A DNA stretch of 53,390 nt. Source: Candidatus Lloydbacteria bacterium CG22_combo_CG10-13_8_21_14_all_47_15. GTDB lineage: Bacteria; Patescibacteriota; Minisyncoccia; Phycocordibacterales; 21-14-all-47-15. Shown here piece after piece: positions 1-53,390 of the stretch. Both the position numbers and the translations under genes were made by a program. The stretch spans positions 1 to 53,390 of the forward strand of contig PCTL01000021.1 of assembly GCA_002771515.1 (NCBI GenBank), read 5' to 3'. Under the pieces are notes generated by a model that was not told where the DNA came from, made no database searches, and saw only the letters and a list, made by a program, of their open reading frames with translations. Every line of letters starts with the position of its first letter. Within the stretch, counting starts at the first letter, position 1.

Positions 1-560
1 AAGAGAAACGCCGTTTCGCCATAGGTAATCATTACGATAATAGACGCGGTGTTTGATTCAACGGCCGATACATCTCTATCGGGAAAAAGAATGTGCCCGT
101 ATGCTCCGCCACCTAGGTCTATCCGCATATGTCTCCGTGCAATAATCTCCTCAACACCACTCTCTTCCACCGCGAGCGTGAGCGCGTTATACGCGCCTGT
201 ATCGGCACGATTGCCCGATTCCATAAATATATCAACATCAAAACGCGAGAGTACGGCCGACAAGCCGCCAATATGGTCATGGTCGGGATGCGTCGCGAGC
301 ACAACATCAAGCGAGCGGTCATAAAATGGCATTACTTTTGATAACTCCGCTAAGACCTTTTTATTCGGTCCACCATCTACAAGCATCTGATGTCCGCTCG
401 GTGCTTCTATGAAAATCGCGTCCCCCTGCCCGACATCCAGAAAAGCAACAGTTAGGACATCGCCGCCTACTCCGGCAAACACGGCATGCCAAATAAATAT
501 ATTTGCAAAAAAGAGGACAATAAGAATATGCCACTTTGCATTTTTGCGGAAGGATTTCAT
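1..560 (-). CDS. MBL-fold (metallo-beta-lactamase) hydrolase of the ComEC C-terminal-domain type. Partial: the 3' end runs off the left edge of the window.
   Basis: Manual minus-strand translation from the ATG at 558-560 gives MKSFRKNAKWHILIVLFFANIFIWHAVFAG (N-terminal anchor). It continues LTVAFLDVGQGDAIFIEAPSGHQMLVDGGPNKK...VVLATHPDHDHIGGL, which is the ComEC-type MBL motif set. The ORF is absent from the track because it is open to the window edge. Confidence 0.8.
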   Translation of the reverse strand, partial: MKSFRKNAKWHILIVLFFANIFIWHAVFAGVGGDVLTVAFLDVGQGDAIFIEAPSGHQMLVDGGPNKKVLAELSKVMPFYDRSLDVVLATHPDHDHIGGLSAVLSRFDVDIFMESGNRADTGAYNALTLAVEESGVEEIIARRHMRIDLGGGAYGHILFPDRDVSAVESNTASIIVMITYGETAFL

Positions 561-719
561 TGCTGGAAGTATAATTGTCTACGCTTCGGCAAAAACCGCC
601 TGCCAGATGAAAACATTGGCAAGCGCCAATGCGGTCAGCACATATCATCGCGCATGCCGTCGAAACATTTCCATGTTCCGACCGTATTACAACATAATGA
701 ATAAAAAATTAATCAGAAA

Positions 720-983
720 TTAGGAACCAAACAGTTCATGGTGCGTGCCGATAATAATGAAATGGGCTGTACTCTTGCCAATTGGTTCATACAAAACCCT
801 TATGTCACCATTTATATTGATACTGCGAAAGCCGGCGTATTCTCCATGCAGAGTATGATTGTTTAAAAGAGGGTGGAGCGGGTTTTCTAAAAAAATATCT
901 CTCCGCTCTTTGAACTTTCTTTTTTCTCCAATGCGAAGTTTTTTGTACTGCTTCTTGAAATTTTTGTGCAGTAGTATTTTCAT
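720..983 (-). CDS. Type II toxin, RelE/YafQ-family mRNA interferase
   Basis: 87 aa. HTLHGEYAGFRSININGDIRVLY and the C-terminal IIGTHHELFGS resemble the YafQ/RelE pattern (GTHxxLF). The 4-nt ATGA overlap with the upstream antitoxin gene is typical TA architecture. Confidence 0.8.
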   Translation of the reverse strand: MKILLHKNFKKQYKKLRIGEKRKFKERRDIFLENPLHPLLNNHTLHGEYAGFRSININGDIRVLYEPIGKSTAHFIIIGTHHELFGS

Positions 984-1252
984 GCATCTAAATATACATC
1001 CATTTCTTCTGCTGTTTTGAATGGACCGTAAATATTTTTTCGCTTTTTATAATCCACGCGTGCTTGTTTCAAAAGCTTACCAACCTCTGATCTCACTTCC
1101 GGCTCAACAGAAAACCGCACCGCGCGTTCACGCACAAATTCCTTTAAATAAGCATTCACTACTGCCGAAAGCGAAAGGCCGATTTCTTTTGCTATTTCCT
1201 GCGCCCTTTCCTTAATGTCCCTATCAGTTTTGATATTAATCATTGTTTTCAT
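980..1252 (-). CDS. Type II antitoxin, RelB/DinJ family
   Basis: MKTMINIKTDRDIKERAQEIAKEIGLSLSAVVNAYLKEFV is a ribbon-helix-helix DinJ-like N-terminus. The start is taken at the ATG at 1250-1252 rather than the track start at 1288. It overlaps the toxin start. Confidence 0.75.
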   Translation of the reverse strand: MKTMINIKTDRDIKERAQEIAKEIGLSLSAVVNAYLKEFVRERAVRFSVEPEVRSEVGKLLKQARVDYKKRKNIYGPFKTAEEMDVYLDA

Positions 1253-1353
1253 ATATCTATAGTATGTACAATGGATAATTTCTGTCAACTCATCAAAACA
1301 TTTCCAGGTTCCTACATTATCACAGCAAGATTAAGGAAAGATAAAAATAAAAA

Positions 1354-1373
1354 GCCACGATTATTGTCGTGGC
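1354..1373 (-). terminator. Orphan terminator-like hairpin (GCCACGA/TCGTGGC), followed by a T-run on the minus strand
   Basis: 7-bp stem at 1354-1360 and 1367-1373 with A/T runs on both sides. No gene lies upstream of it on the minus strand. Confidence 0.3.
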
Positions 1374-1564
1374 GAAAAAAGAGATCAAAGAGCTATGTAA
1401 TACAGAGAAAAGTGTCACCGGCACATGAAATAGTGAGCGATAGGATATCAGCCATTATACGAGACATTATCGCGAGTATAGCAAATAATGTTGCATTTCA
1501 AGAAAAGCGGCGTATTGTGTGGGCAGTTACAGCCCCTTTACAAATCACAAAAAAGAGGTGTGTT

Positions 1565-3037
1565 ATGAACTTTGTATCTTTCTTCCAGAGCGAAGATGGT
1601 ATGAAAAAGCCGCGTCCGTACATAAATCATGCGGTCAAATTCAAGAAAGCATATACGAGAGAAGAACGCCTATTGGCACTCAATGATGCCGGCTGGAATG
1701 TATTTCTATGCCCGTCAAAATATGTCACAGGTTGCGACATGCTCTCTGATTCAGGCACCACGACGATGACCAATACCCAATGGGCCGCGCTTCATGAAGG
1801 AGATGAGGCGTATGGCTCAAACGAAGGATACTTTATCCTCGGCGAAGTAATCCGTGAGCTGTGGGGCGATGAATTTTTCTCCCCAAACAGGCATCCGCCG
1901 AACGCTTTTCTCTTTCATCAAGGGCGTGCCGGCGAAGACGCGCTATTCACAGAGCTCGGCGCGCTTGGAACACGGCTTATCATCCCGTCAAACGGCCACT
2001 TTGACACGACGGGCGCGAATATTGAAGCAAACGGCATCCAAGCACTGAATCTATTTTCTCCGGAACTCAACCGTATTCCAGACGCGCGATTCAAGGGAAA
2101 CATTGATATGGTGGCACTCCGGTCACTGCTTGAAACATCCGCCGAACGCGTTCCGCTCATCTATCTGACTATTACGAATAACACAGGAGGCGGCCAGCCG
2201 GTGTCAATGCAAAATATCCGAGAGACCGGCGAGCTCGCGCACCGATACGGAATCCCGCTTTTTTTTGATGCCGGACGCTTCGCGGAAAACGCATGGTTCA
2301 TCAAGCGAGATGAGAAAAGTTATGCCGACAAAACGGTCCGCGATATCGTCCGCGAAATGTTTCAGTACGCGGACGGCTGTACTGTCAGTTTCAAGAAAGA
2401 CGGGCTTGGCAACATGGGCGGAGGTGTGTTTATCAGGCGTGACGGCCTTTTTGAAACGAGGTATCCAAAGATAGCCGCCGCGATGGCAACGCGTCAAATC
2501 CTGACCGAAGGACACCCAACATACGGCGGTATGACCGGAAGGGATATAATGGCAATCACCGTCGGGCTCAAGCAGACAGTAGAACCCGCCTATCTTGCCC
2601 ATCGCATCAATCAGGTTGCGTATTTTGGCGAAGCAATGGCGCGCGCGTCTCTGCCTGTGCTCACGCCTTTCGGAGGTCACGCCGTCTATCTGGATATGAA
2701 CCGTTTTTTTGAAGGGACCAGCCATCAACCGGCAGACTTCGGTGGTATAGCGTTCGCGGCACTTCTGCTAGGACTCTACGGGCATCGCGTGTCCGAACTT
2801 GGCAATTTCGCGTTCGGAAAATACGACACATTAACGAAACGACATATATTTCCGAAAAATAATTTCGTCAGGTTTGCGATACCGCGTCTACGCTACGAGA
2901 GAGAAGACCTTGACGCAACAGTAGACGCCGCGAGCGCGCTCTACACAGGCCGGCACGCTATTCCGAAAATAAAGGTCCTTTACGGCTTAGCCCTGCCACT
3001 CCGGCACTTCCACAGCAGATTCAAACTTATGTTCTAA
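1565..3037 (+). CDS. Beta-eliminating lyase, tryptophanase / tyrosine phenol-lyase family (PLP-dependent)
   Basis: SFKKDGLGNMGGG matches the PLP-lysine motif of tryptophanase-type lyases (S-x-KKD...GG). Other family-like stretches include DSGTTTM, NNTGGGQPVS, HRVSELG and the C-terminal RLRYERED/HFHSRF. The start is chosen at ATG 1565, which follows AAAGAGGTG. The track's 1271 start adds about 98 non-homologous residues. Confidence 0.8.
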   Translation: MNFVSFFQSEDGMKKPRPYINHAVKFKKAYTREERLLALNDAGWNVFLCPSKYVTGCDMLSDSGTTTMTNTQWAALHEGDEAYGSNEGYFILGEVIRELWGDEFFSPNRHPPNAFLFHQGRAGEDALFTELGALGTRLIIPSNGHFDTTGANIEANGIQALNLFSPELNRIPDARFKGNIDMVALRSLLETSAERVPLIYLTITNNTGGGQPVSMQNIRETGELAHRYGIPLFFDAGRFAENAWFIKRDEKSYADKTVRDIVREMFQYADGCTVSFKKDGLGNMGGGVFIRRDGLFETRYPKIAAAMATRQILTEGHPTYGGMTGRDIMAITVGLKQTVEPAYLAHRINQVAYFGEAMARASLPVLTPFGGHAVYLDMNRFFEGTSHQPADFGGIAFAALLLGLYGHRVSELGNFAFGKYDTLTKRHIFPKNNFVRFAIPRLRYEREDLDATVDAASALYTGRHAIPKIKVLYGLALPLRHFHSRFKLMF

Positions 3038-3059
3038 AATAAACAGCGCGCAATTAGTG

Positions 3060-3090
3060 CCGCCCCGATGTTTCATCGGGGCGGTTTTTT
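3060..3090. terminator. Rho-independent terminator between convergent genes
   Basis: 11-bp GC-rich stem (CCGCCCCGATG / CATCGGGGCGG) with a 3-nt loop, followed by TTTTTT. Confidence 0.7.
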
Positions 3091-3111
3091 GTTTGCGTAA
3101 AACCGCAATAC

Positions 3112-4599
3112 TCATTCAACGATTCTTTTCCTGTCCAATCTGTAAATGATGACGACATAGACCACATACCAAAATACCACAAGCGAAAACGGTACTACCG
3201 GCAAAGCAACAGACGCAAATGGCAACGCGGCAAAAAGCTCCACCACTTTCAACTGATACGCGAGAAGAGCATAGGCAACAAACGCGAACGGAAGCGAGAG
3301 GAACGAGCTCGCGAAACCGATAATGCCGGTCAGAAACCCGAAAAACATAGTCGCCGGTATAAATACAAGAATAAGTAGATTGACCGGCAGTGACACGAGC
3401 GAAATCTCTCCCGTCTGGTAGAGAAGCAGAGGAAGCACAAAAAACTGCGTTGCAACGGTTGCAACAGCAAACTCACGAAAGCCCCACACGCTCGGCACCA
3501 TATTGAAATACTTCTCAATCCGAGGCGCAAGATAAATAAGGCCGAGCGTGGCAAGAAAAGAGAGCTGGAACGACGGGTCAAAGACCAAAATTTTCGGATT
3601 GTGCATAAGCATAATGAATGCCGCGGCAAAAAGAGCAACGGTAATTTCATATAGCCGGCCGGTTGCGCGCGCCAAAATCACAAGAAGCGCCATTAGCGAA
3701 GCGCGGACAATCGTCGCCGAGGCGCCAGTCATAACCGCAAACGAAATTACCGAGAAAATGCCGAGCCCGATACCTACAAGCCGCGGAAGAAATGAAAAAA
3801 CGCGCATAATCGCCTCTGCAACAATCGTTACATTATATCCCGATAGCACAACGATATGGACAATACCGGTCACGCGAAACGCATCCAAAAGCTCTGTGCC
3901 AAGCGAGCGCTTCGCGCCAACGATAAGACCGCCGGCAAGCGATACTTCCGGTTCGGGGATAACCTTCCCCAGCCGCGCAAGAAACGCATTTTTCCAATCA
4001 AAGAGAGCCAGCTTCACCGGATTACCGTGTCCGGCAGACAACACACGGATGTCAGGGAAAACCATCTGATAAAAAATACCGTCTTTTGCGAGATATGAAA
4101 TATAATCAAACGCACGGCCGTTTTTATTTTGAAAATTTTCCGGCGTTTCAAGCCTTCCGGAAAATCCAATCAGGTCGCCATACCGATACGAAGGATAAAG
4201 TGACGAGACAAGAAGTATTTTTGTTTCCGCTGGTTGCCATGATACTCCATCAAACACCTCACGCACAGAAACTGTAAGCCGCAAACTTTCGTCCCGTTCA
4301 TCAGGCTCTTCCGTAACCACGCCACGGAGTGTCATCTCCTGCCCGATACGCGCCGAAAGTATCGTGTCGTACGCCAACAGATTTGAAATATCGTACCGCA
4401 GAAGCCCGATACCGGCTGAAAAAATGAAAAGGGCGGCGGCAAAAACCACATCGGAACGCGGCACAAGCCGTGTCTGTACAAACAACGCGGTTCCGAGCGT
4501 GAGCATGAAAAATGCAAACCAATATCCGAAATCAAAAAATGAGTGGAATAAGATTCCACACGCAAAACCGGCAAGAAAAAGTGCAGGTAGCCTGTACAT
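3112..4599 (-). CDS. comEC: ComEC/Rec2 DNA internalisation channel protein (DUF4131 plus Competence domains, no MBL domain)
   Basis: 495 aa and polytopic. The N-terminal OB-like region is RGVVTEEPDERDESLRLTV. The competence-domain core is GIVHIVVLSGYNVTIV...MTGASATIVRASLMA. Confidence 0.85.
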   Translation of the reverse strand: MYRLPALFLAGFACGILFHSFFDFGYWFAFFMLTLGTALFVQTRLVPRSDVVFAAALFIFSAGIGLLRYDISNLLAYDTILSARIGQEMTLRGVVTEEPDERDESLRLTVSVREVFDGVSWQPAETKILLVSSLYPSYRYGDLIGFSGRLETPENFQNKNGRAFDYISYLAKDGIFYQMVFPDIRVLSAGHGNPVKLALFDWKNAFLARLGKVIPEPEVSLAGGLIVGAKRSLGTELLDAFRVTGIVHIVVLSGYNVTIVAEAIMRVFSFLPRLVGIGLGIFSVISFAVMTGASATIVRASLMALLVILARATGRLYEITVALFAAAFIMLMHNPKILVFDPSFQLSFLATLGLIYLAPRIEKYFNMVPSVWGFREFAVATVATQFFVLPLLLYQTGEISLVSLPVNLLILVFIPATMFFGFLTGIIGFASSFLSLPFAFVAYALLAYQLKVVELFAALPFASVALPVVPFSLVVFWYVVYVVIIYRLDRKRIVE

Positions 4600-4736
4600 A
4601 CCGCATTAAATAAGTAGGTTATGTATTCAAATTTGAATTGAGATGCGCGCAGAGAGAAAAATTAAAAAATATCCGCTCTGTACCGCGCGCATTTCATTAT
4701 CCTCACTCTCCTATGGGAAATCTATGAGCAAGCCGC

Positions 4737-5162
4737 TTATCCGACTTGACTGTCCATCGCCTCGTTTGCAAGACGGTCAGCGTCTTTATTCTCCTCGCGC
4801 CGCACATGCGTAAACACCACATTCGGCACATCTTTCACCCGCATATTCCAAATTTTAATGAATTGCGGAAAAAGCGTTTCTTCTTTTATCTGATACTCGC
4901 GGTTTAATTGTCTAACCACAAGTTCACTATCCATCCGCATTTCTATCTCTATATCCTGAAGCTTTTTTCCAAAAAGCTTTTTCGCTTCAGTCATACCTAG
5001 GAATACCGCTTCATATTCGGCCCAGTTGTTCGTCCTGATACCGAGCGGCTTCGCAAGTTCTTTGAGCGTTTTTCCATTACCGTCTTTAATAACCGCCCCA
5101 GCACCGGCAATACCGGGATTATTACGCGAGCCTCCATCAGTGTAGATAATGAGTTTCTGCAT
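4737..5162 (-). CDS. rnhA: Ribonuclease HI
   Basis: 141 aa. IYTDGGSRNNPGIAGAGAVI, NNWAEYEAV and NKDADRLANEA resemble RNase H type 1 motifs (DEDD residues). Confidence 0.85.
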   Translation of the reverse strand: MQKLIIYTDGGSRNNPGIAGAGAVIKDGNGKTLKELAKPLGIRTNNWAEYEAVFLGMTEAKKLFGKKLQDIEIEMRMDSELVVRQLNREYQIKEETLFPQFIKIWNMRVKDVPNVVFTHVRREENKDADRLANEAMDSQVG

Positions 5163-5171
5163 ACAGACACA

Positions 5172-6890
5172 CTATATCATATCAACTATTCTTAGCCGGA
5201 GTTCGGCGCGTCCGCCGAAAAACGATTTTTCAAGCGATGCGGCAACGGTGAGAGAAACTCCGGTCGCTGGCCGCCATTCCTCGGGCGCGAAAAATGAAAT
5301 GGCAGGGAGCTCGCCGCGACTTGTCTGAAAAATTAATTTCAAATGTTCCTTACCTTTACCGAAACGCTCAACCCGAAGAGGGTAAATATTCTCAAACAAA
5401 AATATCGGTTTCAGATTCCCAATGCCAAACGGCGCAAGCCGAGCTATCTCTTCATAGAACGCGTCGGTCATATCATCCATAGAAAGCATAGCGTCACAGA
5501 GAACCTGCCGCTCCCCCTCGCGCGACGAAAGCGCGCTGTACGCTATCACAAGCTCGTCTTCAAGCGTATGTATTTTTTCTTGTGCGATTGAGAAACCGCC
5601 GGCGTCCGTGTGTCCGCCCAAATCAAGAAATGTACCCTCCGGCGTCCGAGACATAAGCGCAACAATTGAGACGCCATTATTTGAACGGCATGAGCCCTTT
5701 ATCTGCTCGCTTCCCTCGCGACCCCACACGAATACCGGTCTGCCGTAAGATTCCATAAGCGAATTTGCGGCAAGCCCCAAGATGCCCGGCATCCATTCCG
5801 GATCGCCAACTACTATAACTTCACGAAGCCCACCGCCCGCTAGGCGTGCGGCAAGACGCTTCTTCGCTTCACGAACGATAGCGGCCACTTTCCCCTTCCG
5901 CTGGTCGTTTAACTTCTGCAAATGCTCCGCGAGCGCGCCGGCTTTCAGCAGGTCATTGGTGGAAAGAAGCGAAAACGCGTCTATCGGCTCGCCCATACGA
6001 CTTGCCGCATTAATCCGTGGCGCAATCATAAAGCCGATATCGTCTTCGGAAAGCGTGCGCTGGTTCATACGGAGCTTTTTTAAGAGCGCGTGAATACCCG
6101 GACGCGGACTTTTCCTAAGCACTTTCAGTCCGAAATACGCGAGCGCGCGATTCTCGCCAACAAGCGGCACCATATCAGCGACAGTTGAGATGCCCACAAC
6201 ATCAAGAAGCCACTTCTCCCAGCCCGGCGCGATACCGAAATCACGCGCTTTCAAAAGCGCCTGCACGAGCTTGAACGCCGTCCCCGCACCGCACAGCTGG
6301 TCAAACGCATACCCGCAGTCATCTTTTTTTGAATTGATGATGGCATACGCCGATGGAAGCTTTTGCACGCCATCTGTACCGACAAGCGGCAGGTGGTGAT
6401 CGGTAACGATGACATCAATGCCGAGCTTATTCGCAAGCGCAACCTCCGCTATATCCGTAATGCCTGAATCAACTGTAATGACAAGCGATACGCCATCCGC
6501 GGCGAATGCTTCAATGGCGCCCTCGTTTAAGCTGTATCCTTCACGATAGCGATGCGGAATGTAGTTTGAAAAATTCTCGTAGCCGATTTTTTTAAAAAAA
6601 TCATGAAGCACGACGCTCCCCGGAATACCATCCGCGTCGTAATCGCCGAAAATGACTATTTTTTCCCGAGCATCAATCGCGGAGAGAATCCGCGTTACCG
6701 CGCGATCCATATCGTGAATTTCAAACGGGTCGTGGAGGTCGCGTTCGTAATCAGGCGCTAAAAACAGCGCGGCATCGCCCGCACTTTGAATGCCGCGATG
6801 CCACAGGAGCCGCCGTACGATTTCCGGATATGCTTTTAGGATTTCATGCGCTTGCTCCGGAATCTCTTCTCGAACGGCGAAAGATTGCAT
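5172..6890 (-). CDS. recJ: Single-stranded-DNA-specific exonuclease RecJ
   Basis: DHH-family motifs are present: FGDYDADGI, VTVDSG and VIVTDHHLP. A DHHA1-like GGHTDAGGF is also present. The start is preferred at ATG 6888-6890 (MQSFAVREE). The track start at 6941 would overlap the divergent HIT gene. Confidence 0.9.
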   Translation of the reverse strand: MQSFAVREEIPEQAHEILKAYPEIVRRLLWHRGIQSAGDAALFLAPDYERDLHDPFEIHDMDRAVTRILSAIDAREKIVIFGDYDADGIPGSVVLHDFFKKIGYENFSNYIPHRYREGYSLNEGAIEAFAADGVSLVITVDSGITDIAEVALANKLGIDVIVTDHHLPLVGTDGVQKLPSAYAIINSKKDDCGYAFDQLCGAGTAFKLVQALLKARDFGIAPGWEKWLLDVVGISTVADMVPLVGENRALAYFGLKVLRKSPRPGIHALLKKLRMNQRTLSEDDIGFMIAPRINAASRMGEPIDAFSLLSTNDLLKAGALAEHLQKLNDQRKGKVAAIVREAKKRLAARLAGGGLREVIVVGDPEWMPGILGLAANSLMESYGRPVFVWGREGSEQIKGSCRSNNGVSIVALMSRTPEGTFLDLGGHTDAGGFSIAQEKIHTLEDELVIAYSALSSREGERQVLCDAMLSMDDMTDAFYEEIARLAPFGIGNLKPIFLFENIYPLRVERFGKGKEHLKLIFQTSRGELPAISFFAPEEWRPATGVSLTVAASLEKSFFGGRAELRLRIVDMI

Positions 6891-6918
6891 GCGAAAGATT
6901 ATAGCATATACTTGTGGT

Positions 6919-7332
6919 ATGAAAGATTGCCTTTTCTGCAAAATTATTGTGCGCGAGATTCCAGCAGAAATCGTTTACGAAGACGATTTCTCTATCGCTT
7001 TTTTGGACAACCGGCCTATAAATCCGGGACACACACTGCTCGTTCCGAAAGAACACCATGAGAATCTCTATGATATGCCCGATACCCTGCTCGCGAAATT
7101 CGCGCCGAACATAAAAAAACTTGCACGCGCGATAAAAAAAGGCCTCTCCGCCGATGGCACAAACATTGGAATCAACAACGACTCGTCCGCCGGACAGGTG
7201 ATTTTCCACCATCACACACATATCATTCCTCGCTTTGCAAACGACGGTCATCGCCATTGGAAAGGAGCGCCATATGAAAACAAAGATGCCGAAACAGAGA
7301 CCGCTCAAAAAATAAAATCAATGCTGTCGTAA
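6919..7332 (+). CDS. HIT-family (histidine triad) nucleotide hydrolase
   Basis: MKDCLFCKII N-terminus and the histidine triad HHHTHIIPR. Confidence 0.9.
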   Translation: MKDCLFCKIIVREIPAEIVYEDDFSIAFLDNRPINPGHTLLVPKEHHENLYDMPDTLLAKFAPNIKKLARAIKKGLSADGTNIGINNDSSAGQVIFHHHTHIIPRFANDGHRHWKGAPYENKDAETETAQKIKSMLS

Positions 7333-7382
7333 CAATCCACGGCGTGCACCAATTATCACCAATTGTTACTAGCTATCTGTTT

Positions 7383-7416
7383 ACAAAAATCCTAGCCGTA
7401 CGGCTAGGATTTTTGT
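7383..7416. terminator. Bidirectional rho-independent terminator
   Basis: ACAAAAATCCTAGCC / GGCTAGGATTTTTGT forms a perfect long stem between convergent genes. Confidence 0.65.
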
Positions 7417-7461
7417 AACTGCGTAATGCCCTGCGTAGGACGCTGCGTAGTAAGACACCTA

Positions 7462-7794
7462 TTATGGCGCCCAGTACCTCCGTTCATATTCTGACATTTC
7501 GGAGAACGGCTTCGCCGGCATTTTTTCCGATTGTTCGTCTGTCTTGCCCGCCTCCGGTACGACATGCTTGGCAAGAAGCATTTCTTCCATAAACTTATTG
7601 TACGCGCCATCAATCATTTCTTTCTTTTCCGGAAATTCCTCCCGCAAAGTATTCAAATCCGATGTGTCTTTAGGGTTCTTTTCAAGATGCCGGAGCGCTT
7701 CAAGAAGCCGTTTTTCTATACCGCCGAATTCTTCTTTAAACCTCAATTCTGCTTCCGCAGGTTGGCTTTCAAAGCGCCGTTCCATATGTTCCAT
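7462..7794 (-). CDS. Hypothetical small charged protein (110 aa)
   Basis: The ORF sits in an otherwise empty slot and runs in the same direction as pgk/tpiA. No recognisable motif. Confidence 0.5.
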   Translation of the reverse strand: MEHMERRFESQPAEAELRFKEEFGGIEKRLLEALRHLEKNPKDTSDLNTLREEFPEKKEMIDGAYNKFMEEMLLAKHVVPEAGKTDEQSEKMPAKPFSEMSEYERRYWAP

Positions 7795-7822
7795 ACTTAT
7801 ATAAATAATAAGCTTATATGTC

Positions 7823-8983
7823 TTATAATGCTGATGATTTCAGAGCTTCAATGCCGGGCAATGTCCCCTTTGCCAGATATTCAAGCATCGCGCCACCGCC
7901 TGTGGAAATAAAAGGGAATGCGCCTGTCATCCGCATCCGTGAAATAACTGCCGCGGTATCGCCACCGCCAAGCACTAATTCGCCATCTTTGAATTTGCGC
8001 CTGACAAGGCTCCGGACAAGCGTTTCAGTCCCTTCGCCGAAACCGGAGATTTTATAATCACCAATCGGACCATTCCATAATACAAAATGCGCTTCTTGTA
8101 TTTTTTCGTCAAGCATGCGAAGCGTCTCCGGCCCAGCGTCAAGAATCTGGTCATCCATTTGAATCGCAGCCGGTTTTTTTATTTCCGTACCGCGCTTGTT
8201 CTTCACCCGCACATCCACTGGTAAAAACAAATTTTTCGCGGCAAGAATCTCGCTTATGTCATCCGCGCGCCGATCAACGAGCGAACTGCCGAGCGGGTAC
8301 CCTTTAGCTTTGAAAAAATTATGCGCGAGCGCGCCACCGATAAAACACATGTCGGCGCGCGCGAGGTAGCGCTTGATGAGCGGCAATTTCGTTTCAAATT
8401 TCGCGCCGCCGAGAATAAATAAAAATGGTTTCGGCGGGTCAAACGCCGCCGAAAGGTGCGCGATTTCCCGCTCAAAGAGAAATCCTGCATATGAAGGAAG
8501 AAGCTTCGGAAGCGATACGATGGACGCATGCGCACGGTGCGAGGTGGCAAACGCGTCGTTCACATAGATATCGGCAAACTGTGCGAAGCGCTCCGCGAAC
8601 GCAAGAGTATTCTTCTCTTCCCCTTCGTTCCGCCGGAGATTTTCAACCAGCACGGCGCTACCGTCAGAAAGAGCAGTAATCGCCTGCACCACGGTTGCCT
8701 CTCCCAAATCAGGCGCAAAAGAAAGCGGCATGTCGCGGCCCATATACTCAAAGACCGGCTCAAGCGAGTCGCCTTTATGCCTGCCGATATGTGACAAGAT
8801 AATCGTTTTCGCTCCGGCGTCGCGAAGAAATTCAATTGTCGGCAACGCTTGTTGAATACGAAAATCATCGGCAACGCCTCCGGTTTCCGAAATCGTCACA
8901 TTCAAATCAAGGCGGAGGAGCACCCGTTTGCCTTTAAAAATCTCTTTGCCGGCTTTACTCAATGTGTTGATGTAGTTTGACAT
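7823..8983 (-). CDS. pgk: Phosphoglycerate kinase
   Basis: 386 aa. VLLRLDLNV, SHIGR, FATSHRAHAS and GGGDTAA are typical of PGK. Confidence 0.95.
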   Translation of the reverse strand: MSNYINTLSKAGKEIFKGKRVLLRLDLNVTISETGGVADDFRIQQALPTIEFLRDAGAKTIILSHIGRHKGDSLEPVFEYMGRDMPLSFAPDLGEATVVQAITALSDGSAVLVENLRRNEGEEKNTLAFAERFAQFADIYVNDAFATSHRAHASIVSLPKLLPSYAGFLFEREIAHLSAAFDPPKPFLFILGGAKFETKLPLIKRYLARADMCFIGGALAHNFFKAKGYPLGSSLVDRRADDISEILAAKNLFLPVDVRVKNKRGTEIKKPAAIQMDDQILDAGPETLRMLDEKIQEAHFVLWNGPIGDYKISGFGEGTETLVRSLVRRKFKDGELVLGGGDTAAVISRMRMTGAFPFISTGGGAMLEYLAKGTLPGIEALKSSAL

Positions 8984-8989
8984 GGCGCG

Positions 8990-9763
8990 TTAGCCATCTA
9001 TTTTTGAGGCCGTGTCTAAAATTGCGGAAAATATTTTCGGCGAGAGACTCGCGCGTCCGACCAAAAGTCCGCCAGAGCCGGGCACACCTAAAAAGTCGGC
9101 GGCATTCCCATCATCTACGGAGCCGCCGTAGAGTATCGGCACCGAAAACGCCAACTTCTTGCCAAAGGCGTCCACCAAAATTTTCCGTATAAAAAGAAGC
9201 ATATTTTCAAACTCATGCGGAGTTGCCGAGCGCACGGCATACTCGCCAATAGCCCATATAGGTTCGTATGCAATAACGAGATTTTTGAGCGCCGACCGCG
9301 CAATGCCGGCAAGCGACTCTTTCAGCTCGGTTTCAACAAAAGAAAGATAGCGTCCGGCATCATCGCGCTCCGATTCACCAACGCAAACAATAGGAACAAG
9401 CCCGCGGTCAAGTGCCGCCTTTACTTTCCGTGCCACATCTTTACTCGTCTCGCCCGCCGCGCGTCGTTCTGAATGACCTAAAATCACATACGCCGCGCCA
9501 GTATCAGCAACCTGCGCCGCCGACACAAGACCTGTGTAGGCGCCCTCCGATTCCCAGAACGCGTCCTGCGCTCCTACAACGCACCTATGACCGGACACTT
9601 TTCCGGCAAGCTCTGATAGAAAAACAAACGGCGGACAGACCACCGTCTGAACTCCCCGCGTTTTACCGGCGTGTTGTTTTGTCAAAGAAAAAATCTTCCG
9701 TGCCTCCGTGCCTCGGACAGGGTTCATCTTCCAATTTGCGACAACAATTTTTTTCTCCGCCAT
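8990..9763 (-). CDS. tpiA: Triose-phosphate isomerase
   Basis: VANWKMN, ILGHSERR, IAYEPIWAIG and YGGSV. Confidence 0.95.
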   Translation of the reverse strand: MAEKKIVVANWKMNPVRGTEARKIFSLTKQHAGKTRGVQTVVCPPFVFLSELAGKVSGHRCVVGAQDAFWESEGAYTGLVSAAQVADTGAAYVILGHSERRAAGETSKDVARKVKAALDRGLVPIVCVGESERDDAGRYLSFVETELKESLAGIARSALKNLVIAYEPIWAIGEYAVRSATPHEFENMLLFIRKILVDAFGKKLAFSVPILYGGSVDDGNAADFLGVPGSGGLLVGRASLSPKIFSAILDTASKIDG

Positions 9764-9778
9764 AATAAAACTATAGTA

Positions 9779-11074
9779 TCATAGTTCGCTCCAACCGCTC
9801 GCCTCCCAACCGCCTGACGGACCGCTTGTGAAAAGCGCATTCTCAAGACCTGTCTCATACACCACCGCCGCTGAATTCTTAAGATTCACCACATGTCCGG
9901 TCACTTCTTTTAGTGTTACATTGTTCTGAATTTCCACCTTGCCGTGCGCCGCATATAGGATAACATCGCCTTCGGCACTGTTTTGAAGCTCTATTGCCTT
10001 CACTCCGCCTCCATTCTCCGAGCTCGTGTTCTGTGACAACATCAGAATATACGACCCTTCGGCGCCAGAACCGCTGTATGTCGTGGAATTTTTGAGAATA
10101 ATCGTACCACTATTCAGCGGGTCGGCAGGATTGTCAGCAATGACAGCTATCCCGATTGCACCGAGTGCGGAATCTATTTGAAGCACCGCGGTGTTTGCCA
10201 CCGTAATGTCGCCGACAACCCAGACCGGTCCGGCAAGCGTGATAGTGGGGCTTCCGGTAATTGATAAATCACAGGCAATTTTCACAGGACCGAGAGGGGT
10301 GTCCGAATTTATGGTATATGGGCAAGGGCTTGTGATAACGCCGCCGTCTAGAGCCGCCTGTTCAAGCTCCGCCACATCAGCATCTGAAATAGGGAGCGGT
10401 ACTTCCGGCTGGTCATCGCTTCCCGGATATAGAGTTCCCCACACTGTTGAGCCCGTAATCGTCTGATAGTGCGCGTCACCATCTATTTCCGCATTTTGTA
10501 TCGTATGCGCGTACGCGGTACCGGTGGCGTGTATGCCGTCAATCAAACCGGTGGAGCTTGCGGACACGACATCGCCGGTGATAAGATTGTCATTTGTCGC
10601 CTGAACGGGACCATTTGAATATAGGTTCCCTAAGACACGCGAGGTGTTTTCAAGGAGTATACCGCCGATACCCGACTGCGTGCCATAAAAAAACGAAGCT
10701 CCGACACCTCGGCTAATGCCGGCAGTCACCCGTCGCACCATCGTCGTTGTCGTCGCCGACGCAATCACAAGCTGACTGTCTGGCGATTCGGTCTCCACGC
10801 TAATACGCGCGACACCGGCTCCAAGCGGTATAGTATCGCCGGTTGCCACCGTATACCCTTTCTTTAAGCGGTAAACCGCGTCCTCAAGCGCGCTTTCCGC
10901 ACGATAAAAACTTTCTTCCGCGAGCGTATGCCTCTTTGCCGCGCGCAACTCCGAAAGAAGCGGGGTTGTAACGCTGAATAGAACTGCGGATGAAATAAAC
11001 AAGAAAAAGATGACAACAATAAGCATTGCCTGGCCCGACTCTCTGCTTTTATTTGTAATGTTGATGTTTTTCAT
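9779..11074 (-). CDS. PilX-like pilus-associated protein with an N-terminal anchor and a beta-helix-like repeat body
   Basis: GQAMLIVVIFFLFISSAVLF followed by ...AESALEDAVYRLK resembles the PilX N-terminal domain. It is the last gene of the prepilin-like series. Confidence 0.6.
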   Translation of the reverse strand: MKNINITNKSRESGQAMLIVVIFFLFISSAVLFSVTTPLLSELRAAKRHTLAEESFYRAESALEDAVYRLKKGYTVATGDTIPLGAGVARISVETESPDSQLVIASATTTTMVRRVTAGISRGVGASFFYGTQSGIGGILLENTSRVLGNLYSNGPVQATNDNLITGDVVSASSTGLIDGIHATGTAYAHTIQNAEIDGDAHYQTITGSTVWGTLYPGSDDQPEVPLPISDADVAELEQAALDGGVITSPCPYTINSDTPLGPVKIACDLSITGSPTITLAGPVWVVGDITVANTAVLQIDSALGAIGIAVIADNPADPLNSGTIILKNSTTYSGSGAEGSYILMLSQNTSSENGGGVKAIELQNSAEGDVILYAAHGKVEIQNNVTLKEVTGHVVNLKNSAAVVYETGLENALFTSGPSGGWEASGWSEL

Positions 11075-11076
11075 AC

Positions 11077-11607
11077 TTACTGCGAGCGCACAACCGCGCT
11101 CGTATAAAATGTCTCGCTCTTTGTTGTTTTTACAGTTGTCGCCGTAAGACCTAGCGTGATTTTCACAAGCTCCGAGTTTTGTGTCGGCGCATACTCAAAA
11201 AGAAGCGTATTGACGGTGGTACTGCCTGAAAGAAGCGAGCCGACAAACGCGCCATCGCGATAGAACACAAGCGTGCCATTCTCTACGCGGAAAAGAACGC
11301 TCGCTAAAGCATCGCCGTTCGTCGTGTTTAATGAAAGTATCCCCGGGCTTGTGTCAAAGACGCTTCCTGTCGTATCCACACTCGTCGCGCCGCGGATTTC
11401 GCGCGCGAAAACATCCAACGCGGAAAGCGCGGACAAGTTCACTTCTTTTGAAGCACGGAGACCGCCAAACGATGTATTCGCGGAAAGAATCGTCTGTATC
11501 ACGATCACCGAAATCATGGCAAGTATGGTGACATACGCAAGCACTTCAATAATCGTCGTGCCCGCACTTCCCCTTCCGTGATGTTTTGTATCCCGATAAA
11601 ACCGCAT
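11077..11607 (-). CDS. Prepilin-type N-terminal cleavage/methylation domain protein (minor-pilin-like)
   Basis: From ATG 11605-11607: MRFYRDTKHHGRGSAG/TTIIEVLAYVTILAMISVIVI, with Glu at +5. Thr at +1 is atypical. Confidence 0.7.
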   Translation of the reverse strand: MRFYRDTKHHGRGSAGTTIIEVLAYVTILAMISVIVIQTILSANTSFGGLRASKEVNLSALSALDVFAREIRGATSVDTTGSVFDTSPGILSLNTTNGDALASVLFRVENGTLVFYRDGAFVGSLLSGSTTVNTLLFEYAPTQNSELVKITLGLTATTVKTTKSETFYTSAVVRSQ

Positions 11608-11608
11608 A

Positions 11609-12097
11609 TTATTCAAAAATATTTGAAAAGTACGCACGGACTTCTCGCGTCGTGGTCGTGGCGGCGCGCTCAAACGACACACTGGCGCGGACTTCGCGCG
11701 TTTCAGCGTCAATATAGGTACCGCCGGACGAAGTGCTTATCTTGTTCGTCGCGCTATCGCGGGACACATTGTAAAGTGTTACCGTCCGCGTAAACATAGA
11801 ATCAATCGTGTCCGGTGTCGCAGTTGCCGTCCACTGCCCGCCGGAAAACACGAGATAATACGGAGTGCCTACGGCAAGCGACGCAAAAACACTCCAGTCG
11901 TCATCGCGAATACTCCTCATCGCCTCAACGCCTTCATCGGCAAGAAATGATACTTTTATAGTTTCGCGGACTTCGCGAGACACTCGTTCGTATGTACCGC
12001 CGGCAAAGACAATCCCCAGCAACGCGGAAGAAATAATCGCCGATCCAATAACGATTTCAATCAGCCCGAATCCTTGTTGTGCCGTCCTATTTCGCAT
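11609..12097 (-). CDS. Prepilin-type N-terminal domain protein (minor-pilin-like)
   Basis: MRNRTAQQG/FGLIEIVIGSAIISSALLGIV is a class III signal peptide. Confidence 0.8.
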   Translation of the reverse strand: MRNRTAQQGFGLIEIVIGSAIISSALLGIVFAGGTYERVSREVRETIKVSFLADEGVEAMRSIRDDDWSVFASLAVGTPYYLVFSGGQWTATATPDTIDSMFTRTVTLYNVSRDSATNKISTSSGGTYIDAETREVRASVSFERAATTTTREVRAYFSNIFE

Positions 12098-12099
12098 AG

Positions 12100-12606
12100 T
12101 TATTTAGCGATGCTTATCGCACCGGTCTTTGAAATATCAATTCTCCGCGTCTGTGCGGTATCACCGGTCAAAACAATTGTCACCGACCCATATTGACCGG
12201 TCTCACCGGAAAGCCGCTTGAACACTAGGTCGGAACCGCCGCCAAAAAGAGAAATGGCGTCAATGCGCGCGGACGAATGGAGCATATGCAATTCATTATC
12301 GGGCGCGCCGGGCGTGAATGAAGTTCCTGCAAAAAGCACTGCGTTATCGGTGTCAAAATGTACGCCGTAACCTTTGCCGTCAAGAGAACCAAGCGTTCTA
12401 CTGCGTGCGTCTTCAATGAGTGAAATCATTGCTCCAACTTCGCCGACAAGTACCTGCGTATTGCGCCAACGCGCAAGTGGCGACGCAACAATCACGGCAA
12501 GCATCATGAGAATCACTAAAGAAACAAGTATTTCAACCAGTGTAAAGCCGGTATTTCTACGAGCGTCTGCTCCGATGCCCGTTTTTTGTCGCCCGTATAC
12601 ACGCAT
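12100..12606 (-). CDS. Prepilin-type N-terminal domain protein (GspH/FimT-like)
   Basis: RRNTG/FTLVEILVSLVILMMLAVIV is a canonical G/FTLxE prepilin motif. Confidence 0.8.
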   Translation of the reverse strand: MRVYGRQKTGIGADARRNTGFTLVEILVSLVILMMLAVIVASPLARWRNTQVLVGEVGAMISLIEDARSRTLGSLDGKGYGVHFDTDNAVLFAGTSFTPGAPDNELHMLHSSARIDAISLFGGGSDLVFKRLSGETGQYGSVTIVLTGDTAQTRRIDISKTGAISIAK

Positions 12607-12607
12607 A

Positions 12608-13789
12608 TCAAAAACCGGCGGAAAGCGAATACATCGGCTGAATCATAGAAAATGCGAAAAAGCCGACCGCCGCGCCGATTAAAATAAGAAGAAACGGCTC
12701 AACAACAGTTGACAAGTCGTCTGTCGCCGAGGTCACTTCTGATTCGTAAAAATCAGCAATCTCCGAGAGCGTTGCTGAAAGTTTGCCGGTCTCCTCACCG
12801 ACCATCATCATTTCGGATACAAGAAGCGGATAAATATCCTCTCGTACGGAAAAAGCTTCAGATATAGGAATACCTTTTTGAATATTTTTCTTCGCGTCGG
12901 CGACAACGGTTTTGTAATAGCTGTTCTGAAGAACTTCACTCGTAATATCAAGCGCGTCTGAAATTTGAACGCCGGATACCAAAAGCGACGAGAGCGTACG
13001 CGCTGTGCGCGCGGCATTTATTTTCTTGGTAAGACCGCCGATGATCGGCAGGTGAAGAAAGAGCCAATCAATGGCGCGTTTTCCAAAATGAGTCCTTGCA
13101 ACCGCGAAGAGTCCGGCGAAGAGTCCGGCGAAGAGCGTGAAAAACAATATCGTATGCGACCGCATTAGCTCGCTTGAGGTAATAATAAACTGCGTAGAGA
13201 GTGGCAAATCAACATCAAGCTCTTCAAATGTACTCGTGAGCGTCGGCACTACATATATCAGCATAACAATACTGATAATAACCATAGCGATGAGAATAAT
13301 AATCGGGTAAATCATCGCGCCACGCACCTTTTTGCGAAGAGCGTGCGCGCGTTCCAGCTGGCGCGCGATACTCTTTAGTGAATCGGAGAGTTTTCCTGAT
13401 TCCTCTCCTGCGTGCACCATCGCGATAAACAAAGCCGAGAAAATATTTGGAAATTTCCCCAAGGAATCATGAAAACTCTCGCCGTGCACAACGCTTGTAT
13501 TCACATCGCGTATCGTCTGTTTGAATTTCACACTATCGCTCTGGCGGCTTAAAATAGAAAGTCCGCGAGACAGCGTCAAGCCGGCGCCAACCATAACACT
13601 TAAATTTTTGGCAAAAAGCATCTTATTCTTCAAGCTGACAGTTGAAAAGTTTGTGTTCAGCCATCCGAGAACACCGGTCGGCTCATCTATGGTTGCGCGA
13701 GTACTGTAAACACCCGAAGAGGGCTTCGGTTCCACTGGCGTATTTGTTGAGTACATAACTTGATCGCGCGCCATATTCCAATATTCCAT
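12608..13789 (-). CDS. pilC: Type IV pilus platform protein, PilC / GspF family
   Basis: 393 aa with duplicated T2SS-F repeats (LSRGLSILS..., MVHAGEESG / MVGEETG). The TAATG stop/start overlap with pilB suggests translational coupling. Confidence 0.9.
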   Translation of the reverse strand: MEYWNMARDQVMYSTNTPVEPKPSSGVYSTRATIDEPTGVLGWLNTNFSTVSLKNKMLFAKNLSVMVGAGLTLSRGLSILSRQSDSVKFKQTIRDVNTSVVHGESFHDSLGKFPNIFSALFIAMVHAGEESGKLSDSLKSIARQLERAHALRKKVRGAMIYPIIILIAMVIISIVMLIYVVPTLTSTFEELDVDLPLSTQFIITSSELMRSHTILFFTLFAGLFAGLFAVARTHFGKRAIDWLFLHLPIIGGLTKKINAARTARTLSSLLVSGVQISDALDITSEVLQNSYYKTVVADAKKNIQKGIPISEAFSVREDIYPLLVSEMMMVGEETGKLSATLSEIADFYESEVTSATDDLSTVVEPFLLILIGAAVGFFAFSMIQPMYSLSAGF

Positions 13790-15534
13790 TATTCGCTAAT
13801 AACACGAAGTACCTCCTCAATGGTTGTAACGCCTTGTACCGCCTTAAACATACCGTCTTCAATCATTGTGAGCATTCCCTCTTTCTTTGCCTGATTTTCA
13901 ATATCGTCGGTTGTCGCGCCACCTATGACCAAATCCCTAATTGTCGGCGTTACCGCAAGCACTTCGCTGATACCGATGCGTCCGCTATAACCGTCTTCTG
14001 ACTCGGGTGTGATTTTTGGTTTGTAAAATACAATACTCCGCCAGGTTTCATCCGGGCCGACAGCGTGCTCGTCTTTCAGAAGCGCGAGCATGCGTTCAAG
14101 GTCAATCACTTTCGCGAGCGATTTTTCTTCGTCGGCTGACAGATTATATTTTTCTTTCCGCTTGTGGAGCTTGCGCACCAACCGCTGCGCGATAATCACC
14201 TTCACCGTTGAGACGATAAGGAACGGCTCTACTTTCATATCAAGAAGCCGCGGAATAGCGCCGGCGGCGGAATTTGTATGAAGTGTTGAGAGCACGAGGT
14301 GGCCGGTCAGCGCGGCGTTCACGGCGAGACCGGCCGTCTCATTGTCGCGTATTTCACCAACCATGATAATGTCCGGGTCTTGCCGCACGAGCGAACGCAA
14401 GCCGTTTGCGAAAGAAAACCCGATGTCCGGCCTAACCTGCGTCTGATTGGCGCGCTTCATCTGATATTCAATCGGGTCCTCAATCGTTGAAATATTCACA
14501 TCGGTCGTGTTCAAAATATCAAGTATTGTGTAGAGCGTTGTTGTCTTCCCCGAACCTGTCGGGCCAGTCGCAAGAATCATTCCCGTTGTCTGCTTCGTCG
14601 CGTGATGCAGTCGCTCAAGCGCTTCTCCGTGAAAGCCGAGCGATTCCAGAGTAAAACCCTGCGCGCCCTCTTTCAAAAGCCGGAGCACGGTCTTCTCTCC
14701 GTAGTATGTCGGGAGAATAGAAACGCGAAACGACACCTTTTCAGGCGCTTCAACTTTGAAACGCCCGTCCTGCGGAAGCCGTTTTTCGTCAAGCTTTAAT
14801 CCCGAAAGAACTTTGAGCCGCGCGGTCACCGCCGAAGCCGCCTCCCTCGGCAAAACCATCGCATCGTGCAAGATACCATCAATCCGATAGCGCACGATCA
14901 TTTGATTCTCCTGTGGCTCAACATGTATATCGGATACACCCTGCACAATTGCGTGCGACAATAGCGTATCAACAATACGGACCACAGGAAGGTCGGCCGC
15001 AAGTTTCTTTAAATCTTCCTCCGAGACATCTTCGCCTCCCTTTTGCGAGAGCTTCAAAAACGCGGCGTCTTTCTGGATAAGGTTACCAAATTCTTCTTTC
15101 AAGCTTTTCTGGTACTGAAGGAGTGCCGCTTTGATTGAGTTATCATCAGTAAGCCGCGGAAGAATTTTGATTCGTGCTTTCTTTTTAACAAAATCAATTG
15201 CCTCAAGGTCATTGGTATCAAGCATCGCAACCTCAAGCCCTTCGTCAGTTTTCCGAAACGCGACGATATTGTGCTTCCGTGCTATCGGCTCAGGAATCAT
15301 AGAGAGCACCTCAAAAGCGAGCTTTTGCCCTTTCAAGTCAACGAACGGAATACCCAACACATACGCCTCAATTTTTCTGATATCAGACGCATCCGCCGTA
15401 CCGCGGAGTAAAAGCTCTTCCTGAAGCGTAGTTTTCTTTTGTTCCGCGTCTACAGCAGCCGCCTCTACTTCCGCTTTGGAGAGTAGTCCCGAATCAAGCA
15501 AAAACTCTTTTAATTTTTCCTGGTCAACAACCAT
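13789..15534 (-). CDS. pilB: Type IV pilus assembly ATPase, PilB / GspE family
   Basis: Walker A GPTGSGKTTT, Asp box IEDPIEY, Walker B IIMVGEIRD, His box GHLVLSTLHTN. Confidence 0.9.
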   Translation of the reverse strand: MVVDQEKLKEFLLDSGLLSKAEVEAAAVDAEQKKTTLQEELLLRGTADASDIRKIEAYVLGIPFVDLKGQKLAFEVLSMIPEPIARKHNIVAFRKTDEGLEVAMLDTNDLEAIDFVKKKARIKILPRLTDDNSIKAALLQYQKSLKEEFGNLIQKDAAFLKLSQKGGEDVSEEDLKKLAADLPVVRIVDTLLSHAIVQGVSDIHVEPQENQMIVRYRIDGILHDAMVLPREAASAVTARLKVLSGLKLDEKRLPQDGRFKVEAPEKVSFRVSILPTYYGEKTVLRLLKEGAQGFTLESLGFHGEALERLHHATKQTTGMILATGPTGSGKTTTLYTILDILNTTDVNISTIEDPIEYQMKRANQTQVRPDIGFSFANGLRSLVRQDPDIIMVGEIRDNETAGLAVNAALTGHLVLSTLHTNSAAGAIPRLLDMKVEPFLIVSTVKVIIAQRLVRKLHKRKEKYNLSADEEKSLAKVIDLERMLALLKDEHAVGPDETWRSIVFYKPKITPESEDGYSGRIGISEVLAVTPTIRDLVIGGATTDDIENQAKKEGMLTMIEDGMFKAVQGVTTIEEVLRVISE

Positions 15535-15608
15535 GGTGTCTTTATATCAGTATACCAAGAAATACGGAGGCGTGTGTGGAATAATGCACAGATAGAGCTG
15601 GCATGATG

Positions 15609-15637
15609 TTGTTTCTTTTTCACAGATATGGTATTAT
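15609..15637 (+). promoter_or_regulatory. Candidate sigma70-type promoter for nusA
   Basis: TTGTTT, a 17-nt spacer ending in TGg, then TATTAT. It lies about 75 nt upstream of the nusA ATG. Confidence 0.35.
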
Positions 15638-15713
15638 ACTAATATAGGTTGAATATGGTTATCTACTGTCCGCTCTGCATGAGAGACGGGCATTTATTTT
15701 TAATAAAACAACT

Positions 15714-17111
15714 ATGATTGATTTAAAAACCGTAAAAACAACGCTGGAGCAACTGGAAACCGAACGCGGTATTTCAAAAGAACGGCTCATTGACGCGATA
15801 GAGCAATCGCTCGCCGCCGCGTATAAAAAGGAGTATGGAAAGCGCGGACAGATTGTGCGCGCGCACTTTGATTTGGGTACGGGGCAGGCTGACTTTTTAC
15901 AAGTGCGCGTTGTTGTTTCACCTGATGAGGTTCGGGTAACTGAAGAAGTTCCTACTCGCGAAACAAGCGGAGCGAGCGCGCCAGCAAAAACCACTGGGAT
16001 AAGAATCGCTCCTGCCGATGAAGAAACCGTGGATGAAAAAGAAACAGATGAGCGTATCCGATTCAATCCGGAACACCACATTCTTCTTGAGGACGCACAA
16101 AAAATAAAGAAGGACGCTAAGGCGGGTGATGAGATTGTTTTTCCGCTTGAGAATAAGGACGACTACGGCAGAATTGCCGCGCAGACGGCAAAGCAGGTGA
16201 TTATCCAGCGTATCCGCGAAGCTGAAAAAGAATCGGTCATCGGCGAGTACGGCAACCGAAAAGGAGAAATCGTGTCGGGAACCGTCCAGCGGATAGAGCG
16301 CGGGACGATATATGTTGACCTGGGTCGCGCTGTTGCTATTTTGCAATATCAAGAGCAGATACCTGGCGAACGATACCGCCAAGGCGAGCCGATTCGCGCA
16401 TATCTCTACTCGGCAGAAGACACACCGCGCGGCATTTCACTCCGCCTATCGCGCTCTCATCCGAAATTTATTGAGGAACTATTCAAGTTGGAAGCGCCGG
16501 AAGTCGCAAGTGGCGTTGTAGTCATCAAATCAATCGCCCGTGAAGTCGGCTCGCGCACAAAAATTGCCGTACATTCAGAAGACGATCATGTAGACCCTGT
16601 CGGTGCATGCGTCGGGCCGAAAGGCGTGCGTGTTTCCACTGTAATGAGCGAACTACACGGCGAAAAGATAGATATCATTGAGTGGTCGGACGATATCGTC
16701 CAATATATTGCCGGAGCGCTCTCTCCCGCGCAGGCGGTGTCTGTTGAGGTGTTGGATGATACTGCGGGCCACGCGCGCGTTGAAGTGGCGCCGGACCAAC
16801 TATCGCTTGCAATTGGCAAAGGCGGACAAAATGTGCGACTTGCCGCAAAACTGACCGGCTGGAAGCTTGATATAATATCAACGGAAGAGGATGCTTCTCG
16901 CAACAAAAAAACGGAGGATACAGAAGCAGTGGATACGAATACCGTAGTGGATATGGCTTCCGAAACAACCGAAAAAGAAACGGGCGAGAAAGAAGAAGCA
17001 GATGTGACTTCCGAAACCGCTGAAGAAACTGGCGAGAAGGAAGAAGTGGATGTGGCTTCCGAAACAACCGAAAAAGAAACTGGCGAGAAGAAAGAAACTG
17101 CCAAAGAATAA
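15714..17111 (+). CDS. nusA: Transcription termination/antitermination factor NusA
   Basis: N-terminal LEQLETERGISKERLIDAIEQSLAAAYKK. S1 domain GEIVSGTVQRIERGTIYVDLG. KH domains SRTKIAVHSEDDHVDPVGACVGPKGVRV and LAIGKGGQNVRLAAKLTGWKLDI. Confidence 0.9.
   Translation: MIDLKTVKTTLEQLETERGISKERLIDAIEQSLAAAYKKEYGKRGQIVRAHFDLGTGQADFLQVRVVVSPDEVRVTEEVPTRETSGASAPAKTTGIRIAPADEETVDEKETDERIRFNPEHHILLEDAQKIKKDAKAGDEIVFPLENKDDYGRIAAQTAKQVIIQRIREAEKESVIGEYGNRKGEIVSGTVQRIERGTIYVDLGRAVAILQYQEQIPGERYRQGEPIRAYLYSAEDTPRGISLRLSRSHPKFIEELFKLEAPEVASGVVVIKSIAREVGSRTKIAVHSEDDHVDPVGACVGPKGVRVSTVMSELHGEKIDIIEWSDDIVQYIAGALSPAQAVSVEVLDDTAGHARVEVAPDQLSLAIGKGGQNVRLAAKLTGWKLDIISTEEDASRNKKTEDTEAVDTNTVVDMASETTEKETGEKEEADVTSETAEETGEKEEVDVASETTEKETGEKKETAKE
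16956..17100 (+). repeat. In-frame tandem repeat encoding the acidic NusA tail
   Basis: GCTTCCGAAACAACCGAAAAAGAAAC(G/T)GGCGAGAA recurs at 16956 and 17055, a 99-nt period made of two roughly 48-nt sub-repeats. The peptide is ASETTEKETGEKEEADVTSETAEETGEKEEVDV. Confidence 0.8.
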
Positions 17112-17150
17112 TTGCGCGATGACACATTATCAATTCATTAACAATATCTT

Positions 17151-19136
17151 ATGATCACATATTTTATTTTCGGAAGCGCCTTGCTTGCAATTCTCTACGG
17201 CGTTTTTCTTACAAAAAAAATTCTTGCGCTCCCGACAGGAAATGAAAAAATGGTAATGATAAGCCAGGCGATACAGGAAGGCGCGCGCGCGTACTTAAAC
17301 CGCCAATATAAAACAATTGCGGTTGTAGCGCTTGTACTTGTCGCGATTATCGGCTTTACGCCTGTCTTGGGCTGGATGACCGCGCTAGCATTTCTTGTCG
17401 GCGCAATTCTCTCCGGCGCCGCGGGCTACATCGGCATGAATATCTCCGTCAGAGCAAATGTGCGGACTGCCGAAGCGGCGCGCAGCGGATTGGCTAGCGC
17501 ATTTTCTGCAGCCGTGCACGGCGGCGCCGTCACGGGGATGCTTGTCGTGGGGCTTGCGCTATTAGGCGTTGCCGGATTCTACTACACGACTGGGAACCTG
17601 ACCGCGTTGATAGGGCTTGGCTTCGGCGGCTCGCTCATTTCAATCTTCGCGCGCTTAGGCGGAGGTATTTTTACAAAAGCTGCCGATGTTGGCGCAGACC
17701 TCGTGGGAAAAGTTGAAGCTGGCATTCCAGAAGATGACCCGAGAAACCCAGCTGTCATCGCCGACAATGTGGGTGACAATGTGGGTGACTGCGCCGGCAT
17801 GGCGGCAGACCTATTTGAGACATATGTCGTTACTATTATTGCGTCAATGATTCTTGGGCATCTGCTGTTTGAAGGATTTAATAATGCACTTGTGTATCCG
17901 ATGCTTTTAGGCGCTGTTTCCATTATCGCCTCAATTATAGGTATCTCTTTCATCCGCCTTGGCGCCTCGCAAAATATCATGGGGGCACTCTATAAAGGGC
18001 TTGCCGCAGCTGCCATACTATCTCTAATCGGTTTCTACCCTATTACAAACGCGTTTATGGCGGGCAACGGAACCTACACAACACTCGCAATCTACCTTTC
18101 GGCGGTCATCGGCATTATCGTTACGGCACTTATGGTCGTCATCACCGAATATTACACATCAACACGCTTCGCGCCGGTACGATACATTGCCGAAGCATCC
18201 ACTACAGGACATGGAACAAACATCATCGCTGGGCTCGCGGTGTCCATGAAGGCGACCGCGTGGCCGGTCATCGTTATCGCCGCTGCGATTTTTGGAAGCT
18301 TCTCGCTCGCCGGTATCTACGGTGTTGCGATTGCCGTTGTTTCAATGCTTTCAATGGCGGGAATTATCGTAACACTTGATGCGTACGGACCTATTACCGA
18401 TAACGCTGGCGGTATCGCAGAAATGGCGGGGCTCCCGAGCGAGGTGCGTGCCGTTACAGACCCGCTAGACGCAGTCGGCAATACAACCAAGGCAGTCACA
18501 AAAGGATACGCGATCAGTTCCGCGGGTCTTGCCGCCCTAGTGCTTTTTGCTGATTTCACTCATTCCATCGGCGAAGGATTTTCATTTGCAATAGATGACC
18601 CGAGCGTTCTTATAGGTCTCTTCATTGGCGGACTGCTCCCATACTATTTCGCGGCACTTTCAATGGAATCGGTGGGAAAAGCCGCAAGTGGGGTTGTGTC
18701 TGAGGTTCGCACACAGTTCAAAGAACACCCGGGTATCATGGCAGGTACGGAAAAGCCGGACTACAGCCGCACTGTTGACCTAGTCACTAAAGCAGCTATT
18801 AAGGAAATGATTGTACCGTCGCTAATTCCGGTATTCGCGCCAATTCTTGTCGGGTTCATTCTTGGTATCACCGCGTTGGGCGGCATGCTTATCGGTACTA
18901 TAATCACCGGCATCTTTGTAGCCATCTCAATGACTTCTGGCGGCGGCGCGTGGGATAATGCGAAAAAATATATTGAAGACGGAAATTTCGGCGGGAAAGG
19001 CTCGGAAGCTCACAAAGCAGCCGTCACAGGCGATACAGTGGGCGACCCCTACAAAGACACCGCGGGTCCGGCGATTAACCCGATGATTAAGATTGTCAAC
19101 ATAGTTGCCCTGCTTATTGTCAGCATGCTACTCTAA
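17151..19136 (+). CDS. hppA: Membrane-bound proton/sodium-translocating pyrophosphatase
   Basis: 661 aa and polytopic. [20 protein letters not shown] and [19 protein letters not shown] are H+-PPase signatures. Confidence 0.95.
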
Positions 19137-19228
19137 AGGAAAGCGGTTGCATATGCATCGCAGACACAAAACAATACTGCGGCAATATGCTCACATTGTT
19201 TATTATCAACCTAATCGTACACATCATT

Positions 19229-20041
19229 ATGAACCAGAGATACTCGCTTCCGACACAAGCATCTCTTGCGGTCTCCGGTGTGGTAATCGTCGCCGGAATC
19301 CTTTTCTTTTCGGCACTGCCCGCACACGCAGACCACGGCGAAGAAACAACCGCCGACACAAATACACGCACATACTCATCCATCAGGCCGTTATTTAAAG
19401 AAGATATCAGTACCGCGCCTATACCAAAAACACAGGCAATAGACAGCGCTCCGGCGGTAGATACCGGCGTGCGTCCTACGGCAAATACGGTCCGTACAAG
19501 AATACAAAATGCTGCCCTCTCGCCTGAACCTACACAAGCGCGTCCGGCGGATATTACGGATAGCGCGCGCGAACGAACTCTTGACCGGAAGGCAGAGATT
19601 GAAACACTCCGTGCGGAACAAAAGACGCGTCTTGCCGAAGAGCGCGCAAAGCGTATAACAGCATATTTGGAACGAGTATTCCGTCGTCTTGACGCGGCAC
19701 TCACGCGCCTTGAAAAACTTGCGGACCGTATTCAATCGCGTCTCACAAAACTTTCGGAACGAAACATTGACATATCCATCGCTGAAACTCTTCTTGCGAC
19801 AGCCAGAAAAGCAATCGCCGAAGGGAGGTCCGCGCTTGAGAGCGTGCGCGCGCAAGGAGAAGCGCTCACAACATCGGATTCGCCTGCGCGCGACTACGCC
19901 GAAATGAAGATCCTAACCCGCACGGCGATTGATGCAGTAAAAAAAGCACACCGCGCTCTCGTAGAGGCCATAAAGTCGGTCAAGGCATCCGATAAGACAG
20001 TAGGCGCTCCAAGCGATGAACAAACCACAGAGACTGAATAA
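19229..20041 (+). CDS. Hypothetical secreted coiled-coil protein
   Basis: The signal peptide SLAVSGVVIVAGILFFSALPAHA follows ATG 19229. The C-terminal half is helical and rich in Arg, Ala and Glu. Confidence 0.6.
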   Translation: MNQRYSLPTQASLAVSGVVIVAGILFFSALPAHADHGEETTADTNTRTYSSIRPLFKEDISTAPIPKTQAIDSAPAVDTGVRPTANTVRTRIQNAALSPEPTQARPADITDSARERTLDRKAEIETLRAEQKTRLAEERAKRITAYLERVFRRLDAALTRLEKLADRIQSRLTKLSERNIDISIAETLLATARKAIAEGRSALESVRAQGEALTTSDSPARDYAEMKILTRTAIDAVKKAHRALVEAIKSVKASDKTVGAPSDEQTTETE

Positions 20042-20076
20042 TTTAATTTATTACTATCAGATAACAACATTTCACT

Positions 20077-20454
20077 ATGGACAATGAGATGGAGCAGAAG
20101 AACATGACGGCCGGAGCTCCCACTGAAGAGCCCGTCGAGATAGCGCCGGCTGACACAGAAGAAAAACCTTCCGACAATGGCCCTATAGGTCCGGCTATCG
20201 GTACAATTATTATTGTCATCATCCTGATTATCGGCGGACTATATCTCTGGGGAGCAAAACTTTCCAAAGAAAGTGCTGTTCTGGAGGAAAAAGCCCCAGA
20301 AGAAATTCTTGCCGCACCGGACGAGACCTTTGATTCGCTTGAAACACAAGGAACCTCCGACGAGGTCAGCGCCATTGAAGGAGACCTTCAAACGACCGAC
20401 TTGGATAATCTAGATGCGGAATTGCAGGATATTGAAGCGGAGCTTGGAATATAG
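20077..20454 (+). CDS. Hypothetical acidic single-pass membrane protein
   Basis: One TM segment (IGTIIIVIILIIGGLYLW) flanked by acidic regions. A terminator follows. Confidence 0.55.
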   Translation: MDNEMEQKNMTAGAPTEEPVEIAPADTEEKPSDNGPIGPAIGTIIIVIILIIGGLYLWGAKLSKESAVLEEKAPEEILAAPDETFDSLETQGTSDEVSAIEGDLQTTDLDNLDAELQDIEAELGI

Positions 20455-20468
20455 TTTCCGCGTCTCTA

Positions 20469-20501
20469 CTACCCATGCGCTCTAGCGCGTGGGTAGTTTT
20501 T
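20469..20501 (+). terminator. Rho-independent terminator
   Basis: CTACCCATGCGC / GCGCGTGGGTAG forms a 12-bp stem (one G-U pair) with a 4-nt loop, followed by TTTTT. Confidence 0.7.
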
Positions 20502-20529
20502 ATGGTACGGTACGAATCACTTACTCACT

Positions 20530-21621
20530 ATGCCTGATATAGAGGTCCAAATAAAAACACTTGATGGTTCGCAGGTTGAAATCACCGGCGAAATTCCAGT
20601 TGCGGATTTTGAAACAGAGCGCGCATCCGCACTCAAAACATTTGGCGAGCGTGCCGATATTCCCGGATTCCGAAAAGGGCATGTACCTGATGATATAATC
20701 TCAAAACATATAGGCGAAAGCGCCATACTTCATGAAATGGCGGAATACGCGCTAAAAAAAGCATATCCGGATATTCTCATCAAGAATAAAATTGACGCGC
20801 TCGGCGAACCAAAAATAACTCTCACGAAACTAGCTACAGGTAATCCATTGGGCTTCAAGATTCTCACATCTGTAATGCCTAAAATCGTACTGCCGGATTA
20901 TAAAAAAATAGCGGCGGGTATACCGAAGCCGGAAAAAGAAGAAGCGACCGACGAGGAAGTCAAAAATGTCATTGATGAAGTGCGGAAAGCGCGAGCAACC
21001 GATAAAGCAAGCGGCAAGAAACAGGAGCAAGAGACAGACGCCACGCGTGCGAACAAAAGCGGCATTTTAGACGCAGAAGGCAAGCCGATACAGAAAAAAG
21101 AGCCCGAACTTCCGGAATTGACAGACGAATTCGCACAGTCGCTCGGCGATTTCAAAAGCGTCTCTGACCTTGAGGCAAAAATAAAGGAGAATCTGACGCA
21201 TGAAAAAGAATACCGTGCCAGGGATAAGCGGCGCGCGGAAATTGCCGAAAAAATCCTAGCAGAATCAGACTTTGCCGTGCCGGACCCATTTGTTAAGAGC
21301 GAGACCGTGAAAATGCTCGGGCGGCTCAAAGATGATGTAGCGCGCGCCGGCGTTGAATGGAGCGCATATCTCACGCAGGCGAATAAAACTGAAGACGCGC
21401 TCGCAAAAGATATGCGCCCGGAGGCGGAAAAGCGCGCGAAGCTCCAACTACTTATCCACGAAATTGCGGCAAAAGAACATATTACGCCCGACAAGGAAAT
21501 TCTTGAGCATGAAATCAAGCATATAATGGAAATGCACCCTGATGCTGACATATCTGCCGTCAACGCGTATGTAGCGTCCATCCTAACTAACGAAGCCATC
21601 TTCAAATTTCTGGAAACATAA
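20530..21621 (+). CDS. tig: Trigger factor (short form without a PPIase domain)
   Basis: The ribosome-binding signature IPGFRKGHVP lies in the N-domain. The C-domain starts at PELPELTDEF. Only about 33 charged residues lie between the N and C domains. Confidence 0.85.
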   Translation: MPDIEVQIKTLDGSQVEITGEIPVADFETERASALKTFGERADIPGFRKGHVPDDIISKHIGESAILHEMAEYALKKAYPDILIKNKIDALGEPKITLTKLATGNPLGFKILTSVMPKIVLPDYKKIAAGIPKPEKEEATDEEVKNVIDEVRKARATDKASGKKQEQETDATRANKSGILDAEGKPIQKKEPELPELTDEFAQSLGDFKSVSDLEAKIKENLTHEKEYRARDKRRAEIAEKILAESDFAVPDPFVKSETVKMLGRLKDDVARAGVEWSAYLTQANKTEDALAKDMRPEAEKRAKLQLLIHEIAAKEHITPDKEILEHEIKHIMEMHPDADISAVNAYVASILTNEAIFKFLET

Positions 21622-21645
21622 GCGGGGTGTTGCCAACAAAGAATC

Positions 21646-21673
21646 TTGCCAAAATAGCCAAATGTGGTATATT
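21646..21673 (+). promoter_or_regulatory. Candidate promoter for clpP
   Basis: TTGCCA, a 16-nt spacer ending in TGg, then TATATT. It lies about 50 nt upstream of the clpP ATG. Confidence 0.3.
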
Positions 21674-21721
21674 TGCTACATAGTCAAACATAGTTAATTT
21701 TGTAATATAAATAAAACCAAT

Positions 21722-22306
21722 ATGCTTATTCCAACAGTCATTGAAAAATCGCAATTTGGCGAACGGGCGTACGATATTTACTCCCGTCTCCTGAAAGAGC
21801 GTATAATTTTCCTCGGCGGACCAATAGACGACAATGTCGCGAACCTAATCACAGCCCAGTTGCTTTTCCTTGAGGCCGAAGACACGAAAAAAGATATAAA
21901 TGTGTATGTGAACTCGCCTGGCGGCTCAGTAACTGCGGCACTTGCCATCTACGACACAATGCGCCACATCAAACCGGATGTTTCCACCATATGCGTTGGC
22001 ATCGCGGCGTCCGCCGGCGCACTTATCCTTTCATCAGGAGTAAAAGGCAAACGATTCAGCCTGCCAAACTCGGAAGTTATGATACATCAGGTAATGGGCG
22101 GCGCAGAAGGCCAAGCGTCCGACATTGAAATCAGCGCAAAACATATTTTAAAAACCAAAGAAAACTTAAACCGCATTCTTGCGGAAAATACCGGCAAAAG
22201 TATCGCGCAGATTGAGAAGGATTCCGACCGCGACAAATACCTTTCGGCAAAAGAGGCGGCAGAATACGGCTTGATAGATTCCGTCCTATCTCCAAAACAG
22301 AAATAA
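21722..22306 (+). CDS. clpP: ATP-dependent Clp protease proteolytic subunit
   Basis: Ser-His-Asp context is present: [20 protein letters not shown] and [10 protein letters not shown]. Confidence 0.95.
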
Positions 22307-22310
22307 TAAA

Positions 22311-22336
22311 AAACACCCGTATGCGGGTGTTTTTTA
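22311..22336 (+). terminator. Rho-independent terminator after clpP
   Basis: AACACCCG / CGGGTGTT stem with a 4-nt loop and a T-run. Confidence 0.7.
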
Positions 22337-22626
22337 TTACGCAAACAGAGCAGGCATAACCCTTAAAGAACAAAATAGACAATCGCCACTCTTCGTGCTA
22401 CGCTGAAAACGCATTACTAATGAAACCAATTCGCTCCGAGATGCATTGAAAAAGGTGCACCATGAGATACATGGATGTGAGCCGGAAGAAATACTGTACC
22501 ACCTCTAAAAACTCTTAAATCCCAACTTTCGTGAATACTAAAGCTCAATCTTTTTGCTCATATAGAGCGCCATTTCTTAAGTATACGGCATAGCCGTAGT
22601 GTATTCTCACGGGCGAATCTATCGCC

Positions 22627-24156
22627 ATGGATATTAAAACAGTGCTAATGCTTACCGCTGCCACAGGCATCGGAGGAATCGTCTTCGGATACTTCTTCCG
22701 ATGGCTTGTTTCGCTCGGCAAAAAGAGTTCCACGGAACTCAAATTGAAGCAAATGCTTCTTGCCGCAAAAGAAGACGCGCAAAAAATCACCGAAGAAGCT
22801 GATAAAAAAGCGGCACGGATGATTGACGAGGCGCGTCAGGATACAAAAGAAAAAGAGTTGCAAATGAAAACGCTTCAGGAGCGGCTACTCAAAAAGGAGG
22901 AACTTTTGGACAAACGGCAAACAGAGCTCGCCGTTTCCGAAAATGTACTTAAAAAGAAAGCGGATGAAATAACAAAGTTCCACGAATCCGTAGAGATGGA
23001 AGACAAGCGTATACGACAAAAACTTGAAGAAGTAGCGGGGCTTTCATCGGATGAAGCGCGCGAGCAGATGATAAAAGAGATTGAAAAAGCACACGAAGAA
23101 GACCTGTCCCTCCATTTGCGAAAACTTGAGGCATACGGAAATGAAGAACTTGACCGCAAAGCGAAGGAAATCATATCAAGCGCGATACACCGTTACGGCA
23201 ATGCGGTGCCCTCGGATGTGATGACTTCAACCGTTGCACTCCCCTCTGACGAACTCAAAGGAAAAATTATCGGCAAGGAGGGTAGAAATATCCGTGCGTT
23301 TGAACGCGCCGCCGGTGTTGATGTGATTATAGACGATACGCCTGGGGCGATTACTATTTCCGCTTTTGACCCGGTTCGCCGGCAAATCGCGCGTATTGCA
23401 TTGGAAAACTTGATTATTGACGGGCGTATCCAACCGGCAAAAATTGAGGAGGCCGTGGAAAAAGCGCGCACTGAAATCAATAAAATCATCAAGGAAAAGG
23501 GCGAGCAGGCGGCATACGAATGCGGCGTCTACAACCTTGACCCGCGTGTTGTCTCTATTCTCGGACGACTCTACTTTCGCACAAGTTACGGCCAAAATGT
23601 ACTCCAACACTCCATTGAAATGGCGCATATTGCCGGAATGCTCGCGGAGGAAGTCGGTGCCGATGTTGCTGTGGCAAAAGCCGGAGCTCTCCTCCACGAC
23701 CTAGGCAAGGCCGTTGACCATGAAATCCAAGGTACTCATGTAGAGATCGGGCGGCGCATCCTACAGAAATTCGGCGCAGACAAACGAATTATCCAAGCAA
23801 TGCAGGCGCATCACGAGGAATATCCATACGAAACACCGGAATCAATCCTAGTACAGGTTGCAGACGCCATTTCCGGAGGACGACCTGGCGCGCGCCGCGA
23901 TACGGTTGAGCAATATCTGAAGCGACTTTCAGACCTTGAAACTATAGCTGATTCTTTTGACGGCGTTCTAAAATCGTTTGCAATTCAAGCGGGTCGTGAA
24001 GTGCGCGTTCTGGTCAACGCGGATAAAACGACCGACTTTGAGGCGCAAAAACTCGCGCGCGAAATCGCTAGAAAGATTGAACAAGACCTGAAGTATCCGG
24101 GGGAAATAAAAGTTAATGTCATTCGCGAACTGCGCGCGGTTGAATTTGCACGATAA
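22627..24156 (+). CDS. rny: Ribonuclease Y
   Basis: N-terminal TM and coiled coil. KH motif GKIIGKEGRNIRAFE. HD motif LLHDLGK. Confidence 0.95.
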   Translation: MDIKTVLMLTAATGIGGIVFGYFFRWLVSLGKKSSTELKLKQMLLAAKEDAQKITEEADKKAARMIDEARQDTKEKELQMKTLQERLLKKEELLDKRQTELAVSENVLKKKADEITKFHESVEMEDKRIRQKLEEVAGLSSDEAREQMIKEIEKAHEEDLSLHLRKLEAYGNEELDRKAKEIISSAIHRYGNAVPSDVMTSTVALPSDELKGKIIGKEGRNIRAFERAAGVDVIIDDTPGAITISAFDPVRRQIARIALENLIIDGRIQPAKIEEAVEKARTEINKIIKEKGEQAAYECGVYNLDPRVVSILGRLYFRTSYGQNVLQHSIEMAHIAGMLAEEVGADVAVAKAGALLHDLGKAVDHEIQGTHVEIGRRILQKFGADKRIIQAMQAHHEEYPYETPESILVQVADAISGGRPGARRDTVEQYLKRLSDLETIADSFDGVLKSFAIQAGREVRVLVNADKTTDFEAQKLAREIARKIEQDLKYPGEIKVNVIRELRAVEFAR

Positions 24157-24218
24157 ACACTCTCAATTACGCCTAACAATCCCGCAAGAATCTTATACAC
24201 ACCCTTCTATTGCTTCAG

Positions 24219-24246
24219 TTGCGCAAAAAAGGCGTTGCTATATAAT
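24219..24246 (+). promoter_or_regulatory. Candidate promoter for the HU gene
   Basis: TTGCGC, a 16-nt spacer, then TATAAT. It lies about 120 nt upstream of the ATG. Confidence 0.35.
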
Positions 24247-24366
24247 AAGGGCAGAGTCGAAAAATCTAGACGAATAACACGATTCGTTGTCTAGTATTAG
24301 CCGTTAACTTTGCACAACACGGCTCCAAAGCACTATGCTGTTTCGGGCCGGTTGTCACTCGTTTCC

Positions 24367-24639
24367 ATGAACAAAGCTGCTATCGTTGACAAAGTCCACG
24401 AGCAAATTGGTGGCACGAAATCAACCGCCGAAACGGCAGTTGACACATTCGTTAATTCCATCATTGACACGCTGAAAAGCGGCGGCGAGGTTTCAATCGC
24501 CGGCTTGGGTATTTTCTCGGTAAAAGACCGCGCTGCCCGAACAGCACGCAACCCACGCACCGGCGAAACCGTGCAGGTTCCCGCGACACGCGTACCAAAA
24601 TTCCGCCCCGCAAAAGCATTGAAAGACGCGGTGAAATAA
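24367..24639 (+). CDS. hup: HU-family DNA-binding protein
   Basis: MNKAAIVDKV...GLGIFSVKDRAARTARNPRTGETVQVPATRVPKFRPAKALKDAV. The start is at ATG 24367. Confidence 0.9.
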   Translation: MNKAAIVDKVHEQIGGTKSTAETAVDTFVNSIIDTLKSGGEVSIAGLGIFSVKDRAARTARNPRTGETVQVPATRVPKFRPAKALKDAVK

Positions 24640-24654
24640 GGAAATCCTATTTTC

Positions 24655-24690
24655 AAAAGCCCTCCGCCATTGGCGGAGGGCTTTTGGTTT
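24655..24690 (+). terminator. Rho-independent terminator after the HU gene
   Basis: GCCCTCCGCC / GGCGGAGGGC forms a 10-bp stem with flanking A and T runs. Confidence 0.75.
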
Positions 24691-24709
24691 GATACTATCC
24701 ATACATATC

Positions 24710-24780
24710 GCGGATGTAGTTTAATGGTAGAATTTCTGCCTTCCAAGCAGAGGGTGCGGGTTCGATTCCCGCCATCCGCA
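24710..24780 (+). tRNA. tRNA-Gly, anticodon UCC
   Basis: Hand-folded cloverleaf. Acceptor GCGGATG/CATCCGC. Anticodon stem TCTGC/GCAGA with loop CTTCCAA. T-arm GCGGG-TTCGATT-CCCGC. It is 71 nt long and the CCA is not encoded. Confidence 0.92.
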
Positions 24781-24840
24781 CAGAATTTCAGTTTTAGCGT
24801 TCAAACCTTGCTCAAACCGTTTAAATATCAATGTTTCCAC

Positions 24841-24948
24841 AGGTTCAAACATGGGCTATTTTGGGCACAGGGAAGGAGAAGTTTTTTAAGCTCGAAATGA
24901 CTATGTGTTGTAAATAAAGAGTTGTTGATTTTGGGAGAGGTTCAAATC
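24841..24948 (+). repeat. Two copies of the AGGTTCAAA(C/T) motif on the left flank of the AT-rich islet
   Basis: AGGTTCAAACA at 24841-24851 and AGGTTCAAATC at 24938-24948. The second copy is preceded by GAG, giving GAGAGGTTC. Confidence 0.5.
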
Positions 24949-24993
24949 AATTTTATCCTTTCAATAAACATATATCGCGTGTAAAATATAAAC

Positions 24994-26115
24994 ATGAAGC
25001 GGTTACAGAATGTCAAGCGCCATCATGTTATTTCAGCAACCGCGCTCGTTGGTGTTGCACTTTTTGCCCTGAATTTTAACGGAACTAGCCAGCAATCCTC
25101 TGGTTTTGAGGATTTTGTTCTTTTTGCCGAAAAAGAAGTAATGCTTGAAAACGAAGTTCAAGTATCAAGCGGCAACCTGGGCTCCAATAACATCGTTGAT
25201 ATTCAAAAAGACAACATCATCAGCGGTGACCTTTTTGCGGACAAAATCACGTTGGACAAAAACGCCGTCATAAACGGAAACGTTTCATTCAACACCTTAC
25301 AAATCAAAAAGGAAACCGAGATTTTAGGTTTAACCACTACGCCAATATCATTGCCAATTGTAGAACTGCCGGATGCGCCAGATTTTCAAACAGGAAACCA
25401 AGATTTTACATTTCAAGGAGAAAACAATACTCTGCCTTCAGGGAATTACCGCAACATCACTTTAGAAAAAGACAGCAAGCTTATTTTAACGGGTGGCATT
25501 TATAATATCGCACGTCTTTTTATTAAAGAAAATTCTACTCTCGTTTTTGAAACACAAACTATTCTAAACATCGAGCGGGAGCTTAAGTCGCAGCAAAAAA
25601 TCTCTATCCTTGCCGGACCAAACGCGCAATTCAATGCTCTTCAGATAAACTATATAGATAAGAAACCGGTTCAATTCGGCAAAAACTCTTTTCTCAATTT
25701 TAAGCTCCTCGCGCCGGAGGCGGATGTTCGTATTGGAGAACAATCCACATTCAAAGGGCAAATATTTGCCAACAAGATAACCGTGGGCAAAAGCTCATTA
25801 TTAAGCATAGCAGATGTTTTTGTAAAAATAAGTGACTTACGTAATATCATTACCGACGAAGAAGACGGCAGCCGCTTTGCCGTTAATGAGATAGTTGTTA
25901 ATTTTAAAGATGACGCAACGAGAGAAGATGCAGATGCTATCGCGCGAATAGTTAATGGAACAATAACGGGTTTTGTACCGTCGGCTAATATGTATCAAAT
26001 AGAAGTTGCGACATCGGACATTGCTGGCCTAGAACAGTTAATTAATGAAATTGAAATGCTCAATAACCCAAAGATTGAGGGTTTTATAAAAAATTATCTT
26101 TTAAATGCTTTATAG
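24994..26115 (+). CDS. Secreted or anchored beta-helix-like repeat protein with a C-terminal subtilisin-prodomain-like region
   Basis: N-terminal anchor ISATALVGVALFALNF. Repetitive stretches of the SGNLGSNNIVD / ISGDLFADKITLDKNAVINGNVSF type follow. The C-terminal FAVNEIVVNFKDDATREDADAIARIVNGTITGFVPSANMYQIEV...NPKIEGFIKNYLL follows the beta-alpha-beta pattern of S8 N-terminal prodomains. Confidence 0.6.
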   Translation: MKRLQNVKRHHVISATALVGVALFALNFNGTSQQSSGFEDFVLFAEKEVMLENEVQVSSGNLGSNNIVDIQKDNIISGDLFADKITLDKNAVINGNVSFNTLQIKKETEILGLTTTPISLPIVELPDAPDFQTGNQDFTFQGENNTLPSGNYRNITLEKDSKLILTGGIYNIARLFIKENSTLVFETQTILNIERELKSQQKISILAGPNAQFNALQINYIDKKPVQFGKNSFLNFKLLAPEADVRIGEQSTFKGQIFANKITVGKSSLLSIADVFVKISDLRNIITDEEDGSRFAVNEIVVNFKDDATREDADAIARIVNGTITGFVPSANMYQIEVATSDIAGLEQLINEIEMLNNPKIEGFIKNYLLNAL

Positions 26116-27565
26116 TGTTATGAAAAGTATTTTCTGGAACAGAGTTCAAATAAAAATATTTTTAGCCTTACTGTTGATCGTTATAATTCTAGCCCCGGTT
26201 TGGATAACCGACTTTAGATATCCATATAATTTTGGAATCAACAAAATCATCAGCTTTGGAATCGCAAACTTTGTAGATAATTTTAAAGGAGGGGTTATTT
26301 GGTACAATGCTTTATTTGCTTATATTATTTCTATTTTGAGTGGATATGCGGTAGTGAAATTTAAATTGTGGCGTCAGTCCAAGCTCTTCCACAAAATAGC
26401 AAGCGTGTTCTCAATGTTGATTGTTGCTATTTTAATAGCATATATCTTGCTTGTTGCCTTCGTGCGTTTCATGATTGCCGATTCGCCACGAATGCCAACC
26501 GGACCATTACGTATCAACCAAGTAGTGGCCCGTGAAGTAAATGCACAAGTTTTAACATTTATACAGGATTTAGCTCATTTAAGAAATATTGACTCTGATT
26601 TTACTCGTGCATACGATAAAATCAGCATTCAAGATTCGTGGAACGCCGTTAATGAATCCGAAAAACCGCTAAGGCCAGTTATTATAGGAATACTTGATAC
26701 CGGCTTGGATAAATCTCATCCAGAATTTGAGAATGTAAAAACAGGGTCGAGTAGGGGCATTAACCTGCGTGACCCTGACGGCCACGGTACTGCTGTCGCT
26801 GGCATTATCGGTGCTAACAGTGTTTTAGGTTCCGGCGGAACACTACCAGTTGATAGTCCCCAAATGAACGGAATTGTTTCTGGGGTTTCGAGTATTGATT
26901 ATACGATTGAGATGCGTGCGTTTCTAAATACGGAAAAAATACCAAGGTTGATCGGCGGCATCCCGGAAACGTTCGTGCCGATACCCAGAGCATTGGTTGG
27001 TTTGCCTCCAGCAAACATCATAAGTTTTGGTGCTTTTATAGAAAACCTTGATTTAGTTGGTGCGCAAATTGTTAATTTGAGTTTCGGGGCCCCTAAATGT
27101 TCCGAAATGCCTTTGTCTGTTCGTGCCGCATACTTTATTTCGGATAAAAGCTGTGCCTCCGATGATGAATTTGACGAGCTAACACAAATGTATGAAGAAA
27201 TCATAAATGCGCACCAAGACATCCTTTTTGTCATAGGTGCCGGCAATGAAGACATGGATGTCATATTTTCTACACCCGCAAATGTCAGTGCTGATCATGT
27301 AATAACAGTCGCCGCCACAAATCTTAACGACGAAAGAGCGAACTTTACTTTTGCCGAAAAAAGCAATTTTGGCTCCGCAGTTGATATTTCTGCGCCGGGT
27401 ACAAACGTTTATGCCCCGCTTCCTAGGGGCCACGAAAACGCTAATTTTCCGACTAATGTGCCGCAAGGTGAGCGGAACTACACCACGAATTTTGGTGGCA
27501 CTTCTGCGGCAACCCCAATGATTACCGGAACCGCAGCTATTCTTAAAGCCATAGGTTCTGAATAA
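26105..27565 (+). CDS. S8-family (subtilisin-like) serine peptidase with an N-terminal polytopic membrane region and an unusually short C-terminus
   Basis: Catalytic Asp in IGILDTGLD, His in DGHGTAVAGIIGA, oxyanion Asn in VIGAGNED, Ser in GGTSAATPMITGTAAIL. The ORF stops 19 residues after the catalytic Ser. It overlaps the upstream gene by 11 nt. Confidence 0.85.
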   Translation: MLYSVMKSIFWNRVQIKIFLALLLIVIILAPVWITDFRYPYNFGINKIISFGIANFVDNFKGGVIWYNALFAYIISILSGYAVVKFKLWRQSKLFHKIASVFSMLIVAILIAYILLVAFVRFMIADSPRMPTGPLRINQVVAREVNAQVLTFIQDLAHLRNIDSDFTRAYDKISIQDSWNAVNESEKPLRPVIIGILDTGLDKSHPEFENVKTGSSRGINLRDPDGHGTAVAGIIGANSVLGSGGTLPVDSPQMNGIVSGVSSIDYTIEMRAFLNTEKIPRLIGGIPETFVPIPRALVGLPPANIISFGAFIENLDLVGAQIVNLSFGAPKCSEMPLSVRAAYFISDKSCASDDEFDELTQMYEEIINAHQDILFVIGAGNEDMDVIFSTPANVSADHVITVAATNLNDERANFTFAEKSNFGSAVDISAPGTNVYAPLPRGHENANFPTNVPQGERNYTTNFGGTSAATPMITGTAAILKAIGSE

Positions 27566-27681
27566 ACTCTTAAAATTGATATGCACTACTTTTTTATGTA
27601 TGTTATGCACGTTGTGTATGTTGTCGGAGAGGGTATTTATGGTGAGCTTGTCGAACCATGCCGAAACTCAGCTTCTCCGGG

Positions 27682-27833
27682 AGGTTCTAACATTGGATGG
27701 GATTTTACCGAGATGTCGGGCAAAGTACTCCTAAACAGTGTCTTGGTGTTATCCGGACATGTAAAATCAGCTCCGCAATGCTACAATCTTAAGCATAAGT
27801 GGTTCGGTTAGTGCCAAAAGAGAGGTTCTAACC
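27682..27833 (+). repeat. Two copies of the AGGTTCTAAC motif on the right flank of the AT-rich islet
   Basis: GAGGTTCTAAC at 27681-27691 and again at 27822-27832. The second copy is preceded by GA, giving GAGAGGTTC, which matches 24935-24943. Confidence 0.5.
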
Positions 27834-27857
27834 TGTTCCCCTAAAGTGCATAAAAAT

Positions 27858-29009
27858 ATGCGTTGGACTAATAATTCAAAAGACGGGCTCCGAACATGGG
27901 CTGAAGTGAGTACCAAAGCGCTTGGAAAAAACTATCGGCTTTTCCGGAAAATCATACCAAAAAAGACCGCGCTTATGGCAATCGCCAAGTCAAACGCTTA
28001 CGGCCATGGGCTAGTGCCATTCGCGCGAGCAATGGAATCTCTTGGAGCGGACTGGATTGGCGTTGATTCGTTTCAGGAAGCGGTACGACTCCGTGAAGAA
28101 GGCATTGCTATGCCGATTCTCGTTTTGGGACATACGCTTCCGGAGCGACTTGCCGACTCCGCTCGGCGTGATATCCGTGTCACGGTATCAAACATGCCGG
28201 TACTTCACGCATGCGCCACACTGCCAAAAACGATAAAAAAGAAACTTCGGATGCACATTAAAACGGATACCGGTATGGGGCGGCAGGGTTTCCAGCCAAA
28301 TGAGCTCGGAGTAGTGCTTTCTTTCGCGGAAAAAAACGGCTTGATAGATGCAATGGAAGGCCTCTATACCCATTTTGCACAAGCAAAAAACCCAAGTTTC
28401 CGACATACGACCCAAGCGCAAATTCAAGCATTTGAAAAAGCGCGCGCCGTATTCACGCGGCACGGCCTATCGCCACTCACGCACGCTGCCGCGACATCCG
28501 GTACAATGATATTTCCGGAAGCGCACTACGACATGGTGCGTATTGGTATCGGTATGTATGGTCTATGGCCATCAAAAGAGGCCCGCGCCGCGCTCGCTGA
28601 CAAATTTCCGCTCATTCCCGTACTTTCGTGGAAAACGCTCATCGGCGAAGTGAACCACATGCCGAAAGGCGCGGGTATCGGCTACGACCATACGGAAAAG
28701 CTCACACAGAATTCTTTCATCGCCGTCTGTCCTGTCGGGTACTGGCATGGCTACCCGCGCGCGCTCTCAAGCATCGGGCGCGCTATTGTACGCCAGAAGC
28801 AGGCGCGGGTATTGGGAAGAATCTCAATGGATATGCTTGTTTTAGATGTAACGCATATACCAAATGTACGCGCGGGAGACGAAGTCACACTTATCGGCGC
28901 GTCTACCGGCGCCGAAATCAACGCTGACGAGCTTGCCCACCTCTCCGATACGGTCAACTATGAGATTGTGACGAGAATAAACCCGCTTATCCGCCGTATA
29001 TACATATAA
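27858..29009 (+). CDS. alr: Alanine racemase
   Basis: PLP-lysine motif AIAKSNAYGHG. Also RIGIGMYGLWP and VCPVGYWHGYPR. ATG 27858 is preferred over GTG 27846. Confidence 0.9.
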   Translation: MRWTNNSKDGLRTWAEVSTKALGKNYRLFRKIIPKKTALMAIAKSNAYGHGLVPFARAMESLGADWIGVDSFQEAVRLREEGIAMPILVLGHTLPERLADSARRDIRVTVSNMPVLHACATLPKTIKKKLRMHIKTDTGMGRQGFQPNELGVVLSFAEKNGLIDAMEGLYTHFAQAKNPSFRHTTQAQIQAFEKARAVFTRHGLSPLTHAAATSGTMIFPEAHYDMVRIGIGMYGLWPSKEARAALADKFPLIPVLSWKTLIGEVNHMPKGAGIGYDHTEKLTQNSFIAVCPVGYWHGYPRALSSIGRAIVRQKQARVLGRISMDMLVLDVTHIPNVRAGDEVTLIGASTGAEINADELAHLSDTVNYEIVTRINPLIRRIYI

Positions 29010-29042
29010 AAACCCCTCCGGCATTACCGGAGGGGTTTTTAT
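29008..29042. terminator. Bidirectional rho-independent terminator
   Basis: CCCCTCCGG / CCGGAGGGG forms a 9-bp stem, with an A-run upstream and a T-run downstream. Confidence 0.75.
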
Positions 29043-29049
29043 ATGGCAA

Positions 29050-29136
29050 CTATTCAGCCGCCGTGTGAGATTCGCCCTGACCACATTCACATGTCTCTTT
29101 CTGGCAATTCTCACAAACTTTTTTTGTTTCATCCAT
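29050..29136 (-). CDS. Possible 28-aa Cys-rich peptide (MDETKKVCENCQKETCECGQGESHTAAE)
   Basis: Found by manual translation and absent from the ORF track. It has four Cys in a CxxC...CxC arrangement and ends just before the bidirectional terminator. There is no clear Shine-Dalgarno sequence. Confidence 0.25.
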   Translation of the reverse strand: MDETKKVCENCQKETCECGQGESHTAAE

Positions 29137-29187
29137 AATGTTTCAAAAACATTAAATAAGAAATAAGCAAGATATCGTACCAATATC

Positions 29188-29307
29188 TTACATGCCTGCT
29201 TCTGCTGGCTGATCGCCGGCTTCTGCGGGCTTGTCCGTCTCCGGCGCGTTGCCTTCTGTCGGCATGTCCGGTGTCGGGTTAACCATCGGAGTCCCTTGTT
29301 CATCCAT
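29188..29307 (-). CDS. Possible 39-aa Pro/Glu-rich peptide (MDEQGTPMVNPTPDMPTEGNAPETDKPAEAGDQPAEAGM)
   Basis: This is the inner start of the 64-aa track ORF. An AT-rich hairpin (AAGATAT...ATATCTT) follows. It shares the ATGGATGAA start with the neighbouring mini-ORF. Confidence 0.25.
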   Translation of the reverse strand: MDEQGTPMVNPTPDMPTEGNAPETDKPAEAGDQPAEAGM

Positions 29308-29570
29308 AAAAATCATTAGGGTTAGGATTTTATACCGCATACGCGAGACAAAATCTCTGGTAATGTAAAAAGTAATCCGCATTGGATTACCTTGCTTCTA
29401 GTATACATGGCGCAAGGCATTTGTCAATATCAGAACATTGTAAACATCCTATGTCAATGATTTTTCAGGCATGTGTATTTTCAGCTATTTTTGCGTTATT
29501 TATATTTTTTCTATACAATATTGAACATCTAGCCCGCCCGATACTATTATACGGGGGGTAGAAATCATCC

Positions 29571-30329
29571 ATGACAGACCTTTTCAACACCTTTCTCTTT
29601 GAGCCGCTTTATAACGCGCTCATTTTTCTTGTGGATGTTATGCCGGGCGGCAGTGTCGGCTTTTCCGTTATTGCGTTAACGCTTCTGGTAAAACTTTTAC
29701 TCTTTCCACTCTCGCATAAATCGGTGCGTACGCAAGCGAAAATGCGTACATTAGACGCGGATATCAAAAGAATTAAAAAAGAGCACGGTAATGATAAGCA
29801 GGAAGAGGCAAAAAAAATCATGGAGCTCTACCAAGCGCACGGAGTAAACCCATTTTCAGGGTGTTTCCTGCTTATCATTCAGCTTCCTATCATCGTAGCG
29901 CTCTACTGGGTTTTTCTGAAGGGTATAGATATCAAACCGGAGCTGATTTATTCTTTCATACCAACGCCGGAACAAGTAAGCACGATGTTTCTCGGATTTA
30001 TTGATATGCACGGCAAAAGCATTATACTTGCCTTTCTCGCCGGCGCGACACAATTTTTCCAAATGAGACTTTCCCTACCACCGATGCCTACCGGCTCCAC
30101 AGACGGCGGCGCGCGGTCATTCAAAGACGAGCTCGTAAAAAGCATGGGCATTCAGATGAGATACATTATGCCTGTGATTGTCGCCGTGATTTCATACACT
30201 ATTTCAGCCGCGGTTGCATTATATTGGACAACGAGTAATCTATGGAGTATCGGGCACGAGCTTGTGGTTAGGCAGAAAGCGCAAAAAATCCTTGCGCACA
30301 ATACTGAAAAAGAGAGTCATTCCGTATAA
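29571..30329 (+). CDS. yidC: Membrane protein insertase YidC (short, Gram-positive/Oxa1-like form)
   Basis: 252 aa. LLVKLLLFPLSHKS, ELYQAHGVNPFSGCFLLIIQLPI and ALYWTTSNLWSI. Confidence 0.9.
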   Translation: MTDLFNTFLFEPLYNALIFLVDVMPGGSVGFSVIALTLLVKLLLFPLSHKSVRTQAKMRTLDADIKRIKKEHGNDKQEEAKKIMELYQAHGVNPFSGCFLLIIQLPIIVALYWVFLKGIDIKPELIYSFIPTPEQVSTMFLGFIDMHGKSIILAFLAGATQFFQMRLSLPPMPTGSTDGGARSFKDELVKSMGIQMRYIMPVIVAVISYTISAAVALYWTTSNLWSIGHELVVRQKAQKILAHNTEKESHSV

Positions 30330-30351
30330 GCCACACAACAAAAAAACGGTT

Positions 30352-30864
30352 ATGGTTATGGATACCATTAAAAATACAGCTGAAGAATTTTTTGCCGCCG
30401 GTGGCTTTGACTTGGACTCTCTTGAAGTTGCCGTAGATGAACAGACCGGCACGACGCGAGTTAAAGTCAGGACTGCGGACGCGCCACTATTTATCGGAAA
30501 ACATGGCGAAGTGCTCTACGCGATAAATCATATTTTCAAAAAAATCGCCGAACGGCGATTTGGCGATAGCGCAACTCACGCACATATTGACATTAACGAA
30601 TACACGGCAAAGCGTGAAGAAGAGGTACGATCAAAAGCTCTCATGCTTGCCGAGCGGGCGCGCTTTTTCAAACGAGATATTGAACTTGACCCGATGAACG
30701 CCTACGACCGTATGTTGATACATACCATGTTCAAGGAAACGCGCGATATCGTGACTGAATCAACCGGCAAAGGGATGGCGCGGCGAGTTGTCATTAAATA
30801 TCAAGAAACATTTTCTCCTCCCACGCACGAATCGTCTGAAGAGGCATACAAAGAACGCTTTTAA
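30352..30864 (+). CDS. jag: Jag-type RNA-binding protein (KH plus R3H domains)
   Basis: FIGKHGEVLYAINHIF is KH-like. ELDPMNAYDRMLIHTMF is the R3H motif. It has the classic position downstream of yidC. Confidence 0.85.
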   Translation: MVMDTIKNTAEEFFAAGGFDLDSLEVAVDEQTGTTRVKVRTADAPLFIGKHGEVLYAINHIFKKIAERRFGDSATHAHIDINEYTAKREEEVRSKALMLAERARFFKRDIELDPMNAYDRMLIHTMFKETRDIVTESTGKGMARRVVIKYQETFSPPTHESSEEAYKERF

Positions 30865-30890
30865 CCTTCGGCCTTGCGCACAACGCGCGT

Positions 30891-30925
30891 AAAGAAACCC
30901 CGACATAAATCGGGGTTTCTTTATT
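30891..30925. terminator. Bidirectional rho-independent terminator
   Basis: AGAAACCCCG / CGGGGTTTCT forms a 10-bp stem with an 8-nt loop between convergent genes. Confidence 0.7.
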
Positions 30926-30935
30926 ACTTTAATAA

Positions 30936-32183
30936 TCACAGTCGGAGCGTCCAGAGCGAGCGGTCTTTTTTGTTCATAAATATAATATGCGTGCTCTCTT
31001 CGTCTATCTTCGGATCAATAATATCAATATCCTCCCCAAGCACATTCGGCGACGCGATACGATCAGTAAAGCCGGATTCGCGGTCAATAATCCAGATGTC
31101 ATCGGAAAGCGATACCTGGCCTTGATACCAGTCGTCAGGATAGTCGCCACGCGGCACTGCGGTCGGTACGCCGCAATACACCGCCACCGAGTCCGCCGCC
31201 CACACGCATTTGTCTGGAGGAAATGTTGAGATAGCAAGCCGTTCGCTTTCTCCATCGTCAAAGAAATAAGTTTCAAAACCGCGCGGTGTGCTTTTACTAT
31301 AAAGCACGGTATCTGCATCAGGACTCGTGAGCGCGGTCAGCCCAAGTATACCGTTCAATATATTCCGAAACCCGCCGGTCTGTGTATTTACAAAATACAT
31401 GTGACCATCAACATTTTTTGACGGTTTTGTAGTGAGAGCTATCGTTCCGGTATTCGGCCAAAGTGCGCGCCATTCGCGAAACGGCAACGAAAAAATCTCA
31501 ACCCGCCGGTTTCCATCATAGTCAGTAGCAATCCCGACCGCGGAATTATCAACATTAAATATAGCAAATATCCTGTCGGAATCTTGAGACGAAGCGAGCG
31601 CAAGTGGTACGCCGGTAATAAATGAGCCGTTAAACTCATTTGTGTCTTCGTGTACAGTTCCCGCGAATGTGACAATCCGCCCGCTATCATCGTCTATATA
31701 TAAGAAGATCACCTGACTACCGTCTTTGTTCCAATACATTTCCTGACCCGCGGGAATTGTCGTACCTGTAAGCCGCTTGGTGTTGTCGGTTGAAAGGTCA
31801 ACTTCGTAGATGTGGCCGGTCCGCCGGTCCGCGTAGCGAGCGAGTGGCTCACCGTCGCGAAGAAATACAGTAGCGCCCACAACCGGCCCCTCGGCGATTT
31901 TCCGAAGTGCCGGTAGCTCACGCGCTTCTCCTTCTCCGCCACCGAGACGGATACTGCCACGCCCGTCGCCACCGTCGCCACCGGCACCGCCAAACGGCGT
32001 GCCACCACCACCTGTGTCTTCCGAGTCAGTAGGGAAAAATCCGGAGAAAATACCACGGTCCGCCGGCTCCACGCTCCCACCGCCAAGCGTACCTCCCCGC
32101 TCTAAATACCACGCCAAGCCCAAAAGCACCACTGCAATGAGCACGCCGACGATTATTAAAATGGTGATTGTTTTTCTTGACAT
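30936..32183 (-). CDS. Hypothetical membrane-anchored protein with a Gly-rich linker and a beta-propeller-like (TolB/PD40-like) body
   Basis: N-terminal TM ITILIIVGVLIAVVLLGLAW. Linker GGGGTPFGGAGGDGGDG. Repeated short beta-strand/turn segments follow. No catalytic motif is recognised. Confidence 0.6.
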   Translation of the reverse strand: MSRKTITILIIVGVLIAVVLLGLAWYLERGGTLGGGSVEPADRGIFSGFFPTDSEDTGGGGTPFGGAGGDGGDGRGSIRLGGGEGEARELPALRKIAEGPVVGATVFLRDGEPLARYADRRTGHIYEVDLSTDNTKRLTGTTIPAGQEMYWNKDGSQVIFLYIDDDSGRIVTFAGTVHEDTNEFNGSFITGVPLALASSQDSDRIFAIFNVDNSAVGIATDYDGNRRVEIFSLPFREWRALWPNTGTIALTTKPSKNVDGHMYFVNTQTGGFRNILNGILGLTALTSPDADTVLYSKSTPRGFETYFFDDGESERLAISTFPPDKCVWAADSVAVYCGVPTAVPRGDYPDDWYQGQVSLSDDIWIIDRESGFTDRIASPNVLGEDIDIIDPKIDEESTHIIFMNKKDRSLWTLRL

Positions 32184-32341
32184 ATGTATTATGTAGATTC
32201 AGTAAATCATAAGAGCGTAATTTGGTTACTATCAACTAATTTGATGGTTTTCTTTCATGGTTTTCATAGTCGGACACACCATTGTTGTGTCTAACAAACG
32301 CTTCCAATAAATTGGTTGGCCGATGCTTTATGGTATTCCAC

Positions 32342-33235
32342 TCACTGGGTACCGGGGGGTATTTGTTGTACTTGTTGCTGATTATTCTGCGATTGTAATG
32401 TCTGCGCTGCTGCCTGCGCATCCTGAAGATCCAGAACTCTCTGTTTCAACCCCTGTACCGCAATAAGCTCCTCTTCTTTAAGTTTACGGCCCGCCTCGGT
32501 AAGGTTAGGATTGCTTAACTGGGCTTGAATAGCCTGTTCAGATTTTTCCAACTGCTTAATACATTCGTTACTTGCAAAGCTACCGGTACCGCTATGACCG
32601 CATGCGTTATTAATCAATGGCGATTGTGTGCCACAAGTAGATGACGAGCACTCAATAGGCGCTGAATTAACTTTACTGGCTTGCTCGGCTTGCTGAAATG
32701 CCTGTATTTGAGAACTCACCTCTTGTATCTGCTGCGCTGACGATTTCGTTGGCAATTTTGCATTAATATTCACAGCATTCGGGACGATTTTTAGATCAAC
32801 AAGATTTGGATTGATTGTTCGCAAAATAAGCCATGCGGCAAGCGCAATCAAAAGCCCGCCGATAGCATGCGTCATGCGTTTTCGCCCCGCTTCTTTCATA
32901 GTCACAGAAGGAGAAATATACTCAATACCACCCACCACAAGCATCAAAACGGCAAGCACGCCCGCCAACCCGATAATCGCTGTAAATATGCGTATCACAT
33001 ATGCGCCAAGTCCTCCAGGCGCAACCTGTGTAAGCTCCCCGCCACCGCCGACACCGGACGGTATAGGCGCAAGGAGCTGATATGGTTGTGCCGCAAATAC
33101 TTGGCTGGCGGGAGTAAACAAAAAAATACCGACTACAAATCCTATAAAAGATAGTAACAACGCCATACGAAATAGGTTTTTTGTCCGTATCCCTATGTTT
33201 GATTTTATAAACCGCATAATATACTCATTGTACAT
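32342..33235 (-). CDS. T4SS pilin-like protein (VirB2/TrbC-like) with a long C-terminal extension
   Basis: The signal peptide ends SQVFA/AQ. Then YQLLAPIP and two hydrophobic helices (IFTAIIGLAGVLAVLMLVVGGIEYI and AIGGLLIALAAWLILRTINPNL). A Cys- and Gln-rich tail of about 150 aa follows. Confidence 0.7.
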   Translation of the reverse strand: MYNEYIMRFIKSNIGIRTKNLFRMALLLSFIGFVVGIFLFTPASQVFAAQPYQLLAPIPSGVGGGGELTQVAPGGLGAYVIRIFTAIIGLAGVLAVLMLVVGGIEYISPSVTMKEAGRKRMTHAIGGLLIALAAWLILRTINPNLVDLKIVPNAVNINAKLPTKSSAQQIQEVSSQIQAFQQAEQASKVNSAPIECSSSTCGTQSPLINNACGHSGTGSFASNECIKQLEKSEQAIQAQLSNPNLTEAGRKLKEEELIAVQGLKQRVLDLQDAQAAAQTLQSQNNQQQVQQIPPGTQ

Positions 33236-33244
33236 AATAATTGC

Positions 33245-34303
33245 CTAGAAGCCGAAGAAGTTCCCGAAAAACCCCTCAAATGTCCCGAATTGTATGAGTA
33301 GATTCGCGCTTGCAAACTGGAGAAACCGTTCCGTCGCGTTTACATCAAGCGTCACGCGCGATGCTCCGCCTTCCACATCTTCCGGCTTACGGAATGTTAC
33401 CTCGCGCCAGCCAAGCGTGCCACCACCATCCACCTCAATTGCGTTGCCGTTTAATGCCCAGCGTGTTTCTACCGGCTCGCTGTGTGAGAAAAAATACGGC
33501 TCGGCGCGAATTGCCGATTCTTCCCCGCGAATAGTAACTGAGCCGGTAAGCGCGGTATCGTATACCACACCTTCAAGGGGTCGATTTTCATAAAGCACAA
33601 TTTCCGGCTGTATCGCGGAAATGCTCGCCGCCGCGTGCGCCGTGACGAGACCATCAACCGTGGACACATCTACCGTTACATACCGATGCTCGTATACTTT
33701 CGCGCCTTGGAACTCAAGCGTATTGCGCCCATATCCGGATCGATCTTCAATTACGCGAAAATCAACCTTCCATAGATACACAAGCTCTCGTGCCGGTACC
33801 AGCCGTCCACTTGTTTCATCAATAATACGCGGAAAAGCCATAATTCTGGTATCTGCTTGGGACGCAGGGAGCGCTTTGCCTCGGTAAAAAGGGGGTGTGT
33901 ATGTGTCTGCTTCCCATACAAGTGTCACTTCAGCAGGCCGAAATGTTTTCTCAACTTCAAATGTCCCAAATTTCTTATGTTCCACGACCACTGTAACGCG
34001 CAGAGCAGAACCGGCGCTCCCAACAGTAAGCACTGTTTCTTTCGCGCCTATACCGGACCGTATTTGTTCGCCATTTACATACCATGTAATGGTACTCTCA
34101 TCAACAGAAAATCGCGAACTCGCCACCTTTATAGTAACCCGTTCGTTCGGAACAGGATTTTCGGGAGACGCTGAAACAGAAATTGGATTCGCGTTTGTTA
34201 CAACATTTTCCACTGAAATCTGCGCCGACACAAAAAGAGGCACCACAACAAGCATCCAGAGGATTCCAATAGTGTTTTTTCTAAAGCAACGCGGGAGGTC
34301 CAT
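33245..34303 (-). CDS. Hypothetical secreted protein with an all-beta repeat body
   Basis: Signal peptide ILWMLVVVPLFVSAQ. The C-terminal aromatic tail is FGTFEGFFGNFFGF. It lies inside the T4SS-like operon. Confidence 0.6.
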   Translation of the reverse strand: MDLPRCFRKNTIGILWMLVVVPLFVSAQISVENVVTNANPISVSASPENPVPNERVTIKVASSRFSVDESTITWYVNGEQIRSGIGAKETVLTVGSAGSALRVTVVVEHKKFGTFEVEKTFRPAEVTLVWEADTYTPPFYRGKALPASQADTRIMAFPRIIDETSGRLVPARELVYLWKVDFRVIEDRSGYGRNTLEFQGAKVYEHRYVTVDVSTVDGLVTAHAAASISAIQPEIVLYENRPLEGVVYDTALTGSVTIRGEESAIRAEPYFFSHSEPVETRWALNGNAIEVDGGGTLGWREVTFRKPEDVEGGASRVTLDVNATERFLQFASANLLIQFGTFEGFFGNFFGF

Positions 34304-34323
34304 ATGATTATTCTAACATATAT

Positions 34324-34791
34324 TTACCTCATAATATGAAGCGCGGGGTCAAACGCGGCTGAAAACTTCTGCACCTGCCCGCTGTTTTCCAGATACCGAA
34401 TAACAAAAAGCGACAAGACAGTCATCGGCATGATGCTTAAAAAAGGTAGGAACTCTATCAAAAACATTGTCGCGAGCATGCCAACTTTTTTGGAAGTAAA
34501 CGACACACCGACATACCAAAGATAGAAAAAAATGATAAACGACATTATGGGGCCTACAAGAAAAGAAATCCAAGCAAATACCACACTCACTGCTGCAAGT
34601 ATATCAAACATATCTTTGCCAGCGGCAAAAAGAACAATAATAAGAAAGCCGGCACCATGCATTTTTTTCGGCGGCTTTTCTGTGCGAGCTTTCCCATCTT
34701 CCTTATTCTGCCTATAATCATCGCGGATACGCCGCCGTCGCGCCTGCCGGTCAGCGGTGTCGGTATTCGTTTGTATTTCATCTCCTACCAT
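34324..34791 (-). CDS. Hypothetical small polytopic membrane protein
   Basis: The N-terminus is basic, and three to four TM segments follow. It lies immediately downstream of virB4. Confidence 0.6.
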   Translation of the reverse strand: MVGDEIQTNTDTADRQARRRRIRDDYRQNKEDGKARTEKPPKKMHGAGFLIIVLFAAGKDMFDILAAVSVVFAWISFLVGPIMSFIIFFYLWYVGVSFTSKKVGMLATMFLIEFLPFLSIMPMTVLSLFVIRYLENSGQVQKFSAAFDPALHIMR

Positions 34792-34811
34792 ATTTCATTT
34801 ACGCGCGTTTG

Positions 34812-36704
34812 TTATTTCGCCTCCGCACGGCTCTGTCCCGCTTCTGTCCTGCCTTGGGAGAGCGTTTTCTCTTCATTCTGCGTTGCAGACAGATTGCGCG
34901 CTTCTTTTGCTTTTTTAATAGCGAGCAATTGCGCAGGGTCAGAAGTAATAATCTGGTCTTCGGTATACGAAGCAATTATTTTTATCGCCACATGCTTCAA
35001 CCCAGCGAAAAAAATACCTTCACCAACATCAGCTTCAAGAATGAGAAATTTTTCTTCATCTGTGAGGTGAAAGGTCTCCTGCACCTGGTCTATCACCGCG
35101 GGAGATTGCTTCAAAAGGAGCTGGATTGATGAGTTTGTGATAATAGGCAAACCATACGGAGATTTCAAAAAGTCTCCCACATCCTGCGTAACAGTCGCAA
35201 GCCCGAGAAAATATTTACGCGAACGCTTGGCGATACCAAATAGAAACGAAGCCGTGTCTTCTTCCTTCATCATCCACCACGCCTCGTCTATTACAAGAAG
35301 GCGCTTTCGTAATTCTTTCCGCACGGCACTCCATATGTAATGTGTAATCAGATACATTGCTACCGGCTTCAATTCATCTTCCATGTCTCGCACGGAAAAA
35401 ACGATAAACTTCCGGTTAATGTCAACATTGGTTGGCTGGTTGATAAATCCGGCCCATGTGCCTTTTGTATACTTTACAAGCCGCTGGACGAGCGACTCGC
35501 CACCTTCCATGCCGGCGAGCACAAGCTCAAAATCAGAAAGGAGCGGCGGGGTTTTATCAGTAAATGCCTGACCGAGGACAATGTCTTTTAAGGCATATGT
35601 TTCAGTGATTGCCTGATCAATGATGGAATCTTCTTCGGGCGAAAGCCCGCCAAGCATAATACGAAACAATCCGACGAGATTTACAATATGCGAGCGCAAA
35701 ACATCAGATGGCGACTCATCTTCCCGTGGCGTCGGGAGCTCAAACGGATTGATATGATGCTCGGAACTCAAAGAAATGTTGAAATACCTGCCTCCAACGG
35801 CTTCAGCCATATATTCATATTCCCGTTCCGGGTCCACCACGATAACATCGGTGTCAAACATAAGCGAGCGAAGAATTTCAAGCTTCGTGGTGTAGGATTT
35901 GCCGGCACCGGCTTTCGCAAAAATGACCGAATTGTAATTTTCAAGCGAGTATCGGTCAAAAAGAATAAGCGATGAGTTGTGTCGGTTGACGCCGTAGAGA
36001 ATTCCTTTATCGGATGTCAGGTCAAATGAAATGAACGGAAACAAACTTGAGAGAGGCGCGGAGTTCAATTTTGAGTTGATGCCTAAACGGTCATCCGCAA
36101 GCGGGAGCACGCTCTGAAACCCCGCTTCCTGCTGGAAAAGCGCGGGCTTCAGATACACAAGCAATGATTCAAGAATCGCTTTTATCTTGGACTCAACCTT
36201 GTCTAGCTCGTCTTTTGAGTCACCGTAAATCGTGATGTAAAGACCGACATTAAAGAGCTTTTCCTGAGCCTGCTGAAGCCGGTCACGCAGATCTTCCAGG
36301 TTTCGGTACGCGGCATCAAGCGCGGGATCACGAACAAGTCCTTTTTCCTCACGGATATTTATCTGACTCTCCACCTCCGCTACTTTTTTCTGAAATTGCC
36401 GCAATACCCGTTCGGTCTCAATCATGTGCACATAGATAGCGACATCAAACACATGGTCTAAGTTTACAATGGGCGAAAACCAGTTTTCCGACAAATTTCG
36501 CGGATATGAGATTACAAAAAATGTCCGTGCAATTTTCTCACCAAGATTTATCTCGCGTGGCGTAATCTGAAGCGCGGAAGGTGCTAAAATGTCTCTCAAC
36601 TCAAGCGCTGACGCTTCGTATATTTCCTGCGGCAAAATCGGCGCAATTGCATCATCGCCGGTCTGTTTGGTCTGTTTATTTTTAAAAATATCAAGCAATC
36701 CCAT
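34812..36704 (-). CDS. virB4: VirB4/TrbE/PrgJ-family T4SS ATPase
   Basis: 630 aa. Walker A FAKAGAGKSYTTK. Walker B RLLVIDEAWWMM. The C-terminal LATVTQDV motif is typical of VirB4-type AAA_10 ATPases. Confidence 0.9.
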   Translation of the reverse strand: MGLLDIFKNKQTKQTGDDAIAPILPQEIYEASALELRDILAPSALQITPREINLGEKIARTFFVISYPRNLSENWFSPIVNLDHVFDVAIYVHMIETERVLRQFQKKVAEVESQINIREEKGLVRDPALDAAYRNLEDLRDRLQQAQEKLFNVGLYITIYGDSKDELDKVESKIKAILESLLVYLKPALFQQEAGFQSVLPLADDRLGINSKLNSAPLSSLFPFISFDLTSDKGILYGVNRHNSSLILFDRYSLENYNSVIFAKAGAGKSYTTKLEILRSLMFDTDVIVVDPEREYEYMAEAVGGRYFNISLSSEHHINPFELPTPREDESPSDVLRSHIVNLVGLFRIMLGGLSPEEDSIIDQAITETYALKDIVLGQAFTDKTPPLLSDFELVLAGMEGGESLVQRLVKYTKGTWAGFINQPTNVDINRKFIVFSVRDMEDELKPVAMYLITHYIWSAVRKELRKRLLVIDEAWWMMKEEDTASFLFGIAKRSRKYFLGLATVTQDVGDFLKSPYGLPIITNSSIQLLLKQSPAVIDQVQETFHLTDEEKFLILEADVGEGIFFAGLKHVAIKIIASYTEDQIITSDPAQLLAIKKAKEARNLSATQNEEKTLSQGRTEAGQSRAEAK

Positions 36705-36718
36705 ATGGTATCTGTTGT

Positions 36719-37354
36719 TTAAGTTGCCGTGATTGGCTTTTCCAGCTCACCAGGATTAAATATCTGGTAAAAGAGTTCAATAATCTCCTCTGTACCGAGT
36801 GGCACGACCCGTACGCCGGAACGAATAAGCCCCTGCTCCACAACGCCGGCACGCTGTTCAAGCTGGGTACGCGATTCTTCAAAAATGTCCGCGGCAGCCA
36901 TCTGAGGTGTTTTTGATTTCTTTCCCGCGCCAGGGAACAATTTTTGAAACCCTGCCTGCTTCACTGCAACAGAACGCTCATACGGAATCACGATAAAAAA
37001 ACTCTTTGTCATTATATCAACCGACTCGGTAAAATTTTTGATAAACGCCACATATTCCCGTGTCTGGATTTTAATCAAGTCATTCACCTGCTCCTTTTGG
37101 CGTCCTTCCAAAAGCGCGATATACGGACGGATATCAAGCCGTCGCGATTGAATATAAAATTCAACCGAAAAATCAAGCGAGTTTAAAAAATTCTGAAACT
37201 GTAGAATAATCGCCTGTTGTTCATCCGTAGATTTAAGCGCGAAATTCAGAGATGATGCCATAAGCACCATGCGAAGCGAGCCGTTTTTCAGCACAACTAC
37301 GCCGTCACGGACTTCCTTCACCGGAACAAATTGTTGAGTTGTTTTATCCGCCAT
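36719..37354 (-). CDS. Hypothetical soluble protein of the T4SS-like operon (211 aa)
   Basis: The start is taken at ATG 37352-37354 (MADKTTQQFVPVKEVRDGVVVLKNG). It overlaps the PrgI-like gene by 11 nt. Confidence 0.6.
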   Translation of the reverse strand: MADKTTQQFVPVKEVRDGVVVLKNGSLRMVLMASSLNFALKSTDEQQAIILQFQNFLNSLDFSVEFYIQSRRLDIRPYIALLEGRQKEQVNDLIKIQTREYVAFIKNFTESVDIMTKSFFIVIPYERSVAVKQAGFQKLFPGAGKKSKTPQMAAADIFEESRTQLEQRAGVVEQGLIRSGVRVVPLGTEEIIELFYQIFNPGELEKPITAT

Positions 37355-37838
37355 ATATATTCTTATGATAATCCTTTCCAAAGGATTTGTCCGATTTAAG
37401 TACTTTTCCCTCTTTCGCCTTTGCTCTTTGGTCCATCTCCGAATATATGCTCGCTTGCACATCAAGCCCCCAAGACAGGTCGTGAAGCTTGCTTTCAGAC
37501 AGCTTCGGCACATACGACGCGGCAACTTGTTCCTCGCGCGCTTTTGCGTTCAATTTTGGTTCTTCTTTCTTCCACACATACAACTTTGGCTGCAAAAAGT
37601 AACGAAACATATTTTCAAGCATGGAAATAAACGGCCTGTCGTTTACTTTGTAAAACGCGAGGGCGGTTGCGAACCCACCAATCAGCACAACCAATAAAAC
37701 CGCCACGATGCGAGGCACAAGCACCCATGCAACATACGACAACCCGATACCGCCTCCCAAATACAAAAACTGCTTAAATGTAAGCGGGCCGAAAATCTTG
37801 TCTTCAATTTCTATAAATTGCGGTACTTCGTATGGCAT
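37344..37838 (-). CDS. PrgI-family (VirB3-like) membrane protein
   Basis: MPYEVPQFIEIEDKIFGPLTFKQFLYLGGG followed by two TM helices is the typical PrgI-family N-terminus. It is positioned upstream of virB4. Confidence 0.7.
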   Translation of the reverse strand: MPYEVPQFIEIEDKIFGPLTFKQFLYLGGGIGLSYVAWVLVPRIVAVLLVVLIGGFATALAFYKVNDRPFISMLENMFRYFLQPKLYVWKKEEPKLNAKAREEQVAASYVPKLSESKLHDLSWGLDVQASIYSEMDQRAKAKEGKVLKSDKSFGKDYHKNIYGG

Positions 37839-37852
37839 GCATGATTTACTTG

Positions 37853-38512
37853 TTACTCAATCGGTTCGCGATACGGGTCCTGATTGGATATATACCCCGT
37901 TTGTTTACCTTTATCATCATCGCGCGCTTCTTCGTTTGTTTCCTGCGCAGGCATAGTGTCTCCGTTTGCGGTGCTGTCGCCAAATCCATAAGTACTCTCC
38001 TCTTTCGGTAATGTACGCGTACTGCCAAGCTTTTTGGAGATGATTGGTACTTCTGCGGATTTCTGCTGAATTTTTATTCTACTCTGTTCTTCCGCTATCT
38101 GTACTTTCTCCGCGGGCGCAATTGGAAGATTGTTTGGTGCTTTCGCGGTTCCTGCCGGCGATACAGTGGCTTTCCGCGCCTCATCTTCCGCAATAGAATG
38201 AACACGCTTCAGCGATTCGCGGATTTTTCGGAAAACCTGCTCATTCACCTCTTGCGCGACCTGCCGTACCGTTTGCTTGTCTACGGATTCAAACCGCTCA
38301 TACAGGTCCCGTATAAAATCGCCGGGCTTCAATATTCCGAGCATCACAAAATCAGTCGCCTCCATCAGTTCGCCGATCTGGTCAACATGCAATGCATGGT
38401 CCTGTCCGATACGCCGTACAATATTCTCGGTATCGGTGGCAAGAATCGCTTCCCGCACTTCTTGCGGAAGCGCGTTAAATTTTTTCTCAAGTTGTTCTTT
38501 TGTGTACTCCAT
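37853..38512 (-). CDS. Hypothetical protein (219 aa, no TM segment)
   Basis: It is tightly packed in the operon, 6 nt after the upstream gene. The N-terminal half is helical and the C-terminal half is low-complexity. Confidence 0.55.
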   Translation of the reverse strand: MEYTKEQLEKKFNALPQEVREAILATDTENIVRRIGQDHALHVDQIGELMEATDFVMLGILKPGDFIRDLYERFESVDKQTVRQVAQEVNEQVFRKIRESLKRVHSIAEDEARKATVSPAGTAKAPNNLPIAPAEKVQIAEEQSRIKIQQKSAEVPIISKKLGSTRTLPKEESTYGFGDSTANGDTMPAQETNEEARDDDKGKQTGYISNQDPYREPIE

Positions 38513-38517
38513 ATATA

Positions 38518-40275
38518 CTACGCGGTTTTATTGTCCTTGGTATCTGTTTTCTTTTGTGTTTTAACTTCCTGCCAATTTTGTGTCTGCCCAATGTTCTTAC
38601 TCCTGCGTTCAATTTCCTTATCTATCCGGTCCAATTCGTGGTCAAGCCGACTCAATTCCTTGTTCATTGCGTTCTGTTCCTCCGGTCGTATATCCTTGGT
38701 TTCCGCGACCAATTGCCGTATTTCATTGACATTTTTATTGACCCCCTCCCGTTCTGTTTTAAGCCGGCCAACCCTTTCTTGGTCACTTCTAAGTTTTTCT
38801 CGGTACTCTGTTAATGCCTCGCCGGCTTTACCTGCCGCGATGCCACCGGTAGCCGCAAGTGTTGTTTGATATGTTTGAAGCCTCTGCGCGCCACCGGCAC
38901 CCGCGGAAATTCGTTTGCCGAGAGCTATCTGGCTGTCTGTCTTTGTTTGAACAGATTGCTGATAGCCCTGCGCAGTCTTATCAAGTCCACGATACATCAA
39001 ACTGCCGATGCGCGGTGACTTTGTCGCAAGTCCTTGCATAATAGTGGAACCTGCCGCGGCAGACGCGGCGCGTCCGCCTGTAGCATGCCATACCCTGCCC
39101 ACTCCGCCCGCAACTTTTCCTTGCCCCCACCTCCGTGCTGATTGTCCCCACGCAATAGTGGTAGACGCGCCAGCCGCGCCAACCATCTTTGCGACTACCA
39201 ATATCCCTATCGCAAGCCCGATAAGGACCGCAAAGTTCAGAATGAGTGCGGACTGCTGTGTCCAGTTGGTCAAAGTATCGGCCCATGATTCTGTTTTTGC
39301 TTTGGCTAGAAGAGCGTTATTGTCGACATTTTGTATCATCGTTGCGTACGCGGCAAAAAGTATCATGTAGAACGGAGCGAAAAAGGCCTGTGAAAAAAGA
39401 GCGTGCCACCACTGATGTGCATATTTTTGTGTTTGTGGCAATATCATCGCGAGAAACCCGAGCGGTGCGAGTACCATCAATATCATAAGTACCACCGACC
39501 GAATGACAAACAAAATAGCCGCCGCTAGAAGCACAAACGCGACCACAAGCAAGAGAACGGACCCGAGAGAAGTAATTAAAATAATACTTGAAAGAGAGGC
39601 CTCAACATTGGATCCGAGCGTTGATGGATTGGTTACATCCCATACGCTTTCAATGCGGAGCCCTTCCACAAAGATGGCTCCAATATTTTTCGGCGTACCA
39701 GCCGCTGTGCCGGTAACGGTTATGGAATTGTAGAACTCAAGCGCAACAACATTTGACACATCAACGATTGCTCGCGTGATAACAAGACTAAAATTTACCA
39801 GAAGCGCGACAACGATGATGTTTGTGAGAAGTTTTTTGGTGTTAAATCCTTCAACCTGAAGAATGGTGGCAATGGCGATATAAAGAAGAATAAAGATAAA
39901 AAATAGATTCACGACATCGCGCAGTGTCCGCCATCCCACCCCCACGAAATCATTATTGTTCAGAAACCTATTATGAATAGCATTGTCCACCGCCCAGTTG
40001 AAAAGAATCCCAGCGCCGGTCACCGCCAAGCCAAATGTGCCCATGATTGTATTACCGACATCAGCTAAGGCATTGTCAATAAGCGTGCCAAGTTTATCTA
40101 TGCCTAAAAATTCGGCGAGAATACCGTTCCCAATTCCTCCTGTCCCACCCTCCGATTTATTGTTTTGAGCAAAAGAAACTTCAAACGGAGCGAGCAAAGC
40201 CACACACAAAACAACACACAGGAGAAGCCCCGCGACAGATTTCTTGTTTCTATGTGAAAAGAAGAAATAAGCCAT
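38518..40275 (-). CDS. VirB6/TrbL-like polytopic membrane protein with a C-terminal coiled-coil tail
   Basis: 585 aa with a signal or anchor and at least six TM helices. A Gly/Ala-rich cytoplasmic region and a charged coiled coil follow. This size and topology class usually accompanies VirB4 and VirB3. Confidence 0.6.
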   Translation of the reverse strand: MAYFFFSHRNKKSVAGLLLCVVLCVALLAPFEVSFAQNNKSEGGTGGIGNGILAEFLGIDKLGTLIDNALADVGNTIMGTFGLAVTGAGILFNWAVDNAIHNRFLNNNDFVGVGWRTLRDVVNLFFIFILLYIAIATILQVEGFNTKKLLTNIIVVALLVNFSLVITRAIVDVSNVVALEFYNSITVTGTAAGTPKNIGAIFVEGLRIESVWDVTNPSTLGSNVEASLSSIILITSLGSVLLLVVAFVLLAAAILFVIRSVVLMILMVLAPLGFLAMILPQTQKYAHQWWHALFSQAFFAPFYMILFAAYATMIQNVDNNALLAKAKTESWADTLTNWTQQSALILNFAVLIGLAIGILVVAKMVGAAGASTTIAWGQSARRWGQGKVAGGVGRVWHATGGRAASAAAGSTIMQGLATKSPRIGSLMYRGLDKTAQGYQQSVQTKTDSQIALGKRISAGAGGAQRLQTYQTTLAATGGIAAGKAGEALTEYREKLRSDQERVGRLKTEREGVNKNVNEIRQLVAETKDIRPEEQNAMNKELSRLDHELDRIDKEIERRSKNIGQTQNWQEVKTQKKTDTKDNKTA

Positions 40276-40318
40276 TCAAAATAGTTATCCATCCTGTATA
40301 CTGGCCTCTCAAGACCAC

Positions 40319-41272
40319 CTATCCGCCAAATGCTCGGAGACCGCCCTGAAAAATCCCAATAACGAGCTGTGTCAAAAGCGCGCCAATAATCTCATTTACT
40401 TCGTCGGCAATCGCAAGACGGCCTTTGGGCAAGTCAAGCGCCTGATTCAGCTGTTCTTCAATCGTAGCTCCGGGCAAGGTGATATTGCCACGATACGCGG
40501 TACACTGACCGGCGGTAAAGCTCGTACATATAAGTTTATCCGCGGTGGAGAAAAAGCCGTTGCTCCACTGCAATTTTGCCGCCTCACTCGTTAGAGCTGT
40601 TGACTGTCGTTTGTTCCGTTCGTCAAGCGCTGAAAGATACGCGCCGTATGGACTGCTCTGCCTGTTAACCGAAATATCCACAAGCCCTTCCCAGCCAAGG
40701 TTTTTAAAATCCTTGAACGCGAGTTCCGTGTTAGCAACAATGCCGGAGAGCGTACAGCGCGAGCGGATGAGATACGGGTCCGGAATCGTAAGCGATATAC
40801 GAAACCACGGCGCCCATCTTAAATTACAAAGCTCCGCCACGCCTAATGTTTCAATGAAAATACCGGTAGCCTGATCCGCGACCTCGGCGAAAAAGGATGA
40901 CGGGCTTTCCACGAATGCGGGCGACCCTTGAAAGCCGGTGTTAATCCAGCGTACAATATCCGAAACCATGAATTGAATGACGATGTTTAAGAGCACCCAC
41001 ATCAGGGTATCCTCTATACACTCTTTTGAAGTCAGTGTCAGTTGCGTAGAGCGGACAACAACATCTGATACCGGCACCTCTTGGAAGAGCCCGAAACCGC
41101 CAACCGCACTGCTAATAGCTGACAAACCGGCTAGGCCTGCTACCGCGCCGGCGGCTGAAGCGATACAGCCGCCAACCGCGTGCGCGCGTGGCACGCCTAT
41201 AAAAAATAACTGTGGCGCGATAATGAGCGCGATGAGAAATGTGGCAATAAGTTTTTTTGAATTGTCTCTCAT
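40319..41272 (-). CDS. Hypothetical secreted or membrane protein with conserved Cys residues
   Basis: Signal peptide ATFLIALIIAPQLFFIGVPRAHA. Several Cys residues are present, along with a C-terminal hydrophobic helix. Confidence 0.55.
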   Translation of the reverse strand: MRDNSKKLIATFLIALIIAPQLFFIGVPRAHAVGGCIASAAGAVAGLAGLSAISSAVGGFGLFQEVPVSDVVVRSTQLTLTSKECIEDTLMWVLLNIVIQFMVSDIVRWINTGFQGSPAFVESPSSFFAEVADQATGIFIETLGVAELCNLRWAPWFRISLTIPDPYLIRSRCTLSGIVANTELAFKDFKNLGWEGLVDISVNRQSSPYGAYLSALDERNKRQSTALTSEAAKLQWSNGFFSTADKLICTSFTAGQCTAYRGNITLPGATIEEQLNQALDLPKGRLAIADEVNEIIGALLTQLVIGIFQGGLRAFGG

Positions 41273-41281
41273 ACAATATGA

Positions 41282-42271
41282 TTATTGAGTTGTATAAATG
41301 CCTGTCGCCTCATCAAATACGACCCCATACGCCGGCAGGAGCGCATCAATCTCCTGAATTGCTGTGCCAAGTATTGCGCGCGCGTTTCCATAGAGCTGTA
41401 ATCCTGCAATTGTCTGTATCGGGTCAATAAAAGAATTTTGAAAATAACCGGCGGTATTTGAAAAAGTCATGAGCGCGTTCAACAATTCAATATGCTTTTC
41501 AAGAAACACCTGTGGCACAGAAAGTCCGGCAAGTGACTCCGCGGCAGTTTTATATTCCTCCTCAAGAATCGCAAATTTTTGCAGTTCGGACTTGCGTTCT
41601 GTCTGAAGTATATCTGTAAGCAATACCAATTCAGTTCCTGCGGAAGGCACTGATAAGAGCGCGGATAAGCGCGCAAACAGCGCATTCGCATAGACAAGCA
41701 CAGCCGTCTGCGTATTTGATGTCGGTGTAATGTCGGAGAGTGTATATGCCGGCGCGCCTTTCCCAAAAGCAAATACATCGTCGGCGACGGATGCAACGAG
41801 TTTTTTACCTGTCTCTTCAGAAAATTCTCCCGATTGACGGAGCACGAGATATGAAGAAAAAAGCTCCCGCGCGACTGACTCCGATATAGTGCTCGGTTGA
41901 TCCGTCGTGTCTCCGCCCGTCACGCCATACACTGTCGGAACGATCTTTGTCAGATCGTCGTCGGGACCAGCAACTAAAGGATGTCTGCCAGCGTTCAATT
42001 CGTCACCGTCTGTCGTGCCGTCGCCATCGGTGTCAGGATTATTGGGGTTTGTTTGCCAAAGCGTTTCCTCCCAATCGTAGAGCCCATCACCGTCTGTATC
42101 CAACTTCGCTATTTGCTGCGCGGAATACGCGTCAAGACCAGCATTTCTTTTTTCAAATGTCAGCGTTCCGATCTCCCCTCCATACCGCTCACCAACGAAT
42201 GCCGCAAAAGCGGCAACCCCGATGAGGATGAGGATAGCAACCACCGCTTTTTTGTTTTCCCGCGTGAGCAT
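41282..42271 (-). CDS. Hypothetical anchored protein with thrombospondin-type-3-like Ca-binding repeats
   Basis: N-terminal TM. DTDGDGLYDWEE...NPNNPDTDGDGTTDGDE are DxDxDG repeats. It is the first gene of the T4SS-like operon. Confidence 0.6.
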   Translation of the reverse strand: MLTRENKKAVVAILILIGVAAFAAFVGERYGGEIGTLTFEKRNAGLDAYSAQQIAKLDTDGDGLYDWEETLWQTNPNNPDTDGDGTTDGDELNAGRHPLVAGPDDDLTKIVPTVYGVTGGDTTDQPSTISESVARELFSSYLVLRQSGEFSEETGKKLVASVADDVFAFGKGAPAYTLSDITPTSNTQTAVLVYANALFARLSALLSVPSAGTELVLLTDILQTERKSELQKFAILEEEYKTAAESLAGLSVPQVFLEKHIELLNALMTFSNTAGYFQNSFIDPIQTIAGLQLYGNARAILGTAIQEIDALLPAYGVVFDEATGIYTTQ

Positions 42272-42316
42272 AAGTTTAGAAAAAATATATGCTGGTAAAA
42301 AATTATATACAAGTAA

Positions 42317-42325
42317 ATTATAGCA
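42317..42325 (-). promoter_or_regulatory. Candidate extended -10 promoter (TGcTATAAT on the minus strand) for the T4SS-like operon
   Basis: The plus-strand sequence ATTATAGCA lies about 46 nt upstream of the first operon gene. No good -35 element is present. Confidence 0.25.
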
Positions 42326-42373
42326 TTTTTAATGCTTAACGATTTTAGCCATATATAATAATGTGTGGATAAA

Positions 42374-43834
42374 TCATTGGTTATTTTTTATACTCGGAAC
42401 ACGAACCACGGCATATAGCACACCGCGCTCACCGAGTCCGGATTCAACCATTGTCTGACCGAACGGATTGATGATACTTGAAATTCCGCCTTTTACTGAA
42501 CGCAGGAGATATTTTCCGTTTTCAACAGCGCGTAACTTTGCAATACTATGGTTTTGTTTTGCGGCAAGTGGAGCATTAAAAACACTGTCATTGCTGATAT
42601 TCACGATAAATATACTGTCGCTTAAACTTGCAAGCCGTGGAAAAATCACCTCGGAGCAAATGAGCGGCGTGATAGGGCGCCCGCCAACGCTAACTTCTTG
42701 GGCGCCGACTCCTTTTCCCAATGGCTCTATGTGTGTTTCTTTTCCGGATTCAGAACTTTCTTCCGCAAGCGGCAGGAGTACCTGTTTGTTGTAAACGCCT
42801 TCCACAAGTCCGTCTTCCATCACAACCAAAGAATTGTAGCGCGTACCGTCGTCGTCCGTATGCATACCAATCACTAAAGAAACATCCGGATGTTCTTGTG
42901 ACAGCAGAGCGAGCCCGTCAAACCATTCTTTGATTACATAATCGGGATTATCGTACTGAAGCGGAAGTCGCGTATCGTGCCGAATAACGAAAAAAGGAAA
43001 CGCATTTTCCGGAACTACAATAACATCAGGATTGCCAGTCAACGCCTCGTCTATAAGCTCAAGATAGGCGGTATAGCCATTAATTCCGACACTCTCCTCC
43101 GTCTTTAAGTTTTGATTAATAACCGCCACCCGTAATTCAGTTTGCCGGTCTAACACACCAGCATGGACCACAACATATCCGTACAGCGATACACAGAATA
43201 TCACAGCGACAATCACGAATGCGGCGGCTATCCTTCTGCGTTTGTCTGTAAAAATGAAATAGAAAAGCATATTGGCAAACACCACAAGAAACCCAAGCCC
43301 ATAGATGCCGGCAAACTTCGCCACTTGTAGTATGTATACTTCGTTGTGGAGCGCGTAGCCAAGATGTCCCCATGTAAATCCAAGTACAAAAAATTCGCGG
43401 GCCCATTCCATCAAAGCCCACAGTATCGGAAAAATAAATACATCGCGCATCCTGCTGGTACTGAACTGTTTATACGCAGTAAAGAATAGCGCGAAAAAGA
43501 GACCGCCGCCAAATGCGGCGAGAAGAACCAAGAATACTTTGAGAAGCGAGTCTTTGTGAACCCAGAAAAAACTGTTCGTATCAATCCACCACCACGCGTT
43601 CAGAGACGCAAGCGGATAAAGTACGGCAATACCATATAGCGTCCCTGCAAACAGAGCTCCTACAAACACTTTTTTGCGCGTCGTACTCGACAGATTTACA
43701 AACAAAAAGAGCGGGACAAGTGCAATCCATACAAAAAAACCGGCGCTCATATACGGAAGCGAGAGCCAGAGAAGAAGCACGGATAGTACCGGCGCAAAAA
43801 AAATTGATTTTAAAAATTGATGTATGATATTCAT
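42374..43834 (-). CDS. lnt: Apolipoprotein N-acyltransferase
   Basis: An N-terminal polytopic region is followed by a CN-hydrolase domain. Candidate catalytic triad: Glu in VVPENAF, Lys in YNKQVLLPLAE, Cys in PLICSEVIFP. The start is preferred at ATG 43834. Confidence 0.8.
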   Translation of the reverse strand: MNIIHQFLKSIFFAPVLSVLLLWLSLPYMSAGFFVWIALVPLFLFVNLSSTTRKKVFVGALFAGTLYGIAVLYPLASLNAWWWIDTNSFFWVHKDSLLKVFLVLLAAFGGGLFFALFFTAYKQFSTSRMRDVFIFPILWALMEWAREFFVLGFTWGHLGYALHNEVYILQVAKFAGIYGLGFLVVFANMLFYFIFTDKRRRIAAAFVIVAVIFCVSLYGYVVVHAGVLDRQTELRVAVINQNLKTEESVGINGYTAYLELIDEALTGNPDVIVVPENAFPFFVIRHDTRLPLQYDNPDYVIKEWFDGLALLSQEHPDVSLVIGMHTDDDGTRYNSLVVMEDGLVEGVYNKQVLLPLAEESSESGKETHIEPLGKGVGAQEVSVGGRPITPLICSEVIFPRLASLSDSIFIVNISNDSVFNAPLAAKQNHSIAKLRAVENGKYLLRSVKGGISSIINPFGQTMVESGLGERGVLYAVVRVPSIKNNQ

Positions 43835-43927
43835 GACGATTGTGCCGCTCCGATATACACTCGTATAATACATTGTATATTTTTTGTGGTATACTGGAAG
43901 AAATATTATTTTGCTTAAGAAAGTTTT

Positions 43928-45175
43928 ATGAAACAAAGCAAGTTATTGCTCCCATTCCTCTATATGATGCTCGTCGGTTTATGGGGCGGGATTTCCATTT
44001 CCAACACACACGCGCAAACAGTAGAAGAATTGCAAGCGCAAATTCAATCACTCCTACAAACAATCTCATCTTTGCAGGCACAAATAAATATCATCGCGGA
44101 AAACAGCACGCCAAGCGGCGTATCTTTTGTATTCACAAGAGATCTCTCTATCGGCGACACAGGTGAAGATGTGCGGGCACTTCAAAAAATATTGAACCAG
44201 AAGTTGAGCCAGAGAACAAAAACGAGAGTCGCCGTAAGCGGTCCCGGATCACCCGGCAATGAGACTGATTTTTTTGGCACGCTAACGCAGAGCGCGGTCA
44301 TCCGCTTTCAAAACCTGTATGCGCAAGAAATACTTGCACCTGTTGGCATTAGTACCGGCACCGGTTTTGTCGGAGCTTCAACAAGAGCAAAGTTAAATAC
44401 ACTCGCAATACCAGCCGACACAAGCGAAACATCGGAAAACCCTGCGACCCCGCCAAAACTGCCTGTAGCGGAAGTCATACCGGCTATACCTGAACCGATT
44501 GCAGAAGTCATACCGGATGTCACAGAAATAATCCCGACGATACCTAAACCGGCTGCAGAAAGTATTACTGTATCGGCGGAATCATATCCGGATGTCAACA
44601 TTGGTGAAGTTGCAGTTAATTTTATCGCACCGACATTCGGCCCGCCAAATACGATAATCACTATTTTCGGAGAAGGATTTACACGGAAAAGCAATGTACT
44701 TCACATTGGAGACCGATATTTCATCAGAAACATATTATCTTCAAGCAGTACTGAACTTACATTTAATATGCCCAATGCCGTGCCTGCCGGTAAATATGCT
44801 TTATCCATAAGTAATGAATACGGCACAAGTAGCGCATATAAAACTTTTTTGGTTACAGACAAAGCTGTACAATCGCCAGTCATATCGGATGTCTCGCCAG
44901 CATCCGGACCATACGGTACGGAGGTGACTGTCATAGGCGATAATTTTTCATTGAAAGGTAACGATATTTACACAAGTTACGGTATCATAGAAAATATAGC
45001 GTCATCTGACGGAAAAACACTTTCATTTAAGATACTGCCGGCACCCGAGGTGCCCGAGCTACAGGTTGGCGTTGATTTAAACAAAGGAATAGAGTGGCCG
45101 ATTTGGTTTTATATAGTGAGCGAAGGTGGCGAAAGCGACGAAAGTAATCCCGGCTCGTTCATATTGCGCATATGA
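43928..45175 (+). CDS. Secreted protein with a peptidoglycan-binding domain (PG_binding_1-like) and IPT/TIG-like domains
   Basis: A signal peptide is present. GDTGEDVRALQKILNQ...FGTLTQSAVIRFQ is PG-binding-like. Two Ig-like modules follow (PTFGPPNTIITIFGEGF and VSPASGPYGTEVTVIGDNF). Confidence 0.7.
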   Translation: MKQSKLLLPFLYMMLVGLWGGISISNTHAQTVEELQAQIQSLLQTISSLQAQINIIAENSTPSGVSFVFTRDLSIGDTGEDVRALQKILNQKLSQRTKTRVAVSGPGSPGNETDFFGTLTQSAVIRFQNLYAQEILAPVGISTGTGFVGASTRAKLNTLAIPADTSETSENPATPPKLPVAEVIPAIPEPIAEVIPDVTEIIPTIPKPAAESITVSAESYPDVNIGEVAVNFIAPTFGPPNTIITIFGEGFTRKSNVLHIGDRYFIRNILSSSSTELTFNMPNAVPAGKYALSISNEYGTSSAYKTFLVTDKAVQSPVISDVSPASGPYGTEVTVIGDNFSLKGNDIYTSYGIIENIASSDGKTLSFKILPAPEVPELQVGVDLNKGIEWPIWFYIVSEGGESDESNPGSFILRI

Positions 45176-45594
45176 AAATTGATTTTAACATCAACTCCAT
45201 ACGACAAAAGATTCCGGCGCTTATTTTAACGATACTAATCCTAGGCGTTTTTGCGTTTATTGGTGACACAACGCCTCCCCGTACCATATCTGCAACGCCA
45301 GCCCACGCCGCCGCTCCAATCAGCCCATTCCTTCCATTCGGAGGTTTCGTGTTTAATGTTATCTACTGCACCTGCTCCGCCAATGCAGTATTACAGGTCG
45401 GTCCGCCTAGAGGAGGATTCTTCATATTCCAACCTGGATTTACAAGGGTCTATAGGTGGTTCCAGATTCCGCGTGCTGGTGTATGGGTGCTTGGAAATTA
45501 TATCCCCAGCGGCACATGTCTTATCTTTGCAGGCAAATCCTGCGTACCATTTCCCGCACAAGGAACTATTACCATCGTCGGTACCTCACTATAG
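45172..45594 (+). CDS. Hypothetical small secreted four-Cys protein
   Basis: ATGA overlap with the upstream gene. N-terminal TM or signal peptide. The mature part has CTC...C...C spacing and ends GTITIVGTS. Confidence 0.55.
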   Translation: MKIDFNINSIRQKIPALILTILILGVFAFIGDTTPPRTISATPAHAAAPISPFLPFGGFVFNVIYCTCSANAVLQVGPPRGGFFIFQPGFTRVYRWFQIPRAGVWVLGNYIPSGTCLIFAGKSCVPFPAQGTITIVGTSL

Positions 45595-46374
45595 CCGTTG
45601 ATACAGACATTTCCATGATGCAAGCGCAAGTTCTTCCGCCCTTGTTTTTTCATGTATTCCGCATACCGCAAACGCTTCCGCTATACTGTCTTTATCCGCA
45701 ACCATTTCAAGATTTCTTATGAAAAATTTTCGCTTATGCGCGAAACCTGCTCGCACAAGCGCAAAAAACTTTTCTTCATTTTTCACGACTCCGTAAAAAA
45801 ACTCCTTTGATATGTCGCTGATATGTAAAATTGCCGAATCAATTTTTGGCGGTGGAGAGAATTCGCGCGCTTTCACCGTCTGTATATACCGTGGAATACC
45901 GTATGCTTTGACACTCATTGAAAGAATGCTCTCCTTGCCATCGCGCGCCACAATCCGCTCGGCGACTTCTTTCTGTACAAGGAGCGTCATACTCTCCGGT
46001 TGGTTTTCAGACGATAAAAATTTTCGCAAGAACTCGCCGGTGATGTAGTACGGTATATTCGCAACGATTTTGTATTGAGAGTTTGGGAGCCCGAACTTTG
46101 CATGTTCCCCAAGAATATCGCCGGCGGAAAGCACCAAACGCCCTTCTGCAATTTCCGACGCGAACTTTTCTTTGAGAAACTCCGCGAGTGTTTCGTCCTT
46201 TTCAACTGCAATCACTTTCGCGCCGGCAGAGAGAAGTACCTCGGTCAAAACACCTTTCCCAGGACCCGCTTCAAGCACCGTATCGCCAGGCACAATACCT
46301 GCCTCCCGAACCATTGTACGGACCACGCCACGCGACTTCAAAAAATGCTGTCCGAGCGACTTCTTTGCTTTCAT
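45589..46374 (-). CDS. rsmA: 16S rRNA (adenine1518/1519-N6)-dimethyltransferase
   Basis: MKAKKSLGQHFL, the SAM motif VLEAGPGKGVLT and NIPYYIT. The start is at ATG 46374, not the track's 46578. Confidence 0.9.
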   Translation of the reverse strand: MKAKKSLGQHFLKSRGVVRTMVREAGIVPGDTVLEAGPGKGVLTEVLLSAGAKVIAVEKDETLAEFLKEKFASEIAEGRLVLSAGDILGEHAKFGLPNSQYKIVANIPYYITGEFLRKFLSSENQPESMTLLVQKEVAERIVARDGKESILSMSVKAYGIPRYIQTVKAREFSPPPKIDSAILHISDISKEFFYGVVKNEEKFFALVRAGFAHKRKFFIRNLEMVADKDSIAEAFAVCGIHEKTRAEELALASWKCLYQRL

Positions 46375-46420
46375 GTGGCACATGATACAATACAAACCAT
46401 TAAAATGGTAATTTTGTATT

Positions 46421-47269
46421 ATGAAAAAATTTGAAAAGTTTGAAACACCAGTGCAAAACAGCATGGAAGAGCGTGCGTATTTTGAAAGAGTAAAGGATGT
46501 GAACAAATTTCTCGGGACAATTGCCGGCGAACTGCGCCGCGAGAATATACCGGTTGACGATGAAGCGCGAATTACCATTGGCGCTTTTGCCGATGCTTAC
46601 CCTGATACAAAGAAAGACATGCTGGAAATCAAGGCACTCCAGCGTAAATTTAATCAAAATGTGCCCGCGTCCGAGGCGCATGAGAAACGGCTGGAATCAA
46701 AAGGTGAACAACTTGAAATCCTTGCGGCAATCGCGCTCTTTAAAAAACTGCGCAACCGTTTTATTGTCGCGCGGACATCGCTATACGACGATTACAAAAA
46801 CAAAGTTGATATGCTTATTATAGAGCGCGCCACTAATACTCCGCTCTGCACAATAGACGAAGTGAGCGCGATAGGCGGACCGAAGTTTGAGCAAAAGAAA
46901 GCATTTACGCTTGAGCAAAACGGCAGACGGCATGGAGCCACCGTGAAATACGGTCTGTCTGTAAGCGAGGATGGTACGCAAATCGACAAAACAGAAATGT
47001 TGCACATCCCGTCTTTCTATCTACCGCTCCCTCCCGATCGGCTTGCCGCCGGCATGAAAGAGGTTGAATTGTCTCTGGAAAAAGAATCCGAATTTGAAAA
47101 CAACTTTTTTGAATACTTTAAAACGACAATCGCCGCCCAAACCGCCGGCGCGCTTTTCGCATACCCTAATATGGACAACACTATGAAAAAGCGGCTCATC
47201 GCGCTCCAAGACGCAATCGCGAATATGGACAATACTATGGAAGCAACCACGGGAAAAACCGCGCTCTAG
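46421..47269 (+). CDS. Hypothetical protein (282 aa)
   Basis: A clean ORF with no recognised motif. It contains an internal NMDNTM duplication near the C-terminus. Confidence 0.55.
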   Translation: MKKFEKFETPVQNSMEERAYFERVKDVNKFLGTIAGELRRENIPVDDEARITIGAFADAYPDTKKDMLEIKALQRKFNQNVPASEAHEKRLESKGEQLEILAAIALFKKLRNRFIVARTSLYDDYKNKVDMLIIERATNTPLCTIDEVSAIGGPKFEQKKAFTLEQNGRRHGATVKYGLSVSEDGTQIDKTEMLHIPSFYLPLPPDRLAAGMKEVELSLEKESEFENNFFEYFKTTIAAQTAGALFAYPNMDNTMKKRLIALQDAIANMDNTMEATTGKTAL

Positions 47270-47271
47270 CA

Positions 47272-47652
47272 CTAAAAGCCAAGCCGTTCCGGCGGAATCG
47301 GACCTGAAAGCGCGACAACGCCATGGAACGCGTTGTCCGGACCTGTAAAACGCGGTTCAATATGGCGCGGGTCAATGTCTAACACATGTACAGCCACGCG
47401 TTCCTCTCCTTCCGGCAGAAGCGCCTCACGACCGAATGTACCAACAAGCATATCTCCGGCTTCCGGCACCCATGTCGCGTGCGGAGCAAGCCCGCGCGAG
47501 AGCACGGAGAGATAGCGTTTCTTCACCGTCACCACCGGACGCTCGCCTTTTTCGTACCGCGCGAGGATATATTCACGCGCTTCGTCAATATCTTCCGGAC
47601 GGAACGCCGGAATTTCATGCTGGTTAACGCTTTGTCCTGTTTCAAACCCCAT
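47272..47652 (-). CDS. Hypothetical protein (126 aa)
   Basis: The ORF lies downstream of uvrD and in the same direction. The start is taken at ATG 47652 to avoid overlapping the uvrD stop. Confidence 0.5.
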   Translation of the reverse strand: MGFETGQSVNQHEIPAFRPEDIDEAREYILARYEKGERPVVTVKKRYLSVLSRGLAPHATWVPEAGDMLVGTFGREALLPEGEERVAVHVLDIDPRHIEPRFTGPDNAFHGVVALSGPIPPERLGF

Positions 47653-47674
47653 ACGCTGTATACTACACCGTCTC

Positions 47675-49615
47675 TCAATCAAAATAAATTGTTTTTAAGC
47701 GTTCAATCGGAGGCGCATCGGGTACTTCAAGTTCAAGGTACGCCGTATCAATATCGTGTAAAAATTCCGATGGAAGATTAACTTGTTTTGAGCCAAAAAT
47801 AGTGCGGAGACCGGCATAAGAAAGATGAAGTTTTTCTTTCGCGCGCGTCAGCGCGACATAGAAAAGCCGCCGCTCTTCTTCGCGTTGCGCTTGGTCAAGC
47901 TCCGGAGAGCCGAGGTTTACATGTGGAAACAAATCCTGTTCAAGACCCGTAACGAACACATGCTCAAATTCAAGCCCTTTCGCAGCATGCACGGTCATTA
48001 ATTTCACGCCGTTTCTCTTGTCAGTACGCTCATCAAGCGAATCCTGGTCGCTTGCGAGCGCCGCGTCCGAAAGAAGCGCCGCAATCCCTTCTTCCGGCGG
48101 AAGAGCATCGTACTTCACCGCGAGCGTGGCGAGCTCGTGTATGTTTTCAAGCCGCTCGCGTTCGTCATCGGTGCCCCCTTTAAGCGTATCCTCAAGACCT
48201 GTCAATCTCACCGTCTCCCGTATCGCTTCGCTCGGTTGTTTTTCGGATATGCGCGCGCGGATATCGGCAAGCAGTGTTTTGAGAGCGGTAAAGCGTTCGC
48301 GCATTTTTGCCGGAAGCTCGTCCGCGCGACCGCTTGCGATTTTTGCAAACGATACCTTGCCGATTCCACGCGGCGGCACATTAATAATACGCTTTAGGTC
48401 GGTAATGCTTTGAGGGTTCACCGCCGCGCGGAGATATGAGAGTATATCTTTGATTTCTTTCCGTTCAAAGAAGCGAACTCCCAATACCTGATACGGAATG
48501 TGCGCTGAAAGCATCGCTTCTTCAAGCGCGCGCGATTGGAAATTCGCGCGATAGAGAATGGCTATATCATCCGGCTTCACGCCGTTGTCGCGAAGCTCAA
48601 TTATTTTTTCGGCAATAAACCGCGATTCGTCAACTTCGTCAAAAGCCTCATATAGGCCTATCCTCTCGCCTTCTTTATTGTTCGTGTAAAGATTCTTTTC
48701 TTTCCGTTCAATATTTTTTTTGATAACATCGTTCGCCGCCGCAAGAATTGTCTTCGTAGAGCGGTAATTTTCTTCAAGGAGAACAACCGGCGCATCTGGA
48801 TAATCTTTTTCAAAGTTCAATATATTTCTAAAATCTGCCCCGCGCCAGCTATAAATTGACTGGTCCAGATCGCCAACAACGCAAATATTTTTGCGTTCGC
48901 CGGCAAGCAGGCGCGATAGATTATATTGGAGGACATTCGTATCTTGATACTCATCTATGTGGATATACATGAACCTATCGTGGTATGTGTTGCGCACCTC
49001 TCTATGGTCACGCAAAAGTTCGTGGGTTTTCAGTAGAAGGTCATCAAAATCAAGCGCGCTCTCCTTCGTAAGCGCGGCATCGTACACTTCCCACACGCGC
49101 GCTACCTGCCGCGGAAAATAGTCGTTGTCAGCTTCTGCCTGATATACTGCAAGCGACACACCGTCGCCTTTCTGCCGTGAAATCGCATTCTTCATCCTGC
49201 GCGGTTCAAATTGCTTCAGGTCAAGCCCAACTTCTTTTATCGCCGTTTTGACGGCGGCAAGCGAATCAGTATCGTCAAAGATGGAAAAATGCTTCGGCAC
49301 TCCGACAAACCGCCCGGATTCGCGGAGAATACGAACCGAGAGCGCGTGGAATGTAGCGACAAGCGGACCGCTCTCTGTTTCGCGCGCACCTGCACGCGCA
49401 AGAAAAACGCGCTCGCGCATCTCGCGCGCTGCTTTATTTGTAAAAGTAATCGCCAAAATAGCCCCTGGCGCCACACCTTGTTCAATCAAATAGAGTATCC
49501 GATGGACAATGGTCTTTGTTTTGCCGGCGCCGGCGCCGGCAATAATCAAAAGCGGCCCCTCCGTATGGAGTACCGCTTTTTTTTGCGCCTCATTCAACTC
49601 TGATTCATGCGCCAT
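47675..49615 (-). CDS. UvrD/PcrA-family ATP-dependent DNA helicase
   Basis: Walker A AGAGAGKTKT, motif II IHIDEYQDTN, and the later motifs VMTVHAAKGLEF and YVALTRAKE. Confidence 0.9.
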   Translation of the reverse strand: MAHESELNEAQKKAVLHTEGPLLIIAGAGAGKTKTIVHRILYLIEQGVAPGAILAITFTNKAAREMRERVFLARAGARETESGPLVATFHALSVRILRESGRFVGVPKHFSIFDDTDSLAAVKTAIKEVGLDLKQFEPRRMKNAISRQKGDGVSLAVYQAEADNDYFPRQVARVWEVYDAALTKESALDFDDLLLKTHELLRDHREVRNTYHDRFMYIHIDEYQDTNVLQYNLSRLLAGERKNICVVGDLDQSIYSWRGADFRNILNFEKDYPDAPVVLLEENYRSTKTILAAANDVIKKNIERKEKNLYTNNKEGERIGLYEAFDEVDESRFIAEKIIELRDNGVKPDDIAILYRANFQSRALEEAMLSAHIPYQVLGVRFFERKEIKDILSYLRAAVNPQSITDLKRIINVPPRGIGKVSFAKIASGRADELPAKMRERFTALKTLLADIRARISEKQPSEAIRETVRLTGLEDTLKGGTDDERERLENIHELATLAVKYDALPPEEGIAALLSDAALASDQDSLDERTDKRNGVKLMTVHAAKGLEFEHVFVTGLEQDLFPHVNLGSPELDQAQREEERRLFYVALTRAKEKLHLSYAGLRTIFGSKQVNLPSEFLHDIDTAYLELEVPDAPPIERLKTIYFD

Positions 49616-49657
49616 CTTGTGTACTATAGCACACCCGCATCCGGTATCTCTTTAATG

Positions 49658-51082
49658 CTATTTTTTTGATATACGCCCAATGTATTCACCGACTGTTTCT
49701 GCACGGTCACGCGCACCGGTTTTTTCAAGTGGCATACCGCTTGTTTTTGATATTTCCTCCAAATATTTCTGAAGATACGACAACGGTGAGTCAGTATCAA
49801 AATCCATCTCATCAAGCAATTCATTGGCCGGCTTCCCCGAAAGCTTTTGCCACTCGCTATCCCAATTCTTTGGCAATTCCCCGCCTGCAAGCATTTTGAC
49901 GCGTTCTTTCATTGCTTCAAGTATATCGGGAGAAAATTCAGCCAACATCACACCACTGTTCCCGACCGGCGGCTCGGATATATGCTTGATGCTCTCGTCG
50001 TCAATATTAAGTGCCGATTCAGGCGCTATTTTGCCACCGACACTGTCGGCAGATTTCAAAATATTCTTTGTGTCCCGCAACGCCCGTGCCGCATCCTCAA
50101 CTTTTTTCTTTTCCTCCTCTTCCAATGCTTTCAGCCGAGCTTCTTCTTTCTTTTTTTCCGCTTCAGCAAGACGCGTCAAGCGTTCCTTCTCCGCCCGCAA
50201 TTTTTCAAGCACTTCGGCAAGCGCGCGTTCCGCAGTATCCATGCCTTCAGTACCGCCACTGTCTATTACATGCTTGAGTAAATTCCGCGCTTCATAAATT
50301 TTCTGCTCCACTTCTTTAAGAGATTGCGCTGGTTTTTCAAACGATATCATCGGGCCGTTGTATTCAAGAACCGCAGCCGCGAGCTTGCCCGCTTCATGCG
50401 GACGAAAACGGCTCGCACGCCGTTCTTTTACATCTTCTTTTATGCGCGTTGTTTCTTCCGTTGCTTCTGTCCGAGCTCCTTCCCGTGGCTTGTATGCATC
50501 AAGTTGTTTGGGAAATGCCGGCGACCCGTATGGCAATCTCACCGACTTCATGTCTTGTTGATTAAGCTTGACCGTTTCATCTGTCGCGTACGCTGACACA
50601 AGCCCGCTCAAATTTTTTCTGCTCTGCGTACGCACCTCTTCTTGTCGGATGCGTTTTTCTTCCTGAAAAGAAGGCCGCATTGCCGAAACTTCCTTTACTG
50701 GCATTTCCTGCGCCGGTGATTTGTTTTCCCGATGTTCATGTGACGACTCATACGCATGTGGCGACTCATGCGTGATATCTTTTTTTATTTGCCGGAGAAC
50801 GGCAAGATTTTTTTTGCCGATACCAAACATCTCACCATGCTCTCCGGGACGCCGCTCACGCGATACTTCCCGCTCGCGCGACTTCTTCATTTCCGAATCA
50901 ACATCAATGTCAACCTGTGCTTCAGCCGCTATCGGCAAATTTGCCGGCACGGATGCCTCCGGATTTTTCGGCGTATTTGTTGCGACAATATGTTCTGATT
51001 CATTCTCAACACTGTCATTCTGCCCGAGAATTTTCTCCGGCATACCTGCGTCAGATTCCAAAGAGGGCTTTTCCTGATTCAT
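49658..51082 (-). CDS. Hypothetical highly charged, probably disordered or coiled-coil protein
   Basis: It is Glu/Lys/Arg-rich with no TM segment. A coiled-coil stretch reads LRAEKERLTRLAEAEKKKEEARLKALEEEEKKK. Confidence 0.55.
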   Translation of the reverse strand: MNQEKPSLESDAGMPEKILGQNDSVENESEHIVATNTPKNPEASVPANLPIAAEAQVDIDVDSEMKKSREREVSRERRPGEHGEMFGIGKKNLAVLRQIKKDITHESPHAYESSHEHRENKSPAQEMPVKEVSAMRPSFQEEKRIRQEEVRTQSRKNLSGLVSAYATDETVKLNQQDMKSVRLPYGSPAFPKQLDAYKPREGARTEATEETTRIKEDVKERRASRFRPHEAGKLAAAVLEYNGPMISFEKPAQSLKEVEQKIYEARNLLKHVIDSGGTEGMDTAERALAEVLEKLRAEKERLTRLAEAEKKKEEARLKALEEEEKKKVEDAARALRDTKNILKSADSVGGKIAPESALNIDDESIKHISEPPVGNSGVMLAEFSPDILEAMKERVKMLAGGELPKNWDSEWQKLSGKPANELLDEMDFDTDSPLSYLQKYLEEISKTSGMPLEKTGARDRAETVGEYIGRISKK

Positions 51083-51209
51083 ACAGATAATTATACGGTT
51101 TTTAATGCTCCGCCACAATGAGACCGCTTATCCACATGCAGGTGGGTTGCCGATTGACTTTTGCCTCCATTTTGATAAAATGAACTTTACTACGGCAGAG
51201 TCAGTAATT

Positions 51210-51241
51210 CTCAAAAATGGCTTCGTTGAGCCATTTTTGAG
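51210..51241 (+). promoter_or_regulatory. Perfect 13-bp hairpin enclosing an ATG and a TGA, in the leader of the M23 peptidase gene
   Basis: CTCAAAAATGGCT - TCGTTG - AGCCATTTTTGAG. All 13 pairs are Watson-Crick and were checked base by base. Confidence 0.4.
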
Positions 51242-51597
51242 AAAAGCTTTCTTGAGAAACGCTTAACCAAGGGCTTATTCAAACACCCGAAAAAGACCCC
51301 GATTTACCGGATTATCCGAACAGTTTAGAGAATAATCGGGAACCAAAGGATAGAACAGGCCATGGCGTTTCTTTTGCCAAAACGCTTCTTTTTGTATCTA
51401 TTGCATTTGTACTGTATTTCGGTATTCCAGCACCAACCCATGCCGGTTTTTTTGATTTTCTAGGATCGCTATTCAAAAATAATAACAATAACGATATTTC
51501 CAAAGAACAGGTAGTCAATTCCCAAAATGTCCAGCTCCTTGCGGCCGCGCTCAATTACGACCCGAACCCATCAAAGGGCGGTGGTGGCATCACTATC

Positions 51598-52392
51598 GTG
51601 GAAGGTGGGGCGTTATTGCCGGATTCCGGGCCACTAGGCACAATTGCAGATATTGAAGACGGCCATAAATCAGACCAGATCAGTATATACATCGTGCGTG
51701 AAGGCGACTCACTTTCGCAGATTGCAAAAATGTTCGGCGTCACAACAAACACGATTATCTGGGCAAATGACATCAAGCGGGGAGATCTTATCAGTATCGG
51801 CCAAGAATTGGTCATTCTGCCGATTTCGGGCGTACGACACACAGTTGAGAAAGGGGACACGCTACGCTCCATCGTCAAAGAATACAGTGGAAATCTTGAA
51901 GAAATTATGGAGTTTAATGACTTATCGGAAAATACAGTGCTCACCATTGGCGATATCGTTGTTATTCCAGACGGCGAAATTACAACACCGACATACAGTA
52001 CGGCATCTTCACAAACTTCCGTACAGAACACCGGAGGACCTTCATATGACAACTACTATATCAGACCGCTCTCCGGGGGCGTAAAAACGCAGGGCATTCA
52101 TGGCTACAACGGCGTTGATATCGGCGCGCCTGTCGGCACTCCTATATTTGCATCGGCAGGCGGAAATGTAATCATTAGCAGAAGTCAGGGATGGAACGGT
52201 GGTTATGGCACATACATCGTCATCAAACACGACAATGGTACGCAGACGCTGTATGCACACAATTCGGAAAATATCGTACGAACCGGCTGGCATGTGGTAC
52301 AAGGACAGGTCATCGGCTATGTTGGCTCTACAGGTAAATCAACCGGACCGCACCTACACTTTGAAGTCCGCGGTGCAAAAAATCCATTTTAA
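51598..52392 (+). CDS. LysM-domain M23-family metallopeptidase. These coordinates are the minimal ORF from GTG; the true N-terminus probably lies upstream.
   Basis: Two LysM repeats (YIVREGDSLSQIAKMFG and HTVEKGDTLRSIVKEY). M23 motifs IKHDNGTQTLYAHNS and GPHLHFEVR. The same frame stays open back to 51256 and encodes a signal anchor (AKTLLFVSIAFVLYFGIPAPTHA) with no ATG, GTG or TTG before it. Confidence 0.85.
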   Translation: MEGGALLPDSGPLGTIADIEDGHKSDQISIYIVREGDSLSQIAKMFGVTTNTIIWANDIKRGDLISIGQELVILPISGVRHTVEKGDTLRSIVKEYSGNLEEIMEFNDLSENTVLTIGDIVVIPDGEITTPTYSTASSQTSVQNTGGPSYDNYYIRPLSGGVKTQGIHGYNGVDIGAPVGTPIFASAGGNVIISRSQGWNGGYGTYIVIKHDNGTQTLYAHNSENIVRTGWHVVQGQVIGYVGSTGKSTGPHLHFEVRGAKNPF

Positions 52393-52431
52393 CATCTGAT
52401 TGTACATTGCTTTTTCGTGACAATACGCTAT

Positions 52432-52462
52432 AAAAATACACAGAATATTCTGTGTATTTTTT
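52432..52462 (+). terminator. Rho-independent terminator after the M23 peptidase gene
   Basis: Palindrome ATACACAGAATATTCTGTGTAT followed by TTTTTT. Confidence 0.7.
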
Positions 52463-52481
52463 AATAAAAAGGAGCGCTACA

Positions 52482-52748
52482 ATGGAGCACCTGCGAGGAC
52501 GGTATGTGAGGATTATTTTTGAAGAAGGCGTGTATGCCTTCTGCCGAAAGCAGAATAAAATCAACACAAACAATAAATTGATTTTTTTCTCCGACGACGA
52601 GACTTTGGGTTGGCGCAGAATATACGATGCTGTAGGGTATGTACTCAAAACATCACAAAAAGAAATCTGTATTACACACTCAAAAGATATAACGGAAAGT
52701 GCGGTTGAAATCCCGATAGAGTATATTGCATACTGCACGCCAATCTAA
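52482..52748 (+). CDS. Hypothetical small protein (88 aa)
   Basis: AAGGAG lies 7 nt upstream of ATG 52482. The ORF is bracketed by terminators on both sides. No recognised motif. Confidence 0.45.
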   Translation: MEHLRGRYVRIIFEEGVYAFCRKQNKINTNNKLIFFSDDETLGWRRIYDAVGYVLKTSQKEICITHSKDITESAVEIPIEYIAYCTPI

Positions 52749-52763
52749 TGGCGTAGTTTTACA

Positions 52764-52790
52764 AAACACCGTTCTGCCGAGCGGTGTTTT
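52764..52790. terminator. Bidirectional terminator-like hairpin
   Basis: AAAACACCG / CGGTGTTTT with a 10-nt loop. It overlaps the comM stop codon. Confidence 0.55.
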
Positions 52791-53390
52791 ATGTTTCATC
52801 GGATTTTTGGCGGTACGATAGCGCTTCCATAATATGCCCTGCCGCTATGTCCCGCGCGTTGTCCAAGTCGGCAATCGTTCGCGCAAGTTTAATGATTTTG
52901 TGATACGCGCGGGCAGAAAGATCGTATGTGCGCGCCGCGTCCTGAAGCACTTCCCTCACATCATCGTCAAGCGGCGCGGTATGCTCAATGTCGTAGAGAC
53001 GCATTCTACTGTTCAAAACGCCGGCGCGCGCTTTTTGTACAACCCGTGCCCGGCACACCCTGCTACACACATCCGCCGTATCGCTTGCATGCACACCCGC
53101 TCTTTTTTCGCCGAGTTTTTCATACTCCACAGGTCCGACAGAAAGAAAAATATCAATTCGGTCAATAATCGGGCCCGATACTTTCCGCGCGTAACGGATG
53201 CGCTCATGCGCCGAGCACATGCACGCTTTTCGCGGATGTCCGTAGTTCCCGCAGGGGCATGGATTCATCGCCGCAACCAGAATAAAGTCAGCGGGGAACA
53301 CGAGCGATGCGCGCACGCGCGCGATACTTACCGTCTGCTCCTCAAGTGGCTGGCGTAGCGATTCAATCACACGCCTATCAAATTCTGGAA
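52789..53390 (-). CDS. comM: YifB/ComM-family Mg-chelatase-like AAA ATPase. C-terminal part only: the 5' end lies beyond the right edge of the window.
   Basis: ESLRQPLEEQTVSIAR, AAMNPCPCG and SGPIIDRIDI, plus a C-terminal ChlI-like helical domain. The frame is open to the window edge. Confidence 0.9.
   Translation of the reverse strand, partial: PEFDRRVIESLRQPLEEQTVSIARVRASLVFPADFILVAAMNPCPCGNYGHPRKACMCSAHERIRYARKVSGPIIDRIDIFLSVGPVEYEKLGEKRAGVHASDTADVCSRVCRARVVQKARAGVLNSRMRLYDIEHTAPLDDDVREVLQDAARTYDLSARAYHKIIKLARTIADLDNARDIAAGHIMEALSYRQKSDET

Follow-up and report, generated by a model that had tools for sequence, protein, structure and literature searches.

A chromosomal gene block, kept between ksgA and yidC, that very probably encodes a T4SS of the Patescibacteria clade

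In the Patescibacteria, whose T4SS is treated in two studies (Wang 2023, PMC10633639; Quiñonero-Coronel 2025, PMC12102498) and in a T4SS review of 2025 (PMC12857230), a gene set consisting of VirB4, TrsD, PrgI, VirB6 and a VirB2-like pilin, without a relaxase and located near ksgA, has been described (Quiñonero-Coronel 2025, PMC12102498). According to that account, VirD4-like genes are present in most Patescibacteria genomes, usually distant from virB4, relaxases occur in only 103 of 3035 genomes and near virB4 in 15 cases only, and in the class ABY1 comF, recG and radA lie together with the T4SS loci. In S. epibionticum, which belongs to the class Saccharimonadia and not to the Paceibacteria, the T4SS genes are essential for epibiotic growth and comEC is dispensable (PMC10633639, PMC12857230); deletion of comEC ends competence, not viability (PMC10633639). 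For a cultured Microgenomatia strain, tubular connections to the host, possibly T4SS pili, have been observed (bioRxiv 10.64898/2026.06.21.733656), and reviews have put forward uptake as a candidate role of the Patescibacteria T4SS (PMC11665869).

The window analysed here is a stretch of 53,390 nucleotides (53 kb) from a contig of Candidatus Lloydbacteria, an ultrasmall bacterium of the Paceibacteria (Parcubacteria; Patescibacteria/CPR). Its minus strand carries, from 42271 to 32342, ten co-directional open reading frames, numbered g1 to g10 in this order, with products of 329, 317, 585, 219, 164, 211, 630, 155, 352 and 297/274 aa. All ten reading frames claimed by an earlier note are present, and public gene calls on near-identical contigs (at most 1 mismatch over 10-20 kb) give identical products. 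The tight packing claimed there, with gaps of about 45 nt or less or overlaps, agrees with the measured distances of 9, 43, 5, 14, -11 (an overlap), 14, 20, 20 and 9 nt, the gaps thus being 5-43 nt long. The ten-gene block is real in its ten genes, but the conserved block has an eleventh, g11, at 30936..32183 on the same strand. The GC content of the block is no different from that of the remainder of the window. Judged by their conservation, g1 to g10 are genes and not chance reading frames, as 38 other species carry orthologues of most of them with unchanged gene order; orthologues of g1 and g4 were recovered by motif and position, those of g8 by position only.

The ATPase of the machine, g7 (34812..36704), had been claimed as a VirB4 from the motifs GAGKSY and LLVIDEAW; both are found, the first as Walker A and the second as Walker B, and the protein matches NF045971 conju_CD1110 (E 8e-104, 348 bits, cut-off 325) and PF19044 (E 1e-25). 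In the PDB it aligns with 4ag5, the VirB4 C-terminal domain (E 1.7e-41), and with TrwK (E 3e-10). It has more than 8000 homologues; the 120 matches listed show at least 75% identity throughout, and the close homologues among the listed matches are all Parcubacteria/Paceibacteria. The usual N-terminal domain is missing, the match beginning at position 182 of the NF045971 model. The adjoining g6 (36719..37354), which starts with the ATG at 37354 inside g5, matches the N-terminal part of VirB4 models in NCBIfam (NF045975 positions 102-234, E 1.9e-8; NF045971 positions 2-107, E 5e-5; TrsD/TraD NF041427, E 2.9e-4), all far under the full-length cut-offs, and is annotated as PF26593 TraC-like in public data. 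It had been counted among the unrecognisable proteins with TM segments, signal peptides or low-complexity regions, but it is a soluble TrsD/VirB4-N-domain homologue with neither a TM segment nor a signal peptide. On these profile matches, VirB4 is split here, with an intact ATPase in g7 and the N-terminal domain supplied by the separate TrsD-like g6.

Two membrane proteins complete this part of the operon. The PrgI/VirB3-like assignment of g5 (37344..37838) holds, as PF12666 PrgI is matched above its cut-off (E 4e-11, 43.7 bits, cut-off 27). The VirB6/TrbL-like assignment of the polytopic g3 (38518..40275) stands in part: the window protein itself stays below the cut-off of PF04610 TrbL (E 9e-4, 19.5 bits against 25.9), but 7 of 30 orthologues match the family (best E 8e-6). 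With at least 5 hydrophobic segments and a hydrophilic coiled-coil C-terminal tail of ~200 aa, g3 is of the 'extended' type and probably an extended VirB6 channel protein. Matches of its profile in the PDB were dismissed as low-complexity artefacts.

The claimed VirB2-like pilin is g10 (32342..33235), the sole pilin gene of the window, which scores above the cut-off of PF18895 T4SS_pilin (34.3 bits, cut-off 26.6); the family is also matched by 26/26 of its orthologues. The product has 297 aa, or 274 aa from an internal ATG, and consists of a signal peptide, a two-helix pilin module (residues ~50-148) and a Gln-rich C-terminal extension of 149 aa with four Cys. A variable C-terminal module of ~150 aa is nearly always present on this pilin: in 55/59 orthologues the extension, which varies in type, measures 40 aa or more, and in some relatives it is Hedgehog/DD-peptidase-like, which the extension of the window pilin is not. 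An extension of this size per subunit is unusual for VirB2 pilins, so the protein could fail to polymerise.

The remaining members are accessory proteins. Although g1 (41282..42271) had been listed as unrecognisable, its TSP3 repeats exceed the Pfam cut-off (PF18884 TSP3_bac, 29.6 bits, cut-off 25): an N-terminal membrane anchor is followed by two TSP3-type calcium-binding repeats (residues ~55-95) and a C-terminal domain of ~200 aa. In the PDB, a profile of its orthologues matches nothing but regions of calcium-binding repeats (Bap 7c7u, E 6e-6; lanmodulin). Orthologues were found by tblastn in 23/38 loci; a TM-anchored reading frame stands directly upstream of g2 in 46/47 loci, with a D.D.DG motif in 22 of those. 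The g2 product (40319..41272) has a signal or anchor segment and then a conserved, Cys-containing core of ~230 aa (WINxGFxGxPxFV...), in whose alignment columns of W, G, P, D and C do not vary. A search with the profile of this core yields 6036 cluster representatives, of which 2998 reach E<=1e-30. In the window g2 has a short 'core-only' form; in most relatives variable C-terminal domains are added, matching Bact_surface_Ig-like, SdrD_B, PKD, F5_F8_type_C and Flg_new_2, and these adhesin-type domains are swappable among relatives. A search against PDB sequences gave no match for g2, and its AF2 model is unusable (pLDDT 47).

The cytoplasmic g4 (37853..38512) is without a hydrophobic segment in its hydropathy profile and without a match in Pfam and the PDB. 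It has a helical N-domain of ~105 aa, a variable disordered linker and a C-terminal DPYREP[IL] motif, of which D211, P212, Y213 and E215 are invariant in an alignment of 25 orthologues; a same-strand reading frame ending in DPY[RK]E lies between the VirB6 and TrsD genes in 54/54 loci. This conserved docking-type tail suggests that something is recruited to the motor. The small membrane protein g8 (34324..34791) is recognised by hydropathy (a basic N-terminus and three hydrophobic segments) and position; sequence similarity was detected in just 1/38 loci, and in roughly four fifths of the 60 loci listed the place between VirB4 and g9 is taken by a small reading frame that has 1-4 hydrophobic segments. 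The secreted g9 (33245..34303) is confidently modelled as a rod of three tandem Ig-like beta-sandwich domains (AF2, 118 sequences, pLDDT 89.5, pTM 0.79, all-beta), for which Foldseek finds only generic Ig-domain arrays in the PDB (Sidekick, phage Hoc, SiiE, SbsB). Its profile search gave 273 homologues with E<=1e-5, and among the 120 listed those with a named source come from Patescibacteria lineages. Membership of the 415-aa g11 follows from synteny: it stands directly after the pilin gene in 37 of the 38 loci, at a median gap of 3 nt in relatives versus 158 nt here, where a promoter-like site (32235-32206) lies in the gap. It has an N-terminal membrane anchor, a Gly-rich linker and a beta-rich ectodomain of ~330 aa, which may be a beta-propeller, as PD40 is matched by 2/31 orthologues (E 1e-4); the match to TolB (E 1.5) is not significant. 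From their sequences, the lineage-specific partners number seven (g8, g4, g1, g2, g9, g11 and the TrsD-like g6), and four of them, g1, g2, g9 and g11, are predicted to be exported or anchored.

Gene sets of this kind had been said to have been noticed in Patescibacteria and to be poorly described. The kind does exist there, but it is described already (PMC10633639, PMC12102498 and PMC12857230), and therefore ranking the locus as the best candidate for a poorly described system makes it look newer than it is. The set of g1, g2, g4, g8, g9 and g11 and the extended pilin were not found in the accessible parts of PMC12102498 and PMC10633639, and for the g4 tail motif, the g9 Ig rod, the variable pilin module and the swappable g2 domains no description was found in the literature as far as its accessible text goes.

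The synteny check on the block shows that the order ksgA, g1 to g11, yidC is kept in 38 species-level relatives (Paceibacteria), including the gaps of a few nucleotides between the genes; g2, g3, g5, g6, g9 and g11 are each found in 38/38 loci. An Lnt gene sits between the ksgA side and g1 in the window, an insertion shared by no relative. Within the block, identity amounts to 76% for VirB4, 62% for TrsD (mean column identity 64%), 50% for PrgI (median) and 26-36% for the exported parts, and of the housekeeping flanks UvrD (54%), KsgA (50%), YidC (45%) and Jag, the first three are less conserved than VirB4. These observations bear on the idea of a conjugative element, decayed or minimal: an ICE or plasmid remnant that has recently lost its relaxase, coupling protein and integrase or has them beyond the window. 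Prototypes of the CD1110 family, to which the VirB4 belongs, are conjugative, the component set resembles that of monoderm conjugation machines, and VirD4-like genes reside elsewhere in most Patescibacteria genomes (PMC12102498). However, the conserved order, the housekeeping flanks and a VirB4 that is more conserved than UvrD, KsgA and YidC indicate that it is not such a remnant. Moreover, Pfam scans of ~50 large reading frames of the 53-kb window gave no relaxase, VirD4/TraG-type T4CP, VirB11, VirB7/9/10 or integrase families, as had been claimed (for the coupling protein, this absence applies to these 53 kb only), the GC content is unremarkable, and the relaxase counts cited above for Patescibacteria genomes (PMC12102498) point the same way. 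The fixed position, the flanks, the lack of mobility genes and the VirB4 conservation largely refute this reading, which I regard as highly improbable, and the view of a chromosomal, stripped-down apparatus is upheld; its close VirB4 relatives, among the matches listed, are all Patescibacteria. That the system is not conjugative I hold with good confidence.

Alternatively, the machine could take up DNA or nucleic acid like H. pylori ComB or archaeal Ced, and so feed ComEC or another route and supply nucleotides that the cell cannot make. The window also contains a type IV pilus cluster, ComEC, RecJ and a ComM fragment, but ComEC lies 28 kb from the block and is not in synteny with it; the VirB4 has a weak match to CedB (E 5e-10), but its 38.6 bits are far from the cut-off of 700, and ComB- or Ced-specific components were not detected. 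The ABY1 loci beside comF, recG and radA (PMC12102498), the candidate role proposed in reviews (PMC11665869) and the acquisition of host RNA shown in the cultured Microgenomatia strain with putative T4SS pili fit uptake. As the S. epibionticum T4SS is essential while comEC is not (PMC10633639), any uptake role would be independent of classical competence, and I consider this alternative unlikely. A pure adhesion or contact organelle, in which a decorated pilus or displayed extended pilin binds the host envelope or digests it locally, without translocation of a substrate, would agree with the lack of a coupling protein in the window, the large and variable outer pilin module in 55/59 species, its Hedgehog/DD-peptidase-like forms, the adhesin-type domains of g2 in relatives and the resemblance of the g9 rod to those of adhesins. 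Against this, the VirB6-like channel protein is kept in all 38 loci, the docking-type tail of the cytoplasmic g4 suggests recruitment to the motor, and type IV pili already give these organisms adhesion; adhesion as the only role is distinctly improbable.

The locus is thus, very probably in my view, a chromosomal, vertically inherited T4SS of the Patescibacteria clade and kin of monoderm MPF-FATA machines, and a Patescibacteria-clade T4SS serving host interaction is very likely the best explanation overall. In such a machine, PrgI and VirB6 would offer VirB4 and TrsD a docking site at the membrane, and the docked pair would spend ATP on pulling pilin from the membrane and polymerising it to a filament or tube with the C-terminal module decorating its exterior; that a pilus-like structure is assembled is somewhat probable. 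The anchored and secreted proteins might cross or open wall layers and touch the host cell, and the C-terminal peptide of g4 may bind the motor, with g4 as adaptor or cargo. The substrate and direction of transport I infer with reserve: export of protein or effectors is a tentative option, and import of host macromolecules a rather doubtful one. The machine would act as a conduit or contact organelle for an epibiotic lifestyle, not for conjugation.

Compared with known systems, the locus shares with ComB and Ced the use of a VirB4-family ATPase without a relaxase, and a possible role in import has been put forward for the Patescibacteria machine, whereas their specific partners and a CedB-level score are missing here. 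With the diderm VirB/Trw machines (A. tumefaciens VirB, R388 Trw), to which the TrwK alignment points, it has the VirB2, VirB3, VirB4 and VirB6 core in common; in contrast to them, VirB5 and VirB7-11 were not detected in it, its pilin has a C-terminal extension of ~150 aa and its VirB4 consists of two polypeptides. The monoderm MPF-FATA systems (pCF10 Prg/Pcf, pIP501 Tra, pGO1 Trs, C. difficile CTn2, ICEBs1) have a CD1110-family VirB4, a PrgI-type VirB3 and a VirB6-like protein as well, share with the present locus the lack of a VirB7/9/10 outer-membrane core and, in pGO1 Trs, include a TrsD-like protein. They differ in that relaxase, T4CP, VirB8-like (PrgL/TraM) and VirB1-like hydrolase components were not identified in this operon, in the VirB2-type pilin, which is present here and missing in them, and in the chromosomally fixed location here, which is not on a mobile element. 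From the Patescibacteria-clade T4SS, the locus departs in its single pilin gene versus an array of 6 in S. epibionticum (PMC10633639), in having no peptidase or lysozyme gene directly downstream of virB4, in dnaA, rnpA and rpmH not adjoining it in this window, and in the Lnt insertion. With that system (PMC12102498; S. epibionticum SEML1_0006-0019, PMC10633639) it shares the following: relaxase and coupling protein are absent nearby, VirB4 and the adjoining TrsD-like protein accompany PrgI/VirB3, a VirB6-like protein and a VirB2-like pilin, and the genes are chromosomal, beside ksgA in Paceibacteria, with a VirB4 inherited within the class.

Ten open reading frames on the minus strand, running from 42271 down to 32342 and encoding proteins of 329, 317, 585, 219, 164, 211, 630, 155, 352 and 297 aa (g1 to g10, in that order), are separated by gaps of 9, 43, 5, 14, -11, 14, 20, 20 and 9 nt. 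Gene calls made independently in public data, on contigs that are nearly identical (at most one mismatch over 10-20 kb), give identical g1-g10 products, which together with the coordinates and gaps bears out the co-directional, tightly packed set that had been claimed from the sequence alone. The GC content of the block (0.45-0.49) is like that elsewhere in the window (0.41-0.52). A promoter and terminator scan yielded counts within about 1.7 sd of those in shuffled sequences, and hence gives no basis for inferring operon structure. A scan for VirB4, with one genome per species, retrieved 80 loci, of which the 38 with full 10-kb flanks were used for synteny. In all 38, tblastn detects a further gene, g11 (30936-32183, 415 aa, a membrane anchor followed by a beta-rich ectodomain), which directly follows the pilin gene g10 in 37 of them; the median gap between the two is 3 nt in the relatives, as opposed to 158 nt with a promoter-like site in the window. 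[quoted passage not shown] All genes of the block are tightly co-oriented and co-inherited. The locus cleanly defines this T4SS, in its Paceibacteria form, as a set of eleven genes.

The gene order in the 38 loci is ksgA, (TIG-domain gene), g1, g2, VirB6 (g3), g4, PrgI (g5), TrsD (g6), VirB4 (g7), (g8), g9, pilin (g10), g11, (jag), yidC, with the strands conserved throughout, and the ksgA and yidC flanks are kept in 35-38 of 38. Three genes missed wholly or partly by tblastn were recovered by position. For g4, the interval from VirB6 to TrsD contains an ORF on the same strand with a terminal DPY[RK]E in 54 of 54 loci; for g1, a TM-anchored ORF directly precedes g2 in 46 of 47; and for g8, most loci have a small ORF with 1-4 hydrophobic segments in the VirB4-g9 slot. 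Median identities are highest for the motor and anchor (VirB4 76%, TrsD 62%, PrgI 50%), next to 54%, 50% and 45% for the neighbouring housekeeping proteins UvrD (47675-49615), KsgA (45589-46578) and YidC (29571-30329). The exported or anchored proteins reach 36% (pilin), 31% (VirB6, g11), 30% (g2, g9) and 26% (g1), and the cytoplasmic g4 29%. On this comparison VirB4 (34812-36704) is under unusually strong purifying selection for a secretion ATPase. Every large flanking ORF is a housekeeping gene (KsgA, UvrD/PcrA, a ComM fragment, YidC, Jag, Alr, RNase Y, ClpP, trigger factor, NusA, H+-PPase, PGK and TIM), and Pfam scans of the 53-kb window gave no match for a relaxase, a coupling protein (VirD4/TcpA), VirB11, VirB7/9/10 or an integrase, so that for these families the absences reported earlier hold within this window. 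An ICE remnant would be expected to show the reverse of this pattern, in which the motor is conserved above the level of the neighbouring housekeeping genes and the chromosomal slot is fixed. A remnant of an ICE or plasmid was rejected on the conserved synteny and the housekeeping flanks, and the earlier view of a chromosomal, stripped-down T4SS is upheld by synteny, flanks and conservation alike. An origin-proximal placement was also considered and rejected, as the window has no rpmH, rnpA or dnaA next to yidC and no inflection in cumulative GC skew.

Several other genes in the window deserve mention. An apolipoprotein N-acyltransferase (Lnt) gene (LNT_N and CN_hydrolase domains; 42374-43936, minus strand) lies just upstream of g1, between the ksgA side and the block. 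It is unexpected in a lineage thought to be without an outer membrane, and is absent from that position in all 38 relatives; its presence here is read as an insertion. Between ksgA and the T4SS operon, on the opposite strand, a protein with a TIG/IPT domain and, weakly, a peptidoglycan-binding domain (43928-45175, plus strand) adjoins a 140-aa protein of unknown kind (45172-45594, plus strand), and the position of this pair recurs in 8-9 of 38 relatives. A wall hydrolase with LysM and Peptidase_M23 domains (51598-52392, plus strand) lies about 9 kb from the operon, and 6 of 38 relatives have a homologue within 10 kb of virB4; M23 and LysM domains are among the VirB1-like candidates in a 2025 survey (PMC12102498). 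A type IV pilus cluster (9779-15534, minus strand) comprises PilB/T2SSE (13789-15534), PilC/T2SSF (12608-13789), two prepilin-like genes (11609-12606) and two unknowns (9779-11712), and the window also contains ComEC (3112-4599, minus strand) and RecJ (5172-6941); the cell carries predicted type IV pilus and competence machinery separate from the T4SS. At 24994-27565 (plus strand) a gene for a 373-aa protein, which has a fervidolysin-like prodomain and matches bactofilin weakly, stands beside one for a 486-aa S8 subtilase, adjoining the only tRNA of the window (tRNA-Gly, 24710-24781); no such pair was found near the T4SS in the relatives.

The VirB4 protein (g7) has intact Walker A (GAGKSY) and Walker B (LLVIDEAW) motifs. 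It matches the CTn2-type model conju_CD1110, its best match in NCBIfam, with 348 bits (cut-off 325), Pfam P-loop_TraG with E 1e-25 and, in the PDB, 4ag5, the solved structure of a VirB4 C-terminal domain (E 1.7e-41), as well as R388 TrwK. More than 8000 homologues exist; the best 120 are all 75-100% identical, those with a named source being Parcubacteria/Patescibacteria, and matches in genomes come from Paceibacterota, Zambryski-, Taylor-, Nomura- and Campbellbacteria. The 630-aa protein aligns to its model only from position 182. Directly upstream of virB4, g6 (36719-37354, 211 aa), the ATG of which lies within the PrgI gene (an 11-nt overlap), is matched in profile searches by the TrsD/TraD family and by VirB4 models over their N-terminal region, and is publicly annotated as PF26593 (TraC-like); it is present in 38 of 38 related loci with a mean column identity of 64%. 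The usual VirB4 N-domain is thus supplied by a separate, highly conserved polypeptide, encoded by an ORF that had been called not recognisable. PrgI/VirB3 matches PF12666 at 43.7 bits (cut-off 27). The VirB6 candidate g3 scores 19.5 bits against TrbL, below the cut-off of 25.9, and TrbL is matched by 7 of 30 orthologues (best E 8e-6); the orthologue profile gave low-complexity artefacts only when compared with the PDB. Its topology, polytopic with a long hydrophilic tail, is consistent with VirB6, and this layout fits the 'extended VirB6' type as described in PMC12857230. Among the four proteins named from motifs in the earlier note, the pilin, PrgI and VirB4 calls stand above family cut-offs, including two (pilin and PrgI) of the three for which failure in profile searches had been named as counting against the reading; the VirB6 call is weaker.

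The pilin g10 matches T4SS_pilin (PF18895) at 34.3 bits (cut-off 26.6), as do 26 of 26 orthologues, which share a conserved signal peptide and two-helix VirB2 module. A variable C-terminal extension follows in 55 of 59 species; that of the window is 149 aa long and Gln-rich and has four cysteines. Among the relatives, 7-8 have an extension with the pattern TE.WPP...H...G.CVD...YEVK...HFH (genes L005:3739-4641, L060:6589-7608, L015:12879-13712 and L051:13210-14256, and further loci L049, L029, L047 and L019), and its profile matches the Sonic hedgehog N-domain in many PDB entries (E 0.0016-0.002). The match spans three motifs, TE.W, the zinc site (H..G..VD) and YE.K; like Hedgehog, the domain has H.H at its end. 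The fold of this N-domain is common to bacterial M15A peptidoglycan peptidases (PMC6027127, PMC8052667), and the hedgehog-like tail would be a candidate pilin-borne peptidoglycan peptidase of the Hh/DD-peptidase (M15A zinc-peptidase) fold. Peptidase_M15_4 is matched by only one of nine type-A tails (E 9e-4), and an orthologue profile of the type-A tail gave nothing meaningful in the PDB. A second tail type, found in 14 species with the signature H..G...D and HWH, has no significant match. A single family of tail types A and B is not supported (hhalign probability 0.9%, E 0.063), and the pilin of the window has neither the hedgehog-like nor the HWH tail.

For the accessory proteins, g1 contains TSP3 calcium-binding repeats above the Pfam cut-off, and its orthologue profile retrieves Ca-repeat matches from the PDB; orthologue profiles of g2, g4, g6, g9 and g11 gave nothing meaningful there. 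The earlier description of six ORFs as unrecognisable is corrected for g6 and g1. The protein g4 has no TM segment. Its helical N-domain of about 105 aa is joined by a disordered linker, itself variable, to a C-terminal DPYREP[IL] motif that is invariant, a layout that has the predicted architecture of a tethered docking peptide. The confident AF2 model of g9 (118 homologues; pLDDT 89.5, pTM 0.79) shows a signal peptide and then three tandem Ig-like beta-sandwiches; it is not NTF2-like, and Foldseek returned generic Ig arrays only (Sidekick, phage Hoc, SiiE adhesin, SbsB S-layer protein), with no T4SS part among the matches. In g2 a Cys-containing core of about 230 aa (WINxGFxGxPxFV...) defines a large family without a Pfam model (6036 cluster representatives, 2998 at E<=1e-30). 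Relatives add Bact_surface_Ig-like, SdrD_B, PKD, discoidin (F5/8 type C) or InlB-repeat domains at the C-terminus (for example L029:4988-6391 and L006:3508-5268), whereas the window (40319-41272, minus strand) has a core-only form of 317 aa compared with a median orthologue of about 535 aa. These variable adhesin-type domains suggest species-specific surface binding. An AF2 model of g2 from 16 sequences (pLDDT 47) was set aside. DUF4141, the TraI slot of Bacteroides conjugative transposons, is matched by 4 of 28 g2 orthologues; the one inspected (14.5 bits, cut-off 30) covers a short N-terminal stretch outside the conserved core, and the assignment is taken as a hint only. Likewise, g11 may be a beta-propeller, and the TolB-like kind was not accepted, as only 2 of 31 orthologues match PD40 and TolB itself gives E 1.5. 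A search for VirB8-like (PrgL/TraM) or VirB1-like proteins gave no such Pfam or PDB match for the accessory proteins, g9 providing the sole usable structural model.

In sequence, the locus encodes a VirB4 motor that is intact, the N-domain protein similar to TrsD, an anchor of the PrgI/VirB3 kind, one exported VirB2-type pilin and probably a VirB6. Its other products are five proteins that are exported or lie in the membrane, and a single cytoplasmic one, the tail of which is conserved. By analogy with VirB-type systems, VirB3 and VirB6 would hold VirB4 at the membrane, where it would pull the pilin from the bilayer and polymerise it. Given the topology of VirB2, the pilin C-terminus would be extracytoplasmic and the variable module would lie outside any filament; the anchored and secreted proteins may form or decorate a wall-crossing, host-contacting part. 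Reviews call the role of T4SSs in Patescibacteria 'completely unknown' (PMC11665869). According to PMC10633639 and PMC12857230, S. epibionticum needs the homologous cluster for its epibiotic growth, as shown by Tn-seq, and comEC is dispensable; according to PMC12102498, few members of the phylum have relaxases, and VirD4-like genes usually lie far from virB4. Tubular parasite-host links, which may be T4SS pili, were seen in a Microgenomatia strain in culture, one that takes up host RNA (bioRxiv 10.64898/2026.06.21.733656). This literature, with the knowledge of VirB-type systems, leads me to settle on a non-conjugative host-interaction machine that would assemble a pilus-like structure, a reading built on homology and on experiments in another class.

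As to the direction of transport, export and import are almost equally likely, export slightly ahead and neither of them probable, and it is unlikely that the machine serves adhesion only, without transport. It is similarly improbable that what the conserved VirB4/TrsD/PrgI/VirB6 motor drives in Paceibacteria is no classical secretion channel but a 'feeding tube' of modular build that pierces the host. In such a device each pilin subunit would show a swappable C-terminal module, which could cut peptidoglycan in the species with the Hedgehog/DD-peptidase-like form and would be a coiled-coil or Cys-knot module in others, the window included; exchangeable adhesin domains would be presented by g2, the stalk spanning the wall would be made up of g9 and g11, and g4 would plug into the ATPase via its DPYREP tail, gating or coupling the import of host macromolecules. 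If true, this would be an eleven-gene apparatus with an extracellular half that has no counterpart in any characterised T4SS.

Patescibacteria make up a large fraction of bacterial diversity, and the T4SS is the leading candidate machine for extracting host resources. It is essential in the one species tested, and the present locus leaves this general picture unchanged. It does offer experimental handles, namely the invariant C-terminal peptide on a cytoplasmic partner, the split VirB4, the pilin with its variable surface module and the confidently modelled Ig-rod protein, which could guide complex prediction, the interpretation of cryo-ET and genetics once Paceibacteria co-cultures become tractable. 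The sections consulted of PMC12102498, PMC10633639 and PMC12857230 contain no mention of the synteny of eleven genes in Paceibacteria, the universal DPYREP tail, the g9 Ig-rod fold, the near-universal extended pilin or the Hedgehog/DD-peptidase-like variant of some species, and these are put forward as leads.

Conjugative MPF-FATA ICEs and plasmids possess a relaxase, a T4CP and an integrase, none of which is matched in the window by Pfam, and they insert at variable sites, whereas the present block keeps one site, with ksgA on one side and yidC on the other, in 38 species. The Ced importers are likewise remote: the window VirB4 scores 38.6 bits against CedB (NF041017), far below the cut-off of 700; CedD gives E 0.0045, and searches of the block proteins in Pfam and NCBIfam gave no match for CedA or ComB partner families. 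The Patescibacteria-clade T4SS, as characterised in PMC12102498, has VirB4 with an adjoining TrsD-like protein, PrgI/VirB3 and a VirB2-like pilin, all present here too, and it has no relaxase near virB4 and a ksgA-type housekeeping context, both of which are seen in the window; it also has a VirB6 near virB4, for which the candidate here is sub-threshold for TrbL. By its best homologues the window VirB4 groups with those of Patescibacteria, and by its best NCBIfam match MPF-FATA would be nearest. The earlier note, which took the operon for a poorly described system, thus set its novelty too high: as its sequence features other than the sub-threshold VirB6 match the Patescibacteria-clade T4SS, the relaxase, T4CP and mobile context that define a conjugative element are absent from the window, and it stays far below the Ced threshold, the locus is a known kind of system, and on these comparisons a member of the already described Patescibacteria-clade T4SS.
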